Part shown: positions 1-64,000 of the stretch, piece after piece | Numbering within the stretch: position 1 is the stretch's first letter | Layout of the letters: each line of letters starts with the position of its first letter | Assembly (NCBI GenBank): GCA_003158675.1 | Contig: PMKN01000014.1 | Coordinates: 7,843 to 71,842, forward strand | DNA: 64,000 nt | DNA from: Chloroflexota bacterium | Lineage (GTDB): Bacteria; Chloroflexota; Limnocylindria; Limnocylindrales; CSP1-4 | Direction of reading: 5' to 3' | Position numbers and translations under genes: made by a program | Notes under the pieces: model-generated | Database searches by the model: none | What the model was told of the DNA's origin: nothing | What the model saw: only the letters and a program-made list of their open reading frames with translations

Positions 1-62
1 TCGACGACTACCACCTTGGTCGATTGAGTCGAGCAGTCGACGCCGGCGACCAGTCTCCTCAT
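1..62 (-). CDS. FGGY-family sugar kinase (xylulokinase-like), first 20 codons only; gene continues beyond the window start
   Basis: ATG at 60-62 on the minus strand, with AAGGGAGG 5 nt upstream. Hand translation MRRLVAGVDCSTQSTKVVVV resembles the N-terminal phosphate-binding motif of xylulokinases. Too short to be sure. Confidence 0.4.
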   Translation of the reverse strand, partial: MRRLVAGVDCSTQSTKVVVV

Positions 63-334
63 CTGTGCCTCCCTTGATCCCGCGACGGTTGGGTGGATCG
101 CTCGGACAGCTAGCGCCCCGCCCATCAGGATGCCATCCGACCGACCTCGGTCTCAATCCGTGGCTCCCCGGCCTGATGGTCGAACAGCCGCAACGAGCCG
201 GCGCGCATTCCGTGAAATCGTCTGCGCCGTATCCTACTTCATCAGTGCGGATTGACTTTCGGCCGCCCAAGCCCCTTGGGCGAGCGGCGCGGGCGGCGCG
301 GCCCTTGGGCTGGCGGGCCGATCGTCGACGCGAT

Positions 335-1414
335 TCAGGGCTCTACGATCACCTTGAGGCCGCGTCGCGCGGCGAGCGTCGCGAATGCCTCAGCGCCATC
401 GGCGATGGGGAAACGGTGGCTGATCAACGGCCCGAGCTTCACAGCCCCTGCCGCCGCCAGATCTGCGGCGTGGACGAGATCTCCCGGCAGCATTCGGCGG
501 CACATCGAGATCGTGAGGCCTTTGCGCCGCGCGGACGAGGCGTTGAACGAGGTGCGTTCGTCGGATGGGATGCCGACCAGCACGACGCGTCCGCCGGGGC
601 GTACCGTGGCGATGGCCGTGCCCACGGCGTCGTCGTTTCCACCCGTTTCGAAAGCCACGTCCACGCCGCGCCCGCCGGTGCGTTCCACGATCAGCTGCCG
701 CTCCCGGCCGTCGGGCGGGGTTTGAATTGCGTCGGTGGCGCCCGCGGCGCGCGCCGCTTCCACGCGGTGCGCCAACCGCTCTGTGGCGAAGATGGGCCCG
801 GCGCCCTGGGCGCGAAGGGCCTGGATCAGCAGCAGCCCGATTGGTCCGCAGCCGAAGACCCCGGCCGCTTGTCCCGGCCCGAGCTTGCCGAGATCGGCGG
901 CATGCAGTGCCACCCCCAGCGGCTCCAGCAGCGGTCCCTCGGCATCGGTCACGTTGTCGGGCAAGGTGACCAGGCATCGCTCCGGCCAGGCCAAGTAGGT
1001 CCGCAGAGCTCCGTCCGTCGATCCATGGCCGGCGAAGATGACCGACCGACACAGGTTCGGGGCGCCGGCGAAACACATGTCGCAGTGGCCGCAGGAGACC
1101 GCCGGATCGACTGCCACTCGCTCGCCCGCTCGCGGCCCCGATTCGATCCGTCCGGCGAACTCGTGGCCGAGCACAAGCGGCTGCGTCAGGAGCGCGTCGC
1201 CGATCGAGCCTTCGGAGAACCAGTGCATGTCCGAACCGCACAGACCCACTGCCGTGACCCGGATCAGCACCTCTCCTGCCCGGGGTTCGGGCATTGCCTC
1301 CTGAGACAGCCGGACCTCGCCCGGCCGCACCAGGCGGAGCGCGGTCACCGGCCGGTCCGAGCGATCGGTCGGCGAGGCGCTCCCTGCCGCGCCCTCGGCG
1401 AAGTCAGGTCTCAT
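335..1414 (-). CDS. Zn-dependent medium-chain alcohol/polyol dehydrogenase (sorbitol dehydrogenase-like)
   Basis: C-terminal 360 codons of track ORF 335..2263. Motifs GLCGSDMHW, GHEFAG, structural-zinc cluster CGHCDMCFAGAPNLC and Rossmann GCGPIGLL. The upstream 280 codons of that ORF are Arg/Ala/Ser junk. ATG 1414 is the chosen start; a later start is possible. Confidence 0.85.
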   Translation of the reverse strand: MRPDFAEGAAGSASPTDRSDRPVTALRLVRPGEVRLSQEAMPEPRAGEVLIRVTAVGLCGSDMHWFSEGSIGDALLTQPLVLGHEFAGRIESGPRAGERVAVDPAVSCGHCDMCFAGAPNLCRSVIFAGHGSTDGALRTYLAWPERCLVTLPDNVTDAEGPLLEPLGVALHAADLGKLGPGQAAGVFGCGPIGLLLIQALRAQGAGPIFATERLAHRVEAARAAGATDAIQTPPDGRERQLIVERTGGRGVDVAFETGGNDDAVGTAIATVRPGGRVVLVGIPSDERTSFNASSARRKGLTISMCRRMLPGDLVHAADLAAAGAVKLGPLISHRFPIADGAEAFATLAARRGLKVIVEP

Positions 1415-1751
1415 CGGCCGCGATCGGGCGCCGGTCCCGATGATTCTCGGACGACGACACCGGGCTCTGTGAAACGCCGCTCGAGTCGGCGATGTCCTAC
1501 ATGGTCGGTATACGTCTCGGACTCCTGGCGGCCATCGGCCTCGACCTACTCCTGCGCGACGAACTCGGCCGGTGCCCACCGAGCGGCTTGCAAGCCACGA
1601 TGCCGACGCCTCGACGGCCTGCTTTGACACTGGACGCGCAGCCGCCTGTAGGATACCGACTCCGGCGCGGCGCTTGCACCAAGGACGCGCCATTCGACTC
1701 TGGCGTCGTCGACGCGGACGGCTAGCCTGTCCGTGGAGGCATGCCCCGCAG

Positions 1752-2312
1752 ATGCAGCAACTCGCCCCGTCCGCTCGCAGGGAACTTCTCGATCTGGCCC
1801 GGGCCGCGGTCGAGGCGGCCGCCCGGCGAGGTCCCGATCCGGCGCTCGATCCGGCAGCCCTCACTCCGGAATTGCTCGCCCCGGGCGCCTCGTTCGTCAC
1901 TCTCCACGAGCGTGGGCAGTTGCGAGGTTGCATCGGGATGCTCCGATACGACCGGCCCCTCTGGATGAACGTCCGAGACTCCGCTATGGCCGCTGCCCGG
2001 GACGATCCGCGCTTCGAGCCTGTCGAGGCGTCGGAGCTGCCGGCCATCGAGATCGAGGTCTCGGTCCTGGAGCCCCCCGTGGCAGTGCCCGATGCCTCGC
2101 ACTTCGTAGCCGGGCGGCACGGCATCATCGTCGAGCGAGCCGGCTCCCGGGCCCTGCTCTTGCCGCAGGTTGCCACGGAGATGGGCTGGGGAGAAACCGA
2201 GATGCTGGAAGCGGTTTGCCGCAAGGCCGGCCTGCGACCCGACGCGTGGCGGGATCGAGGCACGCGCTTGTATGTCTTCGAGTCCGTTTGCTTCGGGAAC
2301 GAAGATCACTGA
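1752..2312 (+). CDS. AMMECR1 domain protein
   Basis: Frame of track ORF 1572..2312, starting at ATG 1752 (GGAGG 13 nt upstream). GASFVTLHERGQLRGCIGM..., RDDPRFEPV and GRHGIIVE...ALLLPQV are typical AMMECR1 blocks. About 186 aa, the usual length. Confidence 0.8.
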   Translation: MQQLAPSARRELLDLARAAVEAAARRGPDPALDPAALTPELLAPGASFVTLHERGQLRGCIGMLRYDRPLWMNVRDSAMAAARDDPRFEPVEASELPAIEIEVSVLEPPVAVPDASHFVAGRHGIIVERAGSRALLLPQVATEMGWGETEMLEAVCRKAGLRPDAWRDRGTRLYVFESVCFGNEDH

Positions 2313-2365
2313 CGGCTGGTGCGTCGGGTGAGGAGTTCAGACTCTCTTCAGGACGCGGCCGGAGG

Positions 2366-3622
2366 ATGACCTCCTTCGAGATGCCCGGAAGATGCGCGGC
2401 ATCCAACTGGGAGGTCCAGACCGTGTTCGCTTCGGGTCGCCGGCTCACGCGTGGCGTGAACCCTCTGTCGGTACTCTTGATGGCCGTGATCTTGGCCGTG
2501 GCTGCCTGCGCTTCGTCGATCGCGACAGCATCCGGCTCTCTGCTCGGTAACGCCAGCGGCGCCAATCCCACCACGCTGCCGGTCATCCTCCCGGCCGCCA
2601 CGGCCACGCCCGACCAGAGCGCGCCGGTTTCCGGGGCGACCTCTCCGACGGCGACCGCTCCGACGGCGACCTCTCCGACGGCGACCGCCCCGACGGCGCT
2701 GCCTGCGGCCGCGTCCGGCACGCAATCAGGCGGCGCCCTAGACCTTCAGGCGGCGATGGTCGCGGTCATCAAGAAGGTCACGCCTTCCGTGGTTGTCATC
2801 GAGACGGACGCGGGGCTCGGTTCGGGCGTGATCTACGACGCCGCCGGCAACATCGTCACCAACGCCCACGTGGTCGGGACATCGACGACATTCAAGGTGA
2901 CTCTCCCGAACGGCAAGTCATACCCGGGCACCCTCGTGGGGAGCTTCTCGGCGGATGACATCGCAGTGATCAAGATCTCGGCCCCGAACCTGACCCCCGC
3001 GGTCTTCGGCGACTCGAGCAAGCTGTCCGTGGGCGACTTCGTGCTGGCCATGGGCAACCCGCTCGGACTGCAGTCGAGCGTGACCGAAGGGATCGTCAGC
3101 GCTCTTGGCCGTCAGGTCTCGGAGCCGGCGGGAAATGCCCTGCCTGACGTGATCCAAACCAGCGCCGCGATCAACCCAGGCAACAGCGGCGGTGCTCTCG
3201 TGGACCTCAACGGTCAGGTCGTCGGCATCCCGACCTTGGCCGCAACCGATCCACAGCTTGGCGGCAGCGCTCCTGGCATCGGCTTCGCCATCTCGAGCAA
3301 CCGAGCTCGAACGATCGCCGACCAGCTGATCGCCAGCGGCAAGGTGACCAGCTCCGGCCGCGCCTACATGGGCGTCCAGGTGCTCGACTCCACCGCTGGC
3401 GTCACCGTCTACAAGGTGACGGCTGGCTCGCCCGCCGACAAGGCCGGGATCCAGGCCGGCGATCTGATCCTCTCGATCGATGGCCAGGCGATTCCGACCA
3501 CGGACTCCCTCTCGCAGGTCCTGATCACGCTCAAGCCCGGGGACGTGGCCAAGATCGAAGTCCAGCACCAGGACGGTACCAAGGCCACACTCAGCGTGAC
3601 GCTGGGCCAGCTGCCCGGCTAG
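2366..3622 (+). CDS. HtrA/DegP-family S1C serine protease with C-terminal PDZ domain, probable lipoprotein
   Basis: Frame of track ORF 1733..3622. Catalytic blocks TNAHVV, DIAVIK and GNSGGALV, plus a PDZ-like GVTVYKVTAGSPADKAGIQAGDLILSIDG. Start is ATG 2366, or more likely GTG 2423 (GGGAGG 8 nt upstream), which gives RRLTRGVNPLSVLLMAVILAVAAC with a lipobox. Confidence 0.9.
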   Translation: MTSFEMPGRCAASNWEVQTVFASGRRLTRGVNPLSVLLMAVILAVAACASSIATASGSLLGNASGANPTTLPVILPAATATPDQSAPVSGATSPTATAPTATSPTATAPTALPAAASGTQSGGALDLQAAMVAVIKKVTPSVVVIETDAGLGSGVIYDAAGNIVTNAHVVGTSTTFKVTLPNGKSYPGTLVGSFSADDIAVIKISAPNLTPAVFGDSSKLSVGDFVLAMGNPLGLQSSVTEGIVSALGRQVSEPAGNALPDVIQTSAAINPGNSGGALVDLNGQVVGIPTLAATDPQLGGSAPGIGFAISSNRARTIADQLIASGKVTSSGRAYMGVQVLDSTAGVTVYKVTAGSPADKAGIQAGDLILSIDGQAIPTTDSLSQVLITLKPGDVAKIEVQHQDGTKATLSVTLGQLPG

Positions 3623-3642
3623 CTTCCCGGCTTCCGCCGGCG

Positions 3643-4872
3643 TCAGCCGGCGTCGCCTGTCGGCAGCTCGAAACGTATGGCCGTGCCGCCGCCGGCGGGC
3701 CGCTCGGCGCGGATCGTGCCGCCGTGTGCCTCCACGAGGCGGCGCGCAATCGCCAGGCCCAGCCCCGAGCCGCGCGACTCCGCCGACCGGGCAAACCGGT
3801 CGAACAAATGCGGCACGACCGCGGGGTCGATGCCTGGGCCGGTATCGACGACCGACATCAAGACCCGGTTGGAGCCGCGCTCGGCCGCGATCAGGACCTC
3901 GCTGCCGGCGGGAGCGTATCGCAACGCGTTGGCCACGAGGTTGCCGAGCACCTGACGAACGCGTAGCGGATCGAGCTCGACAAGCGGAAGGTCGTCCGGC
4001 GCATCGACTCGCAGCCGAACGCGGGATTGAGCTGCCAACGATTCGAACGACGTCGCGACCTCCTGGGCCAGCACCGTGAGGTCGGTCGACTCGCGCTGGA
4101 GGACCAGCGTGCCGGCCTCGGCCAGAGCCAGGGTCCGCAGGTCCTCGACCAGTCCGGTGAGCATCTGGATCTCGTCGACCGCGGCCGCCAGATGAGCCTC
4201 GTCGGTTGGATGAACGCCGTCGATCATCGCCTCGAGCTCGCCCTGGAGTATCGCCAGCGGCGTTCGCAGTTCGTGACTGACGTCCGCGAGCAGGGTGCGG
4301 CGCTGCCGCTCGTCGACCTCCAGTCGGGCGGCCATGGAGTTGAACGACGTCATCAGCGTCCTCAATTCCCGCGGGCCGCGCCGATATTCCGGAACGCGGG
4401 CGGAGTAATCGCCCGCCTCGAGCCGCCCGGCCGCTTCTATCAGGTCGCCGAACGGAAGCGCGATTCGCCGGGCGCCCCGCGCAGTCCCGGCCACGATGGT
4501 GATCATGCCGACGATGAACGCGATCGCCAGCAAGGTGGACCCTGGGGTGGGCAGGCCGAGGGCGGCGAGCAGCTGCCCGACGACGATCAGCGGCCCGGCC
4601 ACGAACAGGGCAAGGAACAGGCCGACGCCTACCGCGAACCGGATGAAGAAGATGCGCCGCATACGGCGCCACGGGAACTCGCCCTGGGGCGGCCAGGGCT
4701 CGTCCGCGGGCCACCAGCCCGGTCTCTCGCGGTGTCCGTGACGGGTCCGCCGGTATCGCTCGTGGAAATAGTCCGGCCCTTCGTGGCGCGAGTGCCGGCG
4801 ATCGTGTTGCGGTTCGGTCGAGTCCGAGTGGTCTTGCCCGTCCTCGCGCGCTCCGTCCGCGGGACCGCTCAC
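3643..4872 (-). CDS. Sensor histidine kinase (HAMP-HisKA-HATPase, short extracytoplasmic loop) with His/Arg-rich N-terminal extension
   Basis: H-box LLADVSHELRTPLA, N/G boxes (NLVANALRYAP, DTGPGI, GSGLGLAI) and two closely spaced TM helices. The GTG start overlaps the regulator stop (GTGA at 4869-4872). Confidence 0.9.
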   Translation of the reverse strand: MSGPADGAREDGQDHSDSTEPQHDRRHSRHEGPDYFHERYRRTRHGHRERPGWWPADEPWPPQGEFPWRRMRRIFFIRFAVGVGLFLALFVAGPLIVVGQLLAALGLPTPGSTLLAIAFIVGMITIVAGTARGARRIALPFGDLIEAAGRLEAGDYSARVPEYRRGPRELRTLMTSFNSMAARLEVDERQRRTLLADVSHELRTPLAILQGELEAMIDGVHPTDEAHLAAAVDEIQMLTGLVEDLRTLALAEAGTLVLQRESTDLTVLAQEVATSFESLAAQSRVRLRVDAPDDLPLVELDPLRVRQVLGNLVANALRYAPAGSEVLIAAERGSNRVLMSVVDTGPGIDPAVVPHLFDRFARSAESRGSGLGLAIARRLVEAHGGTIRAERPAGGGTAIRFELPTGDAG

Positions 4873-5555
4873 TCCTGCTCCTCGGCGAAGCGATAGCCAA
4901 CGCCGTAGACAGTCTGGATGTAGCGCGGCCGGCTCGGATCAGGTTCGAGCTTGCGGCGCAGGTTCTTGACGTGGGCGTCGATGGCGCGCTCGTACGATTC
5001 GAAAGCGAGGCCGTGGACGGCGTCCAGGAGCTGCGACCGGGTGAAGATACGGCCCGGCTGGCGCGCCAGGGACACCAGCAGCTGGAATTCGGTGGGGGTC
5101 AGCTCGACCGATCTCCCTTCGAGCTCGACGCGCATACGGGCGATGTCGATCGAGACGCCGGCCGCCTCGATTCGATCGCTCGGCTCGATCTCGCGGTCCA
5201 CTCGGCGCAGGATCGCGCGAATGCGCGCCACCAATTCTCGCGGACTGAACGGCTTCGTCACGTAGTCGTCCGCCCCGATCTCCAGGCCGAGGACTCTGTC
5301 CAGTTCGTCGTCGCGGGCGGTGAGCATCACGATCGGCACGAAGGATTCGCGGCGCAGGGTGCGGGCCACGTCGAGGCCGTCCATTCCCGGCAGGCCCAGG
5401 TCCAGGACTACGATGTCCGGCTTGCGGGCGCGCGCCGCCCTCAGAGCCGAGGGACCGTCCGCCGCGGTGACCACGGCGAAGCCGGCATGCTCGAGATAGT
5501 CGCGAGCAAGGTCCACGATGCGCGGTTCGTCGTCGACGACCAGGACGGTTTTCAC
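4869..5555 (-). CDS. OmpR/PhoB-family response regulator
   Basis: Receiver motifs VLVVDDE, DIVVLDLGLPGMDG and DDYVTKPF. Winged-helix C-terminus LTPTEFQLL...IQTVYGVGYRF. Confidence 0.92.
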   Translation of the reverse strand: MKTVLVVDDEPRIVDLARDYLEHAGFAVVTAADGPSALRAARARKPDIVVLDLGLPGMDGLDVARTLRRESFVPIVMLTARDDELDRVLGLEIGADDYVTKPFSPRELVARIRAILRRVDREIEPSDRIEAAGVSIDIARMRVELEGRSVELTPTEFQLLVSLARQPGRIFTRSQLLDAVHGLAFESYERAIDAHVKNLRRKLEPDPSRPRYIQTVYGVGYRFAEEQE

Positions 5556-5637
5556 GGCTCGCTCATGCTACGGCCTGGCAGTGGCTCTGGGAGCGCGCAC
5601 GGTCACCAGCTTCTCGGGCACGAACGCCCGAAGCCCG

Positions 5638-6117
5638 TCATCGAGGCTCGGGTCCGGTCGTGCCGGGGCCGGACGGTTGAGGCCCGGCCTCGAACCCCGA
5701 AGTGCCTGAATCGGCCGTGGAGCCGTGGGCCTGGCGATGCCATTCGTCGAAGGCCGCCTGGCGGGCCGACCGCCAGGGCTCGCCGTGCCCGCGCCCGCCA
5801 TGCCGCGACCAGGCGTGGGTGCCGGGTCCGTCCGGGCTGCCCCAGCCGGGGCCGCCGTGGCCCCAGTCGTCGAACGAGTGCCGCCAGAACGCGAACCGAA
5901 CGATACGTAGGACCAGGATCAGGACGACGACCGTCACGACGAGGCCGATGACGCCCGAGGCGCCGTAGGCGCCGCCGTAGAGCCAGGGTGAAGTGGTCGT
6001 GCCGTTGGTGCCTGCTCCGGCCACGAAGCCTGCGCTGTATGCGCCTCCGGTCAATGCGGCGACGCCGCCGACCAGAAGCAGCACAGCCAACAGGCGAAAA
6101 CCGCCTCCGTGTCTCAT
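5638..6117 (-). CDS. Small membrane protein, two predicted TM helices, His/Trp/Gly-rich C-terminal tail; function unknown
   Basis: Track ORF 5638..6198 trimmed to ATG 6117 (MRHGGGFRLLAVLLLVGGVAAL...). A second hydrophobic helix is GVIGLVVTVVVLILVLRIV. Directly downstream of the RR/HK pair on the same strand. No family recognised. Confidence 0.45.
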   Translation of the reverse strand: MRHGGGFRLLAVLLLVGGVAALTGGAYSAGFVAGAGTNGTTTSPWLYGGAYGASGVIGLVVTVVVLILVLRIVRFAFWRHSFDDWGHGGPGWGSPDGPGTHAWSRHGGRGHGEPWRSARQAAFDEWHRQAHGSTADSGTSGFEAGPQPSGPGTTGPEPR

Positions 6118-6276
6118 CTCTTTCACCACGATGCGCCCCCGATTTGGCTTAGGTCGGCCGGGAGCGCCTGGCCAACCTCGATCCGAAGACTGACGCAAGG
6201 GTGTGAAGGCCCGGTGAATGTCGTCGGGAGGAGTGGTGAGCGATGCCGCCCGGACTCGGAGCGCCGAGCCCTCTTC

Positions 6277-6851
6277 TCAATCGAGCGGTCGGGCGACGGC
6301 CTGCTCGATCAGTGGGGCGATGAAGCGCGCATACACGTCGGGCCAGAGATGGGCGGCTCGGACGCGACGATCCAGTTCGGCGCCGATCTCGGGATTTCGC
6401 CCCAGCGCCTCGACGACCGCGCCGGCCGCGGCCGACGCATCGTCCGCCGGGTCGACGTAGACCGCGGCTTCGCCCGCGATTTCGCGCAGAGAATCGAGAT
6501 TCGAGCACACGATGGGCAGGCGATGAACCGCGGCCTCCAGGATCGGCAGCCCGAAACCTTCGTCCCAGCTGGTCAGCACGAGAACATTCGCCACCCGGTA
6601 CAGGTCGGCCAATGTCTCTTCGGGCGCCGCGCCGGCTCCGTTTCGGCGGCGAAGATGGCGGCTCCGTCGAGCCGCAAGTCCCGGCGCAGTCCCCTTTCTC
6701 GAGGGCGGTCGAATTCGCCGGCGAAGAAGAAGCACGCAACGCCCAGGCGCCCGAGGACCGTCGTCCATTTCGCGGTTTCCAGCGAGACGCCGTCCGTTCC
6801 GGCGAGCCGCGTGGCCACAACTCCCGCTCGCCGAGCCCCCAGGGCGGTCAC
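6277..6851 (-). pseudogene. Remnant of a GT4 (group 1) glycosyltransferase: frameshifted and internally deleted
   Basis: N-terminal GT4-like block VTALGARRAGVVATRLAGTDGVSLETAKWTTVLGRLGVACFFFAGEFDRP lies in the frame of track ORF 6573..6923. The C-terminal GT-B block LYRVANVLVLTSWDEGFGLPILEAAVHRLPIVCS lies in the frame of track ORF 6277..6768. The span is 575 nt, not a multiple of 3, and about half the length of a normal GT4. Confidence 0.6.
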
Positions 6852-9800
6852 GGCGCGAAGTAGCCGGTGACGTCGAAGATGACGTCCGCTCTGGCTCCGA
6901 CCGTGCCGACGAATGTGACCCACACCGTTCCCGCGGGGTTCAGGGCGACGGTGAGCGCGTTGGCCCGGTTGTCACCCAGCGGGAAATTCAGCATAGACGT
7001 GCTCGGCGTGCCACCCGGATTCTGAGGCGTCAGGGCCAGGTAGCCCTTCGAGCTCTGGCTCGTCACGGTCAGGTTGGCGGTCACCGCAACGGCGCCCGAC
7101 GGCACAAGGAGGTTCGGGTCGGACGAGCGCCCGACCACGGTGAAGGTGGCCGGCATCCTCGAGGTGAGAGACGAGCTCAACCCGATCCTCGCTGCGGCTC
7201 GCGAATCCACCAACCGGTTGGGCGTGAGAGCCACATAGCTCGCGCCCGTGCTGTTGGGCACGAAGTAGCCCGTGACGTCGAAGATCACGTCCGCCGTGGC
7301 GCCCGCGGTGCCCACGAAAGTCACCCACAAGTTCCCGCCACCGAGCGGGATCGTGAGGGCGTTGGCCCGGTTATCGCCCTTGGGGAAGTTGAGTGTGGAG
7401 GTGCTTGGCGTGCCACCCGGATTCTGAGGCGTCAGGGCGAGGTAGCCCTTCGAGCTCTGGCTCGTCACGGTCAGGTTGGCGGTCACTGCGATGGCGTTGG
7501 CCGGCACATTGCGGCTCGCGTCGCTCGTCCAGCGGTCCGTCACCTTGAACGACGCAGGAACGCCAGAGCGCAGCGAGGCGCTCAATCCCAGCCGCGTGCC
7601 GGCTCGCGAGTCGACCAGGCGGTTGGGAATCAGCGGGATGTATGTGGCGCCCGCGAGAGGCGTCGCCGCGACGGAGGCGGCCGGCCCCGTGCTAGAGGCA
7701 TTGGTAGCGGCAACGCTGAAGGTGTAGGTGGTGTGGTTCGTCAGGCCACTCATGGTGCACGTCATGGCAAGGGTCATTGCGCATCCGGTGGCGGGCGGCG
7801 ACGAGGTAACTGTGTAGCCCTGTATGGCCGTGCCGCCGTCCGACGCGGGCGCTGCCCATGTGACCACCGCGCTCGTGTTGGACGCGATTGCGACCAGCGA
7901 GGTGGGTGCGCCCGGTCCCGGGCCCGGGGTCACCGAATTGGAGGGATCCGATGCCGGCCCGGCGCCGGCGGAGTTCGTGGCCGTCACCGTGAACGTGTAT
8001 GCGGTCCCGTTCGCGAGCCCAGTGACGGTGCAGCCGATCGAGCCCCCGGTGGTGCAGGTGGCGCCGTCCGGGGAGCTCGTCACGGTGTAGCCGCCTATCG
8101 CCGCTCCGCCGTCACTGGCGGGCGCCGCCCAGGTCACCGCCGCGGAGGCGTCGCCTGCGGTGGCGACCACGGCGGTCGGGGCGCCCGGTGGGGTCGGAGG
8201 TGGTGGAGGGGCCGCGACGACGAGTGTCAGCGATTGGCTCGCGGCGGGCGCGATGCCGTTTCCGGCGGTCACCACGAAGGGGTATGTGCCCGGCGTCGCC
8301 GGGGTCCCGGAGAGATGCCCGGTAGGGGAGAGGGTCACTCCGGAGGGCAGCGAACCTGACGAAACCGCGAAGGTCGGAGCCGGAACCACAGCCGTCGCGA
8401 GAGCGATGTCGGTTGCGTAGGCGCCGCCGGGCACGGCCGCGGGAATGGAGGTCGTGGCGAACAGAGGGACGGTCTGGCCGTCGGCGTTGCCGCCCCAGCA
8501 CGCCACACCCGAACCGAGATAGGCGCAGCCGTTCGAGGTACCGCGGGCCACGCGCGCCGCCGCTGTTCCGGGGCCGGAGTTCTGGCCCTGGCCGTTGTCG
8601 CCCCAGCATTGCACCGACCCGGCCAGCCCGAGGGCGCACGAGCCGTTGCCGCCGGCCGCGATGTCTATGAACGAGCCGGACGGGTTGTTTCGCTGAGCCT
8701 GGCTGTTGTCGCCCCAGCACGCGATCGTCGCGGCGGATGTCAGGGCGCAGGTGTGGTTCTGTCCCGCGGCCACCGCGATGTACGAACCGGCCGGCGCCGA
8801 AGCCTGGCCGTGGCCGTTGTCGCCCCAGCATTGCAGGGCCTTGGTCGAGTCGATGGCGCAGGCGTGCAAGCCGCCGACCGCGACGGCGCTGTAGGTTCCC
8901 GCGGGCGGGCTCGTCACCCCGTGGCTGTTGTCGCCCCAGCAATGGAGCGCCCCGCTCGTGTCGATGGCGCAGGAGTTCACGCTGCCCGCACTGACGGTGA
9001 CGTATGAGCCGGCCGGCGGGCTGCTCTCGCCGTGGCCGTTGCCGCCCCAGCAGTGGAGCGTTCCGGCGGTGTCGATCGCGCAGCTGTGCGAGTCGCCGGT
9101 GCTCAGCGCGGCGTACGTTCCGGCGGGCGCACTGGCCTCGCCTGCGCCGTTGTAGCCCCAGCACGACAGAGTTCCGTCGCTCGTGATGGCGCAGCTGGTC
9201 CGAGTGCCGGCGCCCACGTCCAGCACGTCCGGGGCCAGGGCAGCCGTGCCGTTCGGAGTTCCGAGACCCGTCGGGCCGTCGTAGCCGGCCGCGGCGGTGC
9301 ACAGATAGCTGCCACCGCACGTGCCGTCGCTGCCGGAGGTCACGTCCCAAAGGTTGGCGGCCCGGGAATACAGCAGCCGGCTCGGGTAGGAGCCCGCCGC
9401 CGGATTTCCAGCCAGCACCGCGGCGGCGGCAACGATGGGTGTGGATGCGCTCGTGCCTCCGTAGATATTCCAGCCGCCGTGGTTGGGGTCGTAGACGTCG
9501 ACGCCGGTGCTCGGGTCGGCGACTGCGGATATGTCGGCCGTGGTCTTGTCAACGCAGCCCGAATCGGTCTGCCAGTAGGGTTTGGGCTCATAGGCCGAAC
9601 AGCCGCTGCCCGTGCCCTGAGTCGGGCTGTTCGACCAAACGGTTTCCGTCCAGCCACGAGCGTTGCCGGCATGTTGGAGCGAGGTTCCGCCCACGGCCAC
9701 CACATATGGGGACGCGGCGGGATAGGCCACGCCCGCTTGATAGCCCAGGTCGCCCGTGGCGGCCGTGACGACCACGCCGGGGTGGTTGTAGAGCGGGTCC

Positions 9801-10510
9801 TGCAACGCGGTTTCGCCGGAGAACTCTACGGCGGTGTAGCTGTTCGAGACCGCCACGGCGCCTAGCCTGACCGCCGTATCCGCGCCTGTCGCCAGGCTGC
9901 TGCTGATGGCATTGTCGGCCTCGACCAGCAGGATCCTGCAGTCGGGGCAAACGGCGGAGACCATGTCCAGGTCCAGCTCCATCTCGCTGTCCCAACCAAG
10001 GCCGACGCTGGTAACCGGATAGGTCTTCCCGCCCCGCTGATCCACTCTACGGAAGCAGCCGCTGGCTGCCGAACAGGCCGGCAGACCGAAGGTGGAGCGG
10101 TAAGTTGCCATGTCCGCTTCCGCGGTGGCGAGGTCGAACGCGTCCACGATGGCCACGGTGCGGCCGTTACCGCCGCTCGCCGGAAGGCCGTAGGCGGACC
10201 TCAGGTCCGCCGGACCGTAGCCGCCTGGCACCAGCTCGGGCACGGCGCTGCCATCGGCCGTCGTCACGGACCGCAGCGCCGGCCTGGCGCCCGCGTCGGT
10301 GCGGCGGAGCGAGGCGCACCTGGCGAACGGGGCGGGAACCGGTGCGCACACGGCCTCATACGTCGGCGCGATCGCCGGGGTCGTCGTTGTGGCCGGGTCC
10401 GAGGCTCCGGCCACGGACGGGGAAGCGACCAGAGAGAGGCAGGCTACCAGCACTGCAAGCACCGATCGGCCACGGCCGCGCCATCGGGGATCTCGGGAAC
10501 GTCGTGGCAT
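6848..10510 (-). CDS. Secreted multidomain protein: sedolisin (S53)-type peptidase + 7 RCC1-like repeats + Ig-like + 2x FN3 + 2x 134-aa uncharacterised C-terminal domain
   Basis: Track ORF 6848..10741 trimmed to ATG 10510 (MPRRSRDPRWRGRGRSVLAVLVACLSLVASPSVAGA signal peptide).
- S53 blocks: DSEMELDLDMVSAV and YGGTSASTPIVAAAA.
- RCC1-like: CWG(D/G)N repeats every 37 aa.
- Ig-like: PSGVTLSPTGHLSGTPATPGTYPF.
- FN3: two W-A-A-P-ASDGG...Y-T-V-T / Y-T-F-x-V-x-A-T-N units. Confidence 0.85.
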   Translation of the reverse strand: MPRRSRDPRWRGRGRSVLAVLVACLSLVASPSVAGASDPATTTTPAIAPTYEAVCAPVPAPFARCASLRRTDAGARPALRSVTTADGSAVPELVPGGYGPADLRSAYGLPASGGNGRTVAIVDAFDLATAEADMATYRSTFGLPACSAASGCFRRVDQRGGKTYPVTSVGLGWDSEMELDLDMVSAVCPDCRILLVEADNAISSSLATGADTAVRLGAVAVSNSYTAVEFSGETALQDPLYNHPGVVVTAATGDLGYQAGVAYPAASPYVVAVGGTSLQHAGNARGWTETVWSNSPTQGTGSGCSAYEPKPYWQTDSGCVDKTTADISAVADPSTGVDVYDPNHGGWNIYGGTSASTPIVAAAAVLAGNPAAGSYPSRLLYSRAANLWDVTSGSDGTCGGSYLCTAAAGYDGPTGLGTPNGTAALAPDVLDVGAGTRTSCAITSDGTLSCWGYNGAGEASAPAGTYAALSTGDSHSCAIDTAGTLHCWGGNGHGESSPPAGSYVTVSAGSVNSCAIDTSGALHCWGDNSHGVTSPPAGTYSAVAVGGLHACAIDSTKALQCWGDNGHGQASAPAGSYIAVAAGQNHTCALTSAATIACWGDNSQAQRNNPSGSFIDIAAGGNGSCALGLAGSVQCWGDNGQGQNSGPGTAAARVARGTSNGCAYLGSGVACWGGNADGQTVPLFATTSIPAAVPGGAYATDIALATAVVPAPTFAVSSGSLPSGVTLSPTGHLSGTPATPGTYPFVVTAGNGIAPAASQSLTLVVAAPPPPPTPPGAPTAVVATAGDASAAVTWAAPASDGGAAIGGYTVTSSPDGATCTTGGSIGCTVTGLANGTAYTFTVTATNSAGAGPASDPSNSVTPGPGPGAPTSLVAIASNTSAVVTWAAPASDGGTAIQGYTVTSSPPATGCAMTLAMTCTMSGLTNHTTYTFSVAATNASSTGPAASVAATPLAGATYIPLIPNRLVDSRAGTRLGLSASLRSGVPASFKVTDRWTSDASRNVPANAIAVTANLTVTSQSSKGYLALTPQNPGGTPSTSTLNFPKGDNRANALTIPLGGGNLWVTFVGTAGATADVIFDVTGYFVPNSTGASYVALTPNRLVDSRAAARIGLSSSLTSRMPATFTVVGRSSDPNLLVPSGAVAVTANLTVTSQSSKGYLALTPQNPGGTPSTSMLNFPLGDNRANALTVALNPAGTVWVTFVGTVGARADVIFDVTGYFAP
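6957..7486 (-). repeat. Intragenic direct duplication: 128-bp blocks 6957..7084 and 7359..7486, offset 402 bp (134 codons)
   Basis: Read by eye. GGCGTGCCACCCGGATTCTGAGGCGTCAGGGC[C/G]AGGTAGCCCTTCGAGCTCTGGCTCGTCACGGTCAGGTTGGCGGTCAC is identical in both copies except for one base. The flanks are more diverged. Confidence 0.85.
8440..9260 (-). repeat. In-frame tandem repeat, strict 111-bp (37-codon) period, 7 units (RCC1-like propeller blades)
   Basis: The core CCCCAGCA (antisense of the CWG codons) recurs at 8493, 8601, 8712, 8823, 8934, 9045 and 9156. Spacings are 108, 111, 111, 111, 111 and 111 nt. Confidence 0.85.
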
Positions 10511-10673
10511 CTTCTGCCCCAGCTGCGATGGATAACGGTAGGAGCGGCCCCCATCATGCCCCAAGATGTCGAGCCTGCGCCAATTCTGCGCTTGCGCCGG
10601 CCGGCTCCCGGGCGAATGGCCGGCGGGCCGCGCGTCGCCAAGTGCCACGTCGCTCGCCGAGGGCGGCGGCCCC

Positions 10674-12362
10674 TCAGGCCACGTCGCGTCGCCGCATGCC
10701 CCATGCGCCGAGGACCAAGCCCGCCACTGCGAGCACCCCACAAGCCACCACCCCTGCCGGGTCCCACTGGCCGACCATCGTCTGCCCGAGATGCGAGGTG
10801 AGTGCCAGCTGATGGAACCAATCGGGCAGATTGAGCGGCGGAGCCAGGAAGTCGATCATGAACGTGGCGATGACGAAGACGGCCGTGATCTCGCCCGCGA
10901 TGGTGTTTCGGAACAGGCCGCCCACAGCCATCCCGATGCCCGCGGCCGCTGCGGCATAGAGCCCGATGATCAGCGCCCCGGCCACCGGCGTGAGCACATC
11001 GCCGCCCGCCGCTGCGATCCCGATCGTCACCCCGAGCATCGCCACGCAGGTCATCACGGCGATGGCGCAGTACAGCCCGATCCCGCCCGAGACTGCCCAC
11101 CGGGCCCGACCCAGCGGGCTCGCCAGAAGTAGCTCCAGGCGCCGGCCGTTCTCGTCTGACGCCCAGCCGGAGACGAGCACGGCCGCGGCCAGGCCCGCCA
11201 CCACATAGCCGATGTATGCGTAGAGCAGCTGCAGGAAGCCACCGCCGCTCGTGATGTCATAGCCCTTGAACACCGTGGTGAGCAGCTTCGCCGTGTCGGG
11301 CGAGTTGGCCAGCGTGTCGGCGAAGGACTTGCTGGACCCCGCGATCAACGCCGCGAAGAAGCCTAGCCCAAGGCCCCAGGCCAGTGCCTGTGGCAACCGC
11401 TCGCCAAAGGAGCGACCGGTGGGGCCGCGCACTCCCAGGATGGCGCCGGGCATGGCCGGGATGGGAATGGCGCTCGTCGAGCCCAGGTCGCGCCGGTCGA
11501 AGGCCACGATGCCGACTGCGAACAGGACCGCGGCCACGACCGCGACGGGTATGAGCGAAACCCAGTCGTACTGACCGGCAAGCGGCAGGTGGCTCGAGGT
11601 CCAGTAGAACCACGACAGCGTTGCCGGCGCCCTGAGGAACGGCACGGAGGTCGAGTAGCCGCTGACCATGTATCCGCCGATCAACAGCGCTCCGGCTACA
11701 CCGGCGCCGCTGGCCCGCCCGACGAAAGGCGCCAGGGCCCAGGCCACCGAACCGGACGCCAGGCCGATCAGGGCGACCCACAGCGCGAAGCCCACGGCCG
11801 CCGAGACCGGCAGGCCGTCGCCCGGCACGTCGCCGAGGCTCTGGGTCCCGACGTAGGCAACCACCGCCAGGAAGGCGCAGGCGGCGATCATGCCGGTCAG
11901 ATGCGCGGCCAGCTTCTCGATCGCGATGCGGCGCTTTCCAAATGGCGCCGCGGCGACCATGTCGAGGCTGCCACGGCTCGCTTCAGTGGCCAGAGTTCCG
12001 GACAGCGCCACGATCGACCACAGGCCGGCGATCAATGCGAAGAACGGGCCGTACTTCCACGACAGGTATCCGCCCAACGTTCCGATATTGACGGGGTTGC
12101 TCGTCAGGCCCTTGAGCGCGTCGGGCATGGCGTTCACGAAATTGGCCATGTCCACGCGCGAGGCGGGAGTGGGGAAGCCCGTCGTGATGGCGGTGATGCC
12201 CGCCAGCATGACCCCGGCCATGAGCCCCGCGACGATCAGGAAGGCCAGCCGCGAGTCGCGCATGGTCTTGGCGTAAATGCTGCCGAAGCCGTACAGGCGG
12301 CTCAACGTGGAAACGGGTGCGACCTGGCCCATTGGCGGACTGCCGGCCTGGGCGGCCATCAC
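10674..12362 (-). CDS. ABC-2 type exporter permease (about 12 TM helices)
   Basis: Track ORF 10674..12362. Hydrophobic throughout, with an ABC-2-like N-terminus SRLYGFGSIYAKTMRDSRLAFLIV. The start overlaps the stop of the upstream ATPase (GTGATG at 12357-12362). Confidence 0.8.
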   Translation of the reverse strand: MMAAQAGSPPMGQVAPVSTLSRLYGFGSIYAKTMRDSRLAFLIVAGLMAGVMLAGITAITTGFPTPASRVDMANFVNAMPDALKGLTSNPVNIGTLGGYLSWKYGPFFALIAGLWSIVALSGTLATEASRGSLDMVAAAPFGKRRIAIEKLAAHLTGMIAACAFLAVVAYVGTQSLGDVPGDGLPVSAAVGFALWVALIGLASGSVAWALAPFVGRASGAGVAGALLIGGYMVSGYSTSVPFLRAPATLSWFYWTSSHLPLAGQYDWVSLIPVAVVAAVLFAVGIVAFDRRDLGSTSAIPIPAMPGAILGVRGPTGRSFGERLPQALAWGLGLGFFAALIAGSSKSFADTLANSPDTAKLLTTVFKGYDITSGGGFLQLLYAYIGYVVAGLAAAVLVSGWASDENGRRLELLLASPLGRARWAVSGGIGLYCAIAVMTCVAMLGVTIGIAAAGGDVLTPVAGALIIGLYAAAAAGIGMAVGGLFRNTIAGEITAVFVIATFMIDFLAPPLNLPDWFHQLALTSHLGQTMVGQWDPAGVVACGVLAVAGLVLGAWGMRRRDVA

Positions 12363-13276
12363 TTCACCTCGCTCGCGGGAGCCCCAGCGGACTCACGACC
12401 GTACTGGGCCAGGAACGTTTCTTCGAGGCTGGGTTCGCGGCTGAGGAAGTCGGTGACGCTCAGGCGAGCCGCCGCCTGCACGACTGGCGTGATCGGGCCG
12501 AGGACCCGCAGACGGATCACGTGGTCCTCGACCTGGAGGTCGCTCACGCCGGCGATCTTCTCGAACTCGCCCGTCGGCGGGTCGCCGGCGAATCGCAGCT
12601 CCACCTGGTGGTGGGCCAGGTCCCGCAGCGCGTCGACGCGATCGACACGGACGATGCGGCCCTCGCGAATGATGGCCACGCGATCGCAGCTCCGCTCGAC
12701 CTCACTCAGGATGTGGCTCGACAGGAAGACCGTGCCGCCGTCCTTGACCGACTCGCGCATCAATTCGAAGAAGGTCTGCTGCACCAGCGGATCCAGGCCC
12801 GAGGTCGGCTCGTCGAGCAGGAGCAGCTCCGGCCGGTGCTGCAACGCCGCTACCAGCCCGACTTTCTGCTTGTTGCCCTTCGAGTACTCGCGGAACCGCC
12901 GGCTGGGGTCAAGGTCGAAACGCTCGATCAGCCTGGCCTGGTAGGCTCGGTCGACGCCTCCGCGCAGGTTGCCGAAGTACTCGAGCGTCTGCCCACCGGT
13001 CAGCCGGTCGTACAGCGCGAACTCGCCGGGCAGGTAGCCGAGCCGCCGGTGGATCGCCGTCGGATCGGCCGCGGACTCGATCTCGAACACGAACGCCTTG
13101 CCGCCGGTCGGTCGGATCAGGTCGAGCAGGAGGCGGATCGTCGTCGTCTTGCCCGCCCCGTTGGGCCCCAGGAAGCCGAAGACCTCGCCCTTCTGCACCT
13201 CCAGGTCTACGTCCGCGATTCCTCGATGCGAGCCGTAGACCTTGGTGAGCTTCTCGGTCCGAATCACGGCGGGCAT
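12359..13276 (-). CDS. ABC transporter ATP-binding protein
   Basis: Walker A GPNGAGKTT, signature YSKGNKQKV, Walker B LLLLDEPTSGLD and H-loop FLSSHIL. ATG 13276 is preceded by GGAGAGAG. The track ORF begins 15 codons further upstream. Confidence 0.92.
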   Translation of the reverse strand: MPAVIRTEKLTKVYGSHRGIADVDLEVQKGEVFGFLGPNGAGKTTTIRLLLDLIRPTGGKAFVFEIESAADPTAIHRRLGYLPGEFALYDRLTGGQTLEYFGNLRGGVDRAYQARLIERFDLDPSRRFREYSKGNKQKVGLVAALQHRPELLLLDEPTSGLDPLVQQTFFELMRESVKDGGTVFLSSHILSEVERSCDRVAIIREGRIVRVDRVDALRDLAHHQVELRFAGDPPTGEFEKIAGVSDLQVEDHVIRLRVLGPITPVVQAAARLSVTDFLSREPSLEETFLAQYGRESAGAPASEVK

Positions 13277-13382
13277 TGGCTCTCTCCAAACGGCGACTCG
13301 ACAGCCGAATTGTCGTCCCATTGGAGCATTCGGTCCAACGCGCGGGTCCCTCTTCCCGGTCGCCGGACCATGGCAGCCGTCG

Positions 13383-14537
13383 CTAGCTGTGAGTGGCCGC
13401 CTGACCCGAATCGGTGAAGTCGCCGCCTTCGACCGGGATGAACTGCCAGCTGTAGCTGTGGAGTTCGAGGGTCAGTTTCAGCACCCCGAAGGTCGCGTCG
13501 TTGCGGATCTCGGAGTTGGCTCGGATCGTGGCCACGGTTGTGTGGTTGGCCCCGCCCGTCCCGACGACAAACTCGCGGATGCCGTTCGGATCGGCCGCGC
13601 CGGTCGACGACTGCTGGGCGAACCGCTCGTAGATGTGGTCGTGGCCGCACAGAACGAGATCGGCATGCGCGGTGTAGAGATCGTCCCACCAGGCCTGGTA
13701 AACGGTCGAGTTGCCGTGCTGGCCCGAGCTGAACTCGGGGATATGCCACATCGCCAGGATGTGTTTGCCGGGATTCGCAGCGAGATCCGTCTTGAGCCAC
13801 GTCTCCTCTGCCGATCCGGCGTCGCAGCCGCCGACTTCGCTGCAGATGGCGTTCAGCACGACCACGTGCCAGTTGGCGGCCAGGTTGTAGCTGTAGAAGC
13901 CGCTGCCCGCGGCCCCCGCGGCAGACCCGAAGTACGCGTAGTAAGGCGCACCGTCCGCGGTCATCATGTCGTGGTTGCCTACAGTCGGGCTTGTCCGGGT
14001 CCTGAACGCCCCCCAGGTCGGTTCGTAGCAGTTGGCGTACTGATCGGCCGTCCCTGAATCGTTGGAGTTGTCGCCGAGAGTGAAGACCCGGGTGCTCGAG
14101 ATGGCGCTCACGAGCGCGGCCGTCTTCGCAGCGTCGGCGATGGTGTCCACCCGACAGATATCGCCGGCGCCCACGAGCACCGCGCTCGGCGACGGGGTGG
14201 GCTTCGGAGTTGGCCTGGGGGTTGGCCTGGGGGTTGGCTTGCGGGTGGGGGTGGGCGCCTGAGTTGGTCTGGGCGTCGGAGTGGGCGCCGGCGTCGGAGT
14301 CGCGGTGGGGCTGGAGGTCGCCGCAGGAGTCGCGCTGCCGCTCTCCGGCGCGCCAGCGGTGGGAGTCGCAACGTCCGTGGAGGAGAGGGTCGGCGATGAC
14401 TGCGCGATGACTGCAGTGGGCGTCGGCAAGGTTCCGCCCGAGCCCGGCCGCGCACCCCATGCGACCAGCGCAGCCGAGGCGACCATGACGCCTACGGCTG
14501 TTACGAACAACCCGATTGCCCGGCGCTTTCTAACCAT
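13383..14537 (-). CDS. Secreted calcineurin-like metallophosphoesterase with Pro/Thr-rich linker
   Basis: Signal/TM MVRKRRAIGLFVTAVGVMVASAAL and a PT linker (PTPAPTPTPRPTQAPTPTRKPTPRPTPRPTPKPTP). Metallophosphatase blocks GDICR, GDNSN, GNHD and GHDHIYER. Confidence 0.85.
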   Translation of the reverse strand: MVRKRRAIGLFVTAVGVMVASAALVAWGARPGSGGTLPTPTAVIAQSSPTLSSTDVATPTAGAPESGSATPAATSSPTATPTPAPTPTPRPTQAPTPTRKPTPRPTPRPTPKPTPSPSAVLVGAGDICRVDTIADAAKTAALVSAISSTRVFTLGDNSNDSGTADQYANCYEPTWGAFRTRTSPTVGNHDMMTADGAPYYAYFGSAAGAAGSGFYSYNLAANWHVVVLNAICSEVGGCDAGSAEETWLKTDLAANPGKHILAMWHIPEFSSGQHGNSTVYQAWWDDLYTAHADLVLCGHDHIYERFAQQSSTGAADPNGIREFVVGTGGANHTTVATIRANSEIRNDATFGVLKLTLELHSYSWQFIPVEGGDFTDSGQAATHS

Positions 14538-14689
14538 GCGGTCGAGATACTGTCAGCCGCTCCGGTTCCTCGCAAGGCCCAGTGGATGCGCAATGAGTCC
14601 TGTGTCGGCCTCGTCCCCGTGGCTGCTGCCAGCGCGGACCAAGCGACATGGCGCTGCCCGACGCTCAAGGACTATGCTGGAGCGCCCGA

Positions 14690-15517
14690 ATGCTCCTGGG
14701 CAGAATGGCATCGGCTCACCCGCTCTCTCACCTCTGGCGGCTCACGAGGATCGCGGCGTTCCTCGTGCTGGTGCCGCTGCCTGCGCTCGCCGGATGTGGC
14801 GGCCCTGCGAAGTGCAACGCAGGCGACACCGCGTGCCTGCGGATCCTGTTCGTCGGGAACAGCTACACGTTCGCAAACGACTTGCCGGGGACCTTGGCGG
14901 CTCTGGCTCAATCCGGCAGCCACAAGGTCGAAACCGATTCGCTGGCCAGCGGCGGGGCAACGCTGGCCGATCACGTAGCTGATGCCGCCACGGCTGCCAG
15001 GCTGGACGCGGAGAAGTGGAACTTCGTCGTCCTCCAGGAACAAAGCCAGATCCCATCCGTCCAGGCGTCGCGCCAGTACACCATGTACCCTGCCGCCAGA
15101 ACTCTTGCGGGCGAGATCCGGCAGAGGCAGGAGACGCCCCTCTTCTTCATGACCTGGGCTCATCGGGATGGCTGGCCTGAGGATGGCATGCCCGACTACG
15201 TCAGCATGCAGAGTGCCATCCAGAGCGGATACATGGCCATCGCCGGGGAGTTGCACGCGGGGGTCGCGCCGGTCGGGCACACGTGGTCGACGGTTCGGCA
15301 GCAGAGCCCGGGGATCGGCCTGTGGCAGGACGACGGCAGCCATCCATCGATTGCCGGAACGTACCTCGCAGCGTGCGTCTTCTACGCGGCCATCTTCCGC
15401 ACGAGCCCGGCGGGCCTCGGCTATACGGACGGGTTGCCGTCGGGCACGGCCCAGACCCTGCAGAAGGCCGCCGGCGTGGACGTCCTGTCGAACGCGGGCC
15501 AGTGGGGACTGCAATAA
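14690..15517 (+). CDS. SGNH/GDSL-like hydrolase-fold lipoprotein (function uncertain)
   Basis: Track ORF 14648..15517. ATG 14690 has GGAG 8 nt upstream. The signal peptide has lipobox LPALAGC. ILFVGNSYTFANDLP and DGSHPSIAGTYLAA resemble SGNH blocks I and V. Confidence 0.65.
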   Translation: MLLGRMASAHPLSHLWRLTRIAAFLVLVPLPALAGCGGPAKCNAGDTACLRILFVGNSYTFANDLPGTLAALAQSGSHKVETDSLASGGATLADHVADAATAARLDAEKWNFVVLQEQSQIPSVQASRQYTMYPAARTLAGEIRQRQETPLFFMTWAHRDGWPEDGMPDYVSMQSAIQSGYMAIAGELHAGVAPVGHTWSTVRQQSPGIGLWQDDGSHPSIAGTYLAACVFYAAIFRTSPAGLGYTDGLPSGTAQTLQKAAGVDVLSNAGQWGLQ

Positions 15518-15836
15518 GCCGAGAAGCGGCAGCTCGGAACCGGAATCAGCACCTGCACGCCTACCCGCCTGGCGACATCCGCCTGCCAGTGGGTTCGTGT
15601 CTCGAACCAGATTCGTCAGGAAGCAAGATCGGGCGTAGGCTTCGGGCGCTGCCAGCACCGCAGCTTGCGCTCCGCGCGTTGTCATCCTGTTGTGGGACGG
15701 CCGTGTGCTCCGCTGAACCTAGGACGGGAGTTGGATCATCCCCAGGGCAGCGTTCGTCTCCACATACCCGCCGCGCCGATGCGGCATCGCCACATTCACC
15801 CATGACCTTGCGACCGCCGTCGGGGACCGCGAGATC

Positions 15837-16904
15837 GTGGCGTTGCACGCTCCCGAAGGGCCCGACTCATACCCCGCCGAGGTTCGGCACCGCATCCGGT
15901 CCGACGTCCGCGGCGACTACATCGCCACAGCGCGCGCGCTCAACGCAAGCGGCGTGGAGGTCGTCTCGATCCAGCACGAGTACGGCATCTGGGGCGGAGA
16001 GGCCGGATCGTATGTCCTCGACTTCGTCCGCGAACTGCGCATGCCGTTCGTGGCCACCCTCCACACCGTCCTCCGAAATCCCAAGTTCGTGCAGAGGTCT
16101 GTTCTCGCCGAGCTCGTGGACGCGTCCGCGGCGAGCGTGGTCATGTCCACGGCCGCGGCCTCGCTCCTGACCAGGGCCTACAACGTGGATCCGGCGCGCC
16201 TGGAGATCGTTCCTCATGGCGTCCCGCCACTGCCTCTCGTAGCGCCAGACCTGGTCAAGCCGCGTCTCGGCCTGGATCGAGATCCGGTCATCCTCAGCTT
16301 CGGCTTGCTGGGACCGGGAAAGGGCTACGAATCGGCAATCGAGGCCATGCCCGCGGTCGTCGCCGAGTTCCCCACCGCACGCTACATGGTGCTCGGGGCC
16401 ACGCACCCGGATTTGCTCCGGCGGGAGGGTGAGGCGTATCGACGCCGCCTGGAGGATCTGGCCGGGACCATTGGCGTGGCCGGGCACGTTTGTTTCGTAG
16501 ACCGATTCGTCGACAAGGATGAGTTGAACGCGTGGCTCGAGGCGGCCGATGTCTTTGTAACGCCGTACCCCAACCTCGACCAGATCGTCTCCGGAACGCT
16601 CTCCTATGCGATGGGGGCGGGCAAGGCGATAGTGTCGACGCCGTACGCCTACGCTGCCGAGATGCTCGGCGATGGTCGCGGCCGGCTCGTAGAGCCGGGC
16701 TCGCCCGCCGCCCTGGCAGACGCCTTCATCGAACTGCTCAGAGACGGCGATCTGAGGGCGAAGCTGGGCCGGCGTGCCTATCGTCATAGCCGGTCGATGC
16801 TGTGGCCAGAAGTCGGCAGCCGCTACCGTGCCATATTCGCCAGAGTCGCTGCTGCCGGCGCTCCCGCCGCGAGGGTACGTCCGGTGTGGGCGGCCCGTGT
16901 CTGA
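15837..16904 (+). CDS. GT4 (group 1) glycosyltransferase; homologous region extends upstream to about 15735 with no canonical start
   Basis: GT-B C-domain blocks ADVFVTPYPNLDQIVSGTLSYAMGAGKAIVSTP. The first canonical start is GTG 15837. However, the in-frame upstream codons read IIPRAAFVSTYPPRRCGIATFTHDLATAVGDREI, a typical GT4 N-terminus. Confidence 0.85.
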   Translation: MALHAPEGPDSYPAEVRHRIRSDVRGDYIATARALNASGVEVVSIQHEYGIWGGEAGSYVLDFVRELRMPFVATLHTVLRNPKFVQRSVLAELVDASAASVVMSTAAASLLTRAYNVDPARLEIVPHGVPPLPLVAPDLVKPRLGLDRDPVILSFGLLGPGKGYESAIEAMPAVVAEFPTARYMVLGATHPDLLRREGEAYRRRLEDLAGTIGVAGHVCFVDRFVDKDELNAWLEAADVFVTPYPNLDQIVSGTLSYAMGAGKAIVSTPYAYAAEMLGDGRGRLVEPGSPAALADAFIELLRDGDLRAKLGRRAYRHSRSMLWPEVGSRYRAIFARVAAAGAPAARVRPVWAARV

Positions 16905-18000
16905 TTGGCCGCTCTACCCGGTCTGCCGGGCCCACCTCGACGAGCTGAGCGACGAGTTGGGTGTCTGGCAGCACGCGACGGGGACGCTGCCCAATAGGCT
17001 CTTCGGCTACTGCACCGACGACGTCGCTCGCGCTCTTGAAGTGGACCTTCTCCACGCGCGTTCGTTGGGCTGGAAGACCGTTGAAGCCACCGCATGGCGG
17101 TCGATGGCATTCCTGCGCGACGCATTCAACGCGCCCAAAGGCCGCTTTCGAAACTTCCGGTCTGCCGATGGCGAATGGCTCGAGGAATTCGGCTCGGAGG
17201 ATTGCCAGGGACGTGCGCTCGCCGCGCTGGGCGCGGTGGCCACGGATGCTCCGGATCCCCGACTCGCCGTCGCCGCCGCTGGGCTCTTCGAACAAGCTTT
17301 GCCGGCAGCTCGCTCTCTAAAGGGCTTGCGACCGGTCGCGGCGGCCCTGCTGGGCTGCGACTCGGCCCTGGAAGGGGGAGCGAACGACGCGGTTCGAGGG
17401 GCCTTCGATACCCTCGCCGCCCGGCTCACGAGCGCCTTCTCCGATCTGCCGGTCGACTGGCCATGGCCCGAACCTGTCGTGACCTACGAGAACGCCCTGC
17501 TGCCGCGAGCGTTGATCGCGGTAAGCCGCCGGCTCGAGGACGAAGCCATGCTCAGAATCGCGCGCCGCGTTCTCGACTGGCTGGCGGCCGCGCAAACCAG
17601 CCATTCCGGCGCCCTCTCGCTGGTTGGCAACGAGCATTGGTGGCCGCGTGGCAAGTCGCCATCGCGATTCGACCAGCAACCGATCGATGCCGCGTCGCTG
17701 CTTCTGGCTGCCGAAGCTGCGTTCGATGCTACGGCTGAGCAGAGCTATCGCGACCTGGCCGAGATCGCGTACGGCTGGTTCCTCGGCGGCAATGACGTGA
17801 GCGTGGCGCTCGCAACTCCCGAAAGCGGCGGCTGCCACGATGGACTCACTCCTCGCGGCGTGAACCTGAACCAGGGGGCCGAATCGACGATCATGTGGCT
17901 GACCGCGCTCGAGCACATGCGCCGCATGCGGGACGCCAGCCCGTCGCGGCAACCCGCTTCCCAAGGCCTGACTTCTTCCGCATCGCAGGTAGTCACATGA
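16897..18000 (+). CDS. Conserved hypothetical protein, helix-rich, between GT4 and GH130
   Basis: Frame of track ORF 16774..18000. GTG 16897 overlaps the GT4 stop (GTGTCTGA). Non-junk composition (GYCTDDVARALEVDLL, NEHWWPRG, GGCHDGLTPRGVNLNQGAEST). I do not recognise the family. Confidence 0.6.
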   Translation: MSDWPLYPVCRAHLDELSDELGVWQHATGTLPNRLFGYCTDDVARALEVDLLHARSLGWKTVEATAWRSMAFLRDAFNAPKGRFRNFRSADGEWLEEFGSEDCQGRALAALGAVATDAPDPRLAVAAAGLFEQALPAARSLKGLRPVAAALLGCDSALEGGANDAVRGAFDTLAARLTSAFSDLPVDWPWPEPVVTYENALLPRALIAVSRRLEDEAMLRIARRVLDWLAAAQTSHSGALSLVGNEHWWPRGKSPSRFDQQPIDAASLLLAAEAAFDATAEQSYRDLAEIAYGWFLGGNDVSVALATPESGGCHDGLTPRGVNLNQGAESTIMWLTALEHMRRMRDASPSRQPASQGLTSSASQVVT

Positions 18001-18986
18001 CCAATCCGGGCGGCGAGCCGCTCTTCGTCCGCGTTCCGACGAATCCGATAATCACCCCGAGTGACGTGCCCTACCCTGCCAATGCCGTCTTCAACCCCGG
18101 CGCGGCCCAGGTCGACGGGGATACGGTCCTGCTCATGCGCGTCGAGGATCTGAGGGGCATCTCGTCGCTCTACGTGGCCAGAAGCCACGACGGGATCTCG
18201 AACTGGCGCTTCGACGAGAAGCCGTTGCTGACGCCCAATCATGCTCGTCCCGAGGAGGTCTGGGGTTGCGAGGATCCCCGCCTGACGTGGCTGCCAGAGC
18301 GCGAGGAATGGGCGATCACCTACACGGCATACAGCGACCGCGGCCCCCTCGTGTCGCTGGCCATGACCCGCGACTTCCGAGATGTGGTCCGACTTGGCCC
18401 GGTGATGCCTCCGGACGACAAGGACGCAGCGCTGCTGCCGTCCAGGATCGACGGCCGCTGGGCGATGCTCCACCGCCCGGCACCGATCCGCGGCGGAGCC
18501 CACATCTGGATCTCGTTCTCGCCCGATCTGCGCCATTGGGGCGACCACACTCTGGTTATCGAGGCCCGCGACGGGGCCTGGTGGGACGCGGGCAAGATCG
18601 GCCTTGGGCCGCCGCCGGTGGCTGTCCCTGGCGGCTGGTTGGTCATGTACCACGGGGCCCACACTACCGCCTCGGGGCCGATCTACCGCGTCGGGCTGGC
18701 CCTGCTGGATCGCGACGATCCCACCGTGGTGTTGCGCCGTTCCGACGAATGGGTCCTGGGTCCGGCTGCCACGTACGAGCGCATCGGGGATGTGAGCAAG
18801 GTCGTCTTCCCGAACGGCTGGATCGTCGACGCGGAGCGCGATCTGGTGATGCTCTACTACGGGGCCGCAGACTCGGTCGTTGCCCTCGCCACCGCGCGGC
18901 TGAGCGACGTGCTCGCGAGCGTGAACGCGATGCCCCAGCCCATGCACCGCCGCGCCACGGACGTCAACCGAGTCGGCTGGAGCTGA
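17997..18986 (+). CDS. GH130-family glycosidase/beta-mannoside phosphorylase-like protein (PH1107-related, DUF377)
   Basis: Frame of track ORF 17895..18986. ATG 17997 overlaps the preceding stop (ATGA). Blocks NAVFNPGAA, LLMRVED, WGCEDPRLTW, AITYTAYS, DKDAALLP, WDAGKIG, VMYHG and YRVGLALLD are typical of GH130. Confidence 0.85.
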   Translation: MTNPGGEPLFVRVPTNPIITPSDVPYPANAVFNPGAAQVDGDTVLLMRVEDLRGISSLYVARSHDGISNWRFDEKPLLTPNHARPEEVWGCEDPRLTWLPEREEWAITYTAYSDRGPLVSLAMTRDFRDVVRLGPVMPPDDKDAALLPSRIDGRWAMLHRPAPIRGGAHIWISFSPDLRHWGDHTLVIEARDGAWWDAGKIGLGPPPVAVPGGWLVMYHGAHTTASGPIYRVGLALLDRDDPTVVLRRSDEWVLGPAATYERIGDVSKVVFPNGWIVDAERDLVMLYYGAADSVVALATARLSDVLASVNAMPQPMHRRATDVNRVGWS

Positions 18987-19030
18987 TCCGCGCGCTGCGA
19001 GGCGCCCCGCGGTAGGATGCACCTGAGCCG

Positions 19031-19056
19031 GAACCGACCGACCGGTCGGTCGGTTC
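19031..19056. promoter_or_regulatory. Perfect 26-bp palindrome, candidate TetR operator upstream of tetR-men operon
   Basis: GAACCGACCGACC|GGTCGGTCGGTTC is exactly self-complementary over 13+13 bp. It lies 38 nt upstream of the tetR GTG (19094) and 45 nt after the GH130 stop. Confidence 0.5.
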
Positions 19057-19093
19057 GCGAGAAGACCTTCCGGCGCCACGGGCAGGAGACAAG

Positions 19094-19762
19094 GTGACAC
19101 GACGCGAGCGCCAGCAGCCTACGGACCATGGCCTGGCCAGCCGCGAGACGATCCTCGACGGAGCTTTCCAGGCCTTCACGCAGGGTGGCTACCGCGACAC
19201 CGCCATCGACGACATTGCGGCCGCGGCCGAGGTATCGAAAGGCGGCATCTACTTCCACTTCCCGACGAAGGAGTCGATCTTTCGCGAACTGATGCGGACG
19301 ACCGCGGACAAGCTGGTCGGGAAGGTCGAGGCGGCCGTCGCGGCCGAATCGGATCCGATCCGCAAAGCCGAGGTGGCGCTCCGAACCGTGCTCGAGGTAT
19401 TCGCCGGTCATCGGACTATGGCCCGCCTGTTCTTCGAGGCCGGTGGCGGAGGGAGAGGCTTCCAGGCCGAGCTCAACGCCATGCACGATCGATTCGCCCG
19501 TCTGATCCAGTCCTACCTGGACGAGGCCGTAGGGTCGGGTGCGATCCCGCCGATCGACACTCGATTGACTAGCGTCGTCTGGTTCGGGGCACTGGACGAG
19601 GTGGTAGCGCGGTGGTTGCAGGCGGAGAAGCCGGGTCGCCTGGAGGCCGCGTATCCGGTCCTGCGGGCCCTCTTGCTGCGCAGCGTCGGCGTGGCCGAGG
19701 AGACCATCGCGGCCGGGCCGGCGATGGAATCGCTGGATGCCTTCCCGGAGGCGCGCCAGTGA
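19094..19762 (+). CDS. TetR/AcrR-family transcriptional regulator
   Basis: HTH block ILDGAFQAFTQGGYRDTAIDDIAAAAEVSKGGIYFHFPTKESIF. The GTG start has GGAGA upstream. Confidence 0.9.
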   Translation: MTRRERQQPTDHGLASRETILDGAFQAFTQGGYRDTAIDDIAAAAEVSKGGIYFHFPTKESIFRELMRTTADKLVGKVEAAVAAESDPIRKAEVALRTVLEVFAGHRTMARLFFEAGGGGRGFQAELNAMHDRFARLIQSYLDEAVGSGAIPPIDTRLTSVVWFGALDEVVARWLQAEKPGRLEAAYPVLRALLLRSVGVAEETIAAGPAMESLDAFPEARQ

Positions 19763-21237
19763 CGGTCGCGGGGCGTACTCGCCGGAAAGACGCCGAGGCC
19801 AGGCGCGGCGAGGGGCTTGCGGCCGCCGTCACGGACCTGTTGGGCGGCCGCGTGGCGGTGCCCGCGGCGGGTCCCGCGCCGGGGTTGGTCGCCGCGAGCG
19901 TGCCTATCGAGCCCTTCGACGCGGTCGCTCTCTATGCCGCTGCCGTCGAGGCGGGCTACGAGGCGGTGCTCTGGCTCCAGCCGAGTGAGGAGTTCGCGCT
20001 CGTCGGCATCGGCCGGGCATGGGCGGTCGAACCGTCCGGCCAGGAACGCTTCCGCGCCGCCGAAGCGAGCTGGCGCTCGCTCATGGAGGGCGCGCGGTTC
20101 GGCCGCTTGGCGGCAGCACGAGGTTTGGGCCCGGTCGTGATCGGTGGTCTGGGCTTCAGCGGCCGAGTGCCCGGCGGCGACGACGTGTGGCAACCGTTCG
20201 GGGCCGCCGCGCTGGTCCTACCCTCGCTCGTCGCGCTCGGGTCCGCGAGCGGCAGCTGGGTTACCGGTTCGATCGCCGGGCCGGGCGACGCCTGTGCGCA
20301 AGCCGATGCTCTCGAAGGAATCTGGGCGCGGCTTTCGGCTCGGGCCGACCGGCTCGCGCCGGCGGGCGGCGAAGGCGCCGGCGAGGTGCCTCGAGCGCAT
20401 CTGGAGATCGTGCACGAGTGGCCCACTTCCCCGCACTGGCGGCATCTCGTGGGCCTGATGGCGGGGGCAGTGGGTCGCGGCCGCCTCGACAAGGTGGTGT
20501 TCGCCCGCCGGGTCGACCTCGTCTCGTCGGTCGATCTGGAGGTCGCCGGCGCCCTGCGCCTGCTGGCCGCGAGTGCACCTGAGAGCGCCGTCTTCGCCTT
20601 TCGCAGAGGAGACAGCACGTTCCTGGGCGCCACGCCGGAGCGGCTCGTTCGCACGGCAGGCCGGAGCTACAGCACGGCGGCGGTTGCGGGCTCGATCAGG
20701 CGGGGGGCCGACGAAGCCGAAGACGCGGCGCTGCGGGCCGAGTTGCTCGCCTCCGAGAAGGAGCGTGAAGAGCATGCCGTGGTCGTCCGGACCATTCGCC
20801 GCCAGCTCGAACCCATTTCCGAGACGATCGAAGTCGCGGCCCAGCCGAGCGTGCTAGTGCTCTGCCACGTGCAACATCTTGCGACCGCGGTCGAGGGAAC
20901 GGTGCGAGGCGACGAGGGGTTGCTGGCCCTGGCGGACCGGCTGCATCCCACTCCGGCGGTGGGCGGAGAGCCACGGCACCTCGCCCTGGCCATGATCGAC
21001 GAGCACGAGGGCTTCGATCGCGGCTGGTACACCGGTCCGGTGGGCTGGCTTGGCCCCGATGGCGACGGCGAGCTGATGGTGGCACTCCGGTGCGGGCTGG
21101 TTTCGGGTGGCCGCGCCTCGCTGTTTGCGGGTTGCGGGATCGTGGCCGATTCGGACCCGGATCGGGAGTGGGAGGAATCGCGGATCAAGATGCGCGCGGT
21201 TGCGGCGGCGCTGGGTCGACCAGGGGACGAACCGTGA
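19759..21237 (+). CDS. menF: Isochorismate synthase
   Basis: Frame of track ORF 19612..21237. GTG 19759 overlaps the tetR stop (GTGA). Chorismate-binding blocks FLGATPERL, IAGS..RG, KEREEHAVVV, LHPTPAVGG, GWYTGPVGW and GCGIVADSDPDREWEE. Confidence 0.85.
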   Translation: MTVAGRTRRKDAEARRGEGLAAAVTDLLGGRVAVPAAGPAPGLVAASVPIEPFDAVALYAAAVEAGYEAVLWLQPSEEFALVGIGRAWAVEPSGQERFRAAEASWRSLMEGARFGRLAAARGLGPVVIGGLGFSGRVPGGDDVWQPFGAAALVLPSLVALGSASGSWVTGSIAGPGDACAQADALEGIWARLSARADRLAPAGGEGAGEVPRAHLEIVHEWPTSPHWRHLVGLMAGAVGRGRLDKVVFARRVDLVSSVDLEVAGALRLLAASAPESAVFAFRRGDSTFLGATPERLVRTAGRSYSTAAVAGSIRRGADEAEDAALRAELLASEKEREEHAVVVRTIRRQLEPISETIEVAAQPSVLVLCHVQHLATAVEGTVRGDEGLLALADRLHPTPAVGGEPRHLALAMIDEHEGFDRGWYTGPVGWLGPDGDGELMVALRCGLVSGGRASLFAGCGIVADSDPDREWEESRIKMRAVAAALGRPGDEP

Positions 21238-23075
21238 GCGGCGGCGGACCCAGCCAGCTGCGGGCTTTCGTCGACGAGCTGGCCCGCGCCGGCGTTCGGC
21301 ATGCCGTGGTGTGTCCGGGCTCTCGCTCAACTCCGGTGGCGCTGGCGCTGCGGGCCCATGACCGGATCGCCGTCCGGGTGCTGATCGATGAACGCTCGGC
21401 CGCGTTCTTCGCTCTGGGCATCGCACGAACCACGAGGCAAGCGGTCGTGCTGCTCGGGACCTCCGGCACCGCTGCCGTCAACTTCGCGCCGGCGGTCGTC
21501 GAGGCGTCGCTCGGCCGGGTACCGCTGGTCGTGCTCACCGCGGACCGGCCTCCCGAGCTGCGGGATCGCGGCGCGCCCCAGACGATCGACCAGTTGCACC
21601 TCTACGGCAGCCACGCCAAGTGGTTCGTCGATCTCGCCTTGATGGACGAGGCGCCGGACACGATGGCCCACGTCAGATCCACGGCGGGCCGAGCCGTCGC
21701 CACGGCAGTTGAGGGCCCGGCGGGGCCGGTCCACGTCAACCTGCCTGTGCGCGATCCGCTCATCCCCACCGAGGAACTCGGGTCAATCGCAGGTTCGGCA
21801 GATAGGCGAGGGAACCCGGCGGAGGCGCCGTTCACGGCAGTGCACATCGGACAGCGGACGCTGTCCTCCGTCCAGGTCGATGCCATCGCGCATAGGCTGG
21901 CCGCGACGAAGTTCGGGCTGATCGTGGCCGGACCGATGGACGAACCCGAGGCTCACGAGCCGATCGCTCGCCTGGCCGCGGCGACCGGATTCCCGATCCT
22001 CGCCGACCCGCTCTCGGGTCTGCGTTGCGGCCCGCACGACCGATCGCTCGTCCTCGCTCATGCCGACCACATCGTCAGGTTTGGTCCGTGGATCGAGGCG
22101 CACGCGCCGGAGGTCGTCATCCGATTCGGGGCGATGCCTACGTCGAAACCCGTCACGGAATTGATCAAGTCGGCCCGGCCGCAGCTCTTCGTCCTCGACG
22201 GCGAGGGTGGTTGGCGGGACGCGACCCTGGTCCCGGCCACTTTCGTCCACGCGGATGCGGCTTCGGCGGCGGAGGCGCTGACAGGCACGCTGATTGGGCG
22301 TTCGGCGGGTTCGCCGAGGGTGGGCCACCTGGCTCCGCTCTCCCCTGGCTGGGCTCGCGACTGGCTCCAGGCCGAAGCTGCCGCCGGCCGTGCTCTCGAC
22401 CTCTGGCTGCGGGGCCTCGAGGAGCCATTCGAGGGCTCGCCATTCAAGGCCCTGGGCGAGCTCCTGCCGGAGGGAGCACTGTTGTGGGCCGGGAATTCGA
22501 TGCCGGTCCGCGACCTGGACGCCTGGCTGCCACTGGGCGATCGGGCCGTCCGGGTGCTCGGCAATCGGGGCGCCAACGGGATCGACGGCGTGACTTCGAC
22601 GGCGCTCGGCTCGGCCGCCGCGGCCCAGGGTCCGGTCGCGCTCGTGGTCGGTGATCTGTCGTTCCTGCACGATTTGAGCGCGCTGGTCACGGCCAGGATC
22701 CACGATCTGAATCTGCTGGTCATCCTGGTGAACAACGACGGCGGCGGGATCTTCTCACTGCTGCCGCAGGCTCGATTGGCGGCGCCCGCCGCGGGCCTGC
22801 CGGCGCACTTCGAGGAACTGTTCGGGACGCCCCACGGGATCGATCTACGAAGGGTCGTCGAGGGGTTCGGTTTCGAGTTCCGCGCCGCCGGGGAGGCCGG
22901 CTACGGTGATCTGCGGGCGGTCGTCGAAGCGGAGCTGGGCCGGCCGGGGCTGCGAGTCGTCGAGCTGCGGACGGATCGGACGCGCAATGCGCAGCTCCAC
23001 GAGGCCGCCGCCGCCGCCGTGGCGTTGGCCCTCACTTCGGGTTTGGGCCGCCCGGCCGGAGAGCGGCCCGAATGA
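21234..23075 (+). CDS. menD: 2-succinyl-5-enolpyruvyl-6-hydroxy-3-cyclohexene-1-carboxylate (SEPHCHC) synthase, ThDP-dependent
   Basis: Frame of track ORF 21090..23075. GTG 21234 overlaps the menF stop. Blocks FVDELARAGVRHAVVCPGSRSTP, GTSGTAAVNFAPAVVEA, VLTADRPPELR and the ThDP motif GDLSFLHD...NNDGGGIF. Confidence 0.9.
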   Translation: MSGGGPSQLRAFVDELARAGVRHAVVCPGSRSTPVALALRAHDRIAVRVLIDERSAAFFALGIARTTRQAVVLLGTSGTAAVNFAPAVVEASLGRVPLVVLTADRPPELRDRGAPQTIDQLHLYGSHAKWFVDLALMDEAPDTMAHVRSTAGRAVATAVEGPAGPVHVNLPVRDPLIPTEELGSIAGSADRRGNPAEAPFTAVHIGQRTLSSVQVDAIAHRLAATKFGLIVAGPMDEPEAHEPIARLAAATGFPILADPLSGLRCGPHDRSLVLAHADHIVRFGPWIEAHAPEVVIRFGAMPTSKPVTELIKSARPQLFVLDGEGGWRDATLVPATFVHADAASAAEALTGTLIGRSAGSPRVGHLAPLSPGWARDWLQAEAAAGRALDLWLRGLEEPFEGSPFKALGELLPEGALLWAGNSMPVRDLDAWLPLGDRAVRVLGNRGANGIDGVTSTALGSAAAAQGPVALVVGDLSFLHDLSALVTARIHDLNLLVILVNNDGGGIFSLLPQARLAAPAAGLPAHFEELFGTPHGIDLRRVVEGFGFEFRAAGEAGYGDLRAVVEAELGRPGLRVVELRTDRTRNAQLHEAAAAAVALALTSGLGRPAGERPE

Positions 23076-23893
23076 CCAGGATCCAAGTCAACGGCGTCGG
23101 GTACGAGGTCCGGACCGGCGGCAGGGGCGGCCCGCCCCTCCTGCTGATCCACGGCTTCACCGGCCGGGGTTCGGACTGGGCGCCATTCCTCCCGTCTCTC
23201 CGCCGGGTGACCACCACGATCAGCGTCGATCTCCTCGGCCACGGCCGCTCGGAATCGCCCCGGGATCCGGCCCGACACGCCGTCGAGCGCCAAGCTGAGG
23301 ACCTCGCAGCGATGCTGCGAGGGCTGGCGGCGGCGCCGGCAGATGTCGTCGGTTACTCGCTGGGCGCCCGAGTGGCGATCCGAATGGCCGTTGCCGCGCC
23401 TGATGTCGTCGGCAGGCTGATCCTTGAGAGCCCCTCGGCCGGCATCGCCGATCCCGCGGACCGCGCCGCCCGCCGCGCCGCCGACGAGCAGCTCGCGCAA
23501 CTCCTCGATCGCGAAGGGCTATCGGCGTTCGTGGACCGCTGGGAGAACCTGCCGCTCTTCGCCTCCGAAGGATCGCTTTCCGCCGGCGCGCGCGCCCGCC
23601 TCCACGCCGCGCGGCTGCGCAATCGCGCGCAAGGTCTCGCGGCGTCGCTGAGAGGTGCCGGGCAGGGCGCGATGGAGCCGCTCCACGACCGCCTCTCCAG
23701 CATCGCCGCGCCAACCCTGGTCATTGGCGGCTCGCTCGACGAGACCGGCTCGGATCGGGCCCGCAAGGTCGCCGCCGCCATTCCCGCCGCCGAGCTCGCC
23801 GTCGTGGCCGGCGTCGGCCACGCGCCGCACCGTGAGGCACCCGCCCGCCTGAGGCTGCTGTTCCTCGACTTCATCGAAAGGACCCCGAGATGA
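23072..23893 (+). CDS. menH: 2-succinyl-6-hydroxy-2,4-cyclohexadiene-1-carboxylate (SHCHC) synthase, alpha/beta hydrolase
   Basis: The ATG overlaps the menD stop (ATGA). LLLIHGFTG, nucleophile elbow [17 protein letters not shown] and GHAPHRE. The operon position also supports MenH. Confidence 0.75.
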
Positions 23894-24723
23894 CGAACAC
23901 TGCGAAGGTCGCGTGGACGCCGGTCGCGGAGTACCGCGACATCCGTTACGAGCATTCGGGCACGGGCATCGCCCTGGTCACGATCGACCGCCCAGAGGTC
24001 CGCAACGCGTTTCGGCCGGAGACCGTGGCGGAGCTGATCGATGCCTTCCGCCGGGTTCGGGACGACGCGTCGATCGGCTGCGTTCTCCTGACTGGTGCGG
24101 GCGACAAGGCCTTCTGTTCGGGCGGGGATCTGCGGGTCAAGGGTCGCGGCGGGTACGTCGGCGACGATGGGCTCGCTCGCCTCAATGTCCTGGATCTGCA
24201 GCGCCAGATCCGGTCGCTGCCTGTGCCGGTGATCGCCCTGGTGAACGGCTTCGCCATCGGCGGCGGGCACGTCCTGCACATCGTGTGCGACCTCTCGCTC
24301 GCCTCGGACAATGCCGTCTTCGGTCAGGTCGGGCCCCAGGTCGGCAGTTTCGACGCCGGCTTCGGAATCGGGCTGCTGGCCCGGCTGGTGGGCGACAAGA
24401 AGGCCAAGGAGATCTGGTTTCTGTGCCGCCGCTACGACGCGAGTCAGGCGCTGCAGATGGGCCTCGTGAATGCCGTCGTGCCGCCAGAACGCCTGCTCGA
24501 CGAGGGCGTCGCCTGGGCCGAGGAGATCCTGGCGATGAGCCCCACGGCGGTCCGTTTCCTCAAGTCGGCCTTCCTGGTTGCTACCGACGGCCTGGCCGGG
24601 CTCCAGGAGTTCGCCGGCAATGCGACCGGCCTCTACTACACGACCGACGAAGCGCACGAGGGTTCGAAGGCGTTCCTGGAGAAGCGGAAGCCCGACTTCA
24701 AACGCTTCCCCAGGCGACCATAG
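23890..24723 (+). CDS. menB: 1,4-dihydroxy-2-naphthoyl-CoA synthase (crotonase fold)
   Basis: The ATG overlaps the menH stop (ATGA). DIRYE...[54 protein letters not shown] and [14 protein letters not shown] are strongly MenB-like. Confidence 0.92.
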
Positions 24724-25662
24724 GTGGCGACTATCCCGGCCGCCGACCGACCAGAGCGGCCCTCGAGCTTTCGAGTCTGGCTGCTGGCGATCCGTCCGGC
24801 CACGCTGCCGGCGGCGGTCGGGCCGGTACTCGTCGGGCTCGGGGCAGCTGTCCGCTCCGGCGCCGCACTGCGCCTGGACGCGGCGCTGGCATGCCTGGCG
24901 GTGGCTCTGCTGCTGCAGATCGTCGCCAACCTGGCCAACGACCTCGCCGACTTCCGGCGAGGTGCCGACACGCCGGATCGCACGGGGCCGGTCCGCGTGG
25001 CGGCCGCCGGCATGGTTACCGAGCGACAGCTCGAAGTCGGGATAGGCCTCGTCATTGTCGCCGCGGGACTCGTCGGGCTCTACCTGGCGGTTCTGGGAGG
25101 CGTCGGCATGCTGATCCTGGGCGCGCTGGCCGTGGTCTCCGCCCTCGCCTACACCGGCGGCCCGTGGCCGTATGGCTATCGCGGCCTGGGCGAGGTCTTC
25201 GTGTTCGCCTTCTTCGGTCTGATGGCCGTGGGGGTGACCGCGTATCTGCAAGCCGGCAGGGTCGAGGCGCTGTTCCTGATCGCGGCCGTGCCGATGGGGG
25301 CGCTCATCACGGCAATTCTGGTGGTCAACAACCTGCGCGACATCCCAACCGATCGGGCGGCCGGTAAGCGAACGCTGGCGGTCACCTTCGGCGAGGGTTT
25401 CGCGAAAGGGGAGTTCTACGTGGCTTTGGTCGTGGCGGCGGTGACCCCGGTACTGCTGCTGGCGGCGCATCTAGCCGGACCCGCCGTCCTGCTGCCCCTG
25501 TTGGCGGGGCTCCTGGTCCCGCCGCTGGTCCGAGAGGTTCATGGGGTGGGGCCGGTTTCCGATCGACGCCGACTCAATCTCGTGCTGATGGGCACGGCTC
25601 GACTGTCGCTCGCCTACGGGCTGCTGTTCGCGATCGGGCTCACGATCCCGGTTGGCGCGTGA
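24724..25662 (+). CDS. menA: 1,4-dihydroxy-2-naphthoate polyprenyltransferase (UbiA family)
   Basis: GTG 24724 directly abuts the menB TAG. Multi-TM protein with the UbiA Asp-rich motifs NLANDLADFRRGAD and NNLRDIPTDRAAGKRTLAV. Confidence 0.88.
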   Translation: MATIPAADRPERPSSFRVWLLAIRPATLPAAVGPVLVGLGAAVRSGAALRLDAALACLAVALLLQIVANLANDLADFRRGADTPDRTGPVRVAAAGMVTERQLEVGIGLVIVAAGLVGLYLAVLGGVGMLILGALAVVSALAYTGGPWPYGYRGLGEVFVFAFFGLMAVGVTAYLQAGRVEALFLIAAVPMGALITAILVVNNLRDIPTDRAAGKRTLAVTFGEGFAKGEFYVALVVAAVTPVLLLAAHLAGPAVLLPLLAGLLVPPLVREVHGVGPVSDRRRLNLVLMGTARLSLAYGLLFAIGLTIPVGA

Positions 25663-26774
25663 GCGGAGCGCAGGTTGCCGCGGCCGAGGCGATCCGGATT
25701 CGGGTGCCATTTCGGCGCCCCGTCCTAACTTCCCTCGGTATCTGGAGTCAGCGCGAGTCCTGGATCGTGCAGCTCTGCGACGGAGCCGGCGCTGTGGGCC
25801 TGGGAGAGGCCGCCCTGGACCCTGGGCCGGGCGAGCAAACGACCGAGCTGGTGCGGCTGATTCGCGAGCTGGTCGAACGGGTGGCCGGAGGCGAACCACT
25901 TCCGGACGCAGCGGAGCTCGAGGCGGCAGGCGTGGCCGGGCGCGCTCTCCGGTGCGCTCTCGATTCGGCGGCTCTGGACCTGGGGCGGGTGTGGGCGAAA
26001 GCGGCTCCTGGGGGTCCGCCGCGCGACATCCCGGTGAATGCTGCGATCGGGGTTATGGAGGCGGGCGGGACTGTAGCTGCTGCGGTAGCGGCGGTGGCGG
26101 CAGGCTTCGCGACGCTGAAACTCAAGGTCGGGCCCGAACGCGACTCTGCGGCCCTCGTCGCGCGCGTGGCCGCGGTGAGGGCGGCGGTCGGCGCGGAGGT
26201 GCGCCTGCGGCTGGACGTCAACGCTGCGTGGGACGTGGCCACGGCGCGGGAACGGATCGCGGCCGTGGCACCGTTCGGGATCGAGTTCGTGGAGCAGCCG
26301 GTGGCCGTGGGCGACCCGTCCCGTCTTGCGGCCGTCCGCCATGGGTCGCCCGTGCCGATCGCGGCGGACGAGGCGGTTTCTTCGGTGGCCGCCGCGCGCG
26401 AGCTGCTGGCTGCGCGGGCCGCCGACGTCCTGGTCGTCAAGCCGGCACGGGTCGGTGGCCCGCTGGCGGCCTGGGAGATCGCGGCGCTGGCCGCGGCCGA
26501 GGGAGTCCCCGTGGTCATATCCACTCTCTTCGAGACGGGCGTGGGGCTGGCCGCTGCGCTTGCCACAGCCGCATGCCTGCCCGGCGGCCAGAGCCGACGA
26601 CAGCTTGCCCACGGACTGGCAACTGCCGACCTGCTCGAGTCCGACCTCCTGGTGCGTGGCCTTCCGATCGTCCAGGGTCGGATGATCGTGCCGAGAGAGC
26701 CGGGGCTCGGAATCGCCCTGGACGGAGCGGCGCTGGCGCGCTACACCGTCGAGAAGATCGGTACGCGGCCGTGA
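25659..26774 (+). CDS. menC: o-succinylbenzoate synthase (enolase superfamily)
   Basis: The GTG overlaps the menA stop (GTGA). Enolase-superfamily blocks LKLKVG, RLDVNAAW, FVEQP, IAADE and VVKPARVGG. The operon context also supports MenC. Confidence 0.8.
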   Translation: MSGAQVAAAEAIRIRVPFRRPVLTSLGIWSQRESWIVQLCDGAGAVGLGEAALDPGPGEQTTELVRLIRELVERVAGGEPLPDAAELEAAGVAGRALRCALDSAALDLGRVWAKAAPGGPPRDIPVNAAIGVMEAGGTVAAAVAAVAAGFATLKLKVGPERDSAALVARVAAVRAAVGAEVRLRLDVNAAWDVATARERIAAVAPFGIEFVEQPVAVGDPSRLAAVRHGSPVPIAADEAVSSVAAARELLAARAADVLVVKPARVGGPLAAWEIAALAAAEGVPVVISTLFETGVGLAAALATAACLPGGQSRRQLAHGLATADLLESDLLVRGLPIVQGRMIVPREPGLGIALDGAALARYTVEKIGTRP

Positions 26775-29044
26775 CTGCCGCGCCTTCCTTCGTCGAGGCT
26801 CTGCGCACCCACGCCCGCGCTCGGCCCGGCGACCCCGCCGTTCTGGACGGCGGGCTTCCCTGGTCGTGGGCCGAGCTGGAGCGGAAGGCGGAACTGGCGG
26901 CCGCCGGGCTGAAGGCCGCCGGCATCTTGCCTGGCGACCGCGTCGGGCTGCTTGCCTCTTCCTCGGCCGTAGTCGTGGCCGCTCTTCATGCAGTGGTTGG
27001 GGCAGGCATCGTCGCGGTCCCGATCGGGCCACGGCTGACGCGGCCGGAGATCGCCGCCATCGAGGCCGCCGCCGGTCTGCGCGCGATTCTCGCGCCCGAC
27101 GGCGCCGCAACCCTGATCGAGGCGCCTCGCCGCGCACCCACTCCCGGCACTCCGGCCGTGATCGTGCCCACGTCTGGGACGACCGGCAGACCCAAGCTCG
27201 TGCGCCTCGGCGCCGACCGGCTCGATGCCAGCGCCGCGGCCTGGACCGCGACGTTGCCGCCCGCGACCGGATGGCTGCTCTCGCTAAACCTTGCCCACGT
27301 CTCGGGCATCGGGATTGTGGTCCGGGCAACGCGGGCCGGCGTGCCCGTCGTCGTGCCCATCTCGACAGAAGCCGAGCCTATCGGCCCCAGCCTCGCCGCC
27401 GCTCGTTCGGCCGGCATTCTGGTCAGCCACATCTCGCTCGTGGTGCCCCAGCTCGTCCGTCTGCTCGACACGAGGACTTCGCCGCCCGACGAACTCCGAG
27501 CCGTTCTCCTCGGCGGCGGCCCAATTCCCGAATCGCTGGTGGTGCGAGCCCTGACCGCTGGCTGGCCTATCGTCCCCAGCTACGGCATGACCGAAACGGC
27601 GTCTGGCGTCGTCGCGCTGCCCCTCGGTCAGGCTGGCAGGCACCCCTGGTCCGCCGGACTGCCGCTGCCCGGAGTCGACCTCCGCATCGAGGCAATGCCC
27701 GGTGGCGGCGCCTCGCGCGACGCCATCCTGGCCGCCCCGCCCGGGACCGTCGGCGAGATACTGGTACGCGGCCCGATGGTCTTCGATGGCTACGAGAACG
27801 ATCCCGAAGCCTCATCGTCCGCACTCGACGAGCGGGGCTGGCTCCGCACCGGCGATCTGGGCAGCCTGGACGCGGACGGATGGCTCCGCGTCGTTGCCCG
27901 GCGCGACGAGATGATCCTTTCCGGCGGCGAGAACGTCGCCCCGGCCGAGATCGAGGCGGTACTTGCGAGTCACCCAGCTGTCGCCGATGCCGGCGTGACC
28001 GGAGTCGCCGACGAGAGGTGGGGATCCGTACCGGCAGCCGTGGTCGCCTTCCGCTCCGGCGAGCACGAGTCCGCGGAAGCGCTCCGAACTTTCGTCCGCG
28101 AGCGTTTGGCCTCGTTCAAGGTGCCGGCCTTGATCGTCGAGGTTGCGGCGGTACCGCGGTCGCCTGCGGGCAAGCTGGATCGTCGCGCTCTAAAGGCATT
28201 GGTCGGCGCCGCCGAACGCCGCCCGTGGCTCACGGGTACAACACGAATCGAGGCGGATGACGGCCAGCCGCTGGCGACGCGCGACCTCGCCGGGCCGGCA
28301 GGCGCCCCGGCCGTCCTGCTACTCCACGCGACCCTCTCGACATCCGGCCAGCTCCTCCGCATCGCGAACCTGCTCAAGTCGAGTGCCCGAGTGGTGCTGC
28401 TCGATAGGCGGGGGAGCGGCGCGAGCGCGATGAGCGTCCCAGCCCCCGTCTCGATCGCCCGTCACGTCGCCGACATCAGGGTCGCTCTGGACGCCCTGGG
28501 AGTCGATCGCCCCGTCATCTTCGGCCATAGCTTCGGTGCGCTTATGGCGATCGAATTTGCGGCCCGCCATCCGGAGCGAGTGGCCGCCGTGATTGCCTAC
28601 GAGCCGCCGTATCTGGCCATCGCCAGCGCCAGCCTCTCGGCCAGGATTCGCCTCGTCGGCGAAGCGGTCCAGACCGCCTATGCCTCCGGAGGGCCGGCCG
28701 CGGCCGCCCAGCTGTTCGTCCGCTCGGTGGCCGGCGACGGCGCCTGGGATCTCCTCGGGCCCGCGCAGCGCGAGCTGCTGGAGGCAGAGGGTGCGAGCGC
28801 GCTCGCCGATACGTCGATGGCAGGTCTCGACATCGCCGGGCTGGCCCGCATAGCCTGCCCCGTGGTGCTCGCCACCGGCGGCGCCTCCGACGACTTCTAT
28901 GCTCCGATCGCGGATGCCCTGGCAGCCACGATTCCGGGGGCGCGACGCGTGGTTCTGCCGAACCTCCGCCACGTCGCTCCGATCACGGACCCAGCTCCGT
29001 TCGCAGACCTGATCGGCCTTCTGACGGGAGCGGCCGGTCGCTAG
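26771..29044 (+). CDS. menE: o-succinylbenzoate-CoA ligase fused to a C-terminal alpha/beta-hydrolase domain
   Basis: Last 757 codons of track ORF 25652..29044. GTG 26771 overlaps the menC stop.
- Adenylation motifs: TSGTTGRPK, YGMTE, TGDLG, SGGENV and PAGKLDRRAL.
- From about 28220: an extra domain of about 270 aa with LLLHA, nucleophile elbow GHSFGA and a distal LRHVAP. Confidence 0.85.
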   Translation: MTAAPSFVEALRTHARARPGDPAVLDGGLPWSWAELERKAELAAAGLKAAGILPGDRVGLLASSSAVVVAALHAVVGAGIVAVPIGPRLTRPEIAAIEAAAGLRAILAPDGAATLIEAPRRAPTPGTPAVIVPTSGTTGRPKLVRLGADRLDASAAAWTATLPPATGWLLSLNLAHVSGIGIVVRATRAGVPVVVPISTEAEPIGPSLAAARSAGILVSHISLVVPQLVRLLDTRTSPPDELRAVLLGGGPIPESLVVRALTAGWPIVPSYGMTETASGVVALPLGQAGRHPWSAGLPLPGVDLRIEAMPGGGASRDAILAAPPGTVGEILVRGPMVFDGYENDPEASSSALDERGWLRTGDLGSLDADGWLRVVARRDEMILSGGENVAPAEIEAVLASHPAVADAGVTGVADERWGSVPAAVVAFRSGEHESAEALRTFVRERLASFKVPALIVEVAAVPRSPAGKLDRRALKALVGAAERRPWLTGTTRIEADDGQPLATRDLAGPAGAPAVLLLHATLSTSGQLLRIANLLKSSARVVLLDRRGSGASAMSVPAPVSIARHVADIRVALDALGVDRPVIFGHSFGALMAIEFAARHPERVAAVIAYEPPYLAIASASLSARIRLVGEAVQTAYASGGPAAAAQLFVRSVAGDGAWDLLGPAQRELLEAEGASALADTSMAGLDIAGLARIACPVVLATGGASDDFYAPIADALAATIPGARRVVLPNLRHVAPITDPAPFADLIGLLTGAAGR

Positions 29045-29937
29045 AGGCGGGCTACCAGGGGCAGGATCTTGGCGTCGATATCGGCCTCGGACGGACCGCA
29101 ATCGACCTTCGCGAGCAGCCACGATTCGTGGTGTTCGACCGACGCGCCCGGCTCCAGCCTGATGAGCGGTCCCAGCGTTTCGACTTCGAGCATGTCGGGG
29201 TCCGTGTAGGTCTCGGTGTTGCAACCCATGTCGGCGTAGGTGGCGCCCGCCACGTACGGGTAGCGCTTGATGAAGGTCTCGCCGCCGAGCACGTAGGCCG
29301 CCCAACCCTTCGAATTGAGGAAGCCGACCTTCTGCTTTGTGGTCGCCTTCGGGTCCTGGCGGAGCTGGATGTACTTGCGGCCCCACGTCCAGCGTGGATC
29401 GCTCATATCGGTGAAGTGCCACAGGACGAGCGGTCGTGCGGGGACCAGGAAGTCGGGATGAGGCTTGTAGTCCTCCTGGGGATAGATCGCCCGGCCGCCC
29501 GCGGCCATAACCGACAGCGCCCACGGCGCCAGTTCGATGGCCCAGGGGTTGCGATTGACGATCCGGTGAGCCAGCTCCACTCGCGGCGCGGTGGCCGACA
29601 GGGTGACGCGAGTCTCCTTCTCGATCCGGTTGGGCAACTCCGCGTTCTTCAGCGTCAGAGTCGTGCCGTCCCAGGCGTGGTCCACGGGCACGTTGTCCGG
29701 CGCGTATGTCCTGGTGGCGACTTCCGGCGCATGCCAGAGGCGGTGCCCGCCGTAACTGTTCCACTCGGGATCGCCGGTCCGTCCCAGCGTCCCGGGGAAG
29801 TTGTGGAAGAAGTTCTGTCCGCCTACGAAGCCGAGCCGGATTATGCGGGGGCCGACCTCGGTTGTCGCAATCAGCTCTATCTCGCCGTTCGACAGGCGAA
29901 TGCACCTGGGCCAGCCGCCGAAATCCACCATCTCCAT
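29041..29937 (-). CDS. Aldose-epimerase-like / DUF4380-like beta-sandwich protein (function uncertain)
   Basis: Track ORF 29041..29994 trimmed to ATG 29937 (MEMVDFGGW...). GGHRLWHAPE, NRNPWAIELAPWALSVM and TETYTDPDMLEVETLGP are reminiscent of mutarotase-fold sugar-binding proteins. The assignment is from memory only. Confidence 0.6.
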   Translation of the reverse strand: MEMVDFGGWPRCIRLSNGEIELIATTEVGPRIIRLGFVGGQNFFHNFPGTLGRTGDPEWNSYGGHRLWHAPEVATRTYAPDNVPVDHAWDGTTLTLKNAELPNRIEKETRVTLSATAPRVELAHRIVNRNPWAIELAPWALSVMAAGGRAIYPQEDYKPHPDFLVPARPLVLWHFTDMSDPRWTWGRKYIQLRQDPKATTKQKVGFLNSKGWAAYVLGGETFIKRYPYVAGATYADMGCNTETYTDPDMLEVETLGPLIRLEPGASVEHHESWLLAKVDCGPSEADIDAKILPLVARL

Positions 29938-30025
29938 AAAATGTCCGGCCTTTCGTATGCGGGTCGACGAACGGTCCTCGAAGCCGGCAGGCACTCGAGG
30001 ACCAATGCCTCGTGAGTGATTCGCT

Positions 30026-30043
30026 AACCGGCTAATGCCGGTT
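30026..30043 (-). terminator. Possible intrinsic terminator hairpin after the Zn-ADH gene (no U-tract)
   Basis: AACCGGC-TAAT-GCCGGTT is a 7-bp perfect stem with a 4-nt loop, 81 nt downstream of the ADH stop. There is no T-run, so support is weak. Confidence 0.25.
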
Positions 30044-30123
30044 CGGTTGCCCGTGCAGTTCCGCGTACAGGCTAGCCGATTGCCACCGGATTGCGGGCTC
30101 CCATTCGCGGGATCCGGGAGGGA

Positions 30124-31179
30124 CTATTCAGGAAAGACGATGGCGACCTTGCCGGATTTGCCCTCATCCATCGTTCGGTAGGCCTCGCCCGCCTTTTCCA
30201 GCGGGAACTGGTGGGTGCAGGTCACATCCGGATGCATGTTCCAGCGCGGCATCCGCTCGACGAGGTCTTCGACATTGCCGAGATTGGTCACCCAGGATCC
30301 GAAGATGGTCTTCTGGTCGTGGATCATGTCTGGGCTTGGGTTGAGCTCGACCGTGCCCCCCTCGCCGACGAAGGCGATGCGACCCCATTGGCGTGCCGCT
30401 CGGACGGCGAGCTGGCGGCCGTGAGTGTTGCCCGAGCAATCGATGACGGCTTCGCAGCCACGACCGGCGGTCGCCTCGCGGATGCGAGCGACGGCGTTCT
30501 CATCGGACTTGATCACGAGATCGGCGAGGCCGAGCTTCTCGGTCAGGGCGATACGTTCGGGCGTCACGTCGACGCCGATGACCTTGGTCGCGCCCATGGC
30601 ACGGGCCAGCATGAGAGAGGCGAGACCCATGGGACCAAGGCCGACGACGAGGGCGATGTCGTAGCCCGAGACGCCGATCCGGCGAATTGCCTCGTAGCAA
30701 GTCCCGAAGCCGCAGGCGACGCAGGCGCCGTCGATATAGGTCATCGAGTCCGGCATGAGGATGCAGTCGGCTTCCTCGGCCAGGCAGAACTCGGCGTTGC
30801 CGCCGTTGCGCTGCCAGCCGTACGCGGCGCGGAGCGGGCTCGAGCAGCTGATCTGGTAGCCGGTGCGGCAATCGTGGCAGCGCCCGCAGCCGCTGATGTG
30901 GTACAGGACGACCCGGTCGCCCTCTTTGAAGCGGCGCATGCCCGGACCCGTGGCAACGATCTTGCCGGCCGGTTCGTGGCCGCAGATCATACCCGGCGTG
31001 TAGCCTTCGGGGCCCTTGCCAAGATGCTCGCGGTAGATCGCACGAATGTCGCTGCCGCAGATCGTGGACGCCTGCATCTTGACGAGCACTTGGCCGTGGC
31101 CGGGGGTCGGAACCGGGAACTCACGGAGCTCTACGGTGCTGTTCCCAGGGAGAACGGCCCCGAGCATTGTCTGTACCAT
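30124..31179 (-). CDS. Zn-dependent medium-chain sugar-alcohol dehydrogenase
   Basis: STICGSDIR, GHEPAG, CGRCHDCRTGYQISC and GLGPMGL. The 351-aa track ORF is used as given. Confidence 0.88.
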   Translation of the reverse strand: MVQTMLGAVLPGNSTVELREFPVPTPGHGQVLVKMQASTICGSDIRAIYREHLGKGPEGYTPGMICGHEPAGKIVATGPGMRRFKEGDRVVLYHISGCGRCHDCRTGYQISCSSPLRAAYGWQRNGGNAEFCLAEEADCILMPDSMTYIDGACVACGFGTCYEAIRRIGVSGYDIALVVGLGPMGLASLMLARAMGATKVIGVDVTPERIALTEKLGLADLVIKSDENAVARIREATAGRGCEAVIDCSGNTHGRQLAVRAARQWGRIAFVGEGGTVELNPSPDMIHDQKTIFGSWVTNLGNVEDLVERMPRWNMHPDVTCTHQFPLEKAGEAYRTMDEGKSGKVAIVFPE

Positions 31180-31284
31180 AGATCGCGCTCCTTACGTTTC
31201 ATTTGCGAGTGTACATAGGCTAACGGCGGGCCGTTGCGGTCGGGTTGTCGAGCGCTGCCGCCGCCTATCCGCAACCGCGGGCAA

Positions 31285-31298
31285 TGTTATCGTTATCA
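31285..31298. promoter_or_regulatory. LacI-family operator-like site in the divergent ADH/lacI promoter region
   Basis: TGTTATCGTTATCA fits the generic LacI-family pattern TGnnAnCGnTnnCA (10 of 14 positions palindromic). It lies in a locally AT-richer 204-bp divergent intergenic region. Confidence 0.4.
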
Positions 31299-31316
31299 GT
31301 CTTCCGCTCTCGTGTA

Positions 31317-31330
31317 TGTTATCGTCAACC
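31317..31330. promoter_or_regulatory. Second, weaker LacI-operator-like half-conserved site
   Basis: TGTTATCGTCAACC shares the left arm ATGTTATCGT exactly with the first site, 32 bp upstream. The right arm is degenerate. Confidence 0.25.
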
Positions 31331-31383
31331 GGCCGGCGCCGCATCCACCAAATCGACAGCTCCCAACACTGGTTTAGAGGACC

Positions 31384-32487
31384 GTGAGCACTCTCAACGA
31401 CGTCGCTCGACTGGCTGGTGTCTCGACCATGACCGTCTCGCGCGTCATCAACGACTCCGGTCACACCAGCCCGGTCACGCGCGCCCGGGTGAACAAGGCG
31501 ATCGCCGAACTCGGCTACATGCCCAACGCCCTCGCCCGGCAGCTGCGCTCCAGGCGGACAAAGACGATCGCCTTGGTCCTGACAGATATCACCAACCCGT
31601 TCTTCACGACCCTCGCCCGGGGCGTCGAGGACGCGGCCCGAACTCGCGGGTATGCAGTGATGTTCTGCAACACGGACGAGTCCGAACTCGAGGAGCTCGA
31701 GTACGTCCGAGTCCTGATACAGCGCCGAGTCGACGGCATCCTGCTGGTGCCGGCGACCAGCTCGAGCGGGTCCCTGCAGCTGCTCCACGACCACGGCCTG
31801 CCCGTCGTGGTCATCGACCGGCGCGCCCATTCCTGGCAGGTGGACCAGATCCGCACCGACTCGGAAGCGGGGGCTTATTCGCTAGTTCGGCATCTGCTCG
31901 ATCTAGGCCACCGGCGCATCGCGGTGCTCGCCGGCCCGCAGAACGTCTCGACCTCGGCCGACCGCGTGGCCGGCTACCACCGGGCCATGGACGAGCAGCA
32001 TCTGCCTCCTGAGAGCCAACAGGTCATCTTCGGCGAGTACAACGAGGCCAGTGGCTTCGAGATGATCCAGCGCGTCCTGGCTTCCTCGCCGCGCCCCACT
32101 GCCCTGTTCGCAACCAACAACTTCATCGCCTTCGGGGCGATGCGAGCGCTCCATGCGGCTGGGATTCGCACGCCGGAGGACATGTCGATCGCCGTCTTCG
32201 ACGACCTGCCGGCAGGCTGGACCTTCGACCCCTTCCTGACGGTGGTATCGCAGCCCGCGTACGAGATCGGGAGGCAGGCCGCCGAGCTGATGCTGGGACG
32301 GTTGGCCAGCGACCAGCCCATCGACCCGCGGACCGTCGTCCTGCCGAGCGCATTGATCGTTCGCCGATCGACGGCGCCGCCGCCCCCGGAGAATGCGGCT
32401 TCAAGCTGGGAACCTACTGCCGCCACGCCCCGCGAGGCGCCGTCTCTCGCCCTCCAGACATCCGGTCCAACGGAGAATCACGCATGA
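31384..32487 (+). CDS. LacI-family transcriptional regulator
   Basis: The GTG start has AGAGGA upstream. HTH LNDVARLAGVSTMTVSRVINDSGHTSPVTRARVNKAIAELGYMPNALARQL, followed by a periplasmic-binding-protein-like sugar domain. Confidence 0.9.
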   Translation: MSTLNDVARLAGVSTMTVSRVINDSGHTSPVTRARVNKAIAELGYMPNALARQLRSRRTKTIALVLTDITNPFFTTLARGVEDAARTRGYAVMFCNTDESELEELEYVRVLIQRRVDGILLVPATSSSGSLQLLHDHGLPVVVIDRRAHSWQVDQIRTDSEAGAYSLVRHLLDLGHRRIAVLAGPQNVSTSADRVAGYHRAMDEQHLPPESQQVIFGEYNEASGFEMIQRVLASSPRPTALFATNNFIAFGAMRALHAAGIRTPEDMSIAVFDDLPAGWTFDPFLTVVSQPAYEIGRQAAELMLGRLASDQPIDPRTVVLPSALIVRRSTAPPPPENAASSWEPTAATPREAPSLALQTSGPTENHA

Positions 32488-33527
32488 GCCAGACAAAGCC
32501 CGGGTCGTTCGTCATTGCCGAAGACGGGGTCGACCCCCGCACCGTACCCCAGCGCACGCTGTGGACAGGTGCCAGCATGCCGGCTATCGGGCTCGGCACC
32601 TTCGGTTCGGATCGCTTCGCGGCAGAGGACATAGCCGCTGCGGTTATTGGCGCCGCCGAAGTCGGCTACCGCCATTTCGACTGCGCGAAGGTGTACGCCA
32701 ACGAGGCATCGATCGGCGCTTCGCTCGAGACGATCATCGCCGGCGGCGTCCCGCGGCAAGAGCTATGGGTGACCTCGAAGCTCTGGAACGACAAGCACGC
32801 CCCGGCCGACGTGATCCCGACGTTCAAGGAGTCCCTGCGCGACCTGCGCCTCGACTATCTTGATCTCTACCTCATCCACTGGCCCTTCCCGAATCACCAC
32901 GCCCAGGGCGTTGACGTGACGTCTCGCGCCCACGACGCGAAGCCCTACATCCACGAGGATTTCATGGCCACCTGGCGCGAGCTTGAGAAGCTCGTGGACC
33001 AGGGCCTGGTCCGCCACATCGGCACCTCCAACATGACGATCCCCAAGCTGAAGCTGCTCTTGAGGGACGCCCGGATCCGGCCTGCGTGCAACGAGATGGA
33101 GTTGCATCCGTGCTTCCAGCAGCCGGAACTGTTCAAGTTCGTCATGGACAACGGGATCGTCCCGATCGGCTTTGCTCCGATCGGCTCGCCCACGCGTCCC
33201 GAACGCGACAAGACCCCGGATGACGCAGTGGACATCGAGGAGCCGGCCATCGTCGCGGTCGCGAAGCGCCTCGGCGTCCATCCGGCGACCGTGTGCGTCA
33301 AATGGGCAGTCCAGCGCGGCCAGGTGCCCATCCCGATGTCGATCTACCGCAATGAGTACCTGAGCAACCTGCGCTCAACGGTATCGTCTCCGCTCACCGA
33401 CGCGGAGATGGACGCCATCTCGCATGCCGACCGCAATAGTCGCCTCATCAAGGGTCAGGTCTTCCTCTGGAAGGAAGGCCAGACCTGGGAGGATCTCTGG
33501 GATCTGGATGGCAACATCGCCCAATAG
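32484..33527 (+). CDS. Aldo/keto reductase
   Basis: The ATG overlaps the lacI stop (ATGA). AKR blocks GLGTFG, YRHFDCAKVY, LWVTSKLWN, LDYLDLYLIHWP, GTSNM and NEMELHP. Confidence 0.9.
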   Translation: MSQTKPGSFVIAEDGVDPRTVPQRTLWTGASMPAIGLGTFGSDRFAAEDIAAAVIGAAEVGYRHFDCAKVYANEASIGASLETIIAGGVPRQELWVTSKLWNDKHAPADVIPTFKESLRDLRLDYLDLYLIHWPFPNHHAQGVDVTSRAHDAKPYIHEDFMATWRELEKLVDQGLVRHIGTSNMTIPKLKLLLRDARIRPACNEMELHPCFQQPELFKFVMDNGIVPIGFAPIGSPTRPERDKTPDDAVDIEEPAIVAVAKRLGVHPATVCVKWAVQRGQVPIPMSIYRNEYLSNLRSTVSSPLTDAEMDAISHADRNSRLIKGQVFLWKEGQTWEDLWDLDGNIAQ

Positions 33528-33644
33528 CCGCGGAGGGCGGGTCGAGGGTTTCGATACTTGCCGATAGGTTTCGTTGAATTCGACTAAGTGGGCCGCACGA
33601 ACGAAGTCTTTGACCCCGTCCTAAGGCTCTGAGGAGGCTTTCAA

Positions 33645-35450
33645 GTGGACACGTCCCCGCTCGCGATCGGTCGGTATGTCGGCCCGTGGCCGAAGATCGG
33701 GATTCGCCCCGCGATCGACGGTCGGCGCAACGGTGTCCGCGAGTCTCTCGAAGGCCAGACGATGGGGTTGGCCCGGGCGGCGGCGGAATTCATCACCGCC
33801 AACCTGCGCTACCCCGACGGCCAGCCGGTGCAATGCGTCATTCCCGACGACTGCATCGGCGGCGTGGTCGAGGCAGCGCGGGCAGCCGAGTTGTTCAGCC
33901 GGGAGGGCGTTGGCGTCTCTCTGACCGTGACGCCCTGCTGGTGTTACGGCTCCGAGACGATGGACATGGATCCGCTTACCCCCAAGGCGGTCTGGGGCTT
34001 CAACGGAACGGAACGACCGGGAGCCGTCTACCTCGCGGCCGTTCTTGCAGGCCATGCCCAGAAGGGCCTGCCCGCCTTCGGTATTTACGGCCGCGACGTT
34101 CAGGACGCCGCCGACGCCGCAATCCCGGCGGACGTTCAGGAGAAGCTCCTGCGCTTCGCCCGGGCCGCTCTCGCTGCCGCGATCATGCGCGGCAAGTCGT
34201 ACCTGTCGCTCGGCGGCGTCTCGATGGGCATCGCCGGCTCGATCGTGGACCAGGGTTTCTTCGAGCGTTACCTCGGAATGCGCGTCGAGTCGGTCGACAT
34301 GAGCGAGATCACGCGGCGGATCGAGGAGGGCATCTTCGACCCGGCCGAGTTTGCTCGCGCCCACAAGTGGGTTCGCGCCAACTGCCGCGAGGGGACGGAC
34401 CGCAACACGCCCGAGCAGACACGGAGTCGCGAACAGAAGGACCGCGACTGGGAAACGGTCGTGAAGATGTTCCTCATCGCGCGCGACCTCATGGTCGGCA
34501 ATCGGCGCCTGGCTGAGTTGGGGTTCGGCGAAGAGGCGATGGGCCACAACGCGGTCCTCGGCGGCTTCCAGGGGCAGCGCCACTGGACGGACCACTCTCC
34601 CAACGGCGACTTCATGGAGGCGTTCCTCAACTCGTCGTTCGACTGGGATGGGGTCCGGGCGCCGTATGTCTTCGCCACCGAGAACGACAGTCTCAATGGC
34701 GCCTCGATGCTCTTCGGTTATCTGCTGACGAATACCGCGCAGGTCTTCGCCGACGTGCGCACCTACTGGAGCCCCGACGCCGTACAGCGCGTAACCGGCC
34801 ACTCTCTCGAGGGCCGCGCCGCCGGCGGCGTGATCCATCTCATCAACTCGGGGGCCGCCAGCATGGACGCGGCCGGCGGAACTCTGCGCAACGGCCAACC
34901 GGCGATGAAACCGTTCTGGGAGATCGGCGAGGACGAGGCCAAAGGCGCACTGGCGGCCACCACCTGGATGCCGGCCGTGACCGGGTACTTCCGCGGCGGC
35001 GGATTCTCCTCGCTCTTCACTTCGCCCGGCGGTATGCCGGTGACCATGACCCGTATCAACTTGGTCCACGGCGTCGGGCCCGTTCTCCAGCTCGCCGAGG
35101 GCTGGACGGTGGACCTGCCGCCCAAGGTCCACGCCACATTGGACGCGCGGACCGACCCAACGTGGCCGACCCAGTGGTTCACGCCCGTATTGACAGGGAG
35201 CGGGGCGTTCAAGGATGTCTATAGCGTTATGGCCAATTGGGGTGCCAATCACTGCGCCATGAGCTACGGGCACATCGGCGAGGACATGGTCAGTCTGGCC
35301 GCGTTGCTCCGAATTCCCGTCAGCATGCACAACGTGGCTCCGGACAGGCTCTTCCGGCCGAGCGTCTGGAGTTCGCTGGGGACTGCCGATCCCGAGGGAG
35401 CCGACTACCGGGCCTGCGCCAGCTTCGGGCCGACATACGGCCGGCGCTAG
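33645..35450 (+). CDS. fucI: L-fucose isomerase
   Basis: The GTG start has GAGGAGG upstream. The 601-aa protein carries [55 protein letters not shown] and MSYGHIG, which are typical of the FucI family. Confidence 0.9.
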
Positions 35451-35504
35451 CGTTCAGCGCTAGCGGTTCAGCGTCGATTCGGCAGCCGGACGCCAGGAGG
35501 AGCC

Positions 35505-37010
35505 GTGGGTCGCGCGCGCAAGTTCGTGGCGGTCGACCTCGGAGCCTCCAGTGGGCGCCTGGTCGTAGGTCGCTGGGACGGCGCCCGGTTCGACCTGAGC
35601 GAGGCCCACCGCTTCGCCAATGGGCCTGTTGCCATGCTCGGTCACCAGTACTGGGATGTGCTTTCGATCTGGGCCGAGATCAAATCCGGTCTGAGCTGCT
35701 GCATTGCCGGCGAGACGCAGGGCGCGGGCGAGGTGGCCGGGCTCGGCCTGGACACCTGGGGCGTGGACTACGCTCTGCTGGACCGCGGCGGGAAGCTGCT
35801 CGGCAACCCCTATCACTATCGCGATAGCCGCAACGACGGGACGATTGAGCTCGCTTGCGGGCGCGTGCCTCGCTCCTCCATCTACGACGCGACCGGCATC
35901 CAGTTGATGCAGATCAACACGCTGTTCCAGCTGCTGAGCATGGTTCGCGACGGCGATCCTCAGCTCGAAGCGGCAGCGACGCTTTTGCCGATGCCAAACC
36001 TGTTCGGCTACTGGCTCTCCGGCCGGCCGGCCGCCGAGTACACCATCGCCACGACGACCCAATGCCTGCAGGCCCGCGAGCGCCGCTGGGCCGTGGAGCT
36101 TCTTGAGAAACTCGGCATTCCGACGGGTATCCTGCCGCCCATCGTCGAGCCGGGAACATTCCTCGGAAACGTGCTGCCAGAGGTCGCGGCGGAAACGGGA
36201 CTGACGGGGAGCGTGCCCGTGATCGCGGTTGGGTCGCATGACACCGCGAGTGCGGTCGCCGCCATTCCGGGCCTCGACCCTCGCAGCGCCTACATCAGCA
36301 GCGGCACCTGGAGCCTGATGGGGGTCGAAACCGTCGCGCCGGTCATCGACGAGCGTTCTCTTGCCGGCAACTTCACCAACGAGGGTGGGGTCGGCGGCAC
36401 GATTCGGCTGCTCCGGAACCTCCCCGGCCTGTGGCTGGTTCAGGAATGCCGGCGCCACTGGCGGCGCGAGGGCAGCGACTACAGCTGGGAAGCGCTTCTG
36501 GAGCGAGCCGAGCGCGAAGAGCCGTTCCGCCACCTCATCGATCCCGACGCTCCGGAACTGCTAAATCCCCCGGACATGCCAGCGGCCATCCGCGAGCTCT
36601 GCCGCAGGAGTGGGCAGGAGCCACCGGAGACGGTCGGCGCGGTGATTCGATGCTGCCTCGAAAGCCTGGCTCTCAGCTACCGGTCGACGCTCGACGACCT
36701 CCAGGAACTCGTTGGCCACCGGCTCGAGGTCGTCCGTATCGTCGGCGGCGGCAGCCAGAACCGGCCGCTGTGCCAGATGGCGGCCGATGCCTGCGGCGTG
36801 CCCGTAGTGGCCGGCCCGGTCGAGGCTACGGCGTTGGGCAATCTGATGGTCCAGGCCATTGCCACCGGCGATCTCGACGACATCGCCGCCGGCCGTGAGG
36901 CGGTAGCCGCTTCGGTAACCCTCGACTCGTACGAGCCGCGCCCCGGCGGCGCCTGGGAGGAGATGCTGGGGCGGATGCGGAGCAGCCAGGGCGGGCGCTT
37001 GGGGCGGTAG
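35505..37010 (+). CDS. FGGY-family carbohydrate kinase (rhamnulokinase/fuculokinase-like)
   Basis: The GTG start has AGGAGGAG upstream. FVAVDLGASSGRLVVG, GLDTWGVDYALLD, SHDTASAV, SSGTWSL and IVGGGSQN. The sequence is closest in style to RhaB. Its position next to fucI suggests L-fuculose as substrate. Confidence 0.85.
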   Translation: MGRARKFVAVDLGASSGRLVVGRWDGARFDLSEAHRFANGPVAMLGHQYWDVLSIWAEIKSGLSCCIAGETQGAGEVAGLGLDTWGVDYALLDRGGKLLGNPYHYRDSRNDGTIELACGRVPRSSIYDATGIQLMQINTLFQLLSMVRDGDPQLEAAATLLPMPNLFGYWLSGRPAAEYTIATTTQCLQARERRWAVELLEKLGIPTGILPPIVEPGTFLGNVLPEVAAETGLTGSVPVIAVGSHDTASAVAAIPGLDPRSAYISSGTWSLMGVETVAPVIDERSLAGNFTNEGGVGGTIRLLRNLPGLWLVQECRRHWRREGSDYSWEALLERAEREEPFRHLIDPDAPELLNPPDMPAAIRELCRRSGQEPPETVGAVIRCCLESLALSYRSTLDDLQELVGHRLEVVRIVGGGSQNRPLCQMAADACGVPVVAGPVEATALGNLMVQAIATGDLDDIAAGREAVAASVTLDSYEPRPGGAWEEMLGRMRSSQGGRLGR

Positions 37011-37073
37011 TCTGCCGGGCCGGCGCGCCACCGTCCGGGCCTCGAGTCGGGGCGCCGTCCATACTTGCGGGCA

Positions 37074-38321
37074 ATGACCCCCGATCGCGCCGCGGCCTCC
37101 ACTCCCTGGACACTGCGTGCCATCTACGTGGCGGTGGGGCTTTCGACCGCGTCGGTCGCGCCGTTCGTGCCGGTCATCCTCAAGGGCCGCGGTCTCGACC
37201 CGGCCACCGTCGGGCTGGTGGCCTCCCTCGGAGCACTGGCATCGACTCTGGTCGTACCGGCTTGGGGGCACCTGGCCGATTCGGTCGTGGGTAGCGCCCG
37301 AGCATTCCGGATTGGACTGCTCATAGCTGCCGGCGTCGCAGCTGCCCTCCTGCTGAACCTGCCTCTCTTCGCGTTCGCCGCGCTTCTCGCCTGCTTCACG
37401 GTCTTCGCCAGCCTCTTCATCGGCCTGGGCGACGCACTTGCGGTGGTCGACCTGCCAGCCCCCGAGCGGCAGTACGGCGCGCTCCGCGCCCACGCCAGCC
37501 TGTCGTTCACGGTGTGGGTCGTTGCAGTTGGCTTTCTCTATAGCTGGGCGGGGTACGGCTCCGCCCCCGCGGTCTTCCTCGTCTGCGTGGGACTCATGCT
37601 GCTGCTCGTGCGCCGGATCCCCGGCCGCTCGCCGGAAGCGAGGGCTCGCGCCCGTGCCTACGCGGGCGAGCCGGGGGGTCGCTACGGCTCGCTCGGTCGC
37701 GCCTTCGCCGCGCAGCCTCGGCTCTGGGCCGTCCTCGGGGTCCTCGCCGTCGCATTCGTAGGAGTCCAGGGATCGCTCACGTTCGTGGGCATCCGAATCG
37801 TCGAGCTTGGTGGCAAGCCATCCGACGTCGCGGTCTCGTTCGCAGTCGCCGCGATCGCCGAGATCCCGGGGCTCGTGGCCGCGGGCTGGTTGGGTCGGCG
37901 GATCGGGCTCCGCTGGCTGTTCGTCGCGTCGTTGTTCCTCTACGGACTGAGCGTGATGTCCTGGGGCATCCTGCCCTACGCCTTGGCGATCAACGCGACC
38001 CGCGCAGTAACGGGCATGTGCAACGGCTCCCTCATGGCGGCGCGCGTGCTCATGGTTCCACGCCTGCTCCCTGAATCGCTCCAGGCAACCGGTCAGGTCC
38101 TGTTCCAGTCCGCGACCTTGGGCCTCGGAACGGTGCTGGGAAGCGTGATCGGCGGCGTTCTGTACGACTCATTTGGCCCGACCTTCTTCTTCCTCGCGGC
38201 CGGCGGCGCGGCGATCGTCGGGGGATTGGCGGCGTGGTTCGTCCTGGCCGGTCCGGTGGGCGCGCCCCTGACGGGCGAGTCTGTCGATCCGTTCGAGCTG
38301 AACGAACCGCCGGTTCCCTGA
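37074..38321 (+). CDS. MFS transporter (12 TM, MFS_1_like/HcaT-like)
   Basis: Track ORF 37065..38321 begins at a TTG; ATG 37074 is chosen as the start. Hydrophobic 12-helix pattern, with GRRIGLR between helices. Last gene of the sugar cluster. Confidence 0.8.
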   Translation: MTPDRAAASTPWTLRAIYVAVGLSTASVAPFVPVILKGRGLDPATVGLVASLGALASTLVVPAWGHLADSVVGSARAFRIGLLIAAGVAAALLLNLPLFAFAALLACFTVFASLFIGLGDALAVVDLPAPERQYGALRAHASLSFTVWVVAVGFLYSWAGYGSAPAVFLVCVGLMLLLVRRIPGRSPEARARARAYAGEPGGRYGSLGRAFAAQPRLWAVLGVLAVAFVGVQGSLTFVGIRIVELGGKPSDVAVSFAVAAIAEIPGLVAAGWLGRRIGLRWLFVASLFLYGLSVMSWGILPYALAINATRAVTGMCNGSLMAARVLMVPRLLPESLQATGQVLFQSATLGLGTVLGSVIGGVLYDSFGPTFFFLAAGGAAIVGGLAAWFVLAGPVGAPLTGESVDPFELNEPPVP

Positions 38322-38434
38322 GGGCGATGCGCCCGTATCGATCTTGGCCGTGACCTGGAGCGCGGCCATGCCGCAGCGTGGGCCGAAAGTTCCCGTGCGC
38401 CCGCCCTTCGAGGACCCGGCGTAAGCTCGGTTGC

Positions 38435-38854
38435 ATGGTCAACGAAGTGCACGCGTCCCCCGAGGCTCTCATGGACGATTCCATCCGCCGCGCCCTGGCG
38501 CATGGCGGCGTCATCGACATCACCACCACCGGTCGCCGAAGCGGCAACCCGCGCCGCATCGAGATCGTATTCCACGTCATCGACGGGCGGATCTACATCA
38601 GCGGCATCCCGAATCCCACTCGCACCCGGAGATGGCTCGGCAATCTCGAGGCGAACCCTCGCTTCACGTTCCATCTCAAGCGCGGCGTGGCGGCGGACCT
38701 GCCAGCCACGGCCCGAGTCATTGTCGACCAAGCCGAACGGCGGGCGATCCTGACGCACGTCGCGAGCGCCTGGAACCGGACGGACCTCGAGGCAATGGTG
38801 GCCGGCAGCCCGCTGATCGAGGTGACGATCGACGGCCTGGACGACGCACCCTAG
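38435..38854 (+). CDS. Deazaflavin(F420)-dependent nitroreductase-family (DDN/DUF385) oxidoreductase
   Basis: Track ORF 38378..38854 trimmed to ATG 38435. ITTTGRRSGNPRRIEIVFHVIDGRIYISG and WLGNLEANPRFTFHL are typical of the split-barrel DDN family. Confidence 0.75.
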   Translation: MVNEVHASPEALMDDSIRRALAHGGVIDITTTGRRSGNPRRIEIVFHVIDGRIYISGIPNPTRTRRWLGNLEANPRFTFHLKRGVAADLPATARVIVDQAERRAILTHVASAWNRTDLEAMVAGSPLIEVTIDGLDDAP

Positions 38855-38949
38855 CCGAGCGGCCTCCCCGGGCGGCGGTGCGGTGAACTCGGTTCGGATG
38901 TCGGTTCGTCCCGGTCGCCGTACGGCGGTATCGAGTAGGGTTTGCCGTC

Positions 38950-40398
38950 ATGGAACGCAAGTGGCTCATCCTCTCGAGCGTGTCACTCGGCTCGCTCATG
39001 GCGACGCTTGACGGCAGCATTGTCAATATCGCCCTACCGGCGATCCAGACCGACTTCGCCATTGATTTGACCACGGTCGAGTGGGTCGTCGTCGCCTACC
39101 TCCTGGTCGTCGGCAGCTTGCTACTGCCCTTTGGCCGGCTGGGCGAGGTGCTGACCTTCAAGCGCGTCTATCTCGTCGGCTTCGGCCTTTTCACACTTGC
39201 CAGCGTCTGCTGCGGCGCTTCCCCGAACGAAGCCGCGCTCGTCGGCTTTCGGGCTGTCCAGGCAGTTGGCGCGGCAATGATCATGGCCATGGGCCCGGCG
39301 ATCGTGGCCCGGACCTTCCCGGCCGCCGAGCGTGGGCGGGCGCTGGGCCTCAACGGTATCAGCGTGGCGATAGGTCTCAGCCTTGGGCCGGCGCTCGGTG
39401 GGATCCTGACCCAGGCTGCAACCTGGCGGGCGATCTTCCTGATCAACGCCCCGATCGGAGTGCTCGCGATCGTTTGGGCTGCGCGCGTGCTCCCGGCCGA
39501 GACGTCCGGCAAGGACCAATCGTTCGACGTCAGGGGAGCCGCGCTATCTGGCGCTGCCCTGTTCGCTCTTCTCCTCGGTCTCAGCGACGGCCAGGAGTGG
39601 GGTTGGACCAGCCCCGCGGTCGTGGGCCTGTTCGCCGCTTTCGTCGTTCTGGGAGCGGCCTTTCTCCTCACGGAGCGCAGGTCGATCCAGCCGATGGTCG
39701 ACCTGGCGCTCTTCCGAATCCGGCCGTTCTCCGCCGGACTCGCCAGTGTCGTTGTGGCTTTCGCAGGGCTCTTCACGGCGACCTTCCTGTTGCCGTTCTT
39801 GCTGGAGCAGGGGCGTGGCTTCTCGCCCATCGAGGCAGGCTTGCTGCTCACACCGGTGCCGATCACGATGGCGCTGGTCGCGCCCCTCAGCGGCGTGGCT
39901 TCGGACCGCTTTGGCCCGCGCGCGCTCGCGAGCACCGGGATGGCGATCATGGTCCTCGGTTTGCTTAGCCTCACGGAGCTGCCGGCGGACTTTGCTCTGC
40001 CGGACCTGATCTGGCGGCTGGTCCTGCTGGGCATCGGCCAGGGCATGTTCATGAGCCCCAACAGCAGCGCCGTGCTCGGCTCCGTGCCACGGCCGCGAGT
40101 CGGCACGGCGTCGGGCACGCTGGCGCAGATGCGTGTCAACGGCCAGGCTCTTGGGATTGCGCTGAGCGGGGCCGTCGTCGCGACGCGGTTGCCGGTACAT
40201 CTGGCCGCGCTCAACGGCAGCGGCCCTCCCACGCCCGCCGTCCGCAGCGTGGCGCTGGCCGGGGCCATTCACGACGCGTTCGCAGTGGCGGCGCTCGTCT
40301 GCTGCGTCGGTATAGTGACCAGCCTGATTCGGGGATCGAGCCGGCCGGGGCAAGCCCAGGCCTCCTCCAGAGCAGTCGGGACGCCGGCCGGGCAGTAA
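38950..40398 (+). CDS. MFS transporter, DHA2 (EmrB/QacA, 14-TM) drug-efflux type
   Basis: LGSLMATLDGSIVNIALPAI, LPFGRLGEVLTFKRVYL and GRALGLNGISVAIGLSLGPALGG. 482 aa. Confidence 0.88.
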   Translation: MERKWLILSSVSLGSLMATLDGSIVNIALPAIQTDFAIDLTTVEWVVVAYLLVVGSLLLPFGRLGEVLTFKRVYLVGFGLFTLASVCCGASPNEAALVGFRAVQAVGAAMIMAMGPAIVARTFPAAERGRALGLNGISVAIGLSLGPALGGILTQAATWRAIFLINAPIGVLAIVWAARVLPAETSGKDQSFDVRGAALSGAALFALLLGLSDGQEWGWTSPAVVGLFAAFVVLGAAFLLTERRSIQPMVDLALFRIRPFSAGLASVVVAFAGLFTATFLLPFLLEQGRGFSPIEAGLLLTPVPITMALVAPLSGVASDRFGPRALASTGMAIMVLGLLSLTELPADFALPDLIWRLVLLGIGQGMFMSPNSSAVLGSVPRPRVGTASGTLAQMRVNGQALGIALSGAVVATRLPVHLAALNGSGPPTPAVRSVALAGAIHDAFAVAALVCCVGIVTSLIRGSSRPGQAQASSRAVGTPAGQ

Positions 40399-40424
40399 CG
40401 CAGGCCGCCAGAGGAGCCCTCGAG

Positions 40425-41300
40425 CTACCGGCGGTGCGCCGCCAGGAACTCCCAGATTGCCCGCGTGGCGTCGAAGGTGTCGCTGGTCCGCCCGAACAGC
40501 ACGGCCGGCAGAGCGAAGCGGCTGCGAGGCCAGGTGTGGCCGGCGCCCTCGACGCGATAGAACGCCGTGTCGGAGGACGGCGTCGGGCCGCGCCAGGTTC
40601 TGATGAGTGTGTCGGGCGGGAGTGCAGTTACGACCGGGTCCTCGGCGGCGCCATTGACGGCGACCCAGAACCGGGCCCAATCGTCGACGCCGACGCTCGG
40701 GCCGGCAGCGTGGCGGATCATGATGTGGCCCAGGAGGCTGCGCCGAACGCCGCCCCCGTAGGGCGCAATATTGTCGGCCGTGCCGTGGATGCTGAGGATC
40801 GGCACAGGGCGGGCAGGGCGGCAGCCGGCGACGATGCCGACTCCGGCGGTACCCGCCACCTGGGCAATTCCCGCGATCCGATCGGCAAGCTGGCAGGCCA
40901 ACCTGCCGGCCATTGCCGCTCCATTCGACATTCCAACCACGTAGATCCGCTGCGGATCCAGCCGCAGGCGGGAAGTGGCGTCGTCGATGACCGCTCGTAG
41001 ATAGCCCACATCGTTCGGCCTTCGCCCCTCGGGAGCTGCGTCGCGGCCGTCGTTCCAGATCTCCCCCAACGCGCTTGGCAGCGCCAGCGCGAAGCCGGCC
41101 TCCTCGGCCAGCGAGCCGAGGCCGGTTATCCGGTCGAACCGTTCCGCGTCGATCCCCCGGCCGTGTAGTTCAAGGAGCAGCGGGAGGTGCACGCTGTCCG
41201 GGGCGGCGGGGGCCTGGAGCATGTATGGCCGGCTCAGCCCGTCATAGCTCAGAGGGATCGTGTCACGACTTGCAAGCCCACGGGTTTCCATGTCGGACAT
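40425..41300 (-). CDS. PHB-depolymerase-family / LpqC-like esterase (alpha/beta hydrolase)
   Basis: Track ORF 40425..41483 trimmed to ATG 41300. PLLLELHG, DVGYLRAVID, nucleophile elbow GMSNGA and HGTADNIAPY. Confidence 0.75.
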   Translation of the reverse strand: MSDMETRGLASRDTIPLSYDGLSRPYMLQAPAAPDSVHLPLLLELHGRGIDAERFDRITGLGSLAEEAGFALALPSALGEIWNDGRDAAPEGRRPNDVGYLRAVIDDATSRLRLDPQRIYVVGMSNGAAMAGRLACQLADRIAGIAQVAGTAGVGIVAGCRPARPVPILSIHGTADNIAPYGGGVRRSLLGHIMIRHAAGPSVGVDDWARFWVAVNGAAEDPVVTALPPDTLIRTWRGPTPSSDTAFYRVEGAGHTWPRSRFALPAVLFGRTSDTFDATRAIWEFLAAHRR

Positions 41301-41456
41301 TGTGGCGTGGCAACCGTAAGGTCGGAGTCGCGCCACCTGCCGGACACGTTTGGTGCGCCGTTCGGTTCGCCCCCGAGGGTCGGCCTGGAGGCGCGCTATC
41401 CTGCCCGCGACTGCCCGAGACTTGCGGCGCCTGCCCCGCGACGAGGTCACCCGAAG

Positions 41457-41729
41457 ATGTGCCGATCCATCCAACCTCTCCACAACTACGACCCCCCGAC
41501 AACCGAGGACGAGGTCCGCGCCGCCGCGCTCCAGTTCGTCCGCAAGGTCAGCGGCATGACCAGGCCGGCGCCGCGCAACCAGGCCGCGTTCGATGGCGCG
41601 GTCGAGGCTGTGGCGGCAGCCACGAAAGAGCTCCTACGGTCGCTCGTCGCCACGACAGCGCCGCACGATCGAACGCTGGAACGCCAGCGCGCCCGCTCCC
41701 GGTGGGAGCGGCGACAGGCCCGCGCCTGA
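41457..41729 (+). CDS. DUF2277 domain protein
   Basis: Last 90 codons of track ORF 41187..41729. MCRSIQPLHNYDPPTTEDEVRAAALQFVRKVSGMTRPAPRNQAAFDGAV matches my memory of the conserved DUF2277 N-terminus (MCRNI..L...PPAT.EE..AAALQ.VRK.SG). Confidence 0.65.
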   Translation: MCRSIQPLHNYDPPTTEDEVRAAALQFVRKVSGMTRPAPRNQAAFDGAVEAVAAATKELLRSLVATTAPHDRTLERQRARSRWERRQARA

Positions 41730-41765
41730 AGGGCCGACCGGATTGGCACCCTGTCGCGTCGTTGG

Positions 41766-42242
41766 TTAGCGGAAGGAAGCGGCCTGAAGCTCGGAGTCCC
41801 CCAACCTGGCCAGATAGGCCTCCAGACGAGTTCGATCGGCATTGGACATCGTCGCGAACGCGATGACCGCGAGCCTGCTCGGATGCCGGCTGCCCGAGGT
41901 GGAGAGCGCTGGGGCGGAGAGGAAGGGACCATTTGCGGGTGCGTCTTCGATGCGAACGACCCGCGCCAGCGCACAGACGGCCTGCCTGGGCCAGACGACC
42001 ATGCTCACGAAGACGTGGTCGCCGACGCTCACATGGAGGGTCGTCAGCAGCTTCATGCCCGCGAGGCTGAGGTCGTACGCTCGGCCCATCTCGAACTGGC
42101 CACCACCGCCGGGGCGGGAGCTCGCGACCACGCGCACGCCCACCGGGAGGCTGTCGAACGTGGGCGGGACCGTATCTGCGTCAGGCTGGGGCGAAACCGA
42201 ATTGTCCGACCGGAGCCACGACGCGTCCTGTAACTCAGCCAT
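41766..42242 (-). CDS. PilZ-like domain protein (degenerate c-di-GMP motif)
   Basis: 158-aa track ORF. It contains D-x-S-x-x-G (DLSLAGM) in a beta-rich context, but I see no canonical RxxxR upstream. Confidence 0.45.
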   Translation of the reverse strand: MAELQDASWLRSDNSVSPQPDADTVPPTFDSLPVGVRVVASSRPGGGGQFEMGRAYDLSLAGMKLLTTLHVSVGDHVFVSMVVWPRQAVCALARVVRIEDAPANGPFLSAPALSTSGSRHPSRLAVIAFATMSNADRTRLEAYLARLGDSELQAASFR

Positions 42243-42290
42243 TTGCCGGGACCTCTTCGAACGTCGTGTCGCTTGTCGCTGGGGGCGCTC

Positions 42291-42884
42291 TCAAGGCGCC
42301 ATATTCACCACGGAGCTGAATGTGTCGTTGAAGTCGTAGAGATTCGCGGTCCACACGTTGCAGCCGTTCTGCCAGTACCAGCCGCCGTAGTTGATGTTCT
42401 CGTAGTACCGAGGCAGGCCGCAGTTGACCGACTTCATCGAGCTGATGGCGTCGTTCCAGCCGATCGCGCCAAGGTTCGGGACCGCGCCATAGACGGTCAG
42501 AGCGTTGCCGCCGTAGTTGATGTCCCAGTACGCGATCGTGTACGGGCCGCCGGCCCAATCCGGCGCGGTGCCACCGGCATTCCCGTCCGCCGACCCGGCG
42601 CCCAGCGACGCGGCCGGAGCCGTCGGTTCGGTCCATCCCAGGTCGGCGTCAACCTCGGCCTGGCTGGCGAAGCAGCGCACGATTGGGTAGTCGCGGGTAT
42701 GGCAGAAATGCTGCGATGCTTGCCACGGGCCGATCGGCACCCCCTCGTACGTTGCCGTGATGGCCGTGCCATCCGACGAGAGGACATATGGCGAAGAAGC
42801 GACGGCATGGGCGGGTATCTCCCCGGCAATGGCGACGGCTATGACCAGCGTCGCGACGAACCGAAGGAGCAGAATGCGGTGCAT
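42291..42884 (-). CDS. Secreted beta/gamma-crystallin-like (peptidase-inhibitor I36-like) protein
   Basis: Track ORF 42291..43073 trimmed to ATG 42884 (MHRILLLRFVATLVIAVAIAGEIPAHA signal peptide). The C-terminus has two Greek-key-like units, YWDINYGGNAL...WNDAISS and YYENINYGGWY...FNDTFSS. Confidence 0.6.
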   Translation of the reverse strand: MHRILLLRFVATLVIAVAIAGEIPAHAVASSPYVLSSDGTAITATYEGVPIGPWQASQHFCHTRDYPIVRCFASQAEVDADLGWTEPTAPAASLGAGSADGNAGGTAPDWAGGPYTIAYWDINYGGNALTVYGAVPNLGAIGWNDAISSMKSVNCGLPRYYENINYGGWYWQNGCNVWTANLYDFNDTFSSVVNMAP

Positions 42885-43002
42885 GGCAGAGACCTCGATT
42901 TCCTGACCAGTAAATGCGGCCGTCCGAAGCCTCCCCCCCAGGCAACGCTCCGAACGGCCGCAGTAACGCCGGATCCCCGCCAGATTCCTATTCCGGCGAA
43001 CA

Positions 43003-44445
43003 TTGACGAGTGTTGACCAGACGGAGGTCAGCCCCAAGCGGGACAACTGTGGACATGCGTTGCGTGTTCCCACTCAATCGGGCGGCGGCTGGTCGTTGAA
43101 GACGGTCGTGAGTCGGCTGCTGCCGTTCGGTCTCGTCATCGTCTGCGCCGTCTTCGTGGCGGCATCGATCGCCGCGACGGTCTTCGACCTGATCCCGGCC
43201 GGTTTCGACACCGGCGTACAGGTCGACTCGCAGGGCCAGGTGACGTCCGTGGCCGTGGGCTCTGCCGCCTGGAGGGCGGGAGTCCAGCCGGGCTGGACGG
43301 TCGTGGCCCAGGACACCGGCGAGACGATGTTCTCCGACCATGGCAACATCCGGCCCGTAGTGAACGACCTCCCGACTCCCGCATCTCAGCCCCTTGTTGA
43401 AGCCTCGGCGGTGGTGGCTCTTGCACTCGCTGCCGGACTGCTGGTGGTCGGCCTGCGCCGGAGCGGCACGACTGCTGCAATCGGGGCATCCGCCTTTGGC
43501 GCGCCCGCCCTGGCCGCCCGATTGGGCCTCTTCGGTCCCGTGGTGGCACTCGTGCCTGCCGGCCTAGCCGCCGCATTCGCGTGGCAAGTCTCGAAGGCGG
43601 TCGACCTGCGTCGAGGGCGAGCGCAGATCGCGCTGGCTTTTGGAGTCGTTCCGCCGATCCTGGCTCTAGCCGTGGGGCTCCGAGGCGGCGGTGCTCTTGG
43701 CGGCGTCCTGGCCGCCGCCGCCTGGTACCTCCTACTGGCCTGGGCGGTCGTCTTCCGCTGGCGCGCGGTAGTAGTCGGCGCCAGGTCGGGGCCGGGCTCG
43801 CGATTGGCCGTTGTCAGGGCTGTGACGATGGATTCGCTGCCTTTCGCCGACCGCATGCGTCGCCGCGGCGCACAGGCGGAGCGTGAGCGCCTGGCTAGCG
43901 ATCTGCACGCGGAGCTGCTGCCCGCCATCGCGTCCACCGCCGCTGCGCTCGAACAGCGCGGCGCGGCGGGTGAGGCGGAACGGCTGCGTGAACTCGCGGC
44001 CAACGTTCGCGGCCTGGTAAGCCAGCGGCGGCTGCCGATTCTGGATGACCAGGGCCTGGTGGCTGCCGCCGAGTGGCTGGCCGAAGCTCTGGAGAGCAGA
44101 GCGCCGATCGCGATCGAGATCCACCCTGGCGACGCGGACGCTAGGCCTCCCGTCGAGATCGAGCGGGCGGCATTCCGAATCCTGCAGCTGGCTCTCGACA
44201 ACGTCATCCGGCATGCCCGGGCAACGGGCGCGACCGTCGAGATCTCCACGGGCGCTCGATCGCTGCTGCTGATCGTGGCCGACGACGGCGTGGGCATCCG
44301 ACCCGACGATTCCTCGCGGGCGATGCGGTCCGGGCGATTGGGACTCGCCGACATGCACGCAGAGGCGGAGTGCGTCGGGGCGACCCTGGACGTGGATTCG
44401 CGCTCGCCACGCGGCACAGCCGTAACGCTGCGATGGCACGCATGA
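43003..44445 (+). CDS. Sensor histidine kinase, HisKA_3/NarX-type, multi-TM N-terminus with a PDZ-like segment
   Basis: H-box ERERLASDLHAELLPAI. HATPase ALDNVIRHARAT, ADDGVGI and GLADMHAEAE. The start is uncertain (TTG 43003 or TTG 43096). Confidence 0.8.
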   Translation: MTSVDQTEVSPKRDNCGHALRVPTQSGGGWSLKTVVSRLLPFGLVIVCAVFVAASIAATVFDLIPAGFDTGVQVDSQGQVTSVAVGSAAWRAGVQPGWTVVAQDTGETMFSDHGNIRPVVNDLPTPASQPLVEASAVVALALAAGLLVVGLRRSGTTAAIGASAFGAPALAARLGLFGPVVALVPAGLAAAFAWQVSKAVDLRRGRAQIALAFGVVPPILALAVGLRGGGALGGVLAAAAWYLLLAWAVVFRWRAVVVGARSGPGSRLAVVRAVTMDSLPFADRMRRRGAQAERERLASDLHAELLPAIASTAAALEQRGAAGEAERLRELAANVRGLVSQRRLPILDDQGLVAAAEWLAEALESRAPIAIEIHPGDADARPPVEIERAAFRILQLALDNVIRHARATGATVEISTGARSLLLIVADDGVGIRPDDSSRAMRSGRLGLADMHAEAECVGATLDVDSRSPRGTAVTLRWHA

Positions 44446-45053
44446 TCCGGGTCATGGTCGTGGACGACCATCCCGTCGCCTCGGCCGGCGTCGTGGAGGC
44501 CCTGGTGAAGACCGGGGACATCGAGGTCGTGGGCGTGGCGGCGGCGCTGGCGGAAGTGGAGGCCATGATTGCCACGACCTGCCCCGATGTGATCCTCTGT
44601 GACGTCCAGCTAGGCCCCGAGCGGGCGCTCGACTTGCCGCGCAAGCTGCAGCCGCCCGCGCCGCCTGTCGTCTTCTTCACCGGCTACGACTACCCGTCTT
44701 ACGTCCGTGCCGCCATGGATGCGGGAGCCGCCGGCTATTTGCTCAAAACCGCGCCGCTGGCTGAGATCGTGGCCGCCATCCGATGGGTCGCCACCGGCGG
44801 TTCCGCCTACGCGACGCGGGATCTTCGAGGGGCTCGCGCCGCGCCGCGCATGCCCTCAGCGCGCGAGCGGGAGGTCATGGCGCTCGTGGCCGCGGGGCGC
44901 ACGAATGCGGAGATCGGCGCGACCCTCGGCCTCAGCGAACGAACGGTCGAAAGCCACTTGCGCCGCCTCTTCGGCCGCTACGGCGTCGAATCGCGGCTAG
45001 AACTCACGACCTTCGCCATGCGTCTGGGCTGGCTGGACCTCTCGAGCGGCTGA
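44442..45053 (+). CDS. NarL/LuxR-family response regulator
   Basis: Frame of track ORF 44370..45053. The ATG overlaps the kinase stop (ATGA). VMVVDDH, VILCDVQL and YLLK, then the LuxR HTH REREVMALVAAGRTNAEIGATLGLSERTVESHL. Confidence 0.9.
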   Translation: MIRVMVVDDHPVASAGVVEALVKTGDIEVVGVAAALAEVEAMIATTCPDVILCDVQLGPERALDLPRKLQPPAPPVVFFTGYDYPSYVRAAMDAGAAGYLLKTAPLAEIVAAIRWVATGGSAYATRDLRGARAAPRMPSAREREVMALVAAGRTNAEIGATLGLSERTVESHLRRLFGRYGVESRLELTTFAMRLGWLDLSSG

Positions 45054-45082
45054 TGGACCGGTGAGGCCGGCCGACCGCGAGG

Positions 45083-45541
45083 CTACGCCCTTTCGGGCAG
45101 GTAAGAGAGCCAGGCCATCGCCCACTTGACCGTCATGACCCCGCCCACGCCAACGATGGCGGCCCGGTCGAGCGAGACGGTTTGACCAGAACCGGCCATG
45201 ACGTTCGCGATCGGCTGCAGGAGCGGCGTCCAGCCAAAGAGCGCTGAGAAGATGAACGCCGTCGCCAGGATGCCCAGCGGGCCGCCGATGAGAAGAGCGC
45301 GGCCGGCGCCGAACCGATCCCTCATGGACGCGATGCCCTGCCCGCACATGATCGACCCCAGAATCCAGAGCCCGATCAAGGCGCCACGGCCACTGCCGAC
45401 GATGGGCAGGCTGGCGCCGCTGAGCGCTGCGAGAACGATCGCGACCGCGAGTACGCCGAAGATAGTGGCCACGATCGGCGCGGCATTGAACGCCGCCGGC
45501 CTGGCCGATGTTGTTGCCTGCAACGTCGCCTCTCCCTTCAT
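45083..45541 (-). CDS. Hypothetical membrane protein (4 predicted TM helices)
   Basis: 152-aa track ORF. The hydrophobic segments have coding-like composition. No family recognised. Confidence 0.5.
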   Translation of the reverse strand: MKGEATLQATTSARPAAFNAAPIVATIFGVLAVAIVLAALSGASLPIVGSGRGALIGLWILGSIMCGQGIASMRDRFGAGRALLIGGPLGILATAFIFSALFGWTPLLQPIANVMAGSGQTVSLDRAAIVGVGGVMTVKWAMAWLSYLPERA

Positions 45542-45724
45542 GTGGCTTCCTCAGAATAGACCTCCGCGGTGACGCCGGGGTTCGCTATTTGTAGCGGCAG
45601 GCGGGACACGGCGCCGCCCGACTGGTCCCAACCCCGAGTCCCGCCTGGACTGAATGGTCGCGATGGCCATCAGGATTGGACGATGCTGACGAAGTGTGAG
45701 ATACAGGGTCTTCGTTCCAAAGGC

Positions 45725-46678
45725 ATGCCCATGACCACGCGGCGGACGTCGAGCGTTGTCGCGACCGCGATCGCGGCGGTCGTCCTGTCTGTTGCTAGCT
45801 GGGTCATAGTGCCGACCCGCGCTGCATCTCAGCCGAAGGCCGAGGATTCGCCCGCCGTCCAGACCGCGACGCCGTCTCCGGAGCCCGTCGCCGAGTCACC
45901 CGTGCCGGTGGACACGCCCGCTCCGGACGCGGGAGGCGCAGCCCCTGACCCACTCCCAGCGAGAGACCCGGCGTTGGTGGCCGATGCCGTCCTGCAATCG
46001 CCGGAAGCCGTCACCTGGACCCTCGATCTCTACGACCGGCGAGCGGAACGCTGGCAGGATCCCGATCCCACGGCCTGCACGGCGGCGGCCGTCGAATCGA
46101 TGCTGAATACCATCGCCTACGCGCACTCGGACGCCGATCTGATCTGGCAGCCCACGACGTCGTATTCCAAGCAGGAGGCCATTCTGGCGTACGAGCGGGC
46201 CAATATGACGATGCTGCGCGGGTCCGCCGGCACCGACCTGCACGGTTGGCGCAACGCGCTCAACTTCTATGGCTGGGGAGCCATCGACGCCGGCGTCTAC
46301 AGGGACTCCGCCTATTCTTCGTTTGGCGATGCCGCCAAGGCGGCCGTCTCGGCGCTTGCCGTTTACCGCAAGCCGGTCGGGATCCCCGGCATGGGTGGGA
46401 GCCACGCGCAGTTCATCACGGGCTACAAAGTCGTCGGGGCCGATCCGGCAACTGGCTCGACCGATTTCACGATCGTGGGCGTCTACCTGACCGACCCCTG
46501 GCACGCGGCTCACTATCGCGATACCTGGGTCACCTACTCTCGATGGCAGTGGGGCTGGAACTGGTTGAGGTTCGCGCCCTATTCGCAGGGCGACTCGCCC
46601 TATCGAGACCCTCTCGACGGCAACATCGGCAGGAGCGAGTGGTACGGCAAGTGGGTCATCCTCGATCCGATGAGGTAG
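45725..46678 (+). CDS. Secreted papain-fold (C39-like) cysteine peptidase-like protein
   Basis: Track ORF 45569..46678 trimmed to ATG 45725 (signal/TM VVATAIAAVVLSVASWVIV), followed by a Pro/Ala-rich linker. Candidate catalytic triad: Cys in PTACTAAAVESML, His in GGSHAQFITGYK and Asp in YLTDPW. Confidence 0.55.
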   Translation: MPMTTRRTSSVVATAIAAVVLSVASWVIVPTRAASQPKAEDSPAVQTATPSPEPVAESPVPVDTPAPDAGGAAPDPLPARDPALVADAVLQSPEAVTWTLDLYDRRAERWQDPDPTACTAAAVESMLNTIAYAHSDADLIWQPTTSYSKQEAILAYERANMTMLRGSAGTDLHGWRNALNFYGWGAIDAGVYRDSAYSSFGDAAKAAVSALAVYRKPVGIPGMGGSHAQFITGYKVVGADPATGSTDFTIVGVYLTDPWHAAHYRDTWVTYSRWQWGWNWLRFAPYSQGDSPYRDPLDGNIGRSEWYGKWVILDPMR

Positions 46679-46826
46679 GACCGCTGTGCGCGTCCAATTG
46701 AGCCTTCGCGTTTCCGCGGCTCCGAGATGGCCAGCTGTCGAGCCGGGGTCGCGACGCGGTCCAGAAGCGTAGTGGATCGGCCGAAGACTCCCCTGCTAGT
46801 TGGACGTTCCAGACGTGGAAGGACCC

Positions 46827-49157
46827 ATGGCCCAGGATCCCGACGAGAAGCTAGGCATCCGGCTTCTGGAAGCGCGTTCCGTCGAAGCAGTCTTCCGAGT
46901 GCGCCTGCTCCCGAACCGCGAGTACGAGTACATCTCGCCGGCCATCATGCGGCTCGTTGGGTATGAGCCGAAAAGGTTCTACGACGACCCCGGTCTTCTT
47001 CGGGAAATCGTGTCTCCCGAGGACCGGGCTGCCTTCGACGACCTCGTCGACGGGGTAGTGGAGCCTGGGACGGTGGCCGTCATTCGGATGCGCCATCGAG
47101 ACGGTCGGGAACTCTCGACGGAGCACATTGTCTGGCCCGTGCGCGAGGGTGGCAGAACGGTCGCCATGGAAGGAACGATGCGCGACGTTTCGACGTGGCA
47201 GCGTGCCTCTCGCGCACTCGACGGGCTGACTCATATGCTGTCGGACGGATTCGATGGCGTCGCGGTGGTGGACATCAAGACACTCCGATTCGTCCAGTTG
47301 GATCCAAAGGCCGCGGCGCTCATGGGCCTGCAACCAAACGGCCTGTCGACGAACCCGATCTCGGATGTCTTCGACGAGACGGCATGCACGCGCCTCGCTC
47401 AGGCGGGGGCCCTCATCACCGGCGGCGAGATCGAACGCTCCTCGCTCGAGACAGTCGTCCGGCGCCGCGGTCGGACCGACCGGGACGTCTACATCCGCCT
47501 GTCGGCTTCGCCGAACGATCCGCCGGCATTGCTGCTGCTGATCGAGGACCGAACCACGGAACGGCGACTCGGCGCTGAGCGCGTGCGGCTCGAGGCTGCC
47601 GTGGGCAGTGCCACGGACGCTGTGGCCATCGTCGATTCCTCGCATTCATTCCTGTTCACGAACAAGGCGTTTCAGTTGCTCACCGGGTACGGTCCGGGTG
47701 AGTGCGTCGGCTTCCGGCCCGAAATCCTGCGCGACCTGCTGCCCGATCCTGGCCTATCGGAGAGCCTTGCCAGGCAGATCCCCTGGAAGGGAATGACGCG
47801 CGGGTCGGGCAAGGGCGGGAGGCCCGTCGAAACCGTTGCCAGCCTGAGTCCGGTCCGAGAGCCCGGAGGCGACGCCGTGAGCTTCGTCCTGGTGCTCCAC
47901 GACATAACCGAGACCCAGAGCGCTCTGGCTGCTCTTCAGCGCGAACGAAGCTCGCGCGATCTGCTGACGGAGGCGTTGGCGTCGCTGGACGACAGCGCCT
48001 CTGTCGAGGATGTGGGTCTGGCCATCTGCCATGCGGCCCTCGCCTTGCCCGAGATGGCGGCCGTCGTCCTTGTGGATCTGTCCCTCGAAACTGAGCCGGC
48101 CGTTCTGGCTGTGAGCCCGAGCCCTGGCTTCGAGTCTCTGGCCCGGCATCTGACCGTGCCGGGAAGGGCCAAGGCCATGCTTACCCGAGGCTCCGGCGGG
48201 GGTTGGGTCGAGGAGTCGGCGCTGCTCGGCGGTGGAGACGCCGGACTTCGCCTGAGCCTCAGTGAGGCGCCTCTCCTGGCGCTTGCCCCCATCCGCCACG
48301 CCGGCCGTTTGCTGGGGCTCATCGCGGCCGTGGGTGGTGAAAGCCTGCGACAGGACGTTCGATCCCTGATTGCTCTGGCTTCGACCGCGGCAGGTCTGCT
48401 GAGCCCAGGTCTGACGGAGCGCGCCGACATCCGGTGGATGCGACGCGAGATCACCGAAGTCCTGGCGCATCGCCGTTTCCGCCCCATCTTCGCGCCGATC
48501 ATCAACGTCGTCGATGGGGGAACGGTCGGCTGGGAGGCGACCACGCGCTTCGACGACGGTCGGCCCGCGTCTGAGCGGTTCGCCGACGCGCTGCTGGCCG
48601 GCATGCTGGTCGACCTGGAGTCTGCGGCCACTCGCGCGGCGGTGGCGGAGGCCGCGCTCAACGATCCCGAGGGCTGGCTGAGCCTGAACGTCTCCGCGAC
48701 GTTCCTCGGATCCGGGGACCGGCTCCTCGACTTGCTGCCCGGGCCGGGCCGACGGGTCGTCTTGCAACTGGCCGATGCCTCCGCCGTTGACGAGAAAGCC
48801 CGCGAGGTCATCGCTCGCCTGCCCGGCCATGTCCAGCTGGCCGTGGATTCGACCTCGAGGGAGATGCACACCCTTCATGCAGTCGTCGATCTGCGACCCG
48901 CGTACATCAAGCTCCCGACCGATCTCGTGAGGGGGATCGACCATGATCGAGTGCGTCAGGCGCTGGTTGCGGGCCTCGAACATTTCGCCCGCCACACGAG
49001 TTCGGAGCTCATCGCCGTCGGCGTCGAGACCGAAGCGGAATTCGCGACTCTCTCCGAACTGAAGGTCAGTTACGCCCAGGGCAACTATCTGGGGCCGGCG
49101 GGCTTCTTCCCCATCTCGAGCCGCCACGAGGGGCCGGTAGCGGTTACGTCGACGTAG
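46827..49157 (+). CDS. Cytoplasmic multi-PAS sensor protein with C-terminal degenerate EAL domain (no GGDEF)
   Basis: Track ORF 46800..49157 begins at a TTG; ATG 46827 is chosen. There are three PAS-like units (YEYISPAIMRLVGYEP, FVQLDPKAAALMGL, FLFTNKAFQLLTGYGPGE). The EAL-fold C-terminus has RFRPIFAPI, GWEATTRF, LSLNVS, YIKLP and YAQGNYLG. Confidence 0.8.
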   Translation: MAQDPDEKLGIRLLEARSVEAVFRVRLLPNREYEYISPAIMRLVGYEPKRFYDDPGLLREIVSPEDRAAFDDLVDGVVEPGTVAVIRMRHRDGRELSTEHIVWPVREGGRTVAMEGTMRDVSTWQRASRALDGLTHMLSDGFDGVAVVDIKTLRFVQLDPKAAALMGLQPNGLSTNPISDVFDETACTRLAQAGALITGGEIERSSLETVVRRRGRTDRDVYIRLSASPNDPPALLLLIEDRTTERRLGAERVRLEAAVGSATDAVAIVDSSHSFLFTNKAFQLLTGYGPGECVGFRPEILRDLLPDPGLSESLARQIPWKGMTRGSGKGGRPVETVASLSPVREPGGDAVSFVLVLHDITETQSALAALQRERSSRDLLTEALASLDDSASVEDVGLAICHAALALPEMAAVVLVDLSLETEPAVLAVSPSPGFESLARHLTVPGRAKAMLTRGSGGGWVEESALLGGGDAGLRLSLSEAPLLALAPIRHAGRLLGLIAAVGGESLRQDVRSLIALASTAAGLLSPGLTERADIRWMRREITEVLAHRRFRPIFAPIINVVDGGTVGWEATTRFDDGRPASERFADALLAGMLVDLESAATRAAVAEAALNDPEGWLSLNVSATFLGSGDRLLDLLPGPGRRVVLQLADASAVDEKAREVIARLPGHVQLAVDSTSREMHTLHAVVDLRPAYIKLPTDLVRGIDHDRVRQALVAGLEHFARHTSSELIAVGVETEAEFATLSELKVSYAQGNYLGPAGFFPISSRHEGPVAVTST

Positions 49158-49215
49158 GTCGTCCTGGATTGGGCGCCGCCATCGCGCCGGCCGAGGCGTG
49201 GCTTCGCGGCCGCCG

Positions 49216-50313
49216 CTACGGAAGTGGGCGCCAGGCCCTGCCGAGGAATATCGCGAGAGCCGCCAGAAGCGAGCCCGCCCCGACGAACACGACGCTGACT
49301 TCGACCGCCTCGTGCTTCGTGATCAGGTTCGTGGGCAGGCCCTGGAAGACACTCTCGAGTTGGCTCGCGTTCTCGGCCGGGTAGTACTTGCCACCGGTCA
49401 GCGCGGCGATCTGCTGGAGAGTCGCTTCGTCGATGCCTCTTGGGAAACCGCCGCCCCCGCCGCCGCCCCCGCCGCCAAAGCCTCCGCCTCCTCCAGGCCC
49501 GCCGCCGGAGAATCCGCCGGCTCCCGGTTCGCGACCCTGGAACTGGGGCGCACAGGCCGGATCCAGGGACCCGCCGTCGGCCGTCCCGAAGCCGATGGTG
49601 AAGACTCGGACGCCGCGATCGGCTGCCTGTTGGGCGGCCTCGAGCGGGTCGGTGCCGGTGTTGCTGGCGCCGTCAGTCAGCAGGACGACGATGTCGGGGG
49701 CGTAGTCGCCCTTTGGGACCGGGATCGGAGGAGTCCCGGGCGACGTGTCCGAGATGCTCTTGGCGACAGACGGGTCGATGGCCGAGATGGCGTCGATCGA
49801 GGCCAGGATGCCGTCGCCGATGGCGGTTCGTCGGCCCGTGGCCAAGCTCTGAAGAGCGGCGAGCAACACCGACCGGTCGTCTGTGGGAGCTTGGACGATC
49901 TCAGCGAAGCTGCTGAAAGCCACGATCGCCATGCGCGTCGACGCGGCCTGGGAGTTGATGAACGCGGCCGCCGCAGTCTCTGCCGCCTGGAGCCGGCTGG
50001 GCGGAATGTCGGAGGAGCACATGCTCCCCGAGACGTCGATCGTGAGGATGATCGTGGTCTGGTTCGTTGGAACGGCGACGACCGCCACAGGCCTGGCCAT
50101 TGCGACGATGGAGGCGCCGAGCGCGGCAATGAACAATGCGAACGGCAGGTGGCGTTTCACGCGTGAGGAACCGGGCTCCGCATCGCGGATCAGGGCGAGA
50201 CTGGAGTAGCGCACGCCCGATGGCTTCCGACGCCGCACAGACCAGATGTAGACCGCCACGATGACTGGCAGCACGACGAGTATCGCGAGTAGGTCCGACC
50301 AGAGGAAGTCCAT
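49216..50313 (-). CDS. VWA-domain membrane protein (BatB-like) with poly-Gly insert
   Basis: N-terminal TM, the MIDAS block ILTIDVSGSM, VLLTDGASN and a C-terminal TM. Contains GGFSGGGPGGGGGFGGGGGGGGGGF. Confidence 0.85.
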   Translation of the reverse strand: MDFLWSDLLAILVVLPVIVAVYIWSVRRRKPSGVRYSSLALIRDAEPGSSRVKRHLPFALFIAALGASIVAMARPVAVVAVPTNQTTIILTIDVSGSMCSSDIPPSRLQAAETAAAAFINSQAASTRMAIVAFSSFAEIVQAPTDDRSVLLAALQSLATGRRTAIGDGILASIDAISAIDPSVAKSISDTSPGTPPIPVPKGDYAPDIVVLLTDGASNTGTDPLEAAQQAADRGVRVFTIGFGTADGGSLDPACAPQFQGREPGAGGFSGGGPGGGGGFGGGGGGGGGGFPRGIDEATLQQIAALTGGKYYPAENASQLESVFQGLPTNLITKHEAVEVSVVFVGAGSLLAALAIFLGRAWRPLP

Positions 50314-50327
50314 TCAGTGCCGTCCCG

Positions 50328-51353
50328 TCATGGCAGTCGGCCCAACCACAGAAACGAGGTCATGGCGCCGACGACCATGAGCACCAGGCTCAAAGCCGCC
50401 AGGAGCGAGGTGATCTCCGTCAGCTGTGGCTGGACCACAACCTGGCTGTCGATGCTGTCGTAAACCGAGCGGAGCTGCTGCGTGTCGCTCGCGGCGTAGT
50501 ACGTACCGCCCGTCGTATCGGAGATGGATTGCAGGGTGGTCTGGTTGAGTTGGGTAAAGACCTGGAAGCCATTGAGCGTGACCGTGGTTCCGGCCGCGCT
50601 GCCGATGCCAACGGTGTCGATCCTGACGCCGCGGTCCGCGGCGGCCTGGGCCGCAGCCGCCGGATCGGGGTTCTCGTTGTTCTCGCCGTCGCTCAGGAGA
50701 ACGATGACGGCCGGCGCGTGAGTCCCCGACGGCACTGGAGTCGGGGTCGGTATGGGCGTCGCGGATGCGCCGGGGTTCTGGTTCGTGTAGTAGTCGTTGG
50801 CGTATGGTCCCGCCTCCGCGATGGCTATGGCCTTGAGGGCGGCGTCGATGCCCTGCGCCAGCGACGTTCCGTGCTGGGGTGTCATGCGGTCGATTGCCGC
50901 CACCACCGTGGCCTGATCGGCCGTTGGGGCCTGGACCGAAACGCCCGAGTCGCTGAACGCGACCACCCCAATGGTCACCGTCGACGGTTCACGAGAGACG
51001 AAGTCCTTGGCGGCCGCTTTGGCGGCATCAATCCGAGTCGGGGTCAGGTCACTGGCCCCCATGCTGGCGGAAACGTCGAAAGCCAGGATGACGGTGCCTT
51101 CTTGCCGGGGCAGGCTGACGACCGCCTGAGGCCGGGCCAGCGCGACGAGCATGGCGGCCAGCCCGCCGAGGACGAGCGTTGCCGGGACGAGGCCGCGCAG
51201 TCCGGCCCCACGGCGGGTCACGCCATGGGCCAATCCGGCGCCGCCTCGGGCTACGAAACGTCGACGGCGCCGAACGTCCAGGAGTCGGTAGAGCAGGAGT
51301 CCGATCGGAATTAGCGCCAGCGACAGGAGCATCGGCGGCCAGATGAATGACAT
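50328..51353 (-). CDS. VWA-domain membrane protein (BatA-like)
   Basis: N-terminal TM MSFIWPPMLLSLALIPIGLLLY, MIDAS ILAFDVSASM, VLLSDGENN and a C-terminal TM. Confidence 0.85.
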   Translation of the reverse strand: MSFIWPPMLLSLALIPIGLLLYRLLDVRRRRRFVARGGAGLAHGVTRRGAGLRGLVPATLVLGGLAAMLVALARPQAVVSLPRQEGTVILAFDVSASMGASDLTPTRIDAAKAAAKDFVSREPSTVTIGVVAFSDSGVSVQAPTADQATVVAAIDRMTPQHGTSLAQGIDAALKAIAIAEAGPYANDYYTNQNPGASATPIPTPTPVPSGTHAPAVIVLLSDGENNENPDPAAAAQAAADRGVRIDTVGIGSAAGTTVTLNGFQVFTQLNQTTLQSISDTTGGTYYAASDTQQLRSVYDSIDSQVVVQPQLTEITSLLAALSLVLMVVGAMTSFLWLGRLP

Positions 51354-51356
51354 CGG

Positions 51357-52385
51357 CTAGATCCTGCGCCTGCGCCGAAGCGTGGCCATACGGACGATGG
51401 ATCGGACGAGGTCCTCGTCCGTCGAGAGCGAGAGCGCCTCCACGCCGGCCCTCTTGAACGCGCCCGAGATCTCGGCCTCGCGCCGCAGGGCGGCTTGTTT
51501 GAAGCGGCTCCGGAACGCGGCGTCGTGAGTGTCCACATACAGCTGCTCGCCGGTCTCGGCGTCTTCCATGATGATCGGACCGACGTCGGGCAAGTCGATC
51601 TCGCGCGGGTCGAACAAGCGGACCGCCACAACTTCGTGCCGGCCGCTCAGCAGGCTCAACGGCCGATCCCATCCGGGAGCGCTGATGAAGTCCGAGACGA
51701 TGAATATCAACGAGCGGCGCTTGACCGTCCGCTGGCCGGCTTCCAGCAACGGCGTGAGGTCCGTGAACGGAGCGCTCTCCAGTCGGGGGTGCTTGGCCAG
51801 GTCGTCTATCAGCCGCAGCACCTGGTCTCGACCGCCTCGCGCCGGGATCGTTCTATCGATTGCGTTGCCGTAGAAGATCGCGCCCACCCGGTTGCCGCGT
51901 CTCGTGAGCAGCCGTGCCAGCGTTGCCACGAAGTCGATCAGGACGGTTCGTTTGGCGCGGTCCGAGTCCACGCTGCCGAAGTCGACCGAGGGGCTGAGGT
52001 CCAGCAGGAACCAGGCCGTGATCTCGCGATCCTCGACGTATTCACGCACATAGGGCGTGTCCATTCGAGCGGTGACGTTCCAGTCGATCGACCGCACATC
52101 GTCCTCGGGCTGGTACTCCCGAAGGTCCACGAGGTCGATGCCGTTGCCGCGGAAGAGGCTGCGGTAGTTGCCCTGCAGGACGCCGTCGAGGCGGCGAATG
52201 ACCTGCCACTCGAGACGCTGGAGGATCTTCTCGGCCGCCGCGACGGGTCTCACCGACGTGGGCGCCGACCCGGGCTCGGGCGTCGCCGCGGTCGTGCCGG
52301 GGCCGACCGGAGAAGAGGCGATCGAACTGGCGGCGAGGTTCTCTGGCGTGAAGAGCGGTCGCGTCGGGACACGGGTCGGCGGCAT
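51357..52385 (-). CDS. DUF58 domain protein (MoxR-system partner)
   Basis: GNYRSLFRGNGIDLVDLREYQPEDDVRSIDWNVTAR is the hallmark DUF58 block. The stop is 3 nt from the start of the next gene. Confidence 0.85.
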   Translation of the reverse strand: MPPTRVPTRPLFTPENLAASSIASSPVGPGTTAATPEPGSAPTSVRPVAAAEKILQRLEWQVIRRLDGVLQGNYRSLFRGNGIDLVDLREYQPEDDVRSIDWNVTARMDTPYVREYVEDREITAWFLLDLSPSVDFGSVDSDRAKRTVLIDFVATLARLLTRRGNRVGAIFYGNAIDRTIPARGGRDQVLRLIDDLAKHPRLESAPFTDLTPLLEAGQRTVKRRSLIFIVSDFISAPGWDRPLSLLSGRHEVVAVRLFDPREIDLPDVGPIIMEDAETGEQLYVDTHDAAFRSRFKQAALRREAEISGAFKRAGVEALSLSTDEDLVRSIVRMATLRRRRRI

Positions 52386-52455
52386 CGGGACAGGCGTCCG
52401 CGGCGCCGCGGCTGCCTCCCCTTCCGGCGCCTGCGAAGCGCTCCAGATCGGTCGC

Positions 52456-53466
52456 TCAGGCGCTGGCGCGGACGTTGGTCTTCTCCCTGAGTGGCACCAC
52501 CGGTACCGGAATGCGGTTGAGGACCGTCGTCAGCACGTCGTCGGCGGTCACGTTGTCGGAGAGTGCCTCGAACGACAAGACGAGCCGGTGGCGCATCACG
52601 TCGCGCGCCATGTCGACCACGTCCTGCGGTAGCGCGTAATCCCGGCCGCGGACAAAGGCAAGCGCCCGGGCGGTGAGGATGAGGTTGATCGAGGCACGGG
52701 GACTGGCTCCGTACGTCAGGTAGCGCTCCAGCTCCGGCATGCCGTGAGCTTTGGGTGCGCGCGTCGAAGTGGCGAGGCGGACGGCATAGTCCATGAGTGC
52801 CGGATCCACGAAGACGCGATCGGCCTGCTGCTGCAGCTCGATCAGGCTGCGCGTCGAGAGCACTTCCTGGACCGGTTCGAGCCGGCCCGTCATCCTCTCG
52901 ACGATCACGAACTCCTCTGTCGGACTTGGGTAGCCGACCAGGACCTTGAGCATGAAGCGATCGACCTGGGCTTCGGGCAGCGCGTAGGTACCTTCGGTCT
53001 CGATCGGATTCTGCGTTGCCAGAACGAGGAAGGGGTCCGGCACTTTGTGAGTCTCGCGGCCAATTGTGACCTGCCGCTCCTGCATCACTTCGAGGAGAGC
53101 GCTCTGGACCTTGGCCGGCGCTCGGTTGATCTCATCGGCCAGCAGCAGATTCGTGAACACCGGTCCCAGTGACGTGTTGAAGTCGCCGGTCTTCTGGTTG
53201 TAGATCCTGGTGCCGACCAGGTCCGCCGGAACGAGGTCGGGCGTGAACTGGACGCGCTTGAACTCGCCGCCGATCGCCTCCGCCAGGGTCTTGATGGCCA
53301 TCGTCTTGGCCAGTCCGGGCACGCCTTCGACGAGAAGGTGGCCGCGCGCGAGAAGCGCCACGGCGAGCCGTTCCAGGAGGTGATCCTGGCCCACGATGAC
53401 CTTCTTGACCTCGTACAGGAGGCGCTCCATGGGCGCTTCGTTTGCGATGTCGGATAGGGCGGTCAT
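52456..53466 (-). CDS. MoxR-family AAA+ ATPase
   Basis: VIVGQDHLLERLAVALLARGHLLVEGVPGLAKT (Walker A), LLADEINRAPAKVQSALLEVMQE (Walker B and sensor) and QNPIETEGTYALPEAQ. Confidence 0.93.
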   Translation of the reverse strand: MTALSDIANEAPMERLLYEVKKVIVGQDHLLERLAVALLARGHLLVEGVPGLAKTMAIKTLAEAIGGEFKRVQFTPDLVPADLVGTRIYNQKTGDFNTSLGPVFTNLLLADEINRAPAKVQSALLEVMQERQVTIGRETHKVPDPFLVLATQNPIETEGTYALPEAQVDRFMLKVLVGYPSPTEEFVIVERMTGRLEPVQEVLSTRSLIELQQQADRVFVDPALMDYAVRLATSTRAPKAHGMPELERYLTYGASPRASINLILTARALAFVRGRDYALPQDVVDMARDVMRHRLVLSFEALSDNVTADDVLTTVLNRIPVPVVPLREKTNVRASA

Positions 53467-53511
53467 GTGTCGTCTTCTCCTGGGCGTTTGGGTTTGGATC
53501 GGCCTGCCGGT

Positions 53512-54468
53512 TCAGTCCGGTGGCAGCCCGGCGGCTCCACCGGCAACGTCGATCGGCACGGCCAGCCCGATGCCGATGAAGACGCCTTGGTCGGTGGGAT
53601 TGATAAGTGCAGAAACGATCCCGATCACCTGGCCGCTGCGGTTCACCAGCGGCCCGCCGGAGCTCCCCGGGTTGACCGCGGCGTCGATCTGGATCAGGCC
53701 CTTGACAAGGGGGCCGTTGTCGGGGAGCTGGAAGGAGCGATTCAAGCCGGAGACGATGCCGGAACTCATCGAGCCGCTCAAGCCAAAGGGGTTGCCGAGA
53801 ACGAAGGCTTCGCTGCCGACCTGCACGCTCCTGGGGTTGCCCAGCACGGCCGGTGTGAGCTGGGCGGGCTGATTGGTCGCCCGCAGCACGGCGATGTCGC
53901 TCTGAGGTTGCGAACTCTGGACCTTGGCCGGTGACGTCGTCCCGTCGGCGAACGTCACCTCGATGGAAGTTGCGTTGGCCACTGTGTGCCAGCAGGTGAG
54001 GATATCGCCGTCGCTGTTTACAACCACACCGCTGGCGAGATTGCCGTCTCCCACGCTCGAGGACGCTGGCACGCCCGAAGGCGGCGGGCCGCTCGGCGTT
54101 GCGCCGGCGCCCGCCGTTGCGCCTGCGCTTGGACCCTGAGTCCGCACCTGCACGAGCGAAGGCTCGACGGCCTGATAGATCCGTTGGGCGACGGCCGGCG
54201 CGGGAGTGACCGACGCCTGTGCCTGGGCGATGCTGCGGGCCACGTCCTGCTGAGTCAGCGGTTTCGGGCCGGGATTGATGGCCCCGTACAACTGGAGCGC
54301 GACGAGGAGTGCCAGGATCCCAGCCAGGAATGAGCCCGTCGGTCGGGCTCGGTCCTTGAACCGCGCGAACATCCGGATGCTCCGGCGTCCGCCGGCGCCG
54401 GGCCTGTCCTGCTGCGGTGTCATGTCCAGATCGATCTCCGGTCCGTCTCGTCGCGGACGATTACTCAC
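53512..54468 (-). CDS. Membrane-anchored S1C trypsin-like serine protease (no PDZ)
   Basis: GTG start. One TM helix (FLAGILALLVALQLYGAI). Catalytic blocks TCWHTV, DIAVLRA and GSSGGPLV. Confidence 0.85.
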   Translation of the reverse strand: MSNRPRRDGPEIDLDMTPQQDRPGAGGRRSIRMFARFKDRARPTGSFLAGILALLVALQLYGAINPGPKPLTQQDVARSIAQAQASVTPAPAVAQRIYQAVEPSLVQVRTQGPSAGATAGAGATPSGPPPSGVPASSSVGDGNLASGVVVNSDGDILTCWHTVANATSIEVTFADGTTSPAKVQSSQPQSDIAVLRATNQPAQLTPAVLGNPRSVQVGSEAFVLGNPFGLSGSMSSGIVSGLNRSFQLPDNGPLVKGLIQIDAAVNPGSSGGPLVNRSGQVIGIVSALINPTDQGVFIGIGLAVPIDVAGGAAGLPPD

Positions 54469-54663
54469 TCTGCTGCAGAGTCACTGGCAATGCTGAGAGC
54501 AACCTGAATCCCTGCAACCAGCGCAACGCCAGATCGCTGCCGCCAATCGCGGCCCTGGCGCAGTCCGCCCCGGTCGGAGCGAACGACTACGCTGACACCA
54601 AACGGCCGCGATCGAACCGTCGTGGAACCACCCTAGCGAACTGGGCCGACGTAGGAGGAAGCA

Positions 54664-55224
54664 GTGGGCCAGGAGAAGGACCGGATGATTCGGGGCGAAC
54701 TCTACTACGCCTTCGACCCTGAACTGGTCGCCGACCGCCTGCGGGCCTCTTTGCTGTGCGAGAGGTTCAACGCCACGAGCGCAACACAGGACGCGGAACG
54801 GCACGAGATTCTCAAAGAGCTTCTAGGGCACGTCGGCGAAGACGTCATCATCCTGCCGCCATTCCGATGCGACTACGGCTACCTGTTGAGCATCGGCAAG
54901 AGGTCGTTCATCAACTACAACGCCATCGTCCTCGACAGCGTGCCTGTGACGATCGGCGAACGCACCTGGATCGGGCCCGGCCTGCAGCTCTACACCGCCA
55001 CCCATCCGCTCGATGCGGCAACGCGGACCGCGGCGCGCCCGCTCGAGTCGGCCGAGCCGATCGCGATCGGCGACGACGTGTGGCTTGGCGGGGGCGTCAT
55101 CGTCCTGCCGGGCGTCACGATCGGAGACGCGGCTGTAATCGGTGCGGGCAGCGTTGTAACCCGTAACATTCCGCCGCGCGTTCTGGCCGTGGGCAATCCC
55201 TGCCGCGTGATTCGCCAGCTCTGA
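54664..55224 (+). CDS. maa: Maltose/galactoside O-acetyltransferase (hexapeptide-repeat)
   Basis: The GTG start has AGGAGGAAG upstream. MIRGELYYAFDPELV...ERF (Mac N-domain), a left-handed beta-helix (IGDDVWLGGGVIVLPGVTIGDAAVIGAGSVV) and GNPCRVIR. Confidence 0.85.
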   Translation: MGQEKDRMIRGELYYAFDPELVADRLRASLLCERFNATSATQDAERHEILKELLGHVGEDVIILPPFRCDYGYLLSIGKRSFINYNAIVLDSVPVTIGERTWIGPGLQLYTATHPLDAATRTAARPLESAEPIAIGDDVWLGGGVIVLPGVTIGDAAVIGAGSVVTRNIPPRVLAVGNPCRVIRQL

Positions 55225-55293
55225 CCGGGCGGCATGCCCCGCTCTGGGGGCATGGCGAACGTGGGCTAGAGCGTACCGCCGTTCTCCCGCGCG

Positions 55294-55973
55294 CTACCGC
55301 GCGGGCGCGGGTGCGATGGCAGCCTTCAGCAAGCGGTACGACGCGACGAGCAGACGGGCAACCTCGGGCCAGTAGGCCGCACCGCGTCCTGTCGGGCCGT
55401 CCGGATCGGCGGTTGCGCCGCGATCCCGGACCTCCGCGGCGAGGCCACGCAACCGGCCCGCCTCTGCGACCGCGGCCACGGGAACGCCGTACAGCACGGA
55501 GTACAGCTCGGCGATAACCGACCCAGCCGCTTCGCCGGCGGCGAGCCCGATCTCGCGGCGCACCGTCCACCAGCGTAGCTCCCGGCGCGCGACTTCTTCC
55601 GCATCCACGCCATCGGGGAGACCCAGCATTCGGTATCCTCGGACGATGTCGTGCAGGTAGGCGGCGTCGTCGCGTTTCGTGGCGTCGCGGGCGTCGCCCC
55701 AGCCGGTTCGCCCGAAGGGGCGGCCGCGCCATGAGCCAGCAGAGCCGCCGCGGCGACGGCGCGCGGCCAGGAGGCGCCGGCCTGCTCGCGGTTCGCGTGC
55801 ACAAGCAGGCCAAACAGCCGGGCCGGTTGGCGCCGGTAGTACGCCTTCCACATCTTCAACTCGAGAACGGCGAGGCGGTCCGGGTCGAAGTCCCGCCCCC
55901 AGGACACGTGGGTAGCGCTCACGTCCCGATTGTTGCCGACTGGAATAGGGATTCGCGACCCTTCGCCAAACAC
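55294..55973 (-). pseudogene. Frameshifted conserved hypothetical gene (or assembly error)
   Basis: The coding-like N-terminal half (MFGEGSRIPIPVGNNRDVSATHVSWGRDFDPDRLAVLELKMWKAYYRRQPARLFG...) is in the frame of track ORF 55326..55973. The coding-like C-terminal half (GWGDARDATKRDDAAYLHDIVRGYRMLGL...YWPEVARLLVASYRLL) is in the frame of track ORF 55294..56031. The switch is near 55710-55725. Confidence 0.55.
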
Positions 55974-56119
55974 GTCCCGTCAAGTGGTGTAGCTGGAGTC
56001 CAGACGTCACTGCCTGACGGCGGACTCGCATGGCAGGAAGCGGCCGGACTGGGTCCGCCGCTTCCTGACCGCTTTGGGATTGGAGTGAGTAGTTGGCGGC
56101 GGCCCCGGGGCGGCCAGCC

Positions 56120-57832
56120 TCAGTGCGAGTCGATCACATTGATCGTGGGGTCTCCCGGACCAACCGGCCAGTTGGTGCAGGTTGGGGCCGCGTTGTTCCA
56201 GGACCAGACTAGGAATCCCCCGACGCCGGCGTTGAGCATGGCCGTCAGTTTCGCCTCATACGCGGCGGCGCGGCTGGCGAGGGTGCCGCCCACGCTGGTG
56301 GCCTTGATGCCCGACTCGCCGACGAAGATCGGCTTGCCGAGAGCCTTGCAGGCCGCGATGTCGCTGACGAGATTGGCCGGGAGCGCCTGGGTCTCGTGGC
56401 CGTAGTCGTGGTATTCGCAGACGTCGATCGTGGAGATCGAGTTGATCTTCTGGTAGTCGGCGCCCTGGCTGCCGCACTGTCCGGCGCCCATGGTCCCGAG
56501 CGACACGAGGTGGTTGGGGTCGATCGACTTGATCAGGCCCGAGACGTCGGTCGCCCAGTTGTAGAGGTCGGCCGTGGGCGCGCACGAGGATGAGCTGCTC
56601 GTCTTGATCTCGGCCTCGTTCATGAGCTGCCACATCGCGATCGTCGGATCGTCCTTGTAACGAGAGACGACCTCCTGGACCCACTGCCGATATGCGACGG
56701 TGTTGCCGGCCAGGATGTCCGTCTTGTACCCACCCGTGTACCAGGCATCGGTCTTGTAGACGCTAGTGGGGCTCTCGCACGACCCCCACTGGTTGGCAAG
56801 GGTGACGACCACACGGACGCCGTGGGCCTTTGCCACTGCCAGAGTGTGATCGAAGGCGCTCCAGTCGCGCTGGCCGTTGGTGGTCGCCAGACGCTGGAAG
56901 AACCAGGCCCGGAAGACCTCGGATCCGGGCCCGATGTCTGTCAACGCAGTGTCGAGTGCGCTGCCGGAGCCCATCGTGTACGAGCAGTTCGAGCGGCTGT
57001 TGGCCTGGTAGATGTTGAAGCCAGTGAAGGTGAAGGGCTGGCCCGCGAGCGTGAACTGGCTGCCGGATCGGCCCAAGAAGCCGGCGGGGGCGGGCGTCGG
57101 GGCTGCCGTCGGCGCGGGCGTGGCCGTCGGAGCGGCCGTCGGCGCGGGCGTGGCCGTCGGCTTGGCCGTCGGTGCGGGAGTCGGGGCTGCAGTCGGAGCG
57201 GCCGTCGGAGCGGCCGTCGGAGCGGCCGTCGGTGCGGGGGTCGGGGCTCCCGTCGGAGCCGGCGTCGGGGCTGCCGTCGGCTTAGCCGAGGGTGATGCCG
57301 TCGGCTTGGCCGTCGGAGCGGGCGTCGGCTTGGCGCTGGGCGTCGGCTTGGCCGTGGCCGTTGGAGCGGGCGTCGGCGTGGCGTCTCCGTCTCCGTCGCC
57401 GACTGAGAATCTGGCGCTAACGGCGGTCGAACCGGACGACGTCTCGACCATGACGGTGATCGAGTGGGCGCCCCTAGCGACCTTGCTCGTATCCCACGGC
57501 TTGGCAGTGCCATTGTCCGCGGTTCCGGCGAAATCGACCGGCGCGGAGCCCTCCACGTGCGTTGCGGGCCCGGTCATGGCGGTGTTGTCGAGCCAGAAGC
57601 TGGCCTTGTTCACGCCGTCGGTGGGCGAAAGGAAGATGTAGGAGTTGCCGGACAACGTGGCCCCGGACAATGCGACCGCAGCGCTCCGATTGGAGGAACG
57701 GGAAGCCATGAGGGCATAGGGCGAGTTGGTCGCCGCGTTGGCGACCACCGAAATCTGCAGAGCGGCGACGGCACCGATCAGCAGGACCAGGCGCGGCCAG
57801 TGACGGAGCGGCGACAAAGAGGTTGCAGTCAT
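56120..57832 (-). CDS. Secreted GH5 glycoside hydrolase (beta-mannanase-like) with N-terminal Ig-like domain and a Pro/Thr/Ala linker of about 100 aa
   Basis: Track ORF 56120..58039 trimmed to ATG 57832 (GGAGA upstream; signal peptide [19 protein letters not shown]). GH5 blocks [14 protein letters not shown] (acid/base Glu) and FVGESG (nucleophile Glu). Confidence 0.85.
57100..57400 (-). repeat. Low-complexity coding repeat (Pro/Thr/Ala linker) including a 12-bp tandem unit
   Basis: GTCGGAGCGGCC occurs three times back to back at 57192-57227, flanked by related GTCGG(N)GC(N)G units. It encodes (AAPT)n/(APTP)n. Confidence 0.8.
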
Positions 57833-58306
57833 GACGGTCTCCGAACTGCCTGAGGCGGTCTGGGCGTGTGTGGGCCCATTGATGACGGCGGGGGTGTTGC
57901 GGTCGATTGTGACTGGCGAAGGCCGCCGCCGGCCATGGCCTAATGGGGCCCGCCCACGGTCGCCCGAATGTCCCCACCTCGCGACGCGTGGCCAGGTCCA
58001 GATGGGTAGGTGCCATTGCCTACCCTGCGCCCCGGCCAACCCGGGTCCGTTAGCTCCCGGCGGGAACGTCTTGATCCGCCGGTCGGCCCGGTCGTCTCAT
58101 GGGTCGAGCCCTCGATTGACTCACCTTTGGGCCTACTGGACCCTGCCTGGGACACGGACGGGTTCTGGTTGCTGCCCCAGCTGGCCCGATCGACTCAGCC
58201 GTCTCCGTGCGGCGCTGCAAGTTCCTCGATCGGTGGATTCCATGCCAAACCGAACCTACCCGTCCTTCCTATGCATACCTGCGCCAGCATCTGAGCGAGA
58301 CCGGGC

Positions 58307-60016
58307 GTGAGCGCCGGCGCTGCGATTCCCGTAGGAGAGCGCGACCGAGCCGCGTCATCAAGCTCACTGGCCCTGACTCTGCGCCGCCCCGGCGAGCGGT
58401 TTCTCGTGACGAGTCTGGCCTGGGTCGCGTACATGGCCGCTGCGGTGCTCATCGTTTTGGTGGCGCACAGCATCATCGGTGACGCCTGGAGCCGCGTCGC
58501 CAACGCCTATTACGTTCTCTACAGCCGCGATCCTCACCTGGCCGCGATCGGCTTCGTCTGGAATCCACTGCCGTCGCTGGCCGTAATTCCCTTGCTCCCC
58601 TTCAAAGCCGTCTGGCCGGACATGGTCGCGACGGGGTTTGCCGGGAGCATATTCACGGCACTGTGCATGGCCGGCGCCGTCTGGCAGGTCCACGGCATCG
58701 CCACGGACTGGCAGGTGAGGCGATCGGGACGGCTGCTCGTCACGCTTCTGTTCGCCTTCAACCCGATGATCGTGTACTACGCCGCCAATGGCATGAGCGA
58801 GGCGCCGTTCATGCTGGCGCTCCTGGCAGCGGTGCGATACCTCTCCAGGTGGGCGACGAGCCATCAGGTACTCCCGCTGTCCGTCGCTGGGCTGGCGATG
58901 GCGGCCGCATATCTGATCCGCTACGAGGCGGTCGTGGCCGCCGCTGGCGCCGTGGGGGTGGTCATCCTTCTGTCGGCACTACGCCGGTCCGGCGGCATGC
59001 GCGAGCGAGTGGGGGAAGGCATGGCCGATGCCGCCGTGTTCGCGGCGCCCTTCATCACCGTCTTCATCGCGTGGGCCGTGGCCAGCTGGTTGATCGTCGG
59101 CGATCCGTTCCAGCAGTTCACCTCTATCTACGGAGTCGTATCCCAGCTCACCGTCGCGCAATCCGGAGTGGCACAGGTCACCGGCCAGGGAACGTCCGGC
59201 GCCTACATGTGGGTCGTGCGCCAGATACTCGGCCTCGAGCCCGGGATCGTCCTGCTCGGTCTCTTCGGCCTGGCCGTGACGTTTCGCGGGCGGTTGGCGT
59301 TGACGATGCCCGCGGTCGCGATCCTGGGGGCGGTCGTCGCTTTCGCGATATTCGGGTTCCTCTCCGGCCGAACGCTTGGATGGCTGCGCTATTCGATCGC
59401 CGTGATCCCCCTGGCCTCGGTTCTAGCCCTGGCGGTTCTGGCGCCGAATCCGGACCGGTCGGCAACGCCTCGGCTCCGGTTCGCGCGCCTGGGCGCCGCC
59501 ACCGGTCCTGCAATGGGCCTGGCGGCCGTTGCCCTTCTGGCATTGGCCGTCCCCGTCGGGGCGATGACGATGCTCGATCTGCACCAGAACCCGGACTACG
59601 GCGGAGAGGCATTCCAGCTCCGACCGATCCTGTTTCCGAATGAGCCGATCGCCAGGATCTCACCGTTCGCCCAGTACGAGATCGGCCGGCAGGCCGCCAC
59701 ATACATCGACGGCTTGGGGCTGGGCAACGGCCAGGTCCTGGTCGACGGCGCGATGGGCTTCCCGATCATCCTCGAGTCCCGCAATCCCACTCAGTTCATC
59801 ACGACGTCCGATCGCGACTTCCAGGAGGCGCTTCTGGATCCGGTTTCATTCAAGGTCAAGTACCTCCTGGTGCCCGAGGACGTCGGCTACCAGAGCCTTG
59901 ATGCCATCAACCGCGCCTATCCCGGCATCTACGAGACGGGCGGCGGCGTAAGCCAGCTCGTCCAGCAGTTCTCGGCCGGTGGCAACAACTGGCGCTTGTA
60001 CCTGGTCGGGCAGTGA
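58307..60016 (+). CDS. GT-C fold polytopic membrane glycosyltransferase (ArnT/PMT-like)
   Basis: 569-aa track ORF. About 11-12 hydrophobic helices are followed by a soluble C-terminal domain of about 150 aa. The architecture and the loop-1 acidic residue (YSRDPH) are typical of lipid-linked-sugar transferases. The family call is from architecture, not from a strong motif. Confidence 0.65.
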   Translation: MSAGAAIPVGERDRAASSSSLALTLRRPGERFLVTSLAWVAYMAAAVLIVLVAHSIIGDAWSRVANAYYVLYSRDPHLAAIGFVWNPLPSLAVIPLLPFKAVWPDMVATGFAGSIFTALCMAGAVWQVHGIATDWQVRRSGRLLVTLLFAFNPMIVYYAANGMSEAPFMLALLAAVRYLSRWATSHQVLPLSVAGLAMAAAYLIRYEAVVAAAGAVGVVILLSALRRSGGMRERVGEGMADAAVFAAPFITVFIAWAVASWLIVGDPFQQFTSIYGVVSQLTVAQSGVAQVTGQGTSGAYMWVVRQILGLEPGIVLLGLFGLAVTFRGRLALTMPAVAILGAVVAFAIFGFLSGRTLGWLRYSIAVIPLASVLALAVLAPNPDRSATPRLRFARLGAATGPAMGLAAVALLALAVPVGAMTMLDLHQNPDYGGEAFQLRPILFPNEPIARISPFAQYEIGRQAATYIDGLGLGNGQVLVDGAMGFPIILESRNPTQFITTSDRDFQEALLDPVSFKVKYLLVPEDVGYQSLDAINRAYPGIYETGGGVSQLVQQFSAGGNNWRLYLVGQ

Positions 60017-60050
60017 ACCCGCAGGCCCTCAGACAAGGGAGGCTCTAGTC

Positions 60051-63000
60051 GTGAAGCGGACCAGCATCGTCGTCAGGCTCGCCGGCATGGCCGCGCTGCT
60101 CGCCGGCCTCACGTTTCCCGGCGCAATCGCGGCGCCTGCCCAGGTTGCCGCGGCAGCTCCCGCAACCGACTGGCCGATGTACCTCCACGACAGCCAGCTC
60201 ACCGCCGCCAGCTCCGAGACGATCCTGACTCCGGCGGCTGTCCCGACCCTCCGGCCGCTGTGGACCTACAAGACCGGCGGCATGATCGCCGCGTCGGCGA
60301 CCGTCGTGGGGGGCGTCGCCTACGTGGGATCGTGGGACGGCTTTGAATACGCCCTCAACGCCACCACCGGAGCCCTCATCTGGAAGACATCGCTTGGCAT
60401 AACCACGGCACCGGCCTGCTCGCCGCCGGCACTGGGAGTCTCGTCAGTTGCAGCGGTCGTGGGCGGCGTGGTGTACGTCGGGGGCGGCGACTCGAACTGG
60501 TATGCGCTCGACGCCGCCAGCGGTTCCGTGCTGTGGAGCGTTCCCACCGGCGACAACAGCGCCACTGGCGGGCACTATAACTGGTCGAGCCCGCTGATCG
60601 TAGGCAACTCGGCCTACATCGGCATCGCCAGCCTGGGCGACTGCCCGCTGGTCCAGGGCCAGCTCCTGCGCGTCGACCTGACGACCCACGCGGTCGTGGC
60701 TACGGTCAACTTCGTCCCCGCCGGGCAGGTGGGTGGCGGCATTTGGACCACACCCTCAATCGACCCCTCGACGAACACCGTCTACGTCACCACCGGGACC
60801 CGGAATATGGCCAGCCAGACCACGTCCGAGGCCATGGTCGCAGTCGATGCCACGACCCTCGCCATCAAGAGCTACTGGCAGATTCCCTTGAGCGCCGCCA
60901 ATGCGGACTCGGACTGGGGCAACTCGCCGATCCTCTTCAGCGATGGCAACGGCCGGGCGATGGTCGCCGGCGTCAACAAGAACGGCTTCCTGTATGCCTT
61001 CGACCGGACGAACCTCGCTCTCGGTCCGCTCTGGTCCGAGCAGGTCGCGGTGGGTGGCATCTGCCCGACGTGCGGCGACGCCAGCGTCGCGTCGATGGCC
61101 TTCGCCCAGGGCACCCTCTATGTCGGAGGGGGCAACACGACCATCAATGGCGTGGGCTACCAGGGAGCCGTACGAGCGGTCAATCCGACGACCGGAGCCG
61201 TACTCTGGGCTCGGGGCCTGGCCAGTCCAGTTATCCCGGCCCTGGCCTATGACAATGGCATGGTCTTCGCCGGCGTGGGGTCGCGCCTGGAGGTCCTGGA
61301 CGCCACAACCGGCGCCCGCCTCTTCAGCTACGCGACCGGCGGCGTCATCTACGCGCCGCCGTCGATCTCAGGCGGGGTCGTATACATCGGTTCCGGCGAC
61401 GGCAACGAGTACGCTTTTGCTGCCACCACCCCGATCACGCCCCCGGCCGACGGCAATTGCCCGAGCGGCTTCGTCTGCCAGGACATCGGCTCCGCGGCGC
61501 CCGCCGGCAGTGAGATAGTCACCTCCGGCTCGTGGGCCATCTCCTCCGGTGGAGCAGCAGTCGGCGGCACCTCGGACGCGCTGCGGCTGATGAGCCAGAC
61601 GGCGACGGGCGATCTCGCGGCTCAGGGCCGCGTCGCCGCCCAGGCCGCCGCCGGCGCCGGCACCGAGTCGGGCCTGATGGTTCGCCAGACCAACGACCCG
61701 GGCTCGCCGTTCTACGCCGTCAGCGTCGCCGGCGCCACGTCGGTCTCCGTGCAGTCCCGCACCGTCTTCGGGGGCGCCGTCAAGACCGTCAATCTCGCCG
61801 CGACGACCCTGCCGCTCTATCTCGAGATAGTGCGCACCGCCGACAGCTTCGCCGCAGCAACCTCGACCGACGGCGTCACCTACACCCTCGTTCCGGGCGG
61901 CACCGCCACCGTGGTGATGCCGGACGCGGTCATGGTCGGGCCTTTCGCAACATCGGGCACCAATGGAACGCTTACCACCTCGACGATCGACACCCTCACC
62001 GTCGGGGCTACCGGAGTTGCGCCGGTGCCCGCGGCATCGCCTTCGCCCTGCCCCTCGGGCTGGTCGTGCACCGACCTCGGTGACCCGTCGGCCGTGGGCA
62101 ATCAAACACTGACCTCTGGAACCTGGACGATCAGCGGCTCGGGCTCGGCTACCGGCAACAACATCTACACCGACCAGCTGCACTACATCTGGCAAGCCAT
62201 AGCGGGCGATGCCACGCTCTCCGCGCACATCGCCACTCAGGCCAACACGTCGGCCAGCGCTCAGGCGGGCCTCGCGTTCCGAGCCGACGCCACAACCGCC
62301 GGCGCGGTCTTCTACGGCGCCTACCTGACGCCGACGAAGGGCATCCAGATCGTCTACCGGACGACCACGGGGCTGCGGTCCACCCTGGTCATGACTGCGA
62401 CCGGCGCCGCCCCTGCCTACCTGCAAATCACCCGGTCCGGGAACACGTTCACCACCTTCACCTCGACCGACGGGGTCACCTGGTCGGTTCTGGTGGGCTC
62501 TAGTGTGACCTTCGGGTCGGGTGGCTCGATGACGGCCGGGCTGGTTGTCAACTCGAATACCGCCGCGCTCGGAACAGACACATTCGACACGGTCTCACTC
62601 ACCAACTCGGCGGCGCCACCGCCCAGTCTTTGCCCCACGGGCTGGACCTGCCAGGACATCGGCAACCCGACGCCCTCAACCGGATCCCAGTACGTGGTAG
62701 CTCCCAGCTGGTCGATAACGGCCGGCGGCAGCGACATCTGGGGCACCTATGACGGCTTCCGGCTCTTGAGCCAGTCTCTGGCAGCCGACGGGACGATGAG
62801 CGTCCGAGTCGACTCTCAGACGAACACGTCGACCTGGGCCAAGGCGGGCGTGATGATGCGCTTGACCAACGACCCTGGGTCGCCGTATTTCGCCGAGTTC
62901 ATGACGCCCGGCAACGGCATCGCCATCCAGTGGCGTACGACGCAGGGCGGCAGCTCGTCGCAGATCCTCGTCGCCGGCACGGTGCCGGCCTGGCTCGAGG

Positions 63001-64000
63001 TCGGTCGATCGAGCGGCACGTTCACCGCCTACACCTCGGCCGATGGCGTTACCTGGACCGCGGTGCCAGGCGCAAGCGTCGCCCTGACGATGACCGGCAC
63101 CTTGCTGGCTGGCCTCGCGGTCACGTCGCACAACGGCGGCCAGATGGGCACCGCGACCTTCGATACGCCTGCCCTGTCCACGTCCGCTCCTCCGCCTCCG
63201 GGTGCCTGCCCAACGGGCTGGACGTGCTCCGACATCGGCAACGTCGGCATCGCCGGCGGCCAGGCGCTCACCGCCGGGACCTGGACTATCCAGGGCGGCG
63301 GCGGCGACATCTGGGCCGTTGCGGACAGCTTCCACTACGCTTGGCAGTCGCTCGCCACAGACGGCGGCATCAGTGCGCGCGTCGTTGCTCAGACGAACAC
63401 GTCGGCATGGGCTAAGGCCGGGGCGATGCTCCGCGCGACCACCGATCCGGGTTCGCCGTATTACGCCGCGTTCGTGACGCCTGGCAACGGGATCGCGGTC
63501 CAGTGGCGCTCGGCGCAGGCCGCGGCCACCTCTCAGGTGCTCGTGGCCGGATCGCCGCCCACCTACCTGGAGGTCGCCCGCTCGGGCGGCATCTACTCCG
63601 CCTATTCGTCGCCCGACGGCGCCACCTGGACGCTCGTGCCTGGATCGACGGTGAACCTCGGACTGACCGGCACGGTTCTGGCCGGGCTGGCTGTCACATC
63701 CCACAACTGGGGCGTGCTGAGCACGGCCACGTTCGACACGGTGGCGTTGGCTCATTTGACCCCGCCCTGGCTCGACGGAGATATCGGCGCACCGGCCAAG
63801 GCAGGCTCCGCCAGTTCGACGAGCGGCGTCTTCACGATCAGCGCCGGCGGCGCGGACATCTTCGGAACCTCCGACCAGCTCAACTATGCCTACCAGCCGG
63901 TCACGGGCGATACCACGCTCGGCGCCCGCGTGGTGACGCAGACGAACACGAGCGCCTGGGCGCGGGCCGGAGTCATGCTCCGCTCCACGACGGCCGCCGG
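60051..64000 (+). CDS. Partial giant secreted protein (more than 1316 aa, continues past the window): signal peptide + PQQ-like beta-propeller + at least 5 tandem concanavalin-A-like (DUF1349-like) modules
   Basis: Not in the supplied track. I translated this plus-strand frame (start 60051) by hand from GTG 60051 (AAGGGAGG at 60035-60042, in-frame TAG at 60045) to 63998 and found no stop.
- Signal peptide: VKRTSIVVRLAGMAALLAGLTFPGAIAAPA.
- Propeller blades: VVGGVAYVGSWDGFEYALNATTGALIW, VVGGVVYVGGGDSNWYALDAASGSVLW and others.
- Modules begin at 61458. Confidence 0.85.
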   Translation, partial: MKRTSIVVRLAGMAALLAGLTFPGAIAAPAQVAAAAPATDWPMYLHDSQLTAASSETILTPAAVPTLRPLWTYKTGGMIAASATVVGGVAYVGSWDGFEYALNATTGALIWKTSLGITTAPACSPPALGVSSVAAVVGGVVYVGGGDSNWYALDAASGSVLWSVPTGDNSATGGHYNWSSPLIVGNSAYIGIASLGDCPLVQGQLLRVDLTTHAVVATVNFVPAGQVGGGIWTTPSIDPSTNTVYVTTGTRNMASQTTSEAMVAVDATTLAIKSYWQIPLSAANADSDWGNSPILFSDGNGRAMVAGVNKNGFLYAFDRTNLALGPLWSEQVAVGGICPTCGDASVASMAFAQGTLYVGGGNTTINGVGYQGAVRAVNPTTGAVLWARGLASPVIPALAYDNGMVFAGVGSRLEVLDATTGARLFSYATGGVIYAPPSISGGVVYIGSGDGNEYAFAATTPITPPADGNCPSGFVCQDIGSAAPAGSEIVTSGSWAISSGGAAVGGTSDALRLMSQTATGDLAAQGRVAAQAAAGAGTESGLMVRQTNDPGSPFYAVSVAGATSVSVQSRTVFGGAVKTVNLAATTLPLYLEIVRTADSFAAATSTDGVTYTLVPGGTATVVMPDAVMVGPFATSGTNGTLTTSTIDTLTVGATGVAPVPAASPSPCPSGWSCTDLGDPSAVGNQTLTSGTWTISGSGSATGNNIYTDQLHYIWQAIAGDATLSAHIATQANTSASAQAGLAFRADATTAGAVFYGAYLTPTKGIQIVYRTTTGLRSTLVMTATGAAPAYLQITRSGNTFTTFTSTDGVTWSVLVGSSVTFGSGGSMTAGLVVNSNTAALGTDTFDTVSLTNSAAPPPSLCPTGWTCQDIGNPTPSTGSQYVVAPSWSITAGGSDIWGTYDGFRLLSQSLAADGTMSVRVDSQTNTSTWAKAGVMMRLTNDPGSPYFAEFMTPGNGIAIQWRTTQGGSSSQILVAGTVPAWLEVGRSSGTFTAYTSADGVTWTAVPGASVALTMTGTLLAGLAVTSHNGGQMGTATFDTPALSTSAPPPPGACPTGWTCSDIGNVGIAGGQALTAGTWTIQGGGGDIWAVADSFHYAWQSLATDGGISARVVAQTNTSAWAKAGAMLRATTDPGSPYYAAFVTPGNGIAVQWRSAQAAATSQVLVAGSPPTYLEVARSGGIYSAYSSPDGATWTLVPGSTVNLGLTGTVLAGLAVTSHNWGVLSTATFDTVALAHLTPPWLDGDIGAPAKAGSASSTSGVFTISAGGADIFGTSDQLNYAYQPVTGDTTLGARVVTQTNTSAWARAGVMLRSTTAA
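61458..64000 (+). repeat. In-frame tandem module repeat, periods about 591/582/576/564 nt
   Basis: The module-opening motif C-P-(S/T)-G-(F/W)-x-C-x-D-(I/L)-G occurs at 61458, 62049, 62631 and 63207. A Cys-less variant LDGDIG occurs at 63771. The internal blocks QTNTSxWA(K/R)AGxMxR, DPGSPY, TPGNGIxxQWR and LAGLAVTSHN recur. Confidence 0.85.

What the first reader, a model, noticed from the sequence alone, without database searches (positions are those of the whole stretch)
60051..64000. Giant secreted PQQ-propeller / tandem lectin-like module protein that the ORF track does not show
The plus-strand frame starting at 60051 is open from GTG 60051 to the end of the window, more than 1316 codons. 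It has a good Shine-Dalgarno and a signal peptide. It was probably omitted from the track because it has no stop in the window, and the long minus-strand ORFs listed over it are shadows.
- Residues about 40-460 form PQQ-like propeller blades.
- After that, modules of about 190 aa repeat at least five times.
- Each module opens with a two-Cys motif, C-P-(S/T)-G-(F/W)-x-C-x-D-(I/L)-G. The fifth module has the Cys-less variant LDGDIG.
- Each module carries GGxDIW, QTNTSxWAKAGxMxR, DPGSPY, TPGNGIxxQWR, SxDGxTW, LAGLAVTSHN and FDT.
I interpret the modules as concanavalin-A-like (DUF1349-like) jelly rolls. Modules 3-5 are much more alike than modules 1-2, suggesting stepwise amplification. A PQQ propeller feeding into a string of lectin-like modules next to a GH5 and a GT-C is an architecture I cannot place in any characterised family.
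Basis: partly seen in the sequence, partly recalled or inferred. Interest (0 to 1): 0.7.

Follow-up and report, generated by a model that had tools for sequence, protein, structure and literature searches.

The report
Secreted propeller protein with lectin-like repeats
The window ends inside a real 1,709-codon gene for a secreted protein, an eight-bladed propeller followed by six lectin-fold modules; the family is common in soil Chloroflexota and related phyla, has no known function, and usually sits directly after a membrane glycosyltransferase gene.

Summary
The plus frame from GTG 60051 is open to the window end (1,316 codons, GC3 0.86) and has a GGGAGG ribosome-binding site and a Sec signal peptide. 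The minus-strand ORFs over it are shadows. An almost identical public contig completes the gene at 1,709 aa: signal peptide, 8-bladed PQQ_2/BamB-class propeller, five DUF1349 modules, a ~105-aa spacer and a sixth module.

AlphaFold and Foldseek confirm both folds. The propeller is closest to PQQ alcohol dehydrogenases and BamB. The module (pLDDT 96) is closest to the solved DUF1349 proteins, the GH43 C-terminal domain, legume lectins and CBM66.

- The strict motifs occur only in M3-M5.
- The amplification is old: synonymous sites are saturated, and M3-M5 have 1:1 orthologues in close relatives.
- The architecture is not rare: over 1,000 database clusters and 330 loci in species-representative genomes, auto-named "BamB family / PQQ-binding-like".

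No member has been characterised.

The new lead is synteny. The gene follows a GT-C-like membrane glycosyltransferase across phyla, and that gene is often fused or adjacent to a PgaC/CelA-like GT2. A sister protein swaps the DUF1349 tail for PA14 modules but keeps this linkage. The best reading is an extracytoplasmic glycan-binding partner of a surface-glycan machine. Interest is modest.

The parts
60037..60042 (+). Shine-Dalgarno GGGAGG; its last base is 8 nt upstream of the GTG start
   Evidence: sequence read directly
60051..64000 (+). 5' 77% (codons 1-1316 of 1709) of the propeller / DUF1349-array gene. The full length comes from contig L001, which is 99.85% identical in DNA.
   Evidence: GC3 is 0.86. 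The two SNPs against L001 that fall inside the gene (60200, 61532) are both third-position and synonymous.
60051..60131 (+). Sec-type signal peptide, aa 1-27, with predicted cleavage AIA|AP and no lipobox
   Evidence: Sequence read directly. One hydrophobic segment at aa 4-22. Homologues have equivalent N-termini.
60168..61430 (+). Eight-bladed PQQ_2/BamB-class beta-propeller, aa ~40-460. It carries family-invariant polar loops: GDNSATGGHYNWSSP (60549-60593), DSDWG (60906-60920), NKNG (60975-60986) and CPTCGD (61062-61079).
   Evidence: Pfam PQQ_2 at 62.7 bits. AF2 pLDDT 85.9 and pTM 0.87. Foldseek hits to PQQ-ADHs and BamB. Conservation in A1. Coordinates.
61458..62021 (+). Module M1 (aa 470-657), a DUF1349-type ConA-like module with a C-x5-C knob. 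It is the divergent 'first-module' type that holds its position across the whole family.
   Evidence: best match is module 1 in 113 of 119 homologues
62049..62606 (+). Module M2 (aa 667-852) with a C-x5-C knob; holds its position across the family
   Evidence: best DUF1349 stretch 704-852; 103 of 119
62631..63182 (+). Module M3 (aa 861-1044) with a C-x5-C knob; carries the full consensus motifs
63207..63758 (+). Module M4 (aa 1053-1236) with a C-x5-C knob; this is the module that was modelled
   Evidence: AF2 pLDDT 96.1. Foldseek best matches are 3MEP and 3O12, both DUF1349.
63765..64000 (+). Module M5, first 78 of 186 residues; Cys-less variant (PWLDGDIG), cut by the window end
58307..60016 (+). 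GT-C-like (PMT_2-like) polytopic membrane glycosyltransferase. It has at least 8 TM segments and a ~150-aa C-terminal soluble domain. Its TGA stop lies 34 nt before the target's GTG, so co-transcription is likely. The true start may be at about 58406.
   Evidence: (16 of 17 homologues hit PMT_2; the window copy scores 24.1 bits, below the 26.1 cut-off). No terminator-like site between the two genes.
56120..57820 (-). Divergently transcribed secreted GH5: signal peptide, ~110-aa N-terminal domain, ~100-aa Pro/Thr/Ala linker and GH5 catalytic domain
61368..62426 (-). Shadow ORF, not a gene. The ORF at 62676-63755 (minus strand) is the same kind of shadow.
   Evidence: GC1 0.86 and GC3 0.58-0.60

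Best explanation
The gene encodes a Sec-secreted protein with no membrane anchor. It is built as a conserved eight-bladed propeller 'head' followed by a 'tail' of six concanavalin-A-fold DUF1349 modules joined by short Pro/Ser/Thr-rich linkers.

It is most likely co-transcribed with the GT-C-like membrane glycosyltransferase immediately upstream. I propose that it is the extracytoplasmic partner of that glycan-building or glycan-decorating machine:
- The multivalent tail binds the glycan that the transferase(s) put on the cell surface.
- The highly conserved propeller either docks on the transferase or acts on the nascent glycan.
- The flanking secreted GH5 enzymes trim the same polymer.

Shown: the gene, its secretion signal, both folds, the module array, and the conserved gene linkage.

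Inferred: glycan binding, physical or functional coupling to the transferase, and the role of the GH5 enzymes.
For: 1. Folds. The propeller model is confident and 8-bladed. The module is a ConA-like beta-sandwich whose nearest solved structures are DUF1349 proteins, carbohydrate-enzyme accessory domains, lectins and CBM66.

2. Export. There is a signal peptide, no further TM segment and no anchor motif. All but one of the Cys residues fall into candidate disulfide pairs: 123/198, 338/341 and four C-x5-C knobs. This fits an extracellular protein.

3. Linkage.
- The GT-C-like stop lies 34 nt upstream with no terminator-like site between. In the 78% orthologue the two called genes meet at the same coordinate, base 10001 of L002.
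- Of 59 related loci with at least 4.5 kb of upstream sequence, 37 have a GT-C-like gene upstream on the same strand.
- 25 of those also have a PgaC/CelA-like GT2.
- The GT2 and GT-C-like parts share one ORF in 10 loci and are adjacent in 15.
- 50 of 80 loci have a GT-C-like gene somewhere within the flanks.

4. Linkage follows the head, and the tail is interchangeable. In L022/P0263 a propeller 62% identical carries five PA14 domains plus a sub-threshold CBM60 hit (no stretch passed the threshold). It sits about 100 nt or less after a GT2 + GT-C-like pair. Two unrelated tails that both belong to carbohydrate-binding-type families argue that the tail binds glycan.

5. Conservation. The propeller is more conserved (52-63% identity across the 30 diverse family members aligned, with invariant polar loops) than the modules.

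6. Precedent. In Streptomyces, the synthase CslA needs the extracellular propeller protein GlxA (PMC11022532).
Against: - No DUF1349 domain has a demonstrated ligand, so 'lectin-like' rests on fold alone.
- 21 of the 59 loci with enough upstream sequence have no transferase upstream. Some of these are second or third copies in one genome.
- The window's own clade lacks the GT2, and no such GT2 exists anywhere in the 64-kb window.
- The GH5 neighbours are conserved only in the close clade.
- The window's GT-C-like protein is below the Pfam PMT_2 cut-off and has no match to a solved structure.
- ConA-like folds also include enzymes.
- The strongly conserved polar loops of the propeller would fit a catalytic site as well as a docking surface.
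Confidence: 0.45

Rival explanations
1. The protein is a secreted carbohydrate-active enzyme. The propeller would be an as-yet unclassified catalytic domain (hydrolase, lyase, or PQQ/metal-dependent oxidoreductase). The DUF1349 modules would act as CBM-like targeting modules, working with the GH5s on environmental or microbial polysaccharides.
For: - 'Conserved head plus interchangeable binding tail' is the usual CAZyme layout. Here the tail can be DUF1349, PA14, or other repeats.
- The propeller has invariant Asp/Asn/His/Ser-rich loops.
- The best structural matches are PQQ/lanthanide alcohol dehydrogenases, and the cofactor-less enzyme tetrathionate hydrolase is also among the hits.
- Two secreted GH5 genes flank the gene in the close clade.
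Against: - No catalytic family model is met: TIGR03075 scores 104 bits against a 480 cut-off, and PF01011 gives no hit for this protein.
- The propeller is 125-165 aa shorter than PQQ-ADHs (TM-score on the target side 0.5-0.6).
- The neighbour conserved across phyla is a biosynthetic transferase. It is not a transporter, regulator or hydrolase set of the kind typical of degradative loci.
Confidence: 0.25
2. The protein is mainly a substrate of the adjacent GT-C-like enzyme. It would be an O-glycosylated surface-layer or sheath glycoprotein whose Pro/Ser/Thr linkers are glycosylated during export, as Pmt does in Actinobacteria.
For: - The GT-C-like family matches PMT_2 and PMT models.
- The gene pair is tightly linked.
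- The inter-module linkers are Pro/Ser/Thr-rich, and the protein is 24% Ser+Thr.
- The neighbouring GH5 has a ~100-aa PT linker.
- Pmt uses polyprenol-phosphate-mannose to glycosylate secreted proteins (PMC5882110, PMC11727336).
Against: - The window GT-C-like protein lacks the canonical Pmt Asp-Glu pair. Its invariant motif is D59-A-W-S-R.
- It is below the PMT_2 cut-off and gives no PF02366 hit.
- Frequent fusion with a processive PgaC/CelA-like GT2 points to polymer synthesis, not protein glycosylation.
- This reading is not exclusive of the best explanation.
Confidence: 0.15
3. The protein is a true PQQ-dependent alcohol or sugar dehydrogenase.
For: The top 25 Foldseek matches are PQQ/lanthanide dehydrogenases. 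TIGR03075 gives a partial match, E 6.6e-30.
Against: - The score is 104 bits against a cut-off of 480, and the best-scoring matched stretch covers model positions 13-188 of 530.
- There is no vicinal Cys-Cys; the propeller Cys residues are at 123, 198, 338 and 341.
- No cytochrome or electron-acceptor partner is nearby, and none of the window ORFs scanned against Pfam matched a PQQ-biosynthesis family.
- The domain is only 435 aa.
Confidence: 0.05
4. The protein is a BamB orthologue, that is, an outer-membrane-protein assembly factor, as public annotation names the family.
For: Pfam PQQ_2 is met. BamB structures align with a TM-score of about 0.8 on the BamB side.
Against: - TIGR03300 scores 53 bits against a cut-off of 285, and NF008351 scores 38 against 423.
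- There is no lipoprotein signal.
- About 1,250 extra residues of lectin-fold modules follow the propeller.
- By established knowledge, the host phyla (Chloroflexota, Dormibacterota, Actinomycetota) are not known to use a Bam machine of this type.
Confidence: 0.02

Closest known systems
Uncharacterised database family 'outer membrane protein assembly factor BamB family protein' / 'PQQ-binding-like beta-propeller repeat protein'. Examples: Tengunoibacter tsumagoiensis P0051, Ktedonobacterales P0095, Candidatus Dormibacter P0105.
   Same: - Full-length homology at 45-79% identity.
- The same order of signal peptide, propeller, M1-type module, then Cys-knob DUF1349 modules.
- The modal module count is six.
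   Different: The window's clade (about 30 of the top 120 hits) ends with two Cys-less modules split by a ~105-aa spacer. Most other members end with Cys-knob modules. No member has an experimentally tested function.
DUF1349 single-domain proteins with solved structures: ECA2234 of Erwinia carotovora (3MEP) and a yeast protein (3O12). From memory, also B. subtilis YesU.
   Same: Same Pfam family, scoring above the cut-off. They are also the best structural matches, with TM-scores of 0.62-0.74.
   Different: The solved proteins are single-domain and have no assigned function. Here there are six tandem secreted copies, four of them with an N-terminal C-x5-C knob, fused to a propeller.
PQQ/lanthanide-dependent alcohol dehydrogenases (PedH 6ZCV, XoxF 6DAM, ExaA 1FLG)
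   Same: Eight-bladed propeller with similarity in the N-terminal blades; TM-score of about 0.77 on the query side.
   Different: - The propeller here is 125-165 aa shorter.
- The curated family cut-off is failed by a wide margin.
- There is no vicinal disulfide.
- The cofactor ligands could not be verified.
E. coli BamB
   Same: Compact 8-bladed PQQ_2 propeller with no known cofactor; TM-score of about 0.8 on the BamB side.
   Different: BamB is an outer-membrane lipoprotein of diderm bacteria. This protein has no lipobox, fails the equivalog cut-offs and carries a large lectin-fold tail.
Streptomyces CslA-GlxA(-CslZ) cellulose synthase system (PMC11022532). From memory, BcsA-BcsB-BcsZ is similar.
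   Same: The logic is the same: a membrane glycan synthase, a co-encoded extracellular beta-propeller or carbohydrate-binding partner, and a nearby endoglucanase-type GH. Relatives of the window locus have a PgaC/CelA-like GT2 directly upstream.
   Different: - There is no sequence relationship.
- GlxA is a membrane-anchored radical copper oxidase, with a kelch-type propeller by my recollection.
- The transferase next to the window gene is GT-C-like, not GT2.
- This is an analogy, not membership.
Actinobacterial Ppm1/Pmt protein O-mannosylation (PMC5882110)
   Same: A GT-C enzyme of the PMT/PMT_2 clan acting outside the membrane on secreted proteins with Pro/Thr-rich segments.
   Different: The window enzyme lacks the canonical loop-1 Asp-Glu pair and does not reach the Pfam cut-offs.

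Membership tests
Pfam PQQ_2 (PF13360) beta-propeller | Score at or above the gathering cut-off of 27.6 bits | tested here: met
   62.7 bits for the window part and 57.5 bits for the full-length protein
Pfam PQQ_2 (PF13360) beta-propeller | Eight-bladed propeller fold | tested here: met
   The AF2 model (pLDDT 85.9, pTM 0.87) has eight 4-stranded blades. All top Foldseek hits are 8-bladed PQQ-ADH or BamB structures.
Pfam DUF1349 (PF07081), ConA-like clan | Score at or above the gathering cut-off of 32.4 bits | tested here: met
   51.7 bits for the window part. The full-length protein scores 78.3 bits with 5 stretches.
Pfam DUF1349 (PF07081), ConA-like clan | Concanavalin-A-like beta-sandwich fold | tested here: met
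   The AF2 model of module M4 has pLDDT 96.1. The best PDB matches are 3MEP and 3O12, followed by the GH43 C-terminal domain, legume lectins and CBM66.
Lectin / carbohydrate-binding module (functional sense) | Demonstrated or residue-level predicted sugar-binding site | not testable with these tools
PQQ-dependent alcohol dehydrogenase (TIGR03075 / PF01011) | Curated score cut-off of 480 bits | tested here: not met
   104.2 bits, with the best-scoring matched stretch covering model positions 13-188 of 530. PF01011 gives no hit at E <= 0.1.
PQQ-dependent alcohol dehydrogenase (TIGR03075 / PF01011) | Vicinal Cys-Cys disulfide over the cofactor (type I ADH/MDH hallmark, from established knowledge) | tested here: not met
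   The propeller Cys residues are at 123, 198, 338 and 341, and none are adjacent.
PQQ-dependent alcohol dehydrogenase (TIGR03075 / PF01011) | Glu/Asn/Asp metal ligands and the catalytic Asp in place | not testable with these tools
   Foldseek returns no residue alignment. The HMM alignments printed were dominated by designed 'Cake' propellers.
BamB (TIGR03300 / NF008351 equivalogs) | Curated cut-offs of 285 and 423 bits | tested here: not met
   53.1 and 37.9 bits
BamB (TIGR03300 / NF008351 equivalogs) | Lipoprotein signal with a lipobox Cys | tested here: not met
   The signal peptide ends AIA|AP and contains no Cys.
Propeller + DUF1349-array family (uncharacterised, auto-annotated) | End-to-end homology with the same domain order | tested here: met
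   The top 120 hits cover 65-100% of the query at 43-100% identity. M1 and M2 are positional orthologues in 113 and 103 of 119 homologues.
GT-C glycosyltransferase, PMT_2-like (the upstream neighbour) | Pfam PMT_2 cut-off of 26.1 bits | tested here: inconclusive
   The window protein scores 24.1 bits, below the cut-off. However, 16 of 17 aligned homologues hit PMT_2 (best E 2.5e-10) and 6 of 17 hit PMT.
GT-C glycosyltransferase, PMT_2-like (the upstream neighbour) | Polytopic membrane protein with an invariant acidic residue in the first extracytoplasmic loop | tested here: met
   At least 8 hydrophobic segments. D59 is invariant, directly after TM1, in 17 homologues. That the loop faces outward is inferred.
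Canonical protein O-mannosyltransferase Pmt (GT39) | Asp-Glu pair in loop 1 and a PF02366 match | tested here: not met
   The motif is D-A-W-S-R, and the window protein has no PF02366 hit.

The most novel reading that the evidence does not exclude
The conserved gene set may be an undescribed synthase-dependent surface-glycan or exopolysaccharide system. The set is an optional PgaC/CelA-like GT2, a GT-C-like membrane protein, and a secreted propeller with an interchangeable glycan-binding tail. It occurs in Chloroflexota, Dormibacterota and Actinomycetota. In this reading the propeller protein plays the role that BcsB or GlxA play in cellulose systems: it docks on the synthase and handles or modifies the nascent chain. 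The propeller might also be a new carbohydrate-active catalytic domain.
Probability: 0.2. Interest if true: 0.6.

Novelty: new member of a known kind. Interest (0 to 1): 0.3.

Why it matters
For this window, the practical result is an annotation fix. A real 5.1-kb gene runs off the end of the window and replaces two shadow ORFs.

More broadly, the family is abundant in peat and soil Chloroflexota and Dormibacterota. The cell-surface biology of these phyla is almost unknown, and public databases mislabel the family as 'BamB'.

The family's consistent linkage to GT-C-like and GT2 transferases offers a concrete, testable entry point to how these organisms build or organise surface glycans. Several cultured relatives carry the locus (Tengunoibacter, Dictyobacter, Streptacidiphilus).

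It is not a new kind of system on present evidence. Every domain belongs to a known fold family, and the architecture is common.

Tried and rejected
- DNA-level repeats. Tandem Repeats Finder found no array with the module period. Module DNA identity is only 48-68%, so there has been no recent duplication.
- Literature. Eleven papers mention DUF1349, none about its function. Ten mention 'PQQ-binding-like beta-propeller', none about this family.
- Spacer domain (aa 1425-1530, beyond the window). It has no significant Pfam or PDB sequence match. Calling it Ig-like would be a guess from its alternating residue pattern.
- GT-C-like protein against PDB sequences. Neither the single sequence nor the profile matched anything.
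- PQQ ligand mapping. The profile-versus-PDB alignments printed were taken up by designed 'Cake' propellers, so the residue-level check could not be done.
- c-di-GMP link. One relative's GT2 (L022) has an MshEN domain. tblastn found it in no other locus and not in the window, so I dropped it as a general feature.
- Regulatory and RNA scans. No promoter-like or terminator-like sites in 57700-60300, no tRNA genes, and no Rfam matches.
- PEP-CTERM or sortase anchoring. An exosortase lies 8 kb downstream in L002. The protein ends ...FTPGP with no sorting motif, so I rejected this.
- Upstream alternative start at about 59979. I rejected it in favour of GTG 60051 because of the SD spacing, the signal peptide beginning at the first residue, and the homologues' N-termini.

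Full report
**1. The observation**

The plus-strand frame from 60051 to the window end has 1,316 sense codons and no stop. From the window's base composition a frame this long stays open with probability about 8e-13. GTG is at 60051-60053, and GGGAGG at 60037-60042 ends 8 nt upstream.

Codon-position GC is 0.59/0.61/0.86, the pattern of real genes in this 68% GC window. The two long minus-strand ORFs over the region (61368-62426 and 62676-63755) have GC1 0.86 and GC3 0.58-0.60, so they are shadows. The ORF lister omits ORFs that run off an end, which explains why the gene was missing from the track.

The N-terminus MKRTSIVVRLAGMAALLAGLTFPGAIA|AP reads as a Sec signal peptide without a lipobox.

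**2. Full length**

A public ENA contig (L001, 12.3 kb) matches window 53291-64000 at 99.85% DNA identity. It differs by four substitutions and one 12-nt in-frame indel in the GH5 linker. The two substitutions inside the gene are third-position and synonymous.

L001 completes the gene at 1,709 aa (P0001), so the window holds 77% of it. The layout is:

| Part | Residues |
|---|---|
| Signal peptide | 1-27 |
| Propeller | about 40-460 |
| M1 | 470-657 |
| M2 | 667-852 |
| M3 | 861-1044 |
| M4 | 1053-1236 |
| M5 (Cys-less) | 1239-1424 |
| Spacer, no database match | about 1425-1530 |
| M6 (Cys-less, divergent) | 1531-1709 |

There is no C-terminal anchor. The total is therefore six modules, not an open-ended string.

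**3. Domains**

*Family scans.*
- Pfam gives PQQ_2 at 62.7 bits (cut-off 27.6) and DUF1349 at 51.7 bits (cut-off 32.4). On the full-length protein DUF1349 scores 78.3 bits with five stretches, and there is a weak GH43_C2 hit.
- NCBIfam gives only sub-threshold hits: PQQ alcohol dehydrogenase at 104 bits against 480, and BamB at 53 against 285.

*Propeller model.* An AlphaFold model built on 30 diverse homologues is confident (pLDDT 85.9, pTM 0.87) and has eight blades. Foldseek ranks PQQ/lanthanide alcohol dehydrogenases first, with TM-score about 0.77 on the query side but only 0.5-0.6 on the target side. BamB follows with about 0.8 on the target side. Tetrathionate hydrolase is also among the hits.

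*Module model.* The model of M4, built on 46 module sequences, has pLDDT 96.1. Its best matches are the two solved DUF1349 proteins (3MEP and 3O12), then the GH43 xylosidase C-terminal domain, legume lectins, CBM66 and ERGIC-53.

**4. The modules**

*Similarity within the protein.* M3-M4 share 61% identity, M3-M5 54% and M4-M5 55%. M1-M2 share 32%, and M6 shares 28-50% with the others.

*Age of the duplications.*
- Third-codon-position identity between any two modules is 42-55%, including M3-M5. Synonymous sites are therefore saturated.
- No DNA-level tandem repeat is detectable.
- M1 and M2 are positional orthologues in 113 and 103 of 119 homologues.
- M3-M5 each have a 1:1 orthologue in the close relatives examined (P0003, P0012, P0027, P0034) at 57-81% identity. 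For M3 and M4 this is clearly above the 54-61% paralogue identity; for M5 only partly. In distant lineages the 'M3-type' modules are interchangeable.

The M3-type subfamily did expand, but long ago.

*Architecture across the family.* Among the top 120 homologues, 84 have six modules and the range is 3-9. The general layout is propeller, then an M1-type module, then Cys-knob modules, with optional Cys-less modules at the end. The window's exact layout is shared by about 30 close relatives.

**5. How common is it**

- The word-indexed search found 1,041 clusters at E <= 1e-10 among the 8,000 candidates scored. All of the top 120 carry the propeller, and all but three also carry DUF1349 in their precomputed Pfam list. 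The only names given are 'outer membrane protein assembly factor BamB (family protein)' and 'PQQ-binding-like beta-propeller repeat protein'.
- A scan of one genome per species found 330 loci. They lie in Chloroflexota (fen and Danish-soil MAGs, Ktedonobacterales, Dictyobacter, Tengunoibacter), Dormibacterota, Actinomycetes (for example Streptacidiphilus) and some Acidobacteriota-labelled MAGs. Some genomes carry several copies.
- The closest relatives (82-89% identity in the propeller) are Chloroflexi fen MAGs, so the window is most likely from such an organism.
- An exhaustive search of 1.84 billion 50%-identity representatives with the propeller plus M1 gave 1,618 hits at E <= 1e-30.
- No paper in the library deals with the family or with DUF1349 function.

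**6. Context and the main new lead**

*In the window.* The gene follows a 569-aa polytopic membrane protein (58307-60016), with a 34-nt gap and no terminator-like site. Divergent from this pair is a secreted GH5 with a ~100-aa Pro/Thr linker.

*The membrane protein.* It is GT-C-like.
- It scores 24.1 bits on PMT_2, just below the cut-off.
- 16 of 17 aligned homologues hit PMT_2, and 6 of 17 hit PMT.
- D59 is invariant, directly after the first TM segment.
- It is not a canonical Pmt.

*Across related loci.*
- Of 59 loci with enough upstream sequence, 37 have a GT-C-like gene upstream on the same strand.
- 25 of these also have a PgaC/IcaA/CelA-like GT2.
- The two transferase parts share one ORF in 10 loci and are adjacent in 15.

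*Close clade.* GH5, GT-C-like gene, target, then a second GH5 is the conserved order.

*The linkage follows the propeller, not the tail.* In L022/P0263 a propeller 62% identical carries five PA14 domains instead of DUF1349 modules. It still sits about 100 nt or less after a GT2 + GT-C-like pair. Other relatives fuse the same propeller to Kelch, CarboxypepD_reg or Rib arrays, or have no tail at all.

**7. Mechanism**

The best-supported reading is a secreted partner of a membrane glycan-building machine.
- The multivalent ConA-fold tail binds the surface glycan.
- The propeller is the most conserved part, with invariant polar loops GDNSxxGGHYNWSSP, DSDWG, NKNG and a CxxC loop. It either docks on the transferase or acts on the glycan.
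- The GH5s trim the polymer.

The Streptomyces CslA-GlxA complex is a functional precedent but not a relative (PMC11022532).

All functional steps are inferred. What is shown is the gene, its export signal, the folds and the linkage.

The rivals are:
- an enzyme-plus-CBM design with a catalytic propeller;
- a glycoprotein substrate of the GT-C-like enzyme (Pmt-type logic, PMC5882110);
- a true PQQ dehydrogenase;
- BamB.

The last two fail their curated cut-offs and hallmark features.

**8. Verdict**

The finding is real and its fold interpretation is right. It describes a member of a large, catalogued family that has never been characterised. It is not a one-off architecture, and its module array is old. 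Interest is modest. The conserved linkage between transferase and propeller is the part worth following.

Noticed in passing
L003/L062 6322-9936; also L015, L016, L026, L037, L041, L046, L054, L058, L059 (upstream of the family gene): A single ORF of about 1,200 aa (stop-to-stop frames 3.6-4.6 kb) fuses a PgaC/IcaA/CelA-like GT2 domain to a GT-C-like membrane domain. That domain is 30% identical over 210 aa to the window's 58307-60016 protein. In 15 other loci the two parts are adjacent genes. I know of no described GT2/GT-C fusion synthase.
   Followed up: partly
L022 3932-11864 (protein = P0263): A sister architecture: the same propeller (62% identity) with five PA14 domains and long Pro/Thr linkers. 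It lies directly after a GT2 + GT-C-like pair. That GT2 carries an MshEN (c-di-GMP receptor) domain, found in this locus only.
   Followed up: partly
P0031 (2153 aa, 360-kb NCBI/ENA contig), residues ~1611-2153: Three consecutive C-terminal Cys-less modules are 100% identical in protein sequence. This is either a very recent tandem amplification in that lineage or an assembly artefact.
   Followed up: no
window 61062-61079 (aa 338-343): A nearly invariant C-P-x-C-G-D loop in the propeller falls in the only low-confidence internal stretch of the model (pLDDT < 50). It could be a redox or metal CxxC site, or a disulfide. A few homologues lack both Cys residues.
   Followed up: no
window 57192-57203: A 12-nt in-frame indel lies in the Pro/Thr linker of the GH5 gene. 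It is the only length difference between the window and the otherwise 99.85% identical public contig L001, so linker length varies between strains or assemblies.
   Followed up: partly
window 6848-10741 (-): A second giant ORF (1,297 aa) with five RCC1 propeller repeats, a He_PIG Ig-like domain and two fn3 domains. It sits next to an ABC-2 transporter pair (10674-13321).
   Followed up: no
window 49216-53466 (-): A MoxR (AAA_3) - DUF58 - VWA - VWA/BatA operon, followed by a trypsin-like protease (53512-54468). Upstream is a PAS-PAS-EAL protein (46800-49157).
   Followed up: no
window 15837-18986 and 31384-40398: A GT4 glycosyltransferase followed, about 1 kb downstream, by a GH130 (beta-1,4-mannooligosaccharide phosphorylase family) gene. 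Separately, a run of LacI, L-fucose isomerase, FGGY kinase and two MFS genes that looks like a fucose-type utilisation operon.
   Followed up: no
P0009, P0014, P0021, P0025 (orthologues); spacer at aa ~1425-1530 of P0001, beyond the window: The unassigned ~105-aa spacer between M5 and M6 is duplicated in some orthologues, where the gap is about 210 aa. It has no Pfam or PDB sequence match.
   Followed up: partly
L002 18064-25127: In the 78% orthologue's contig, several genes lie 3-10 kb downstream of the target: a PKD + DUF1349 protein, a 753-aa unassigned protein, an exosortase EpsH homologue and a GT2. The equivalent region lies beyond the window end.
   Followed up: no
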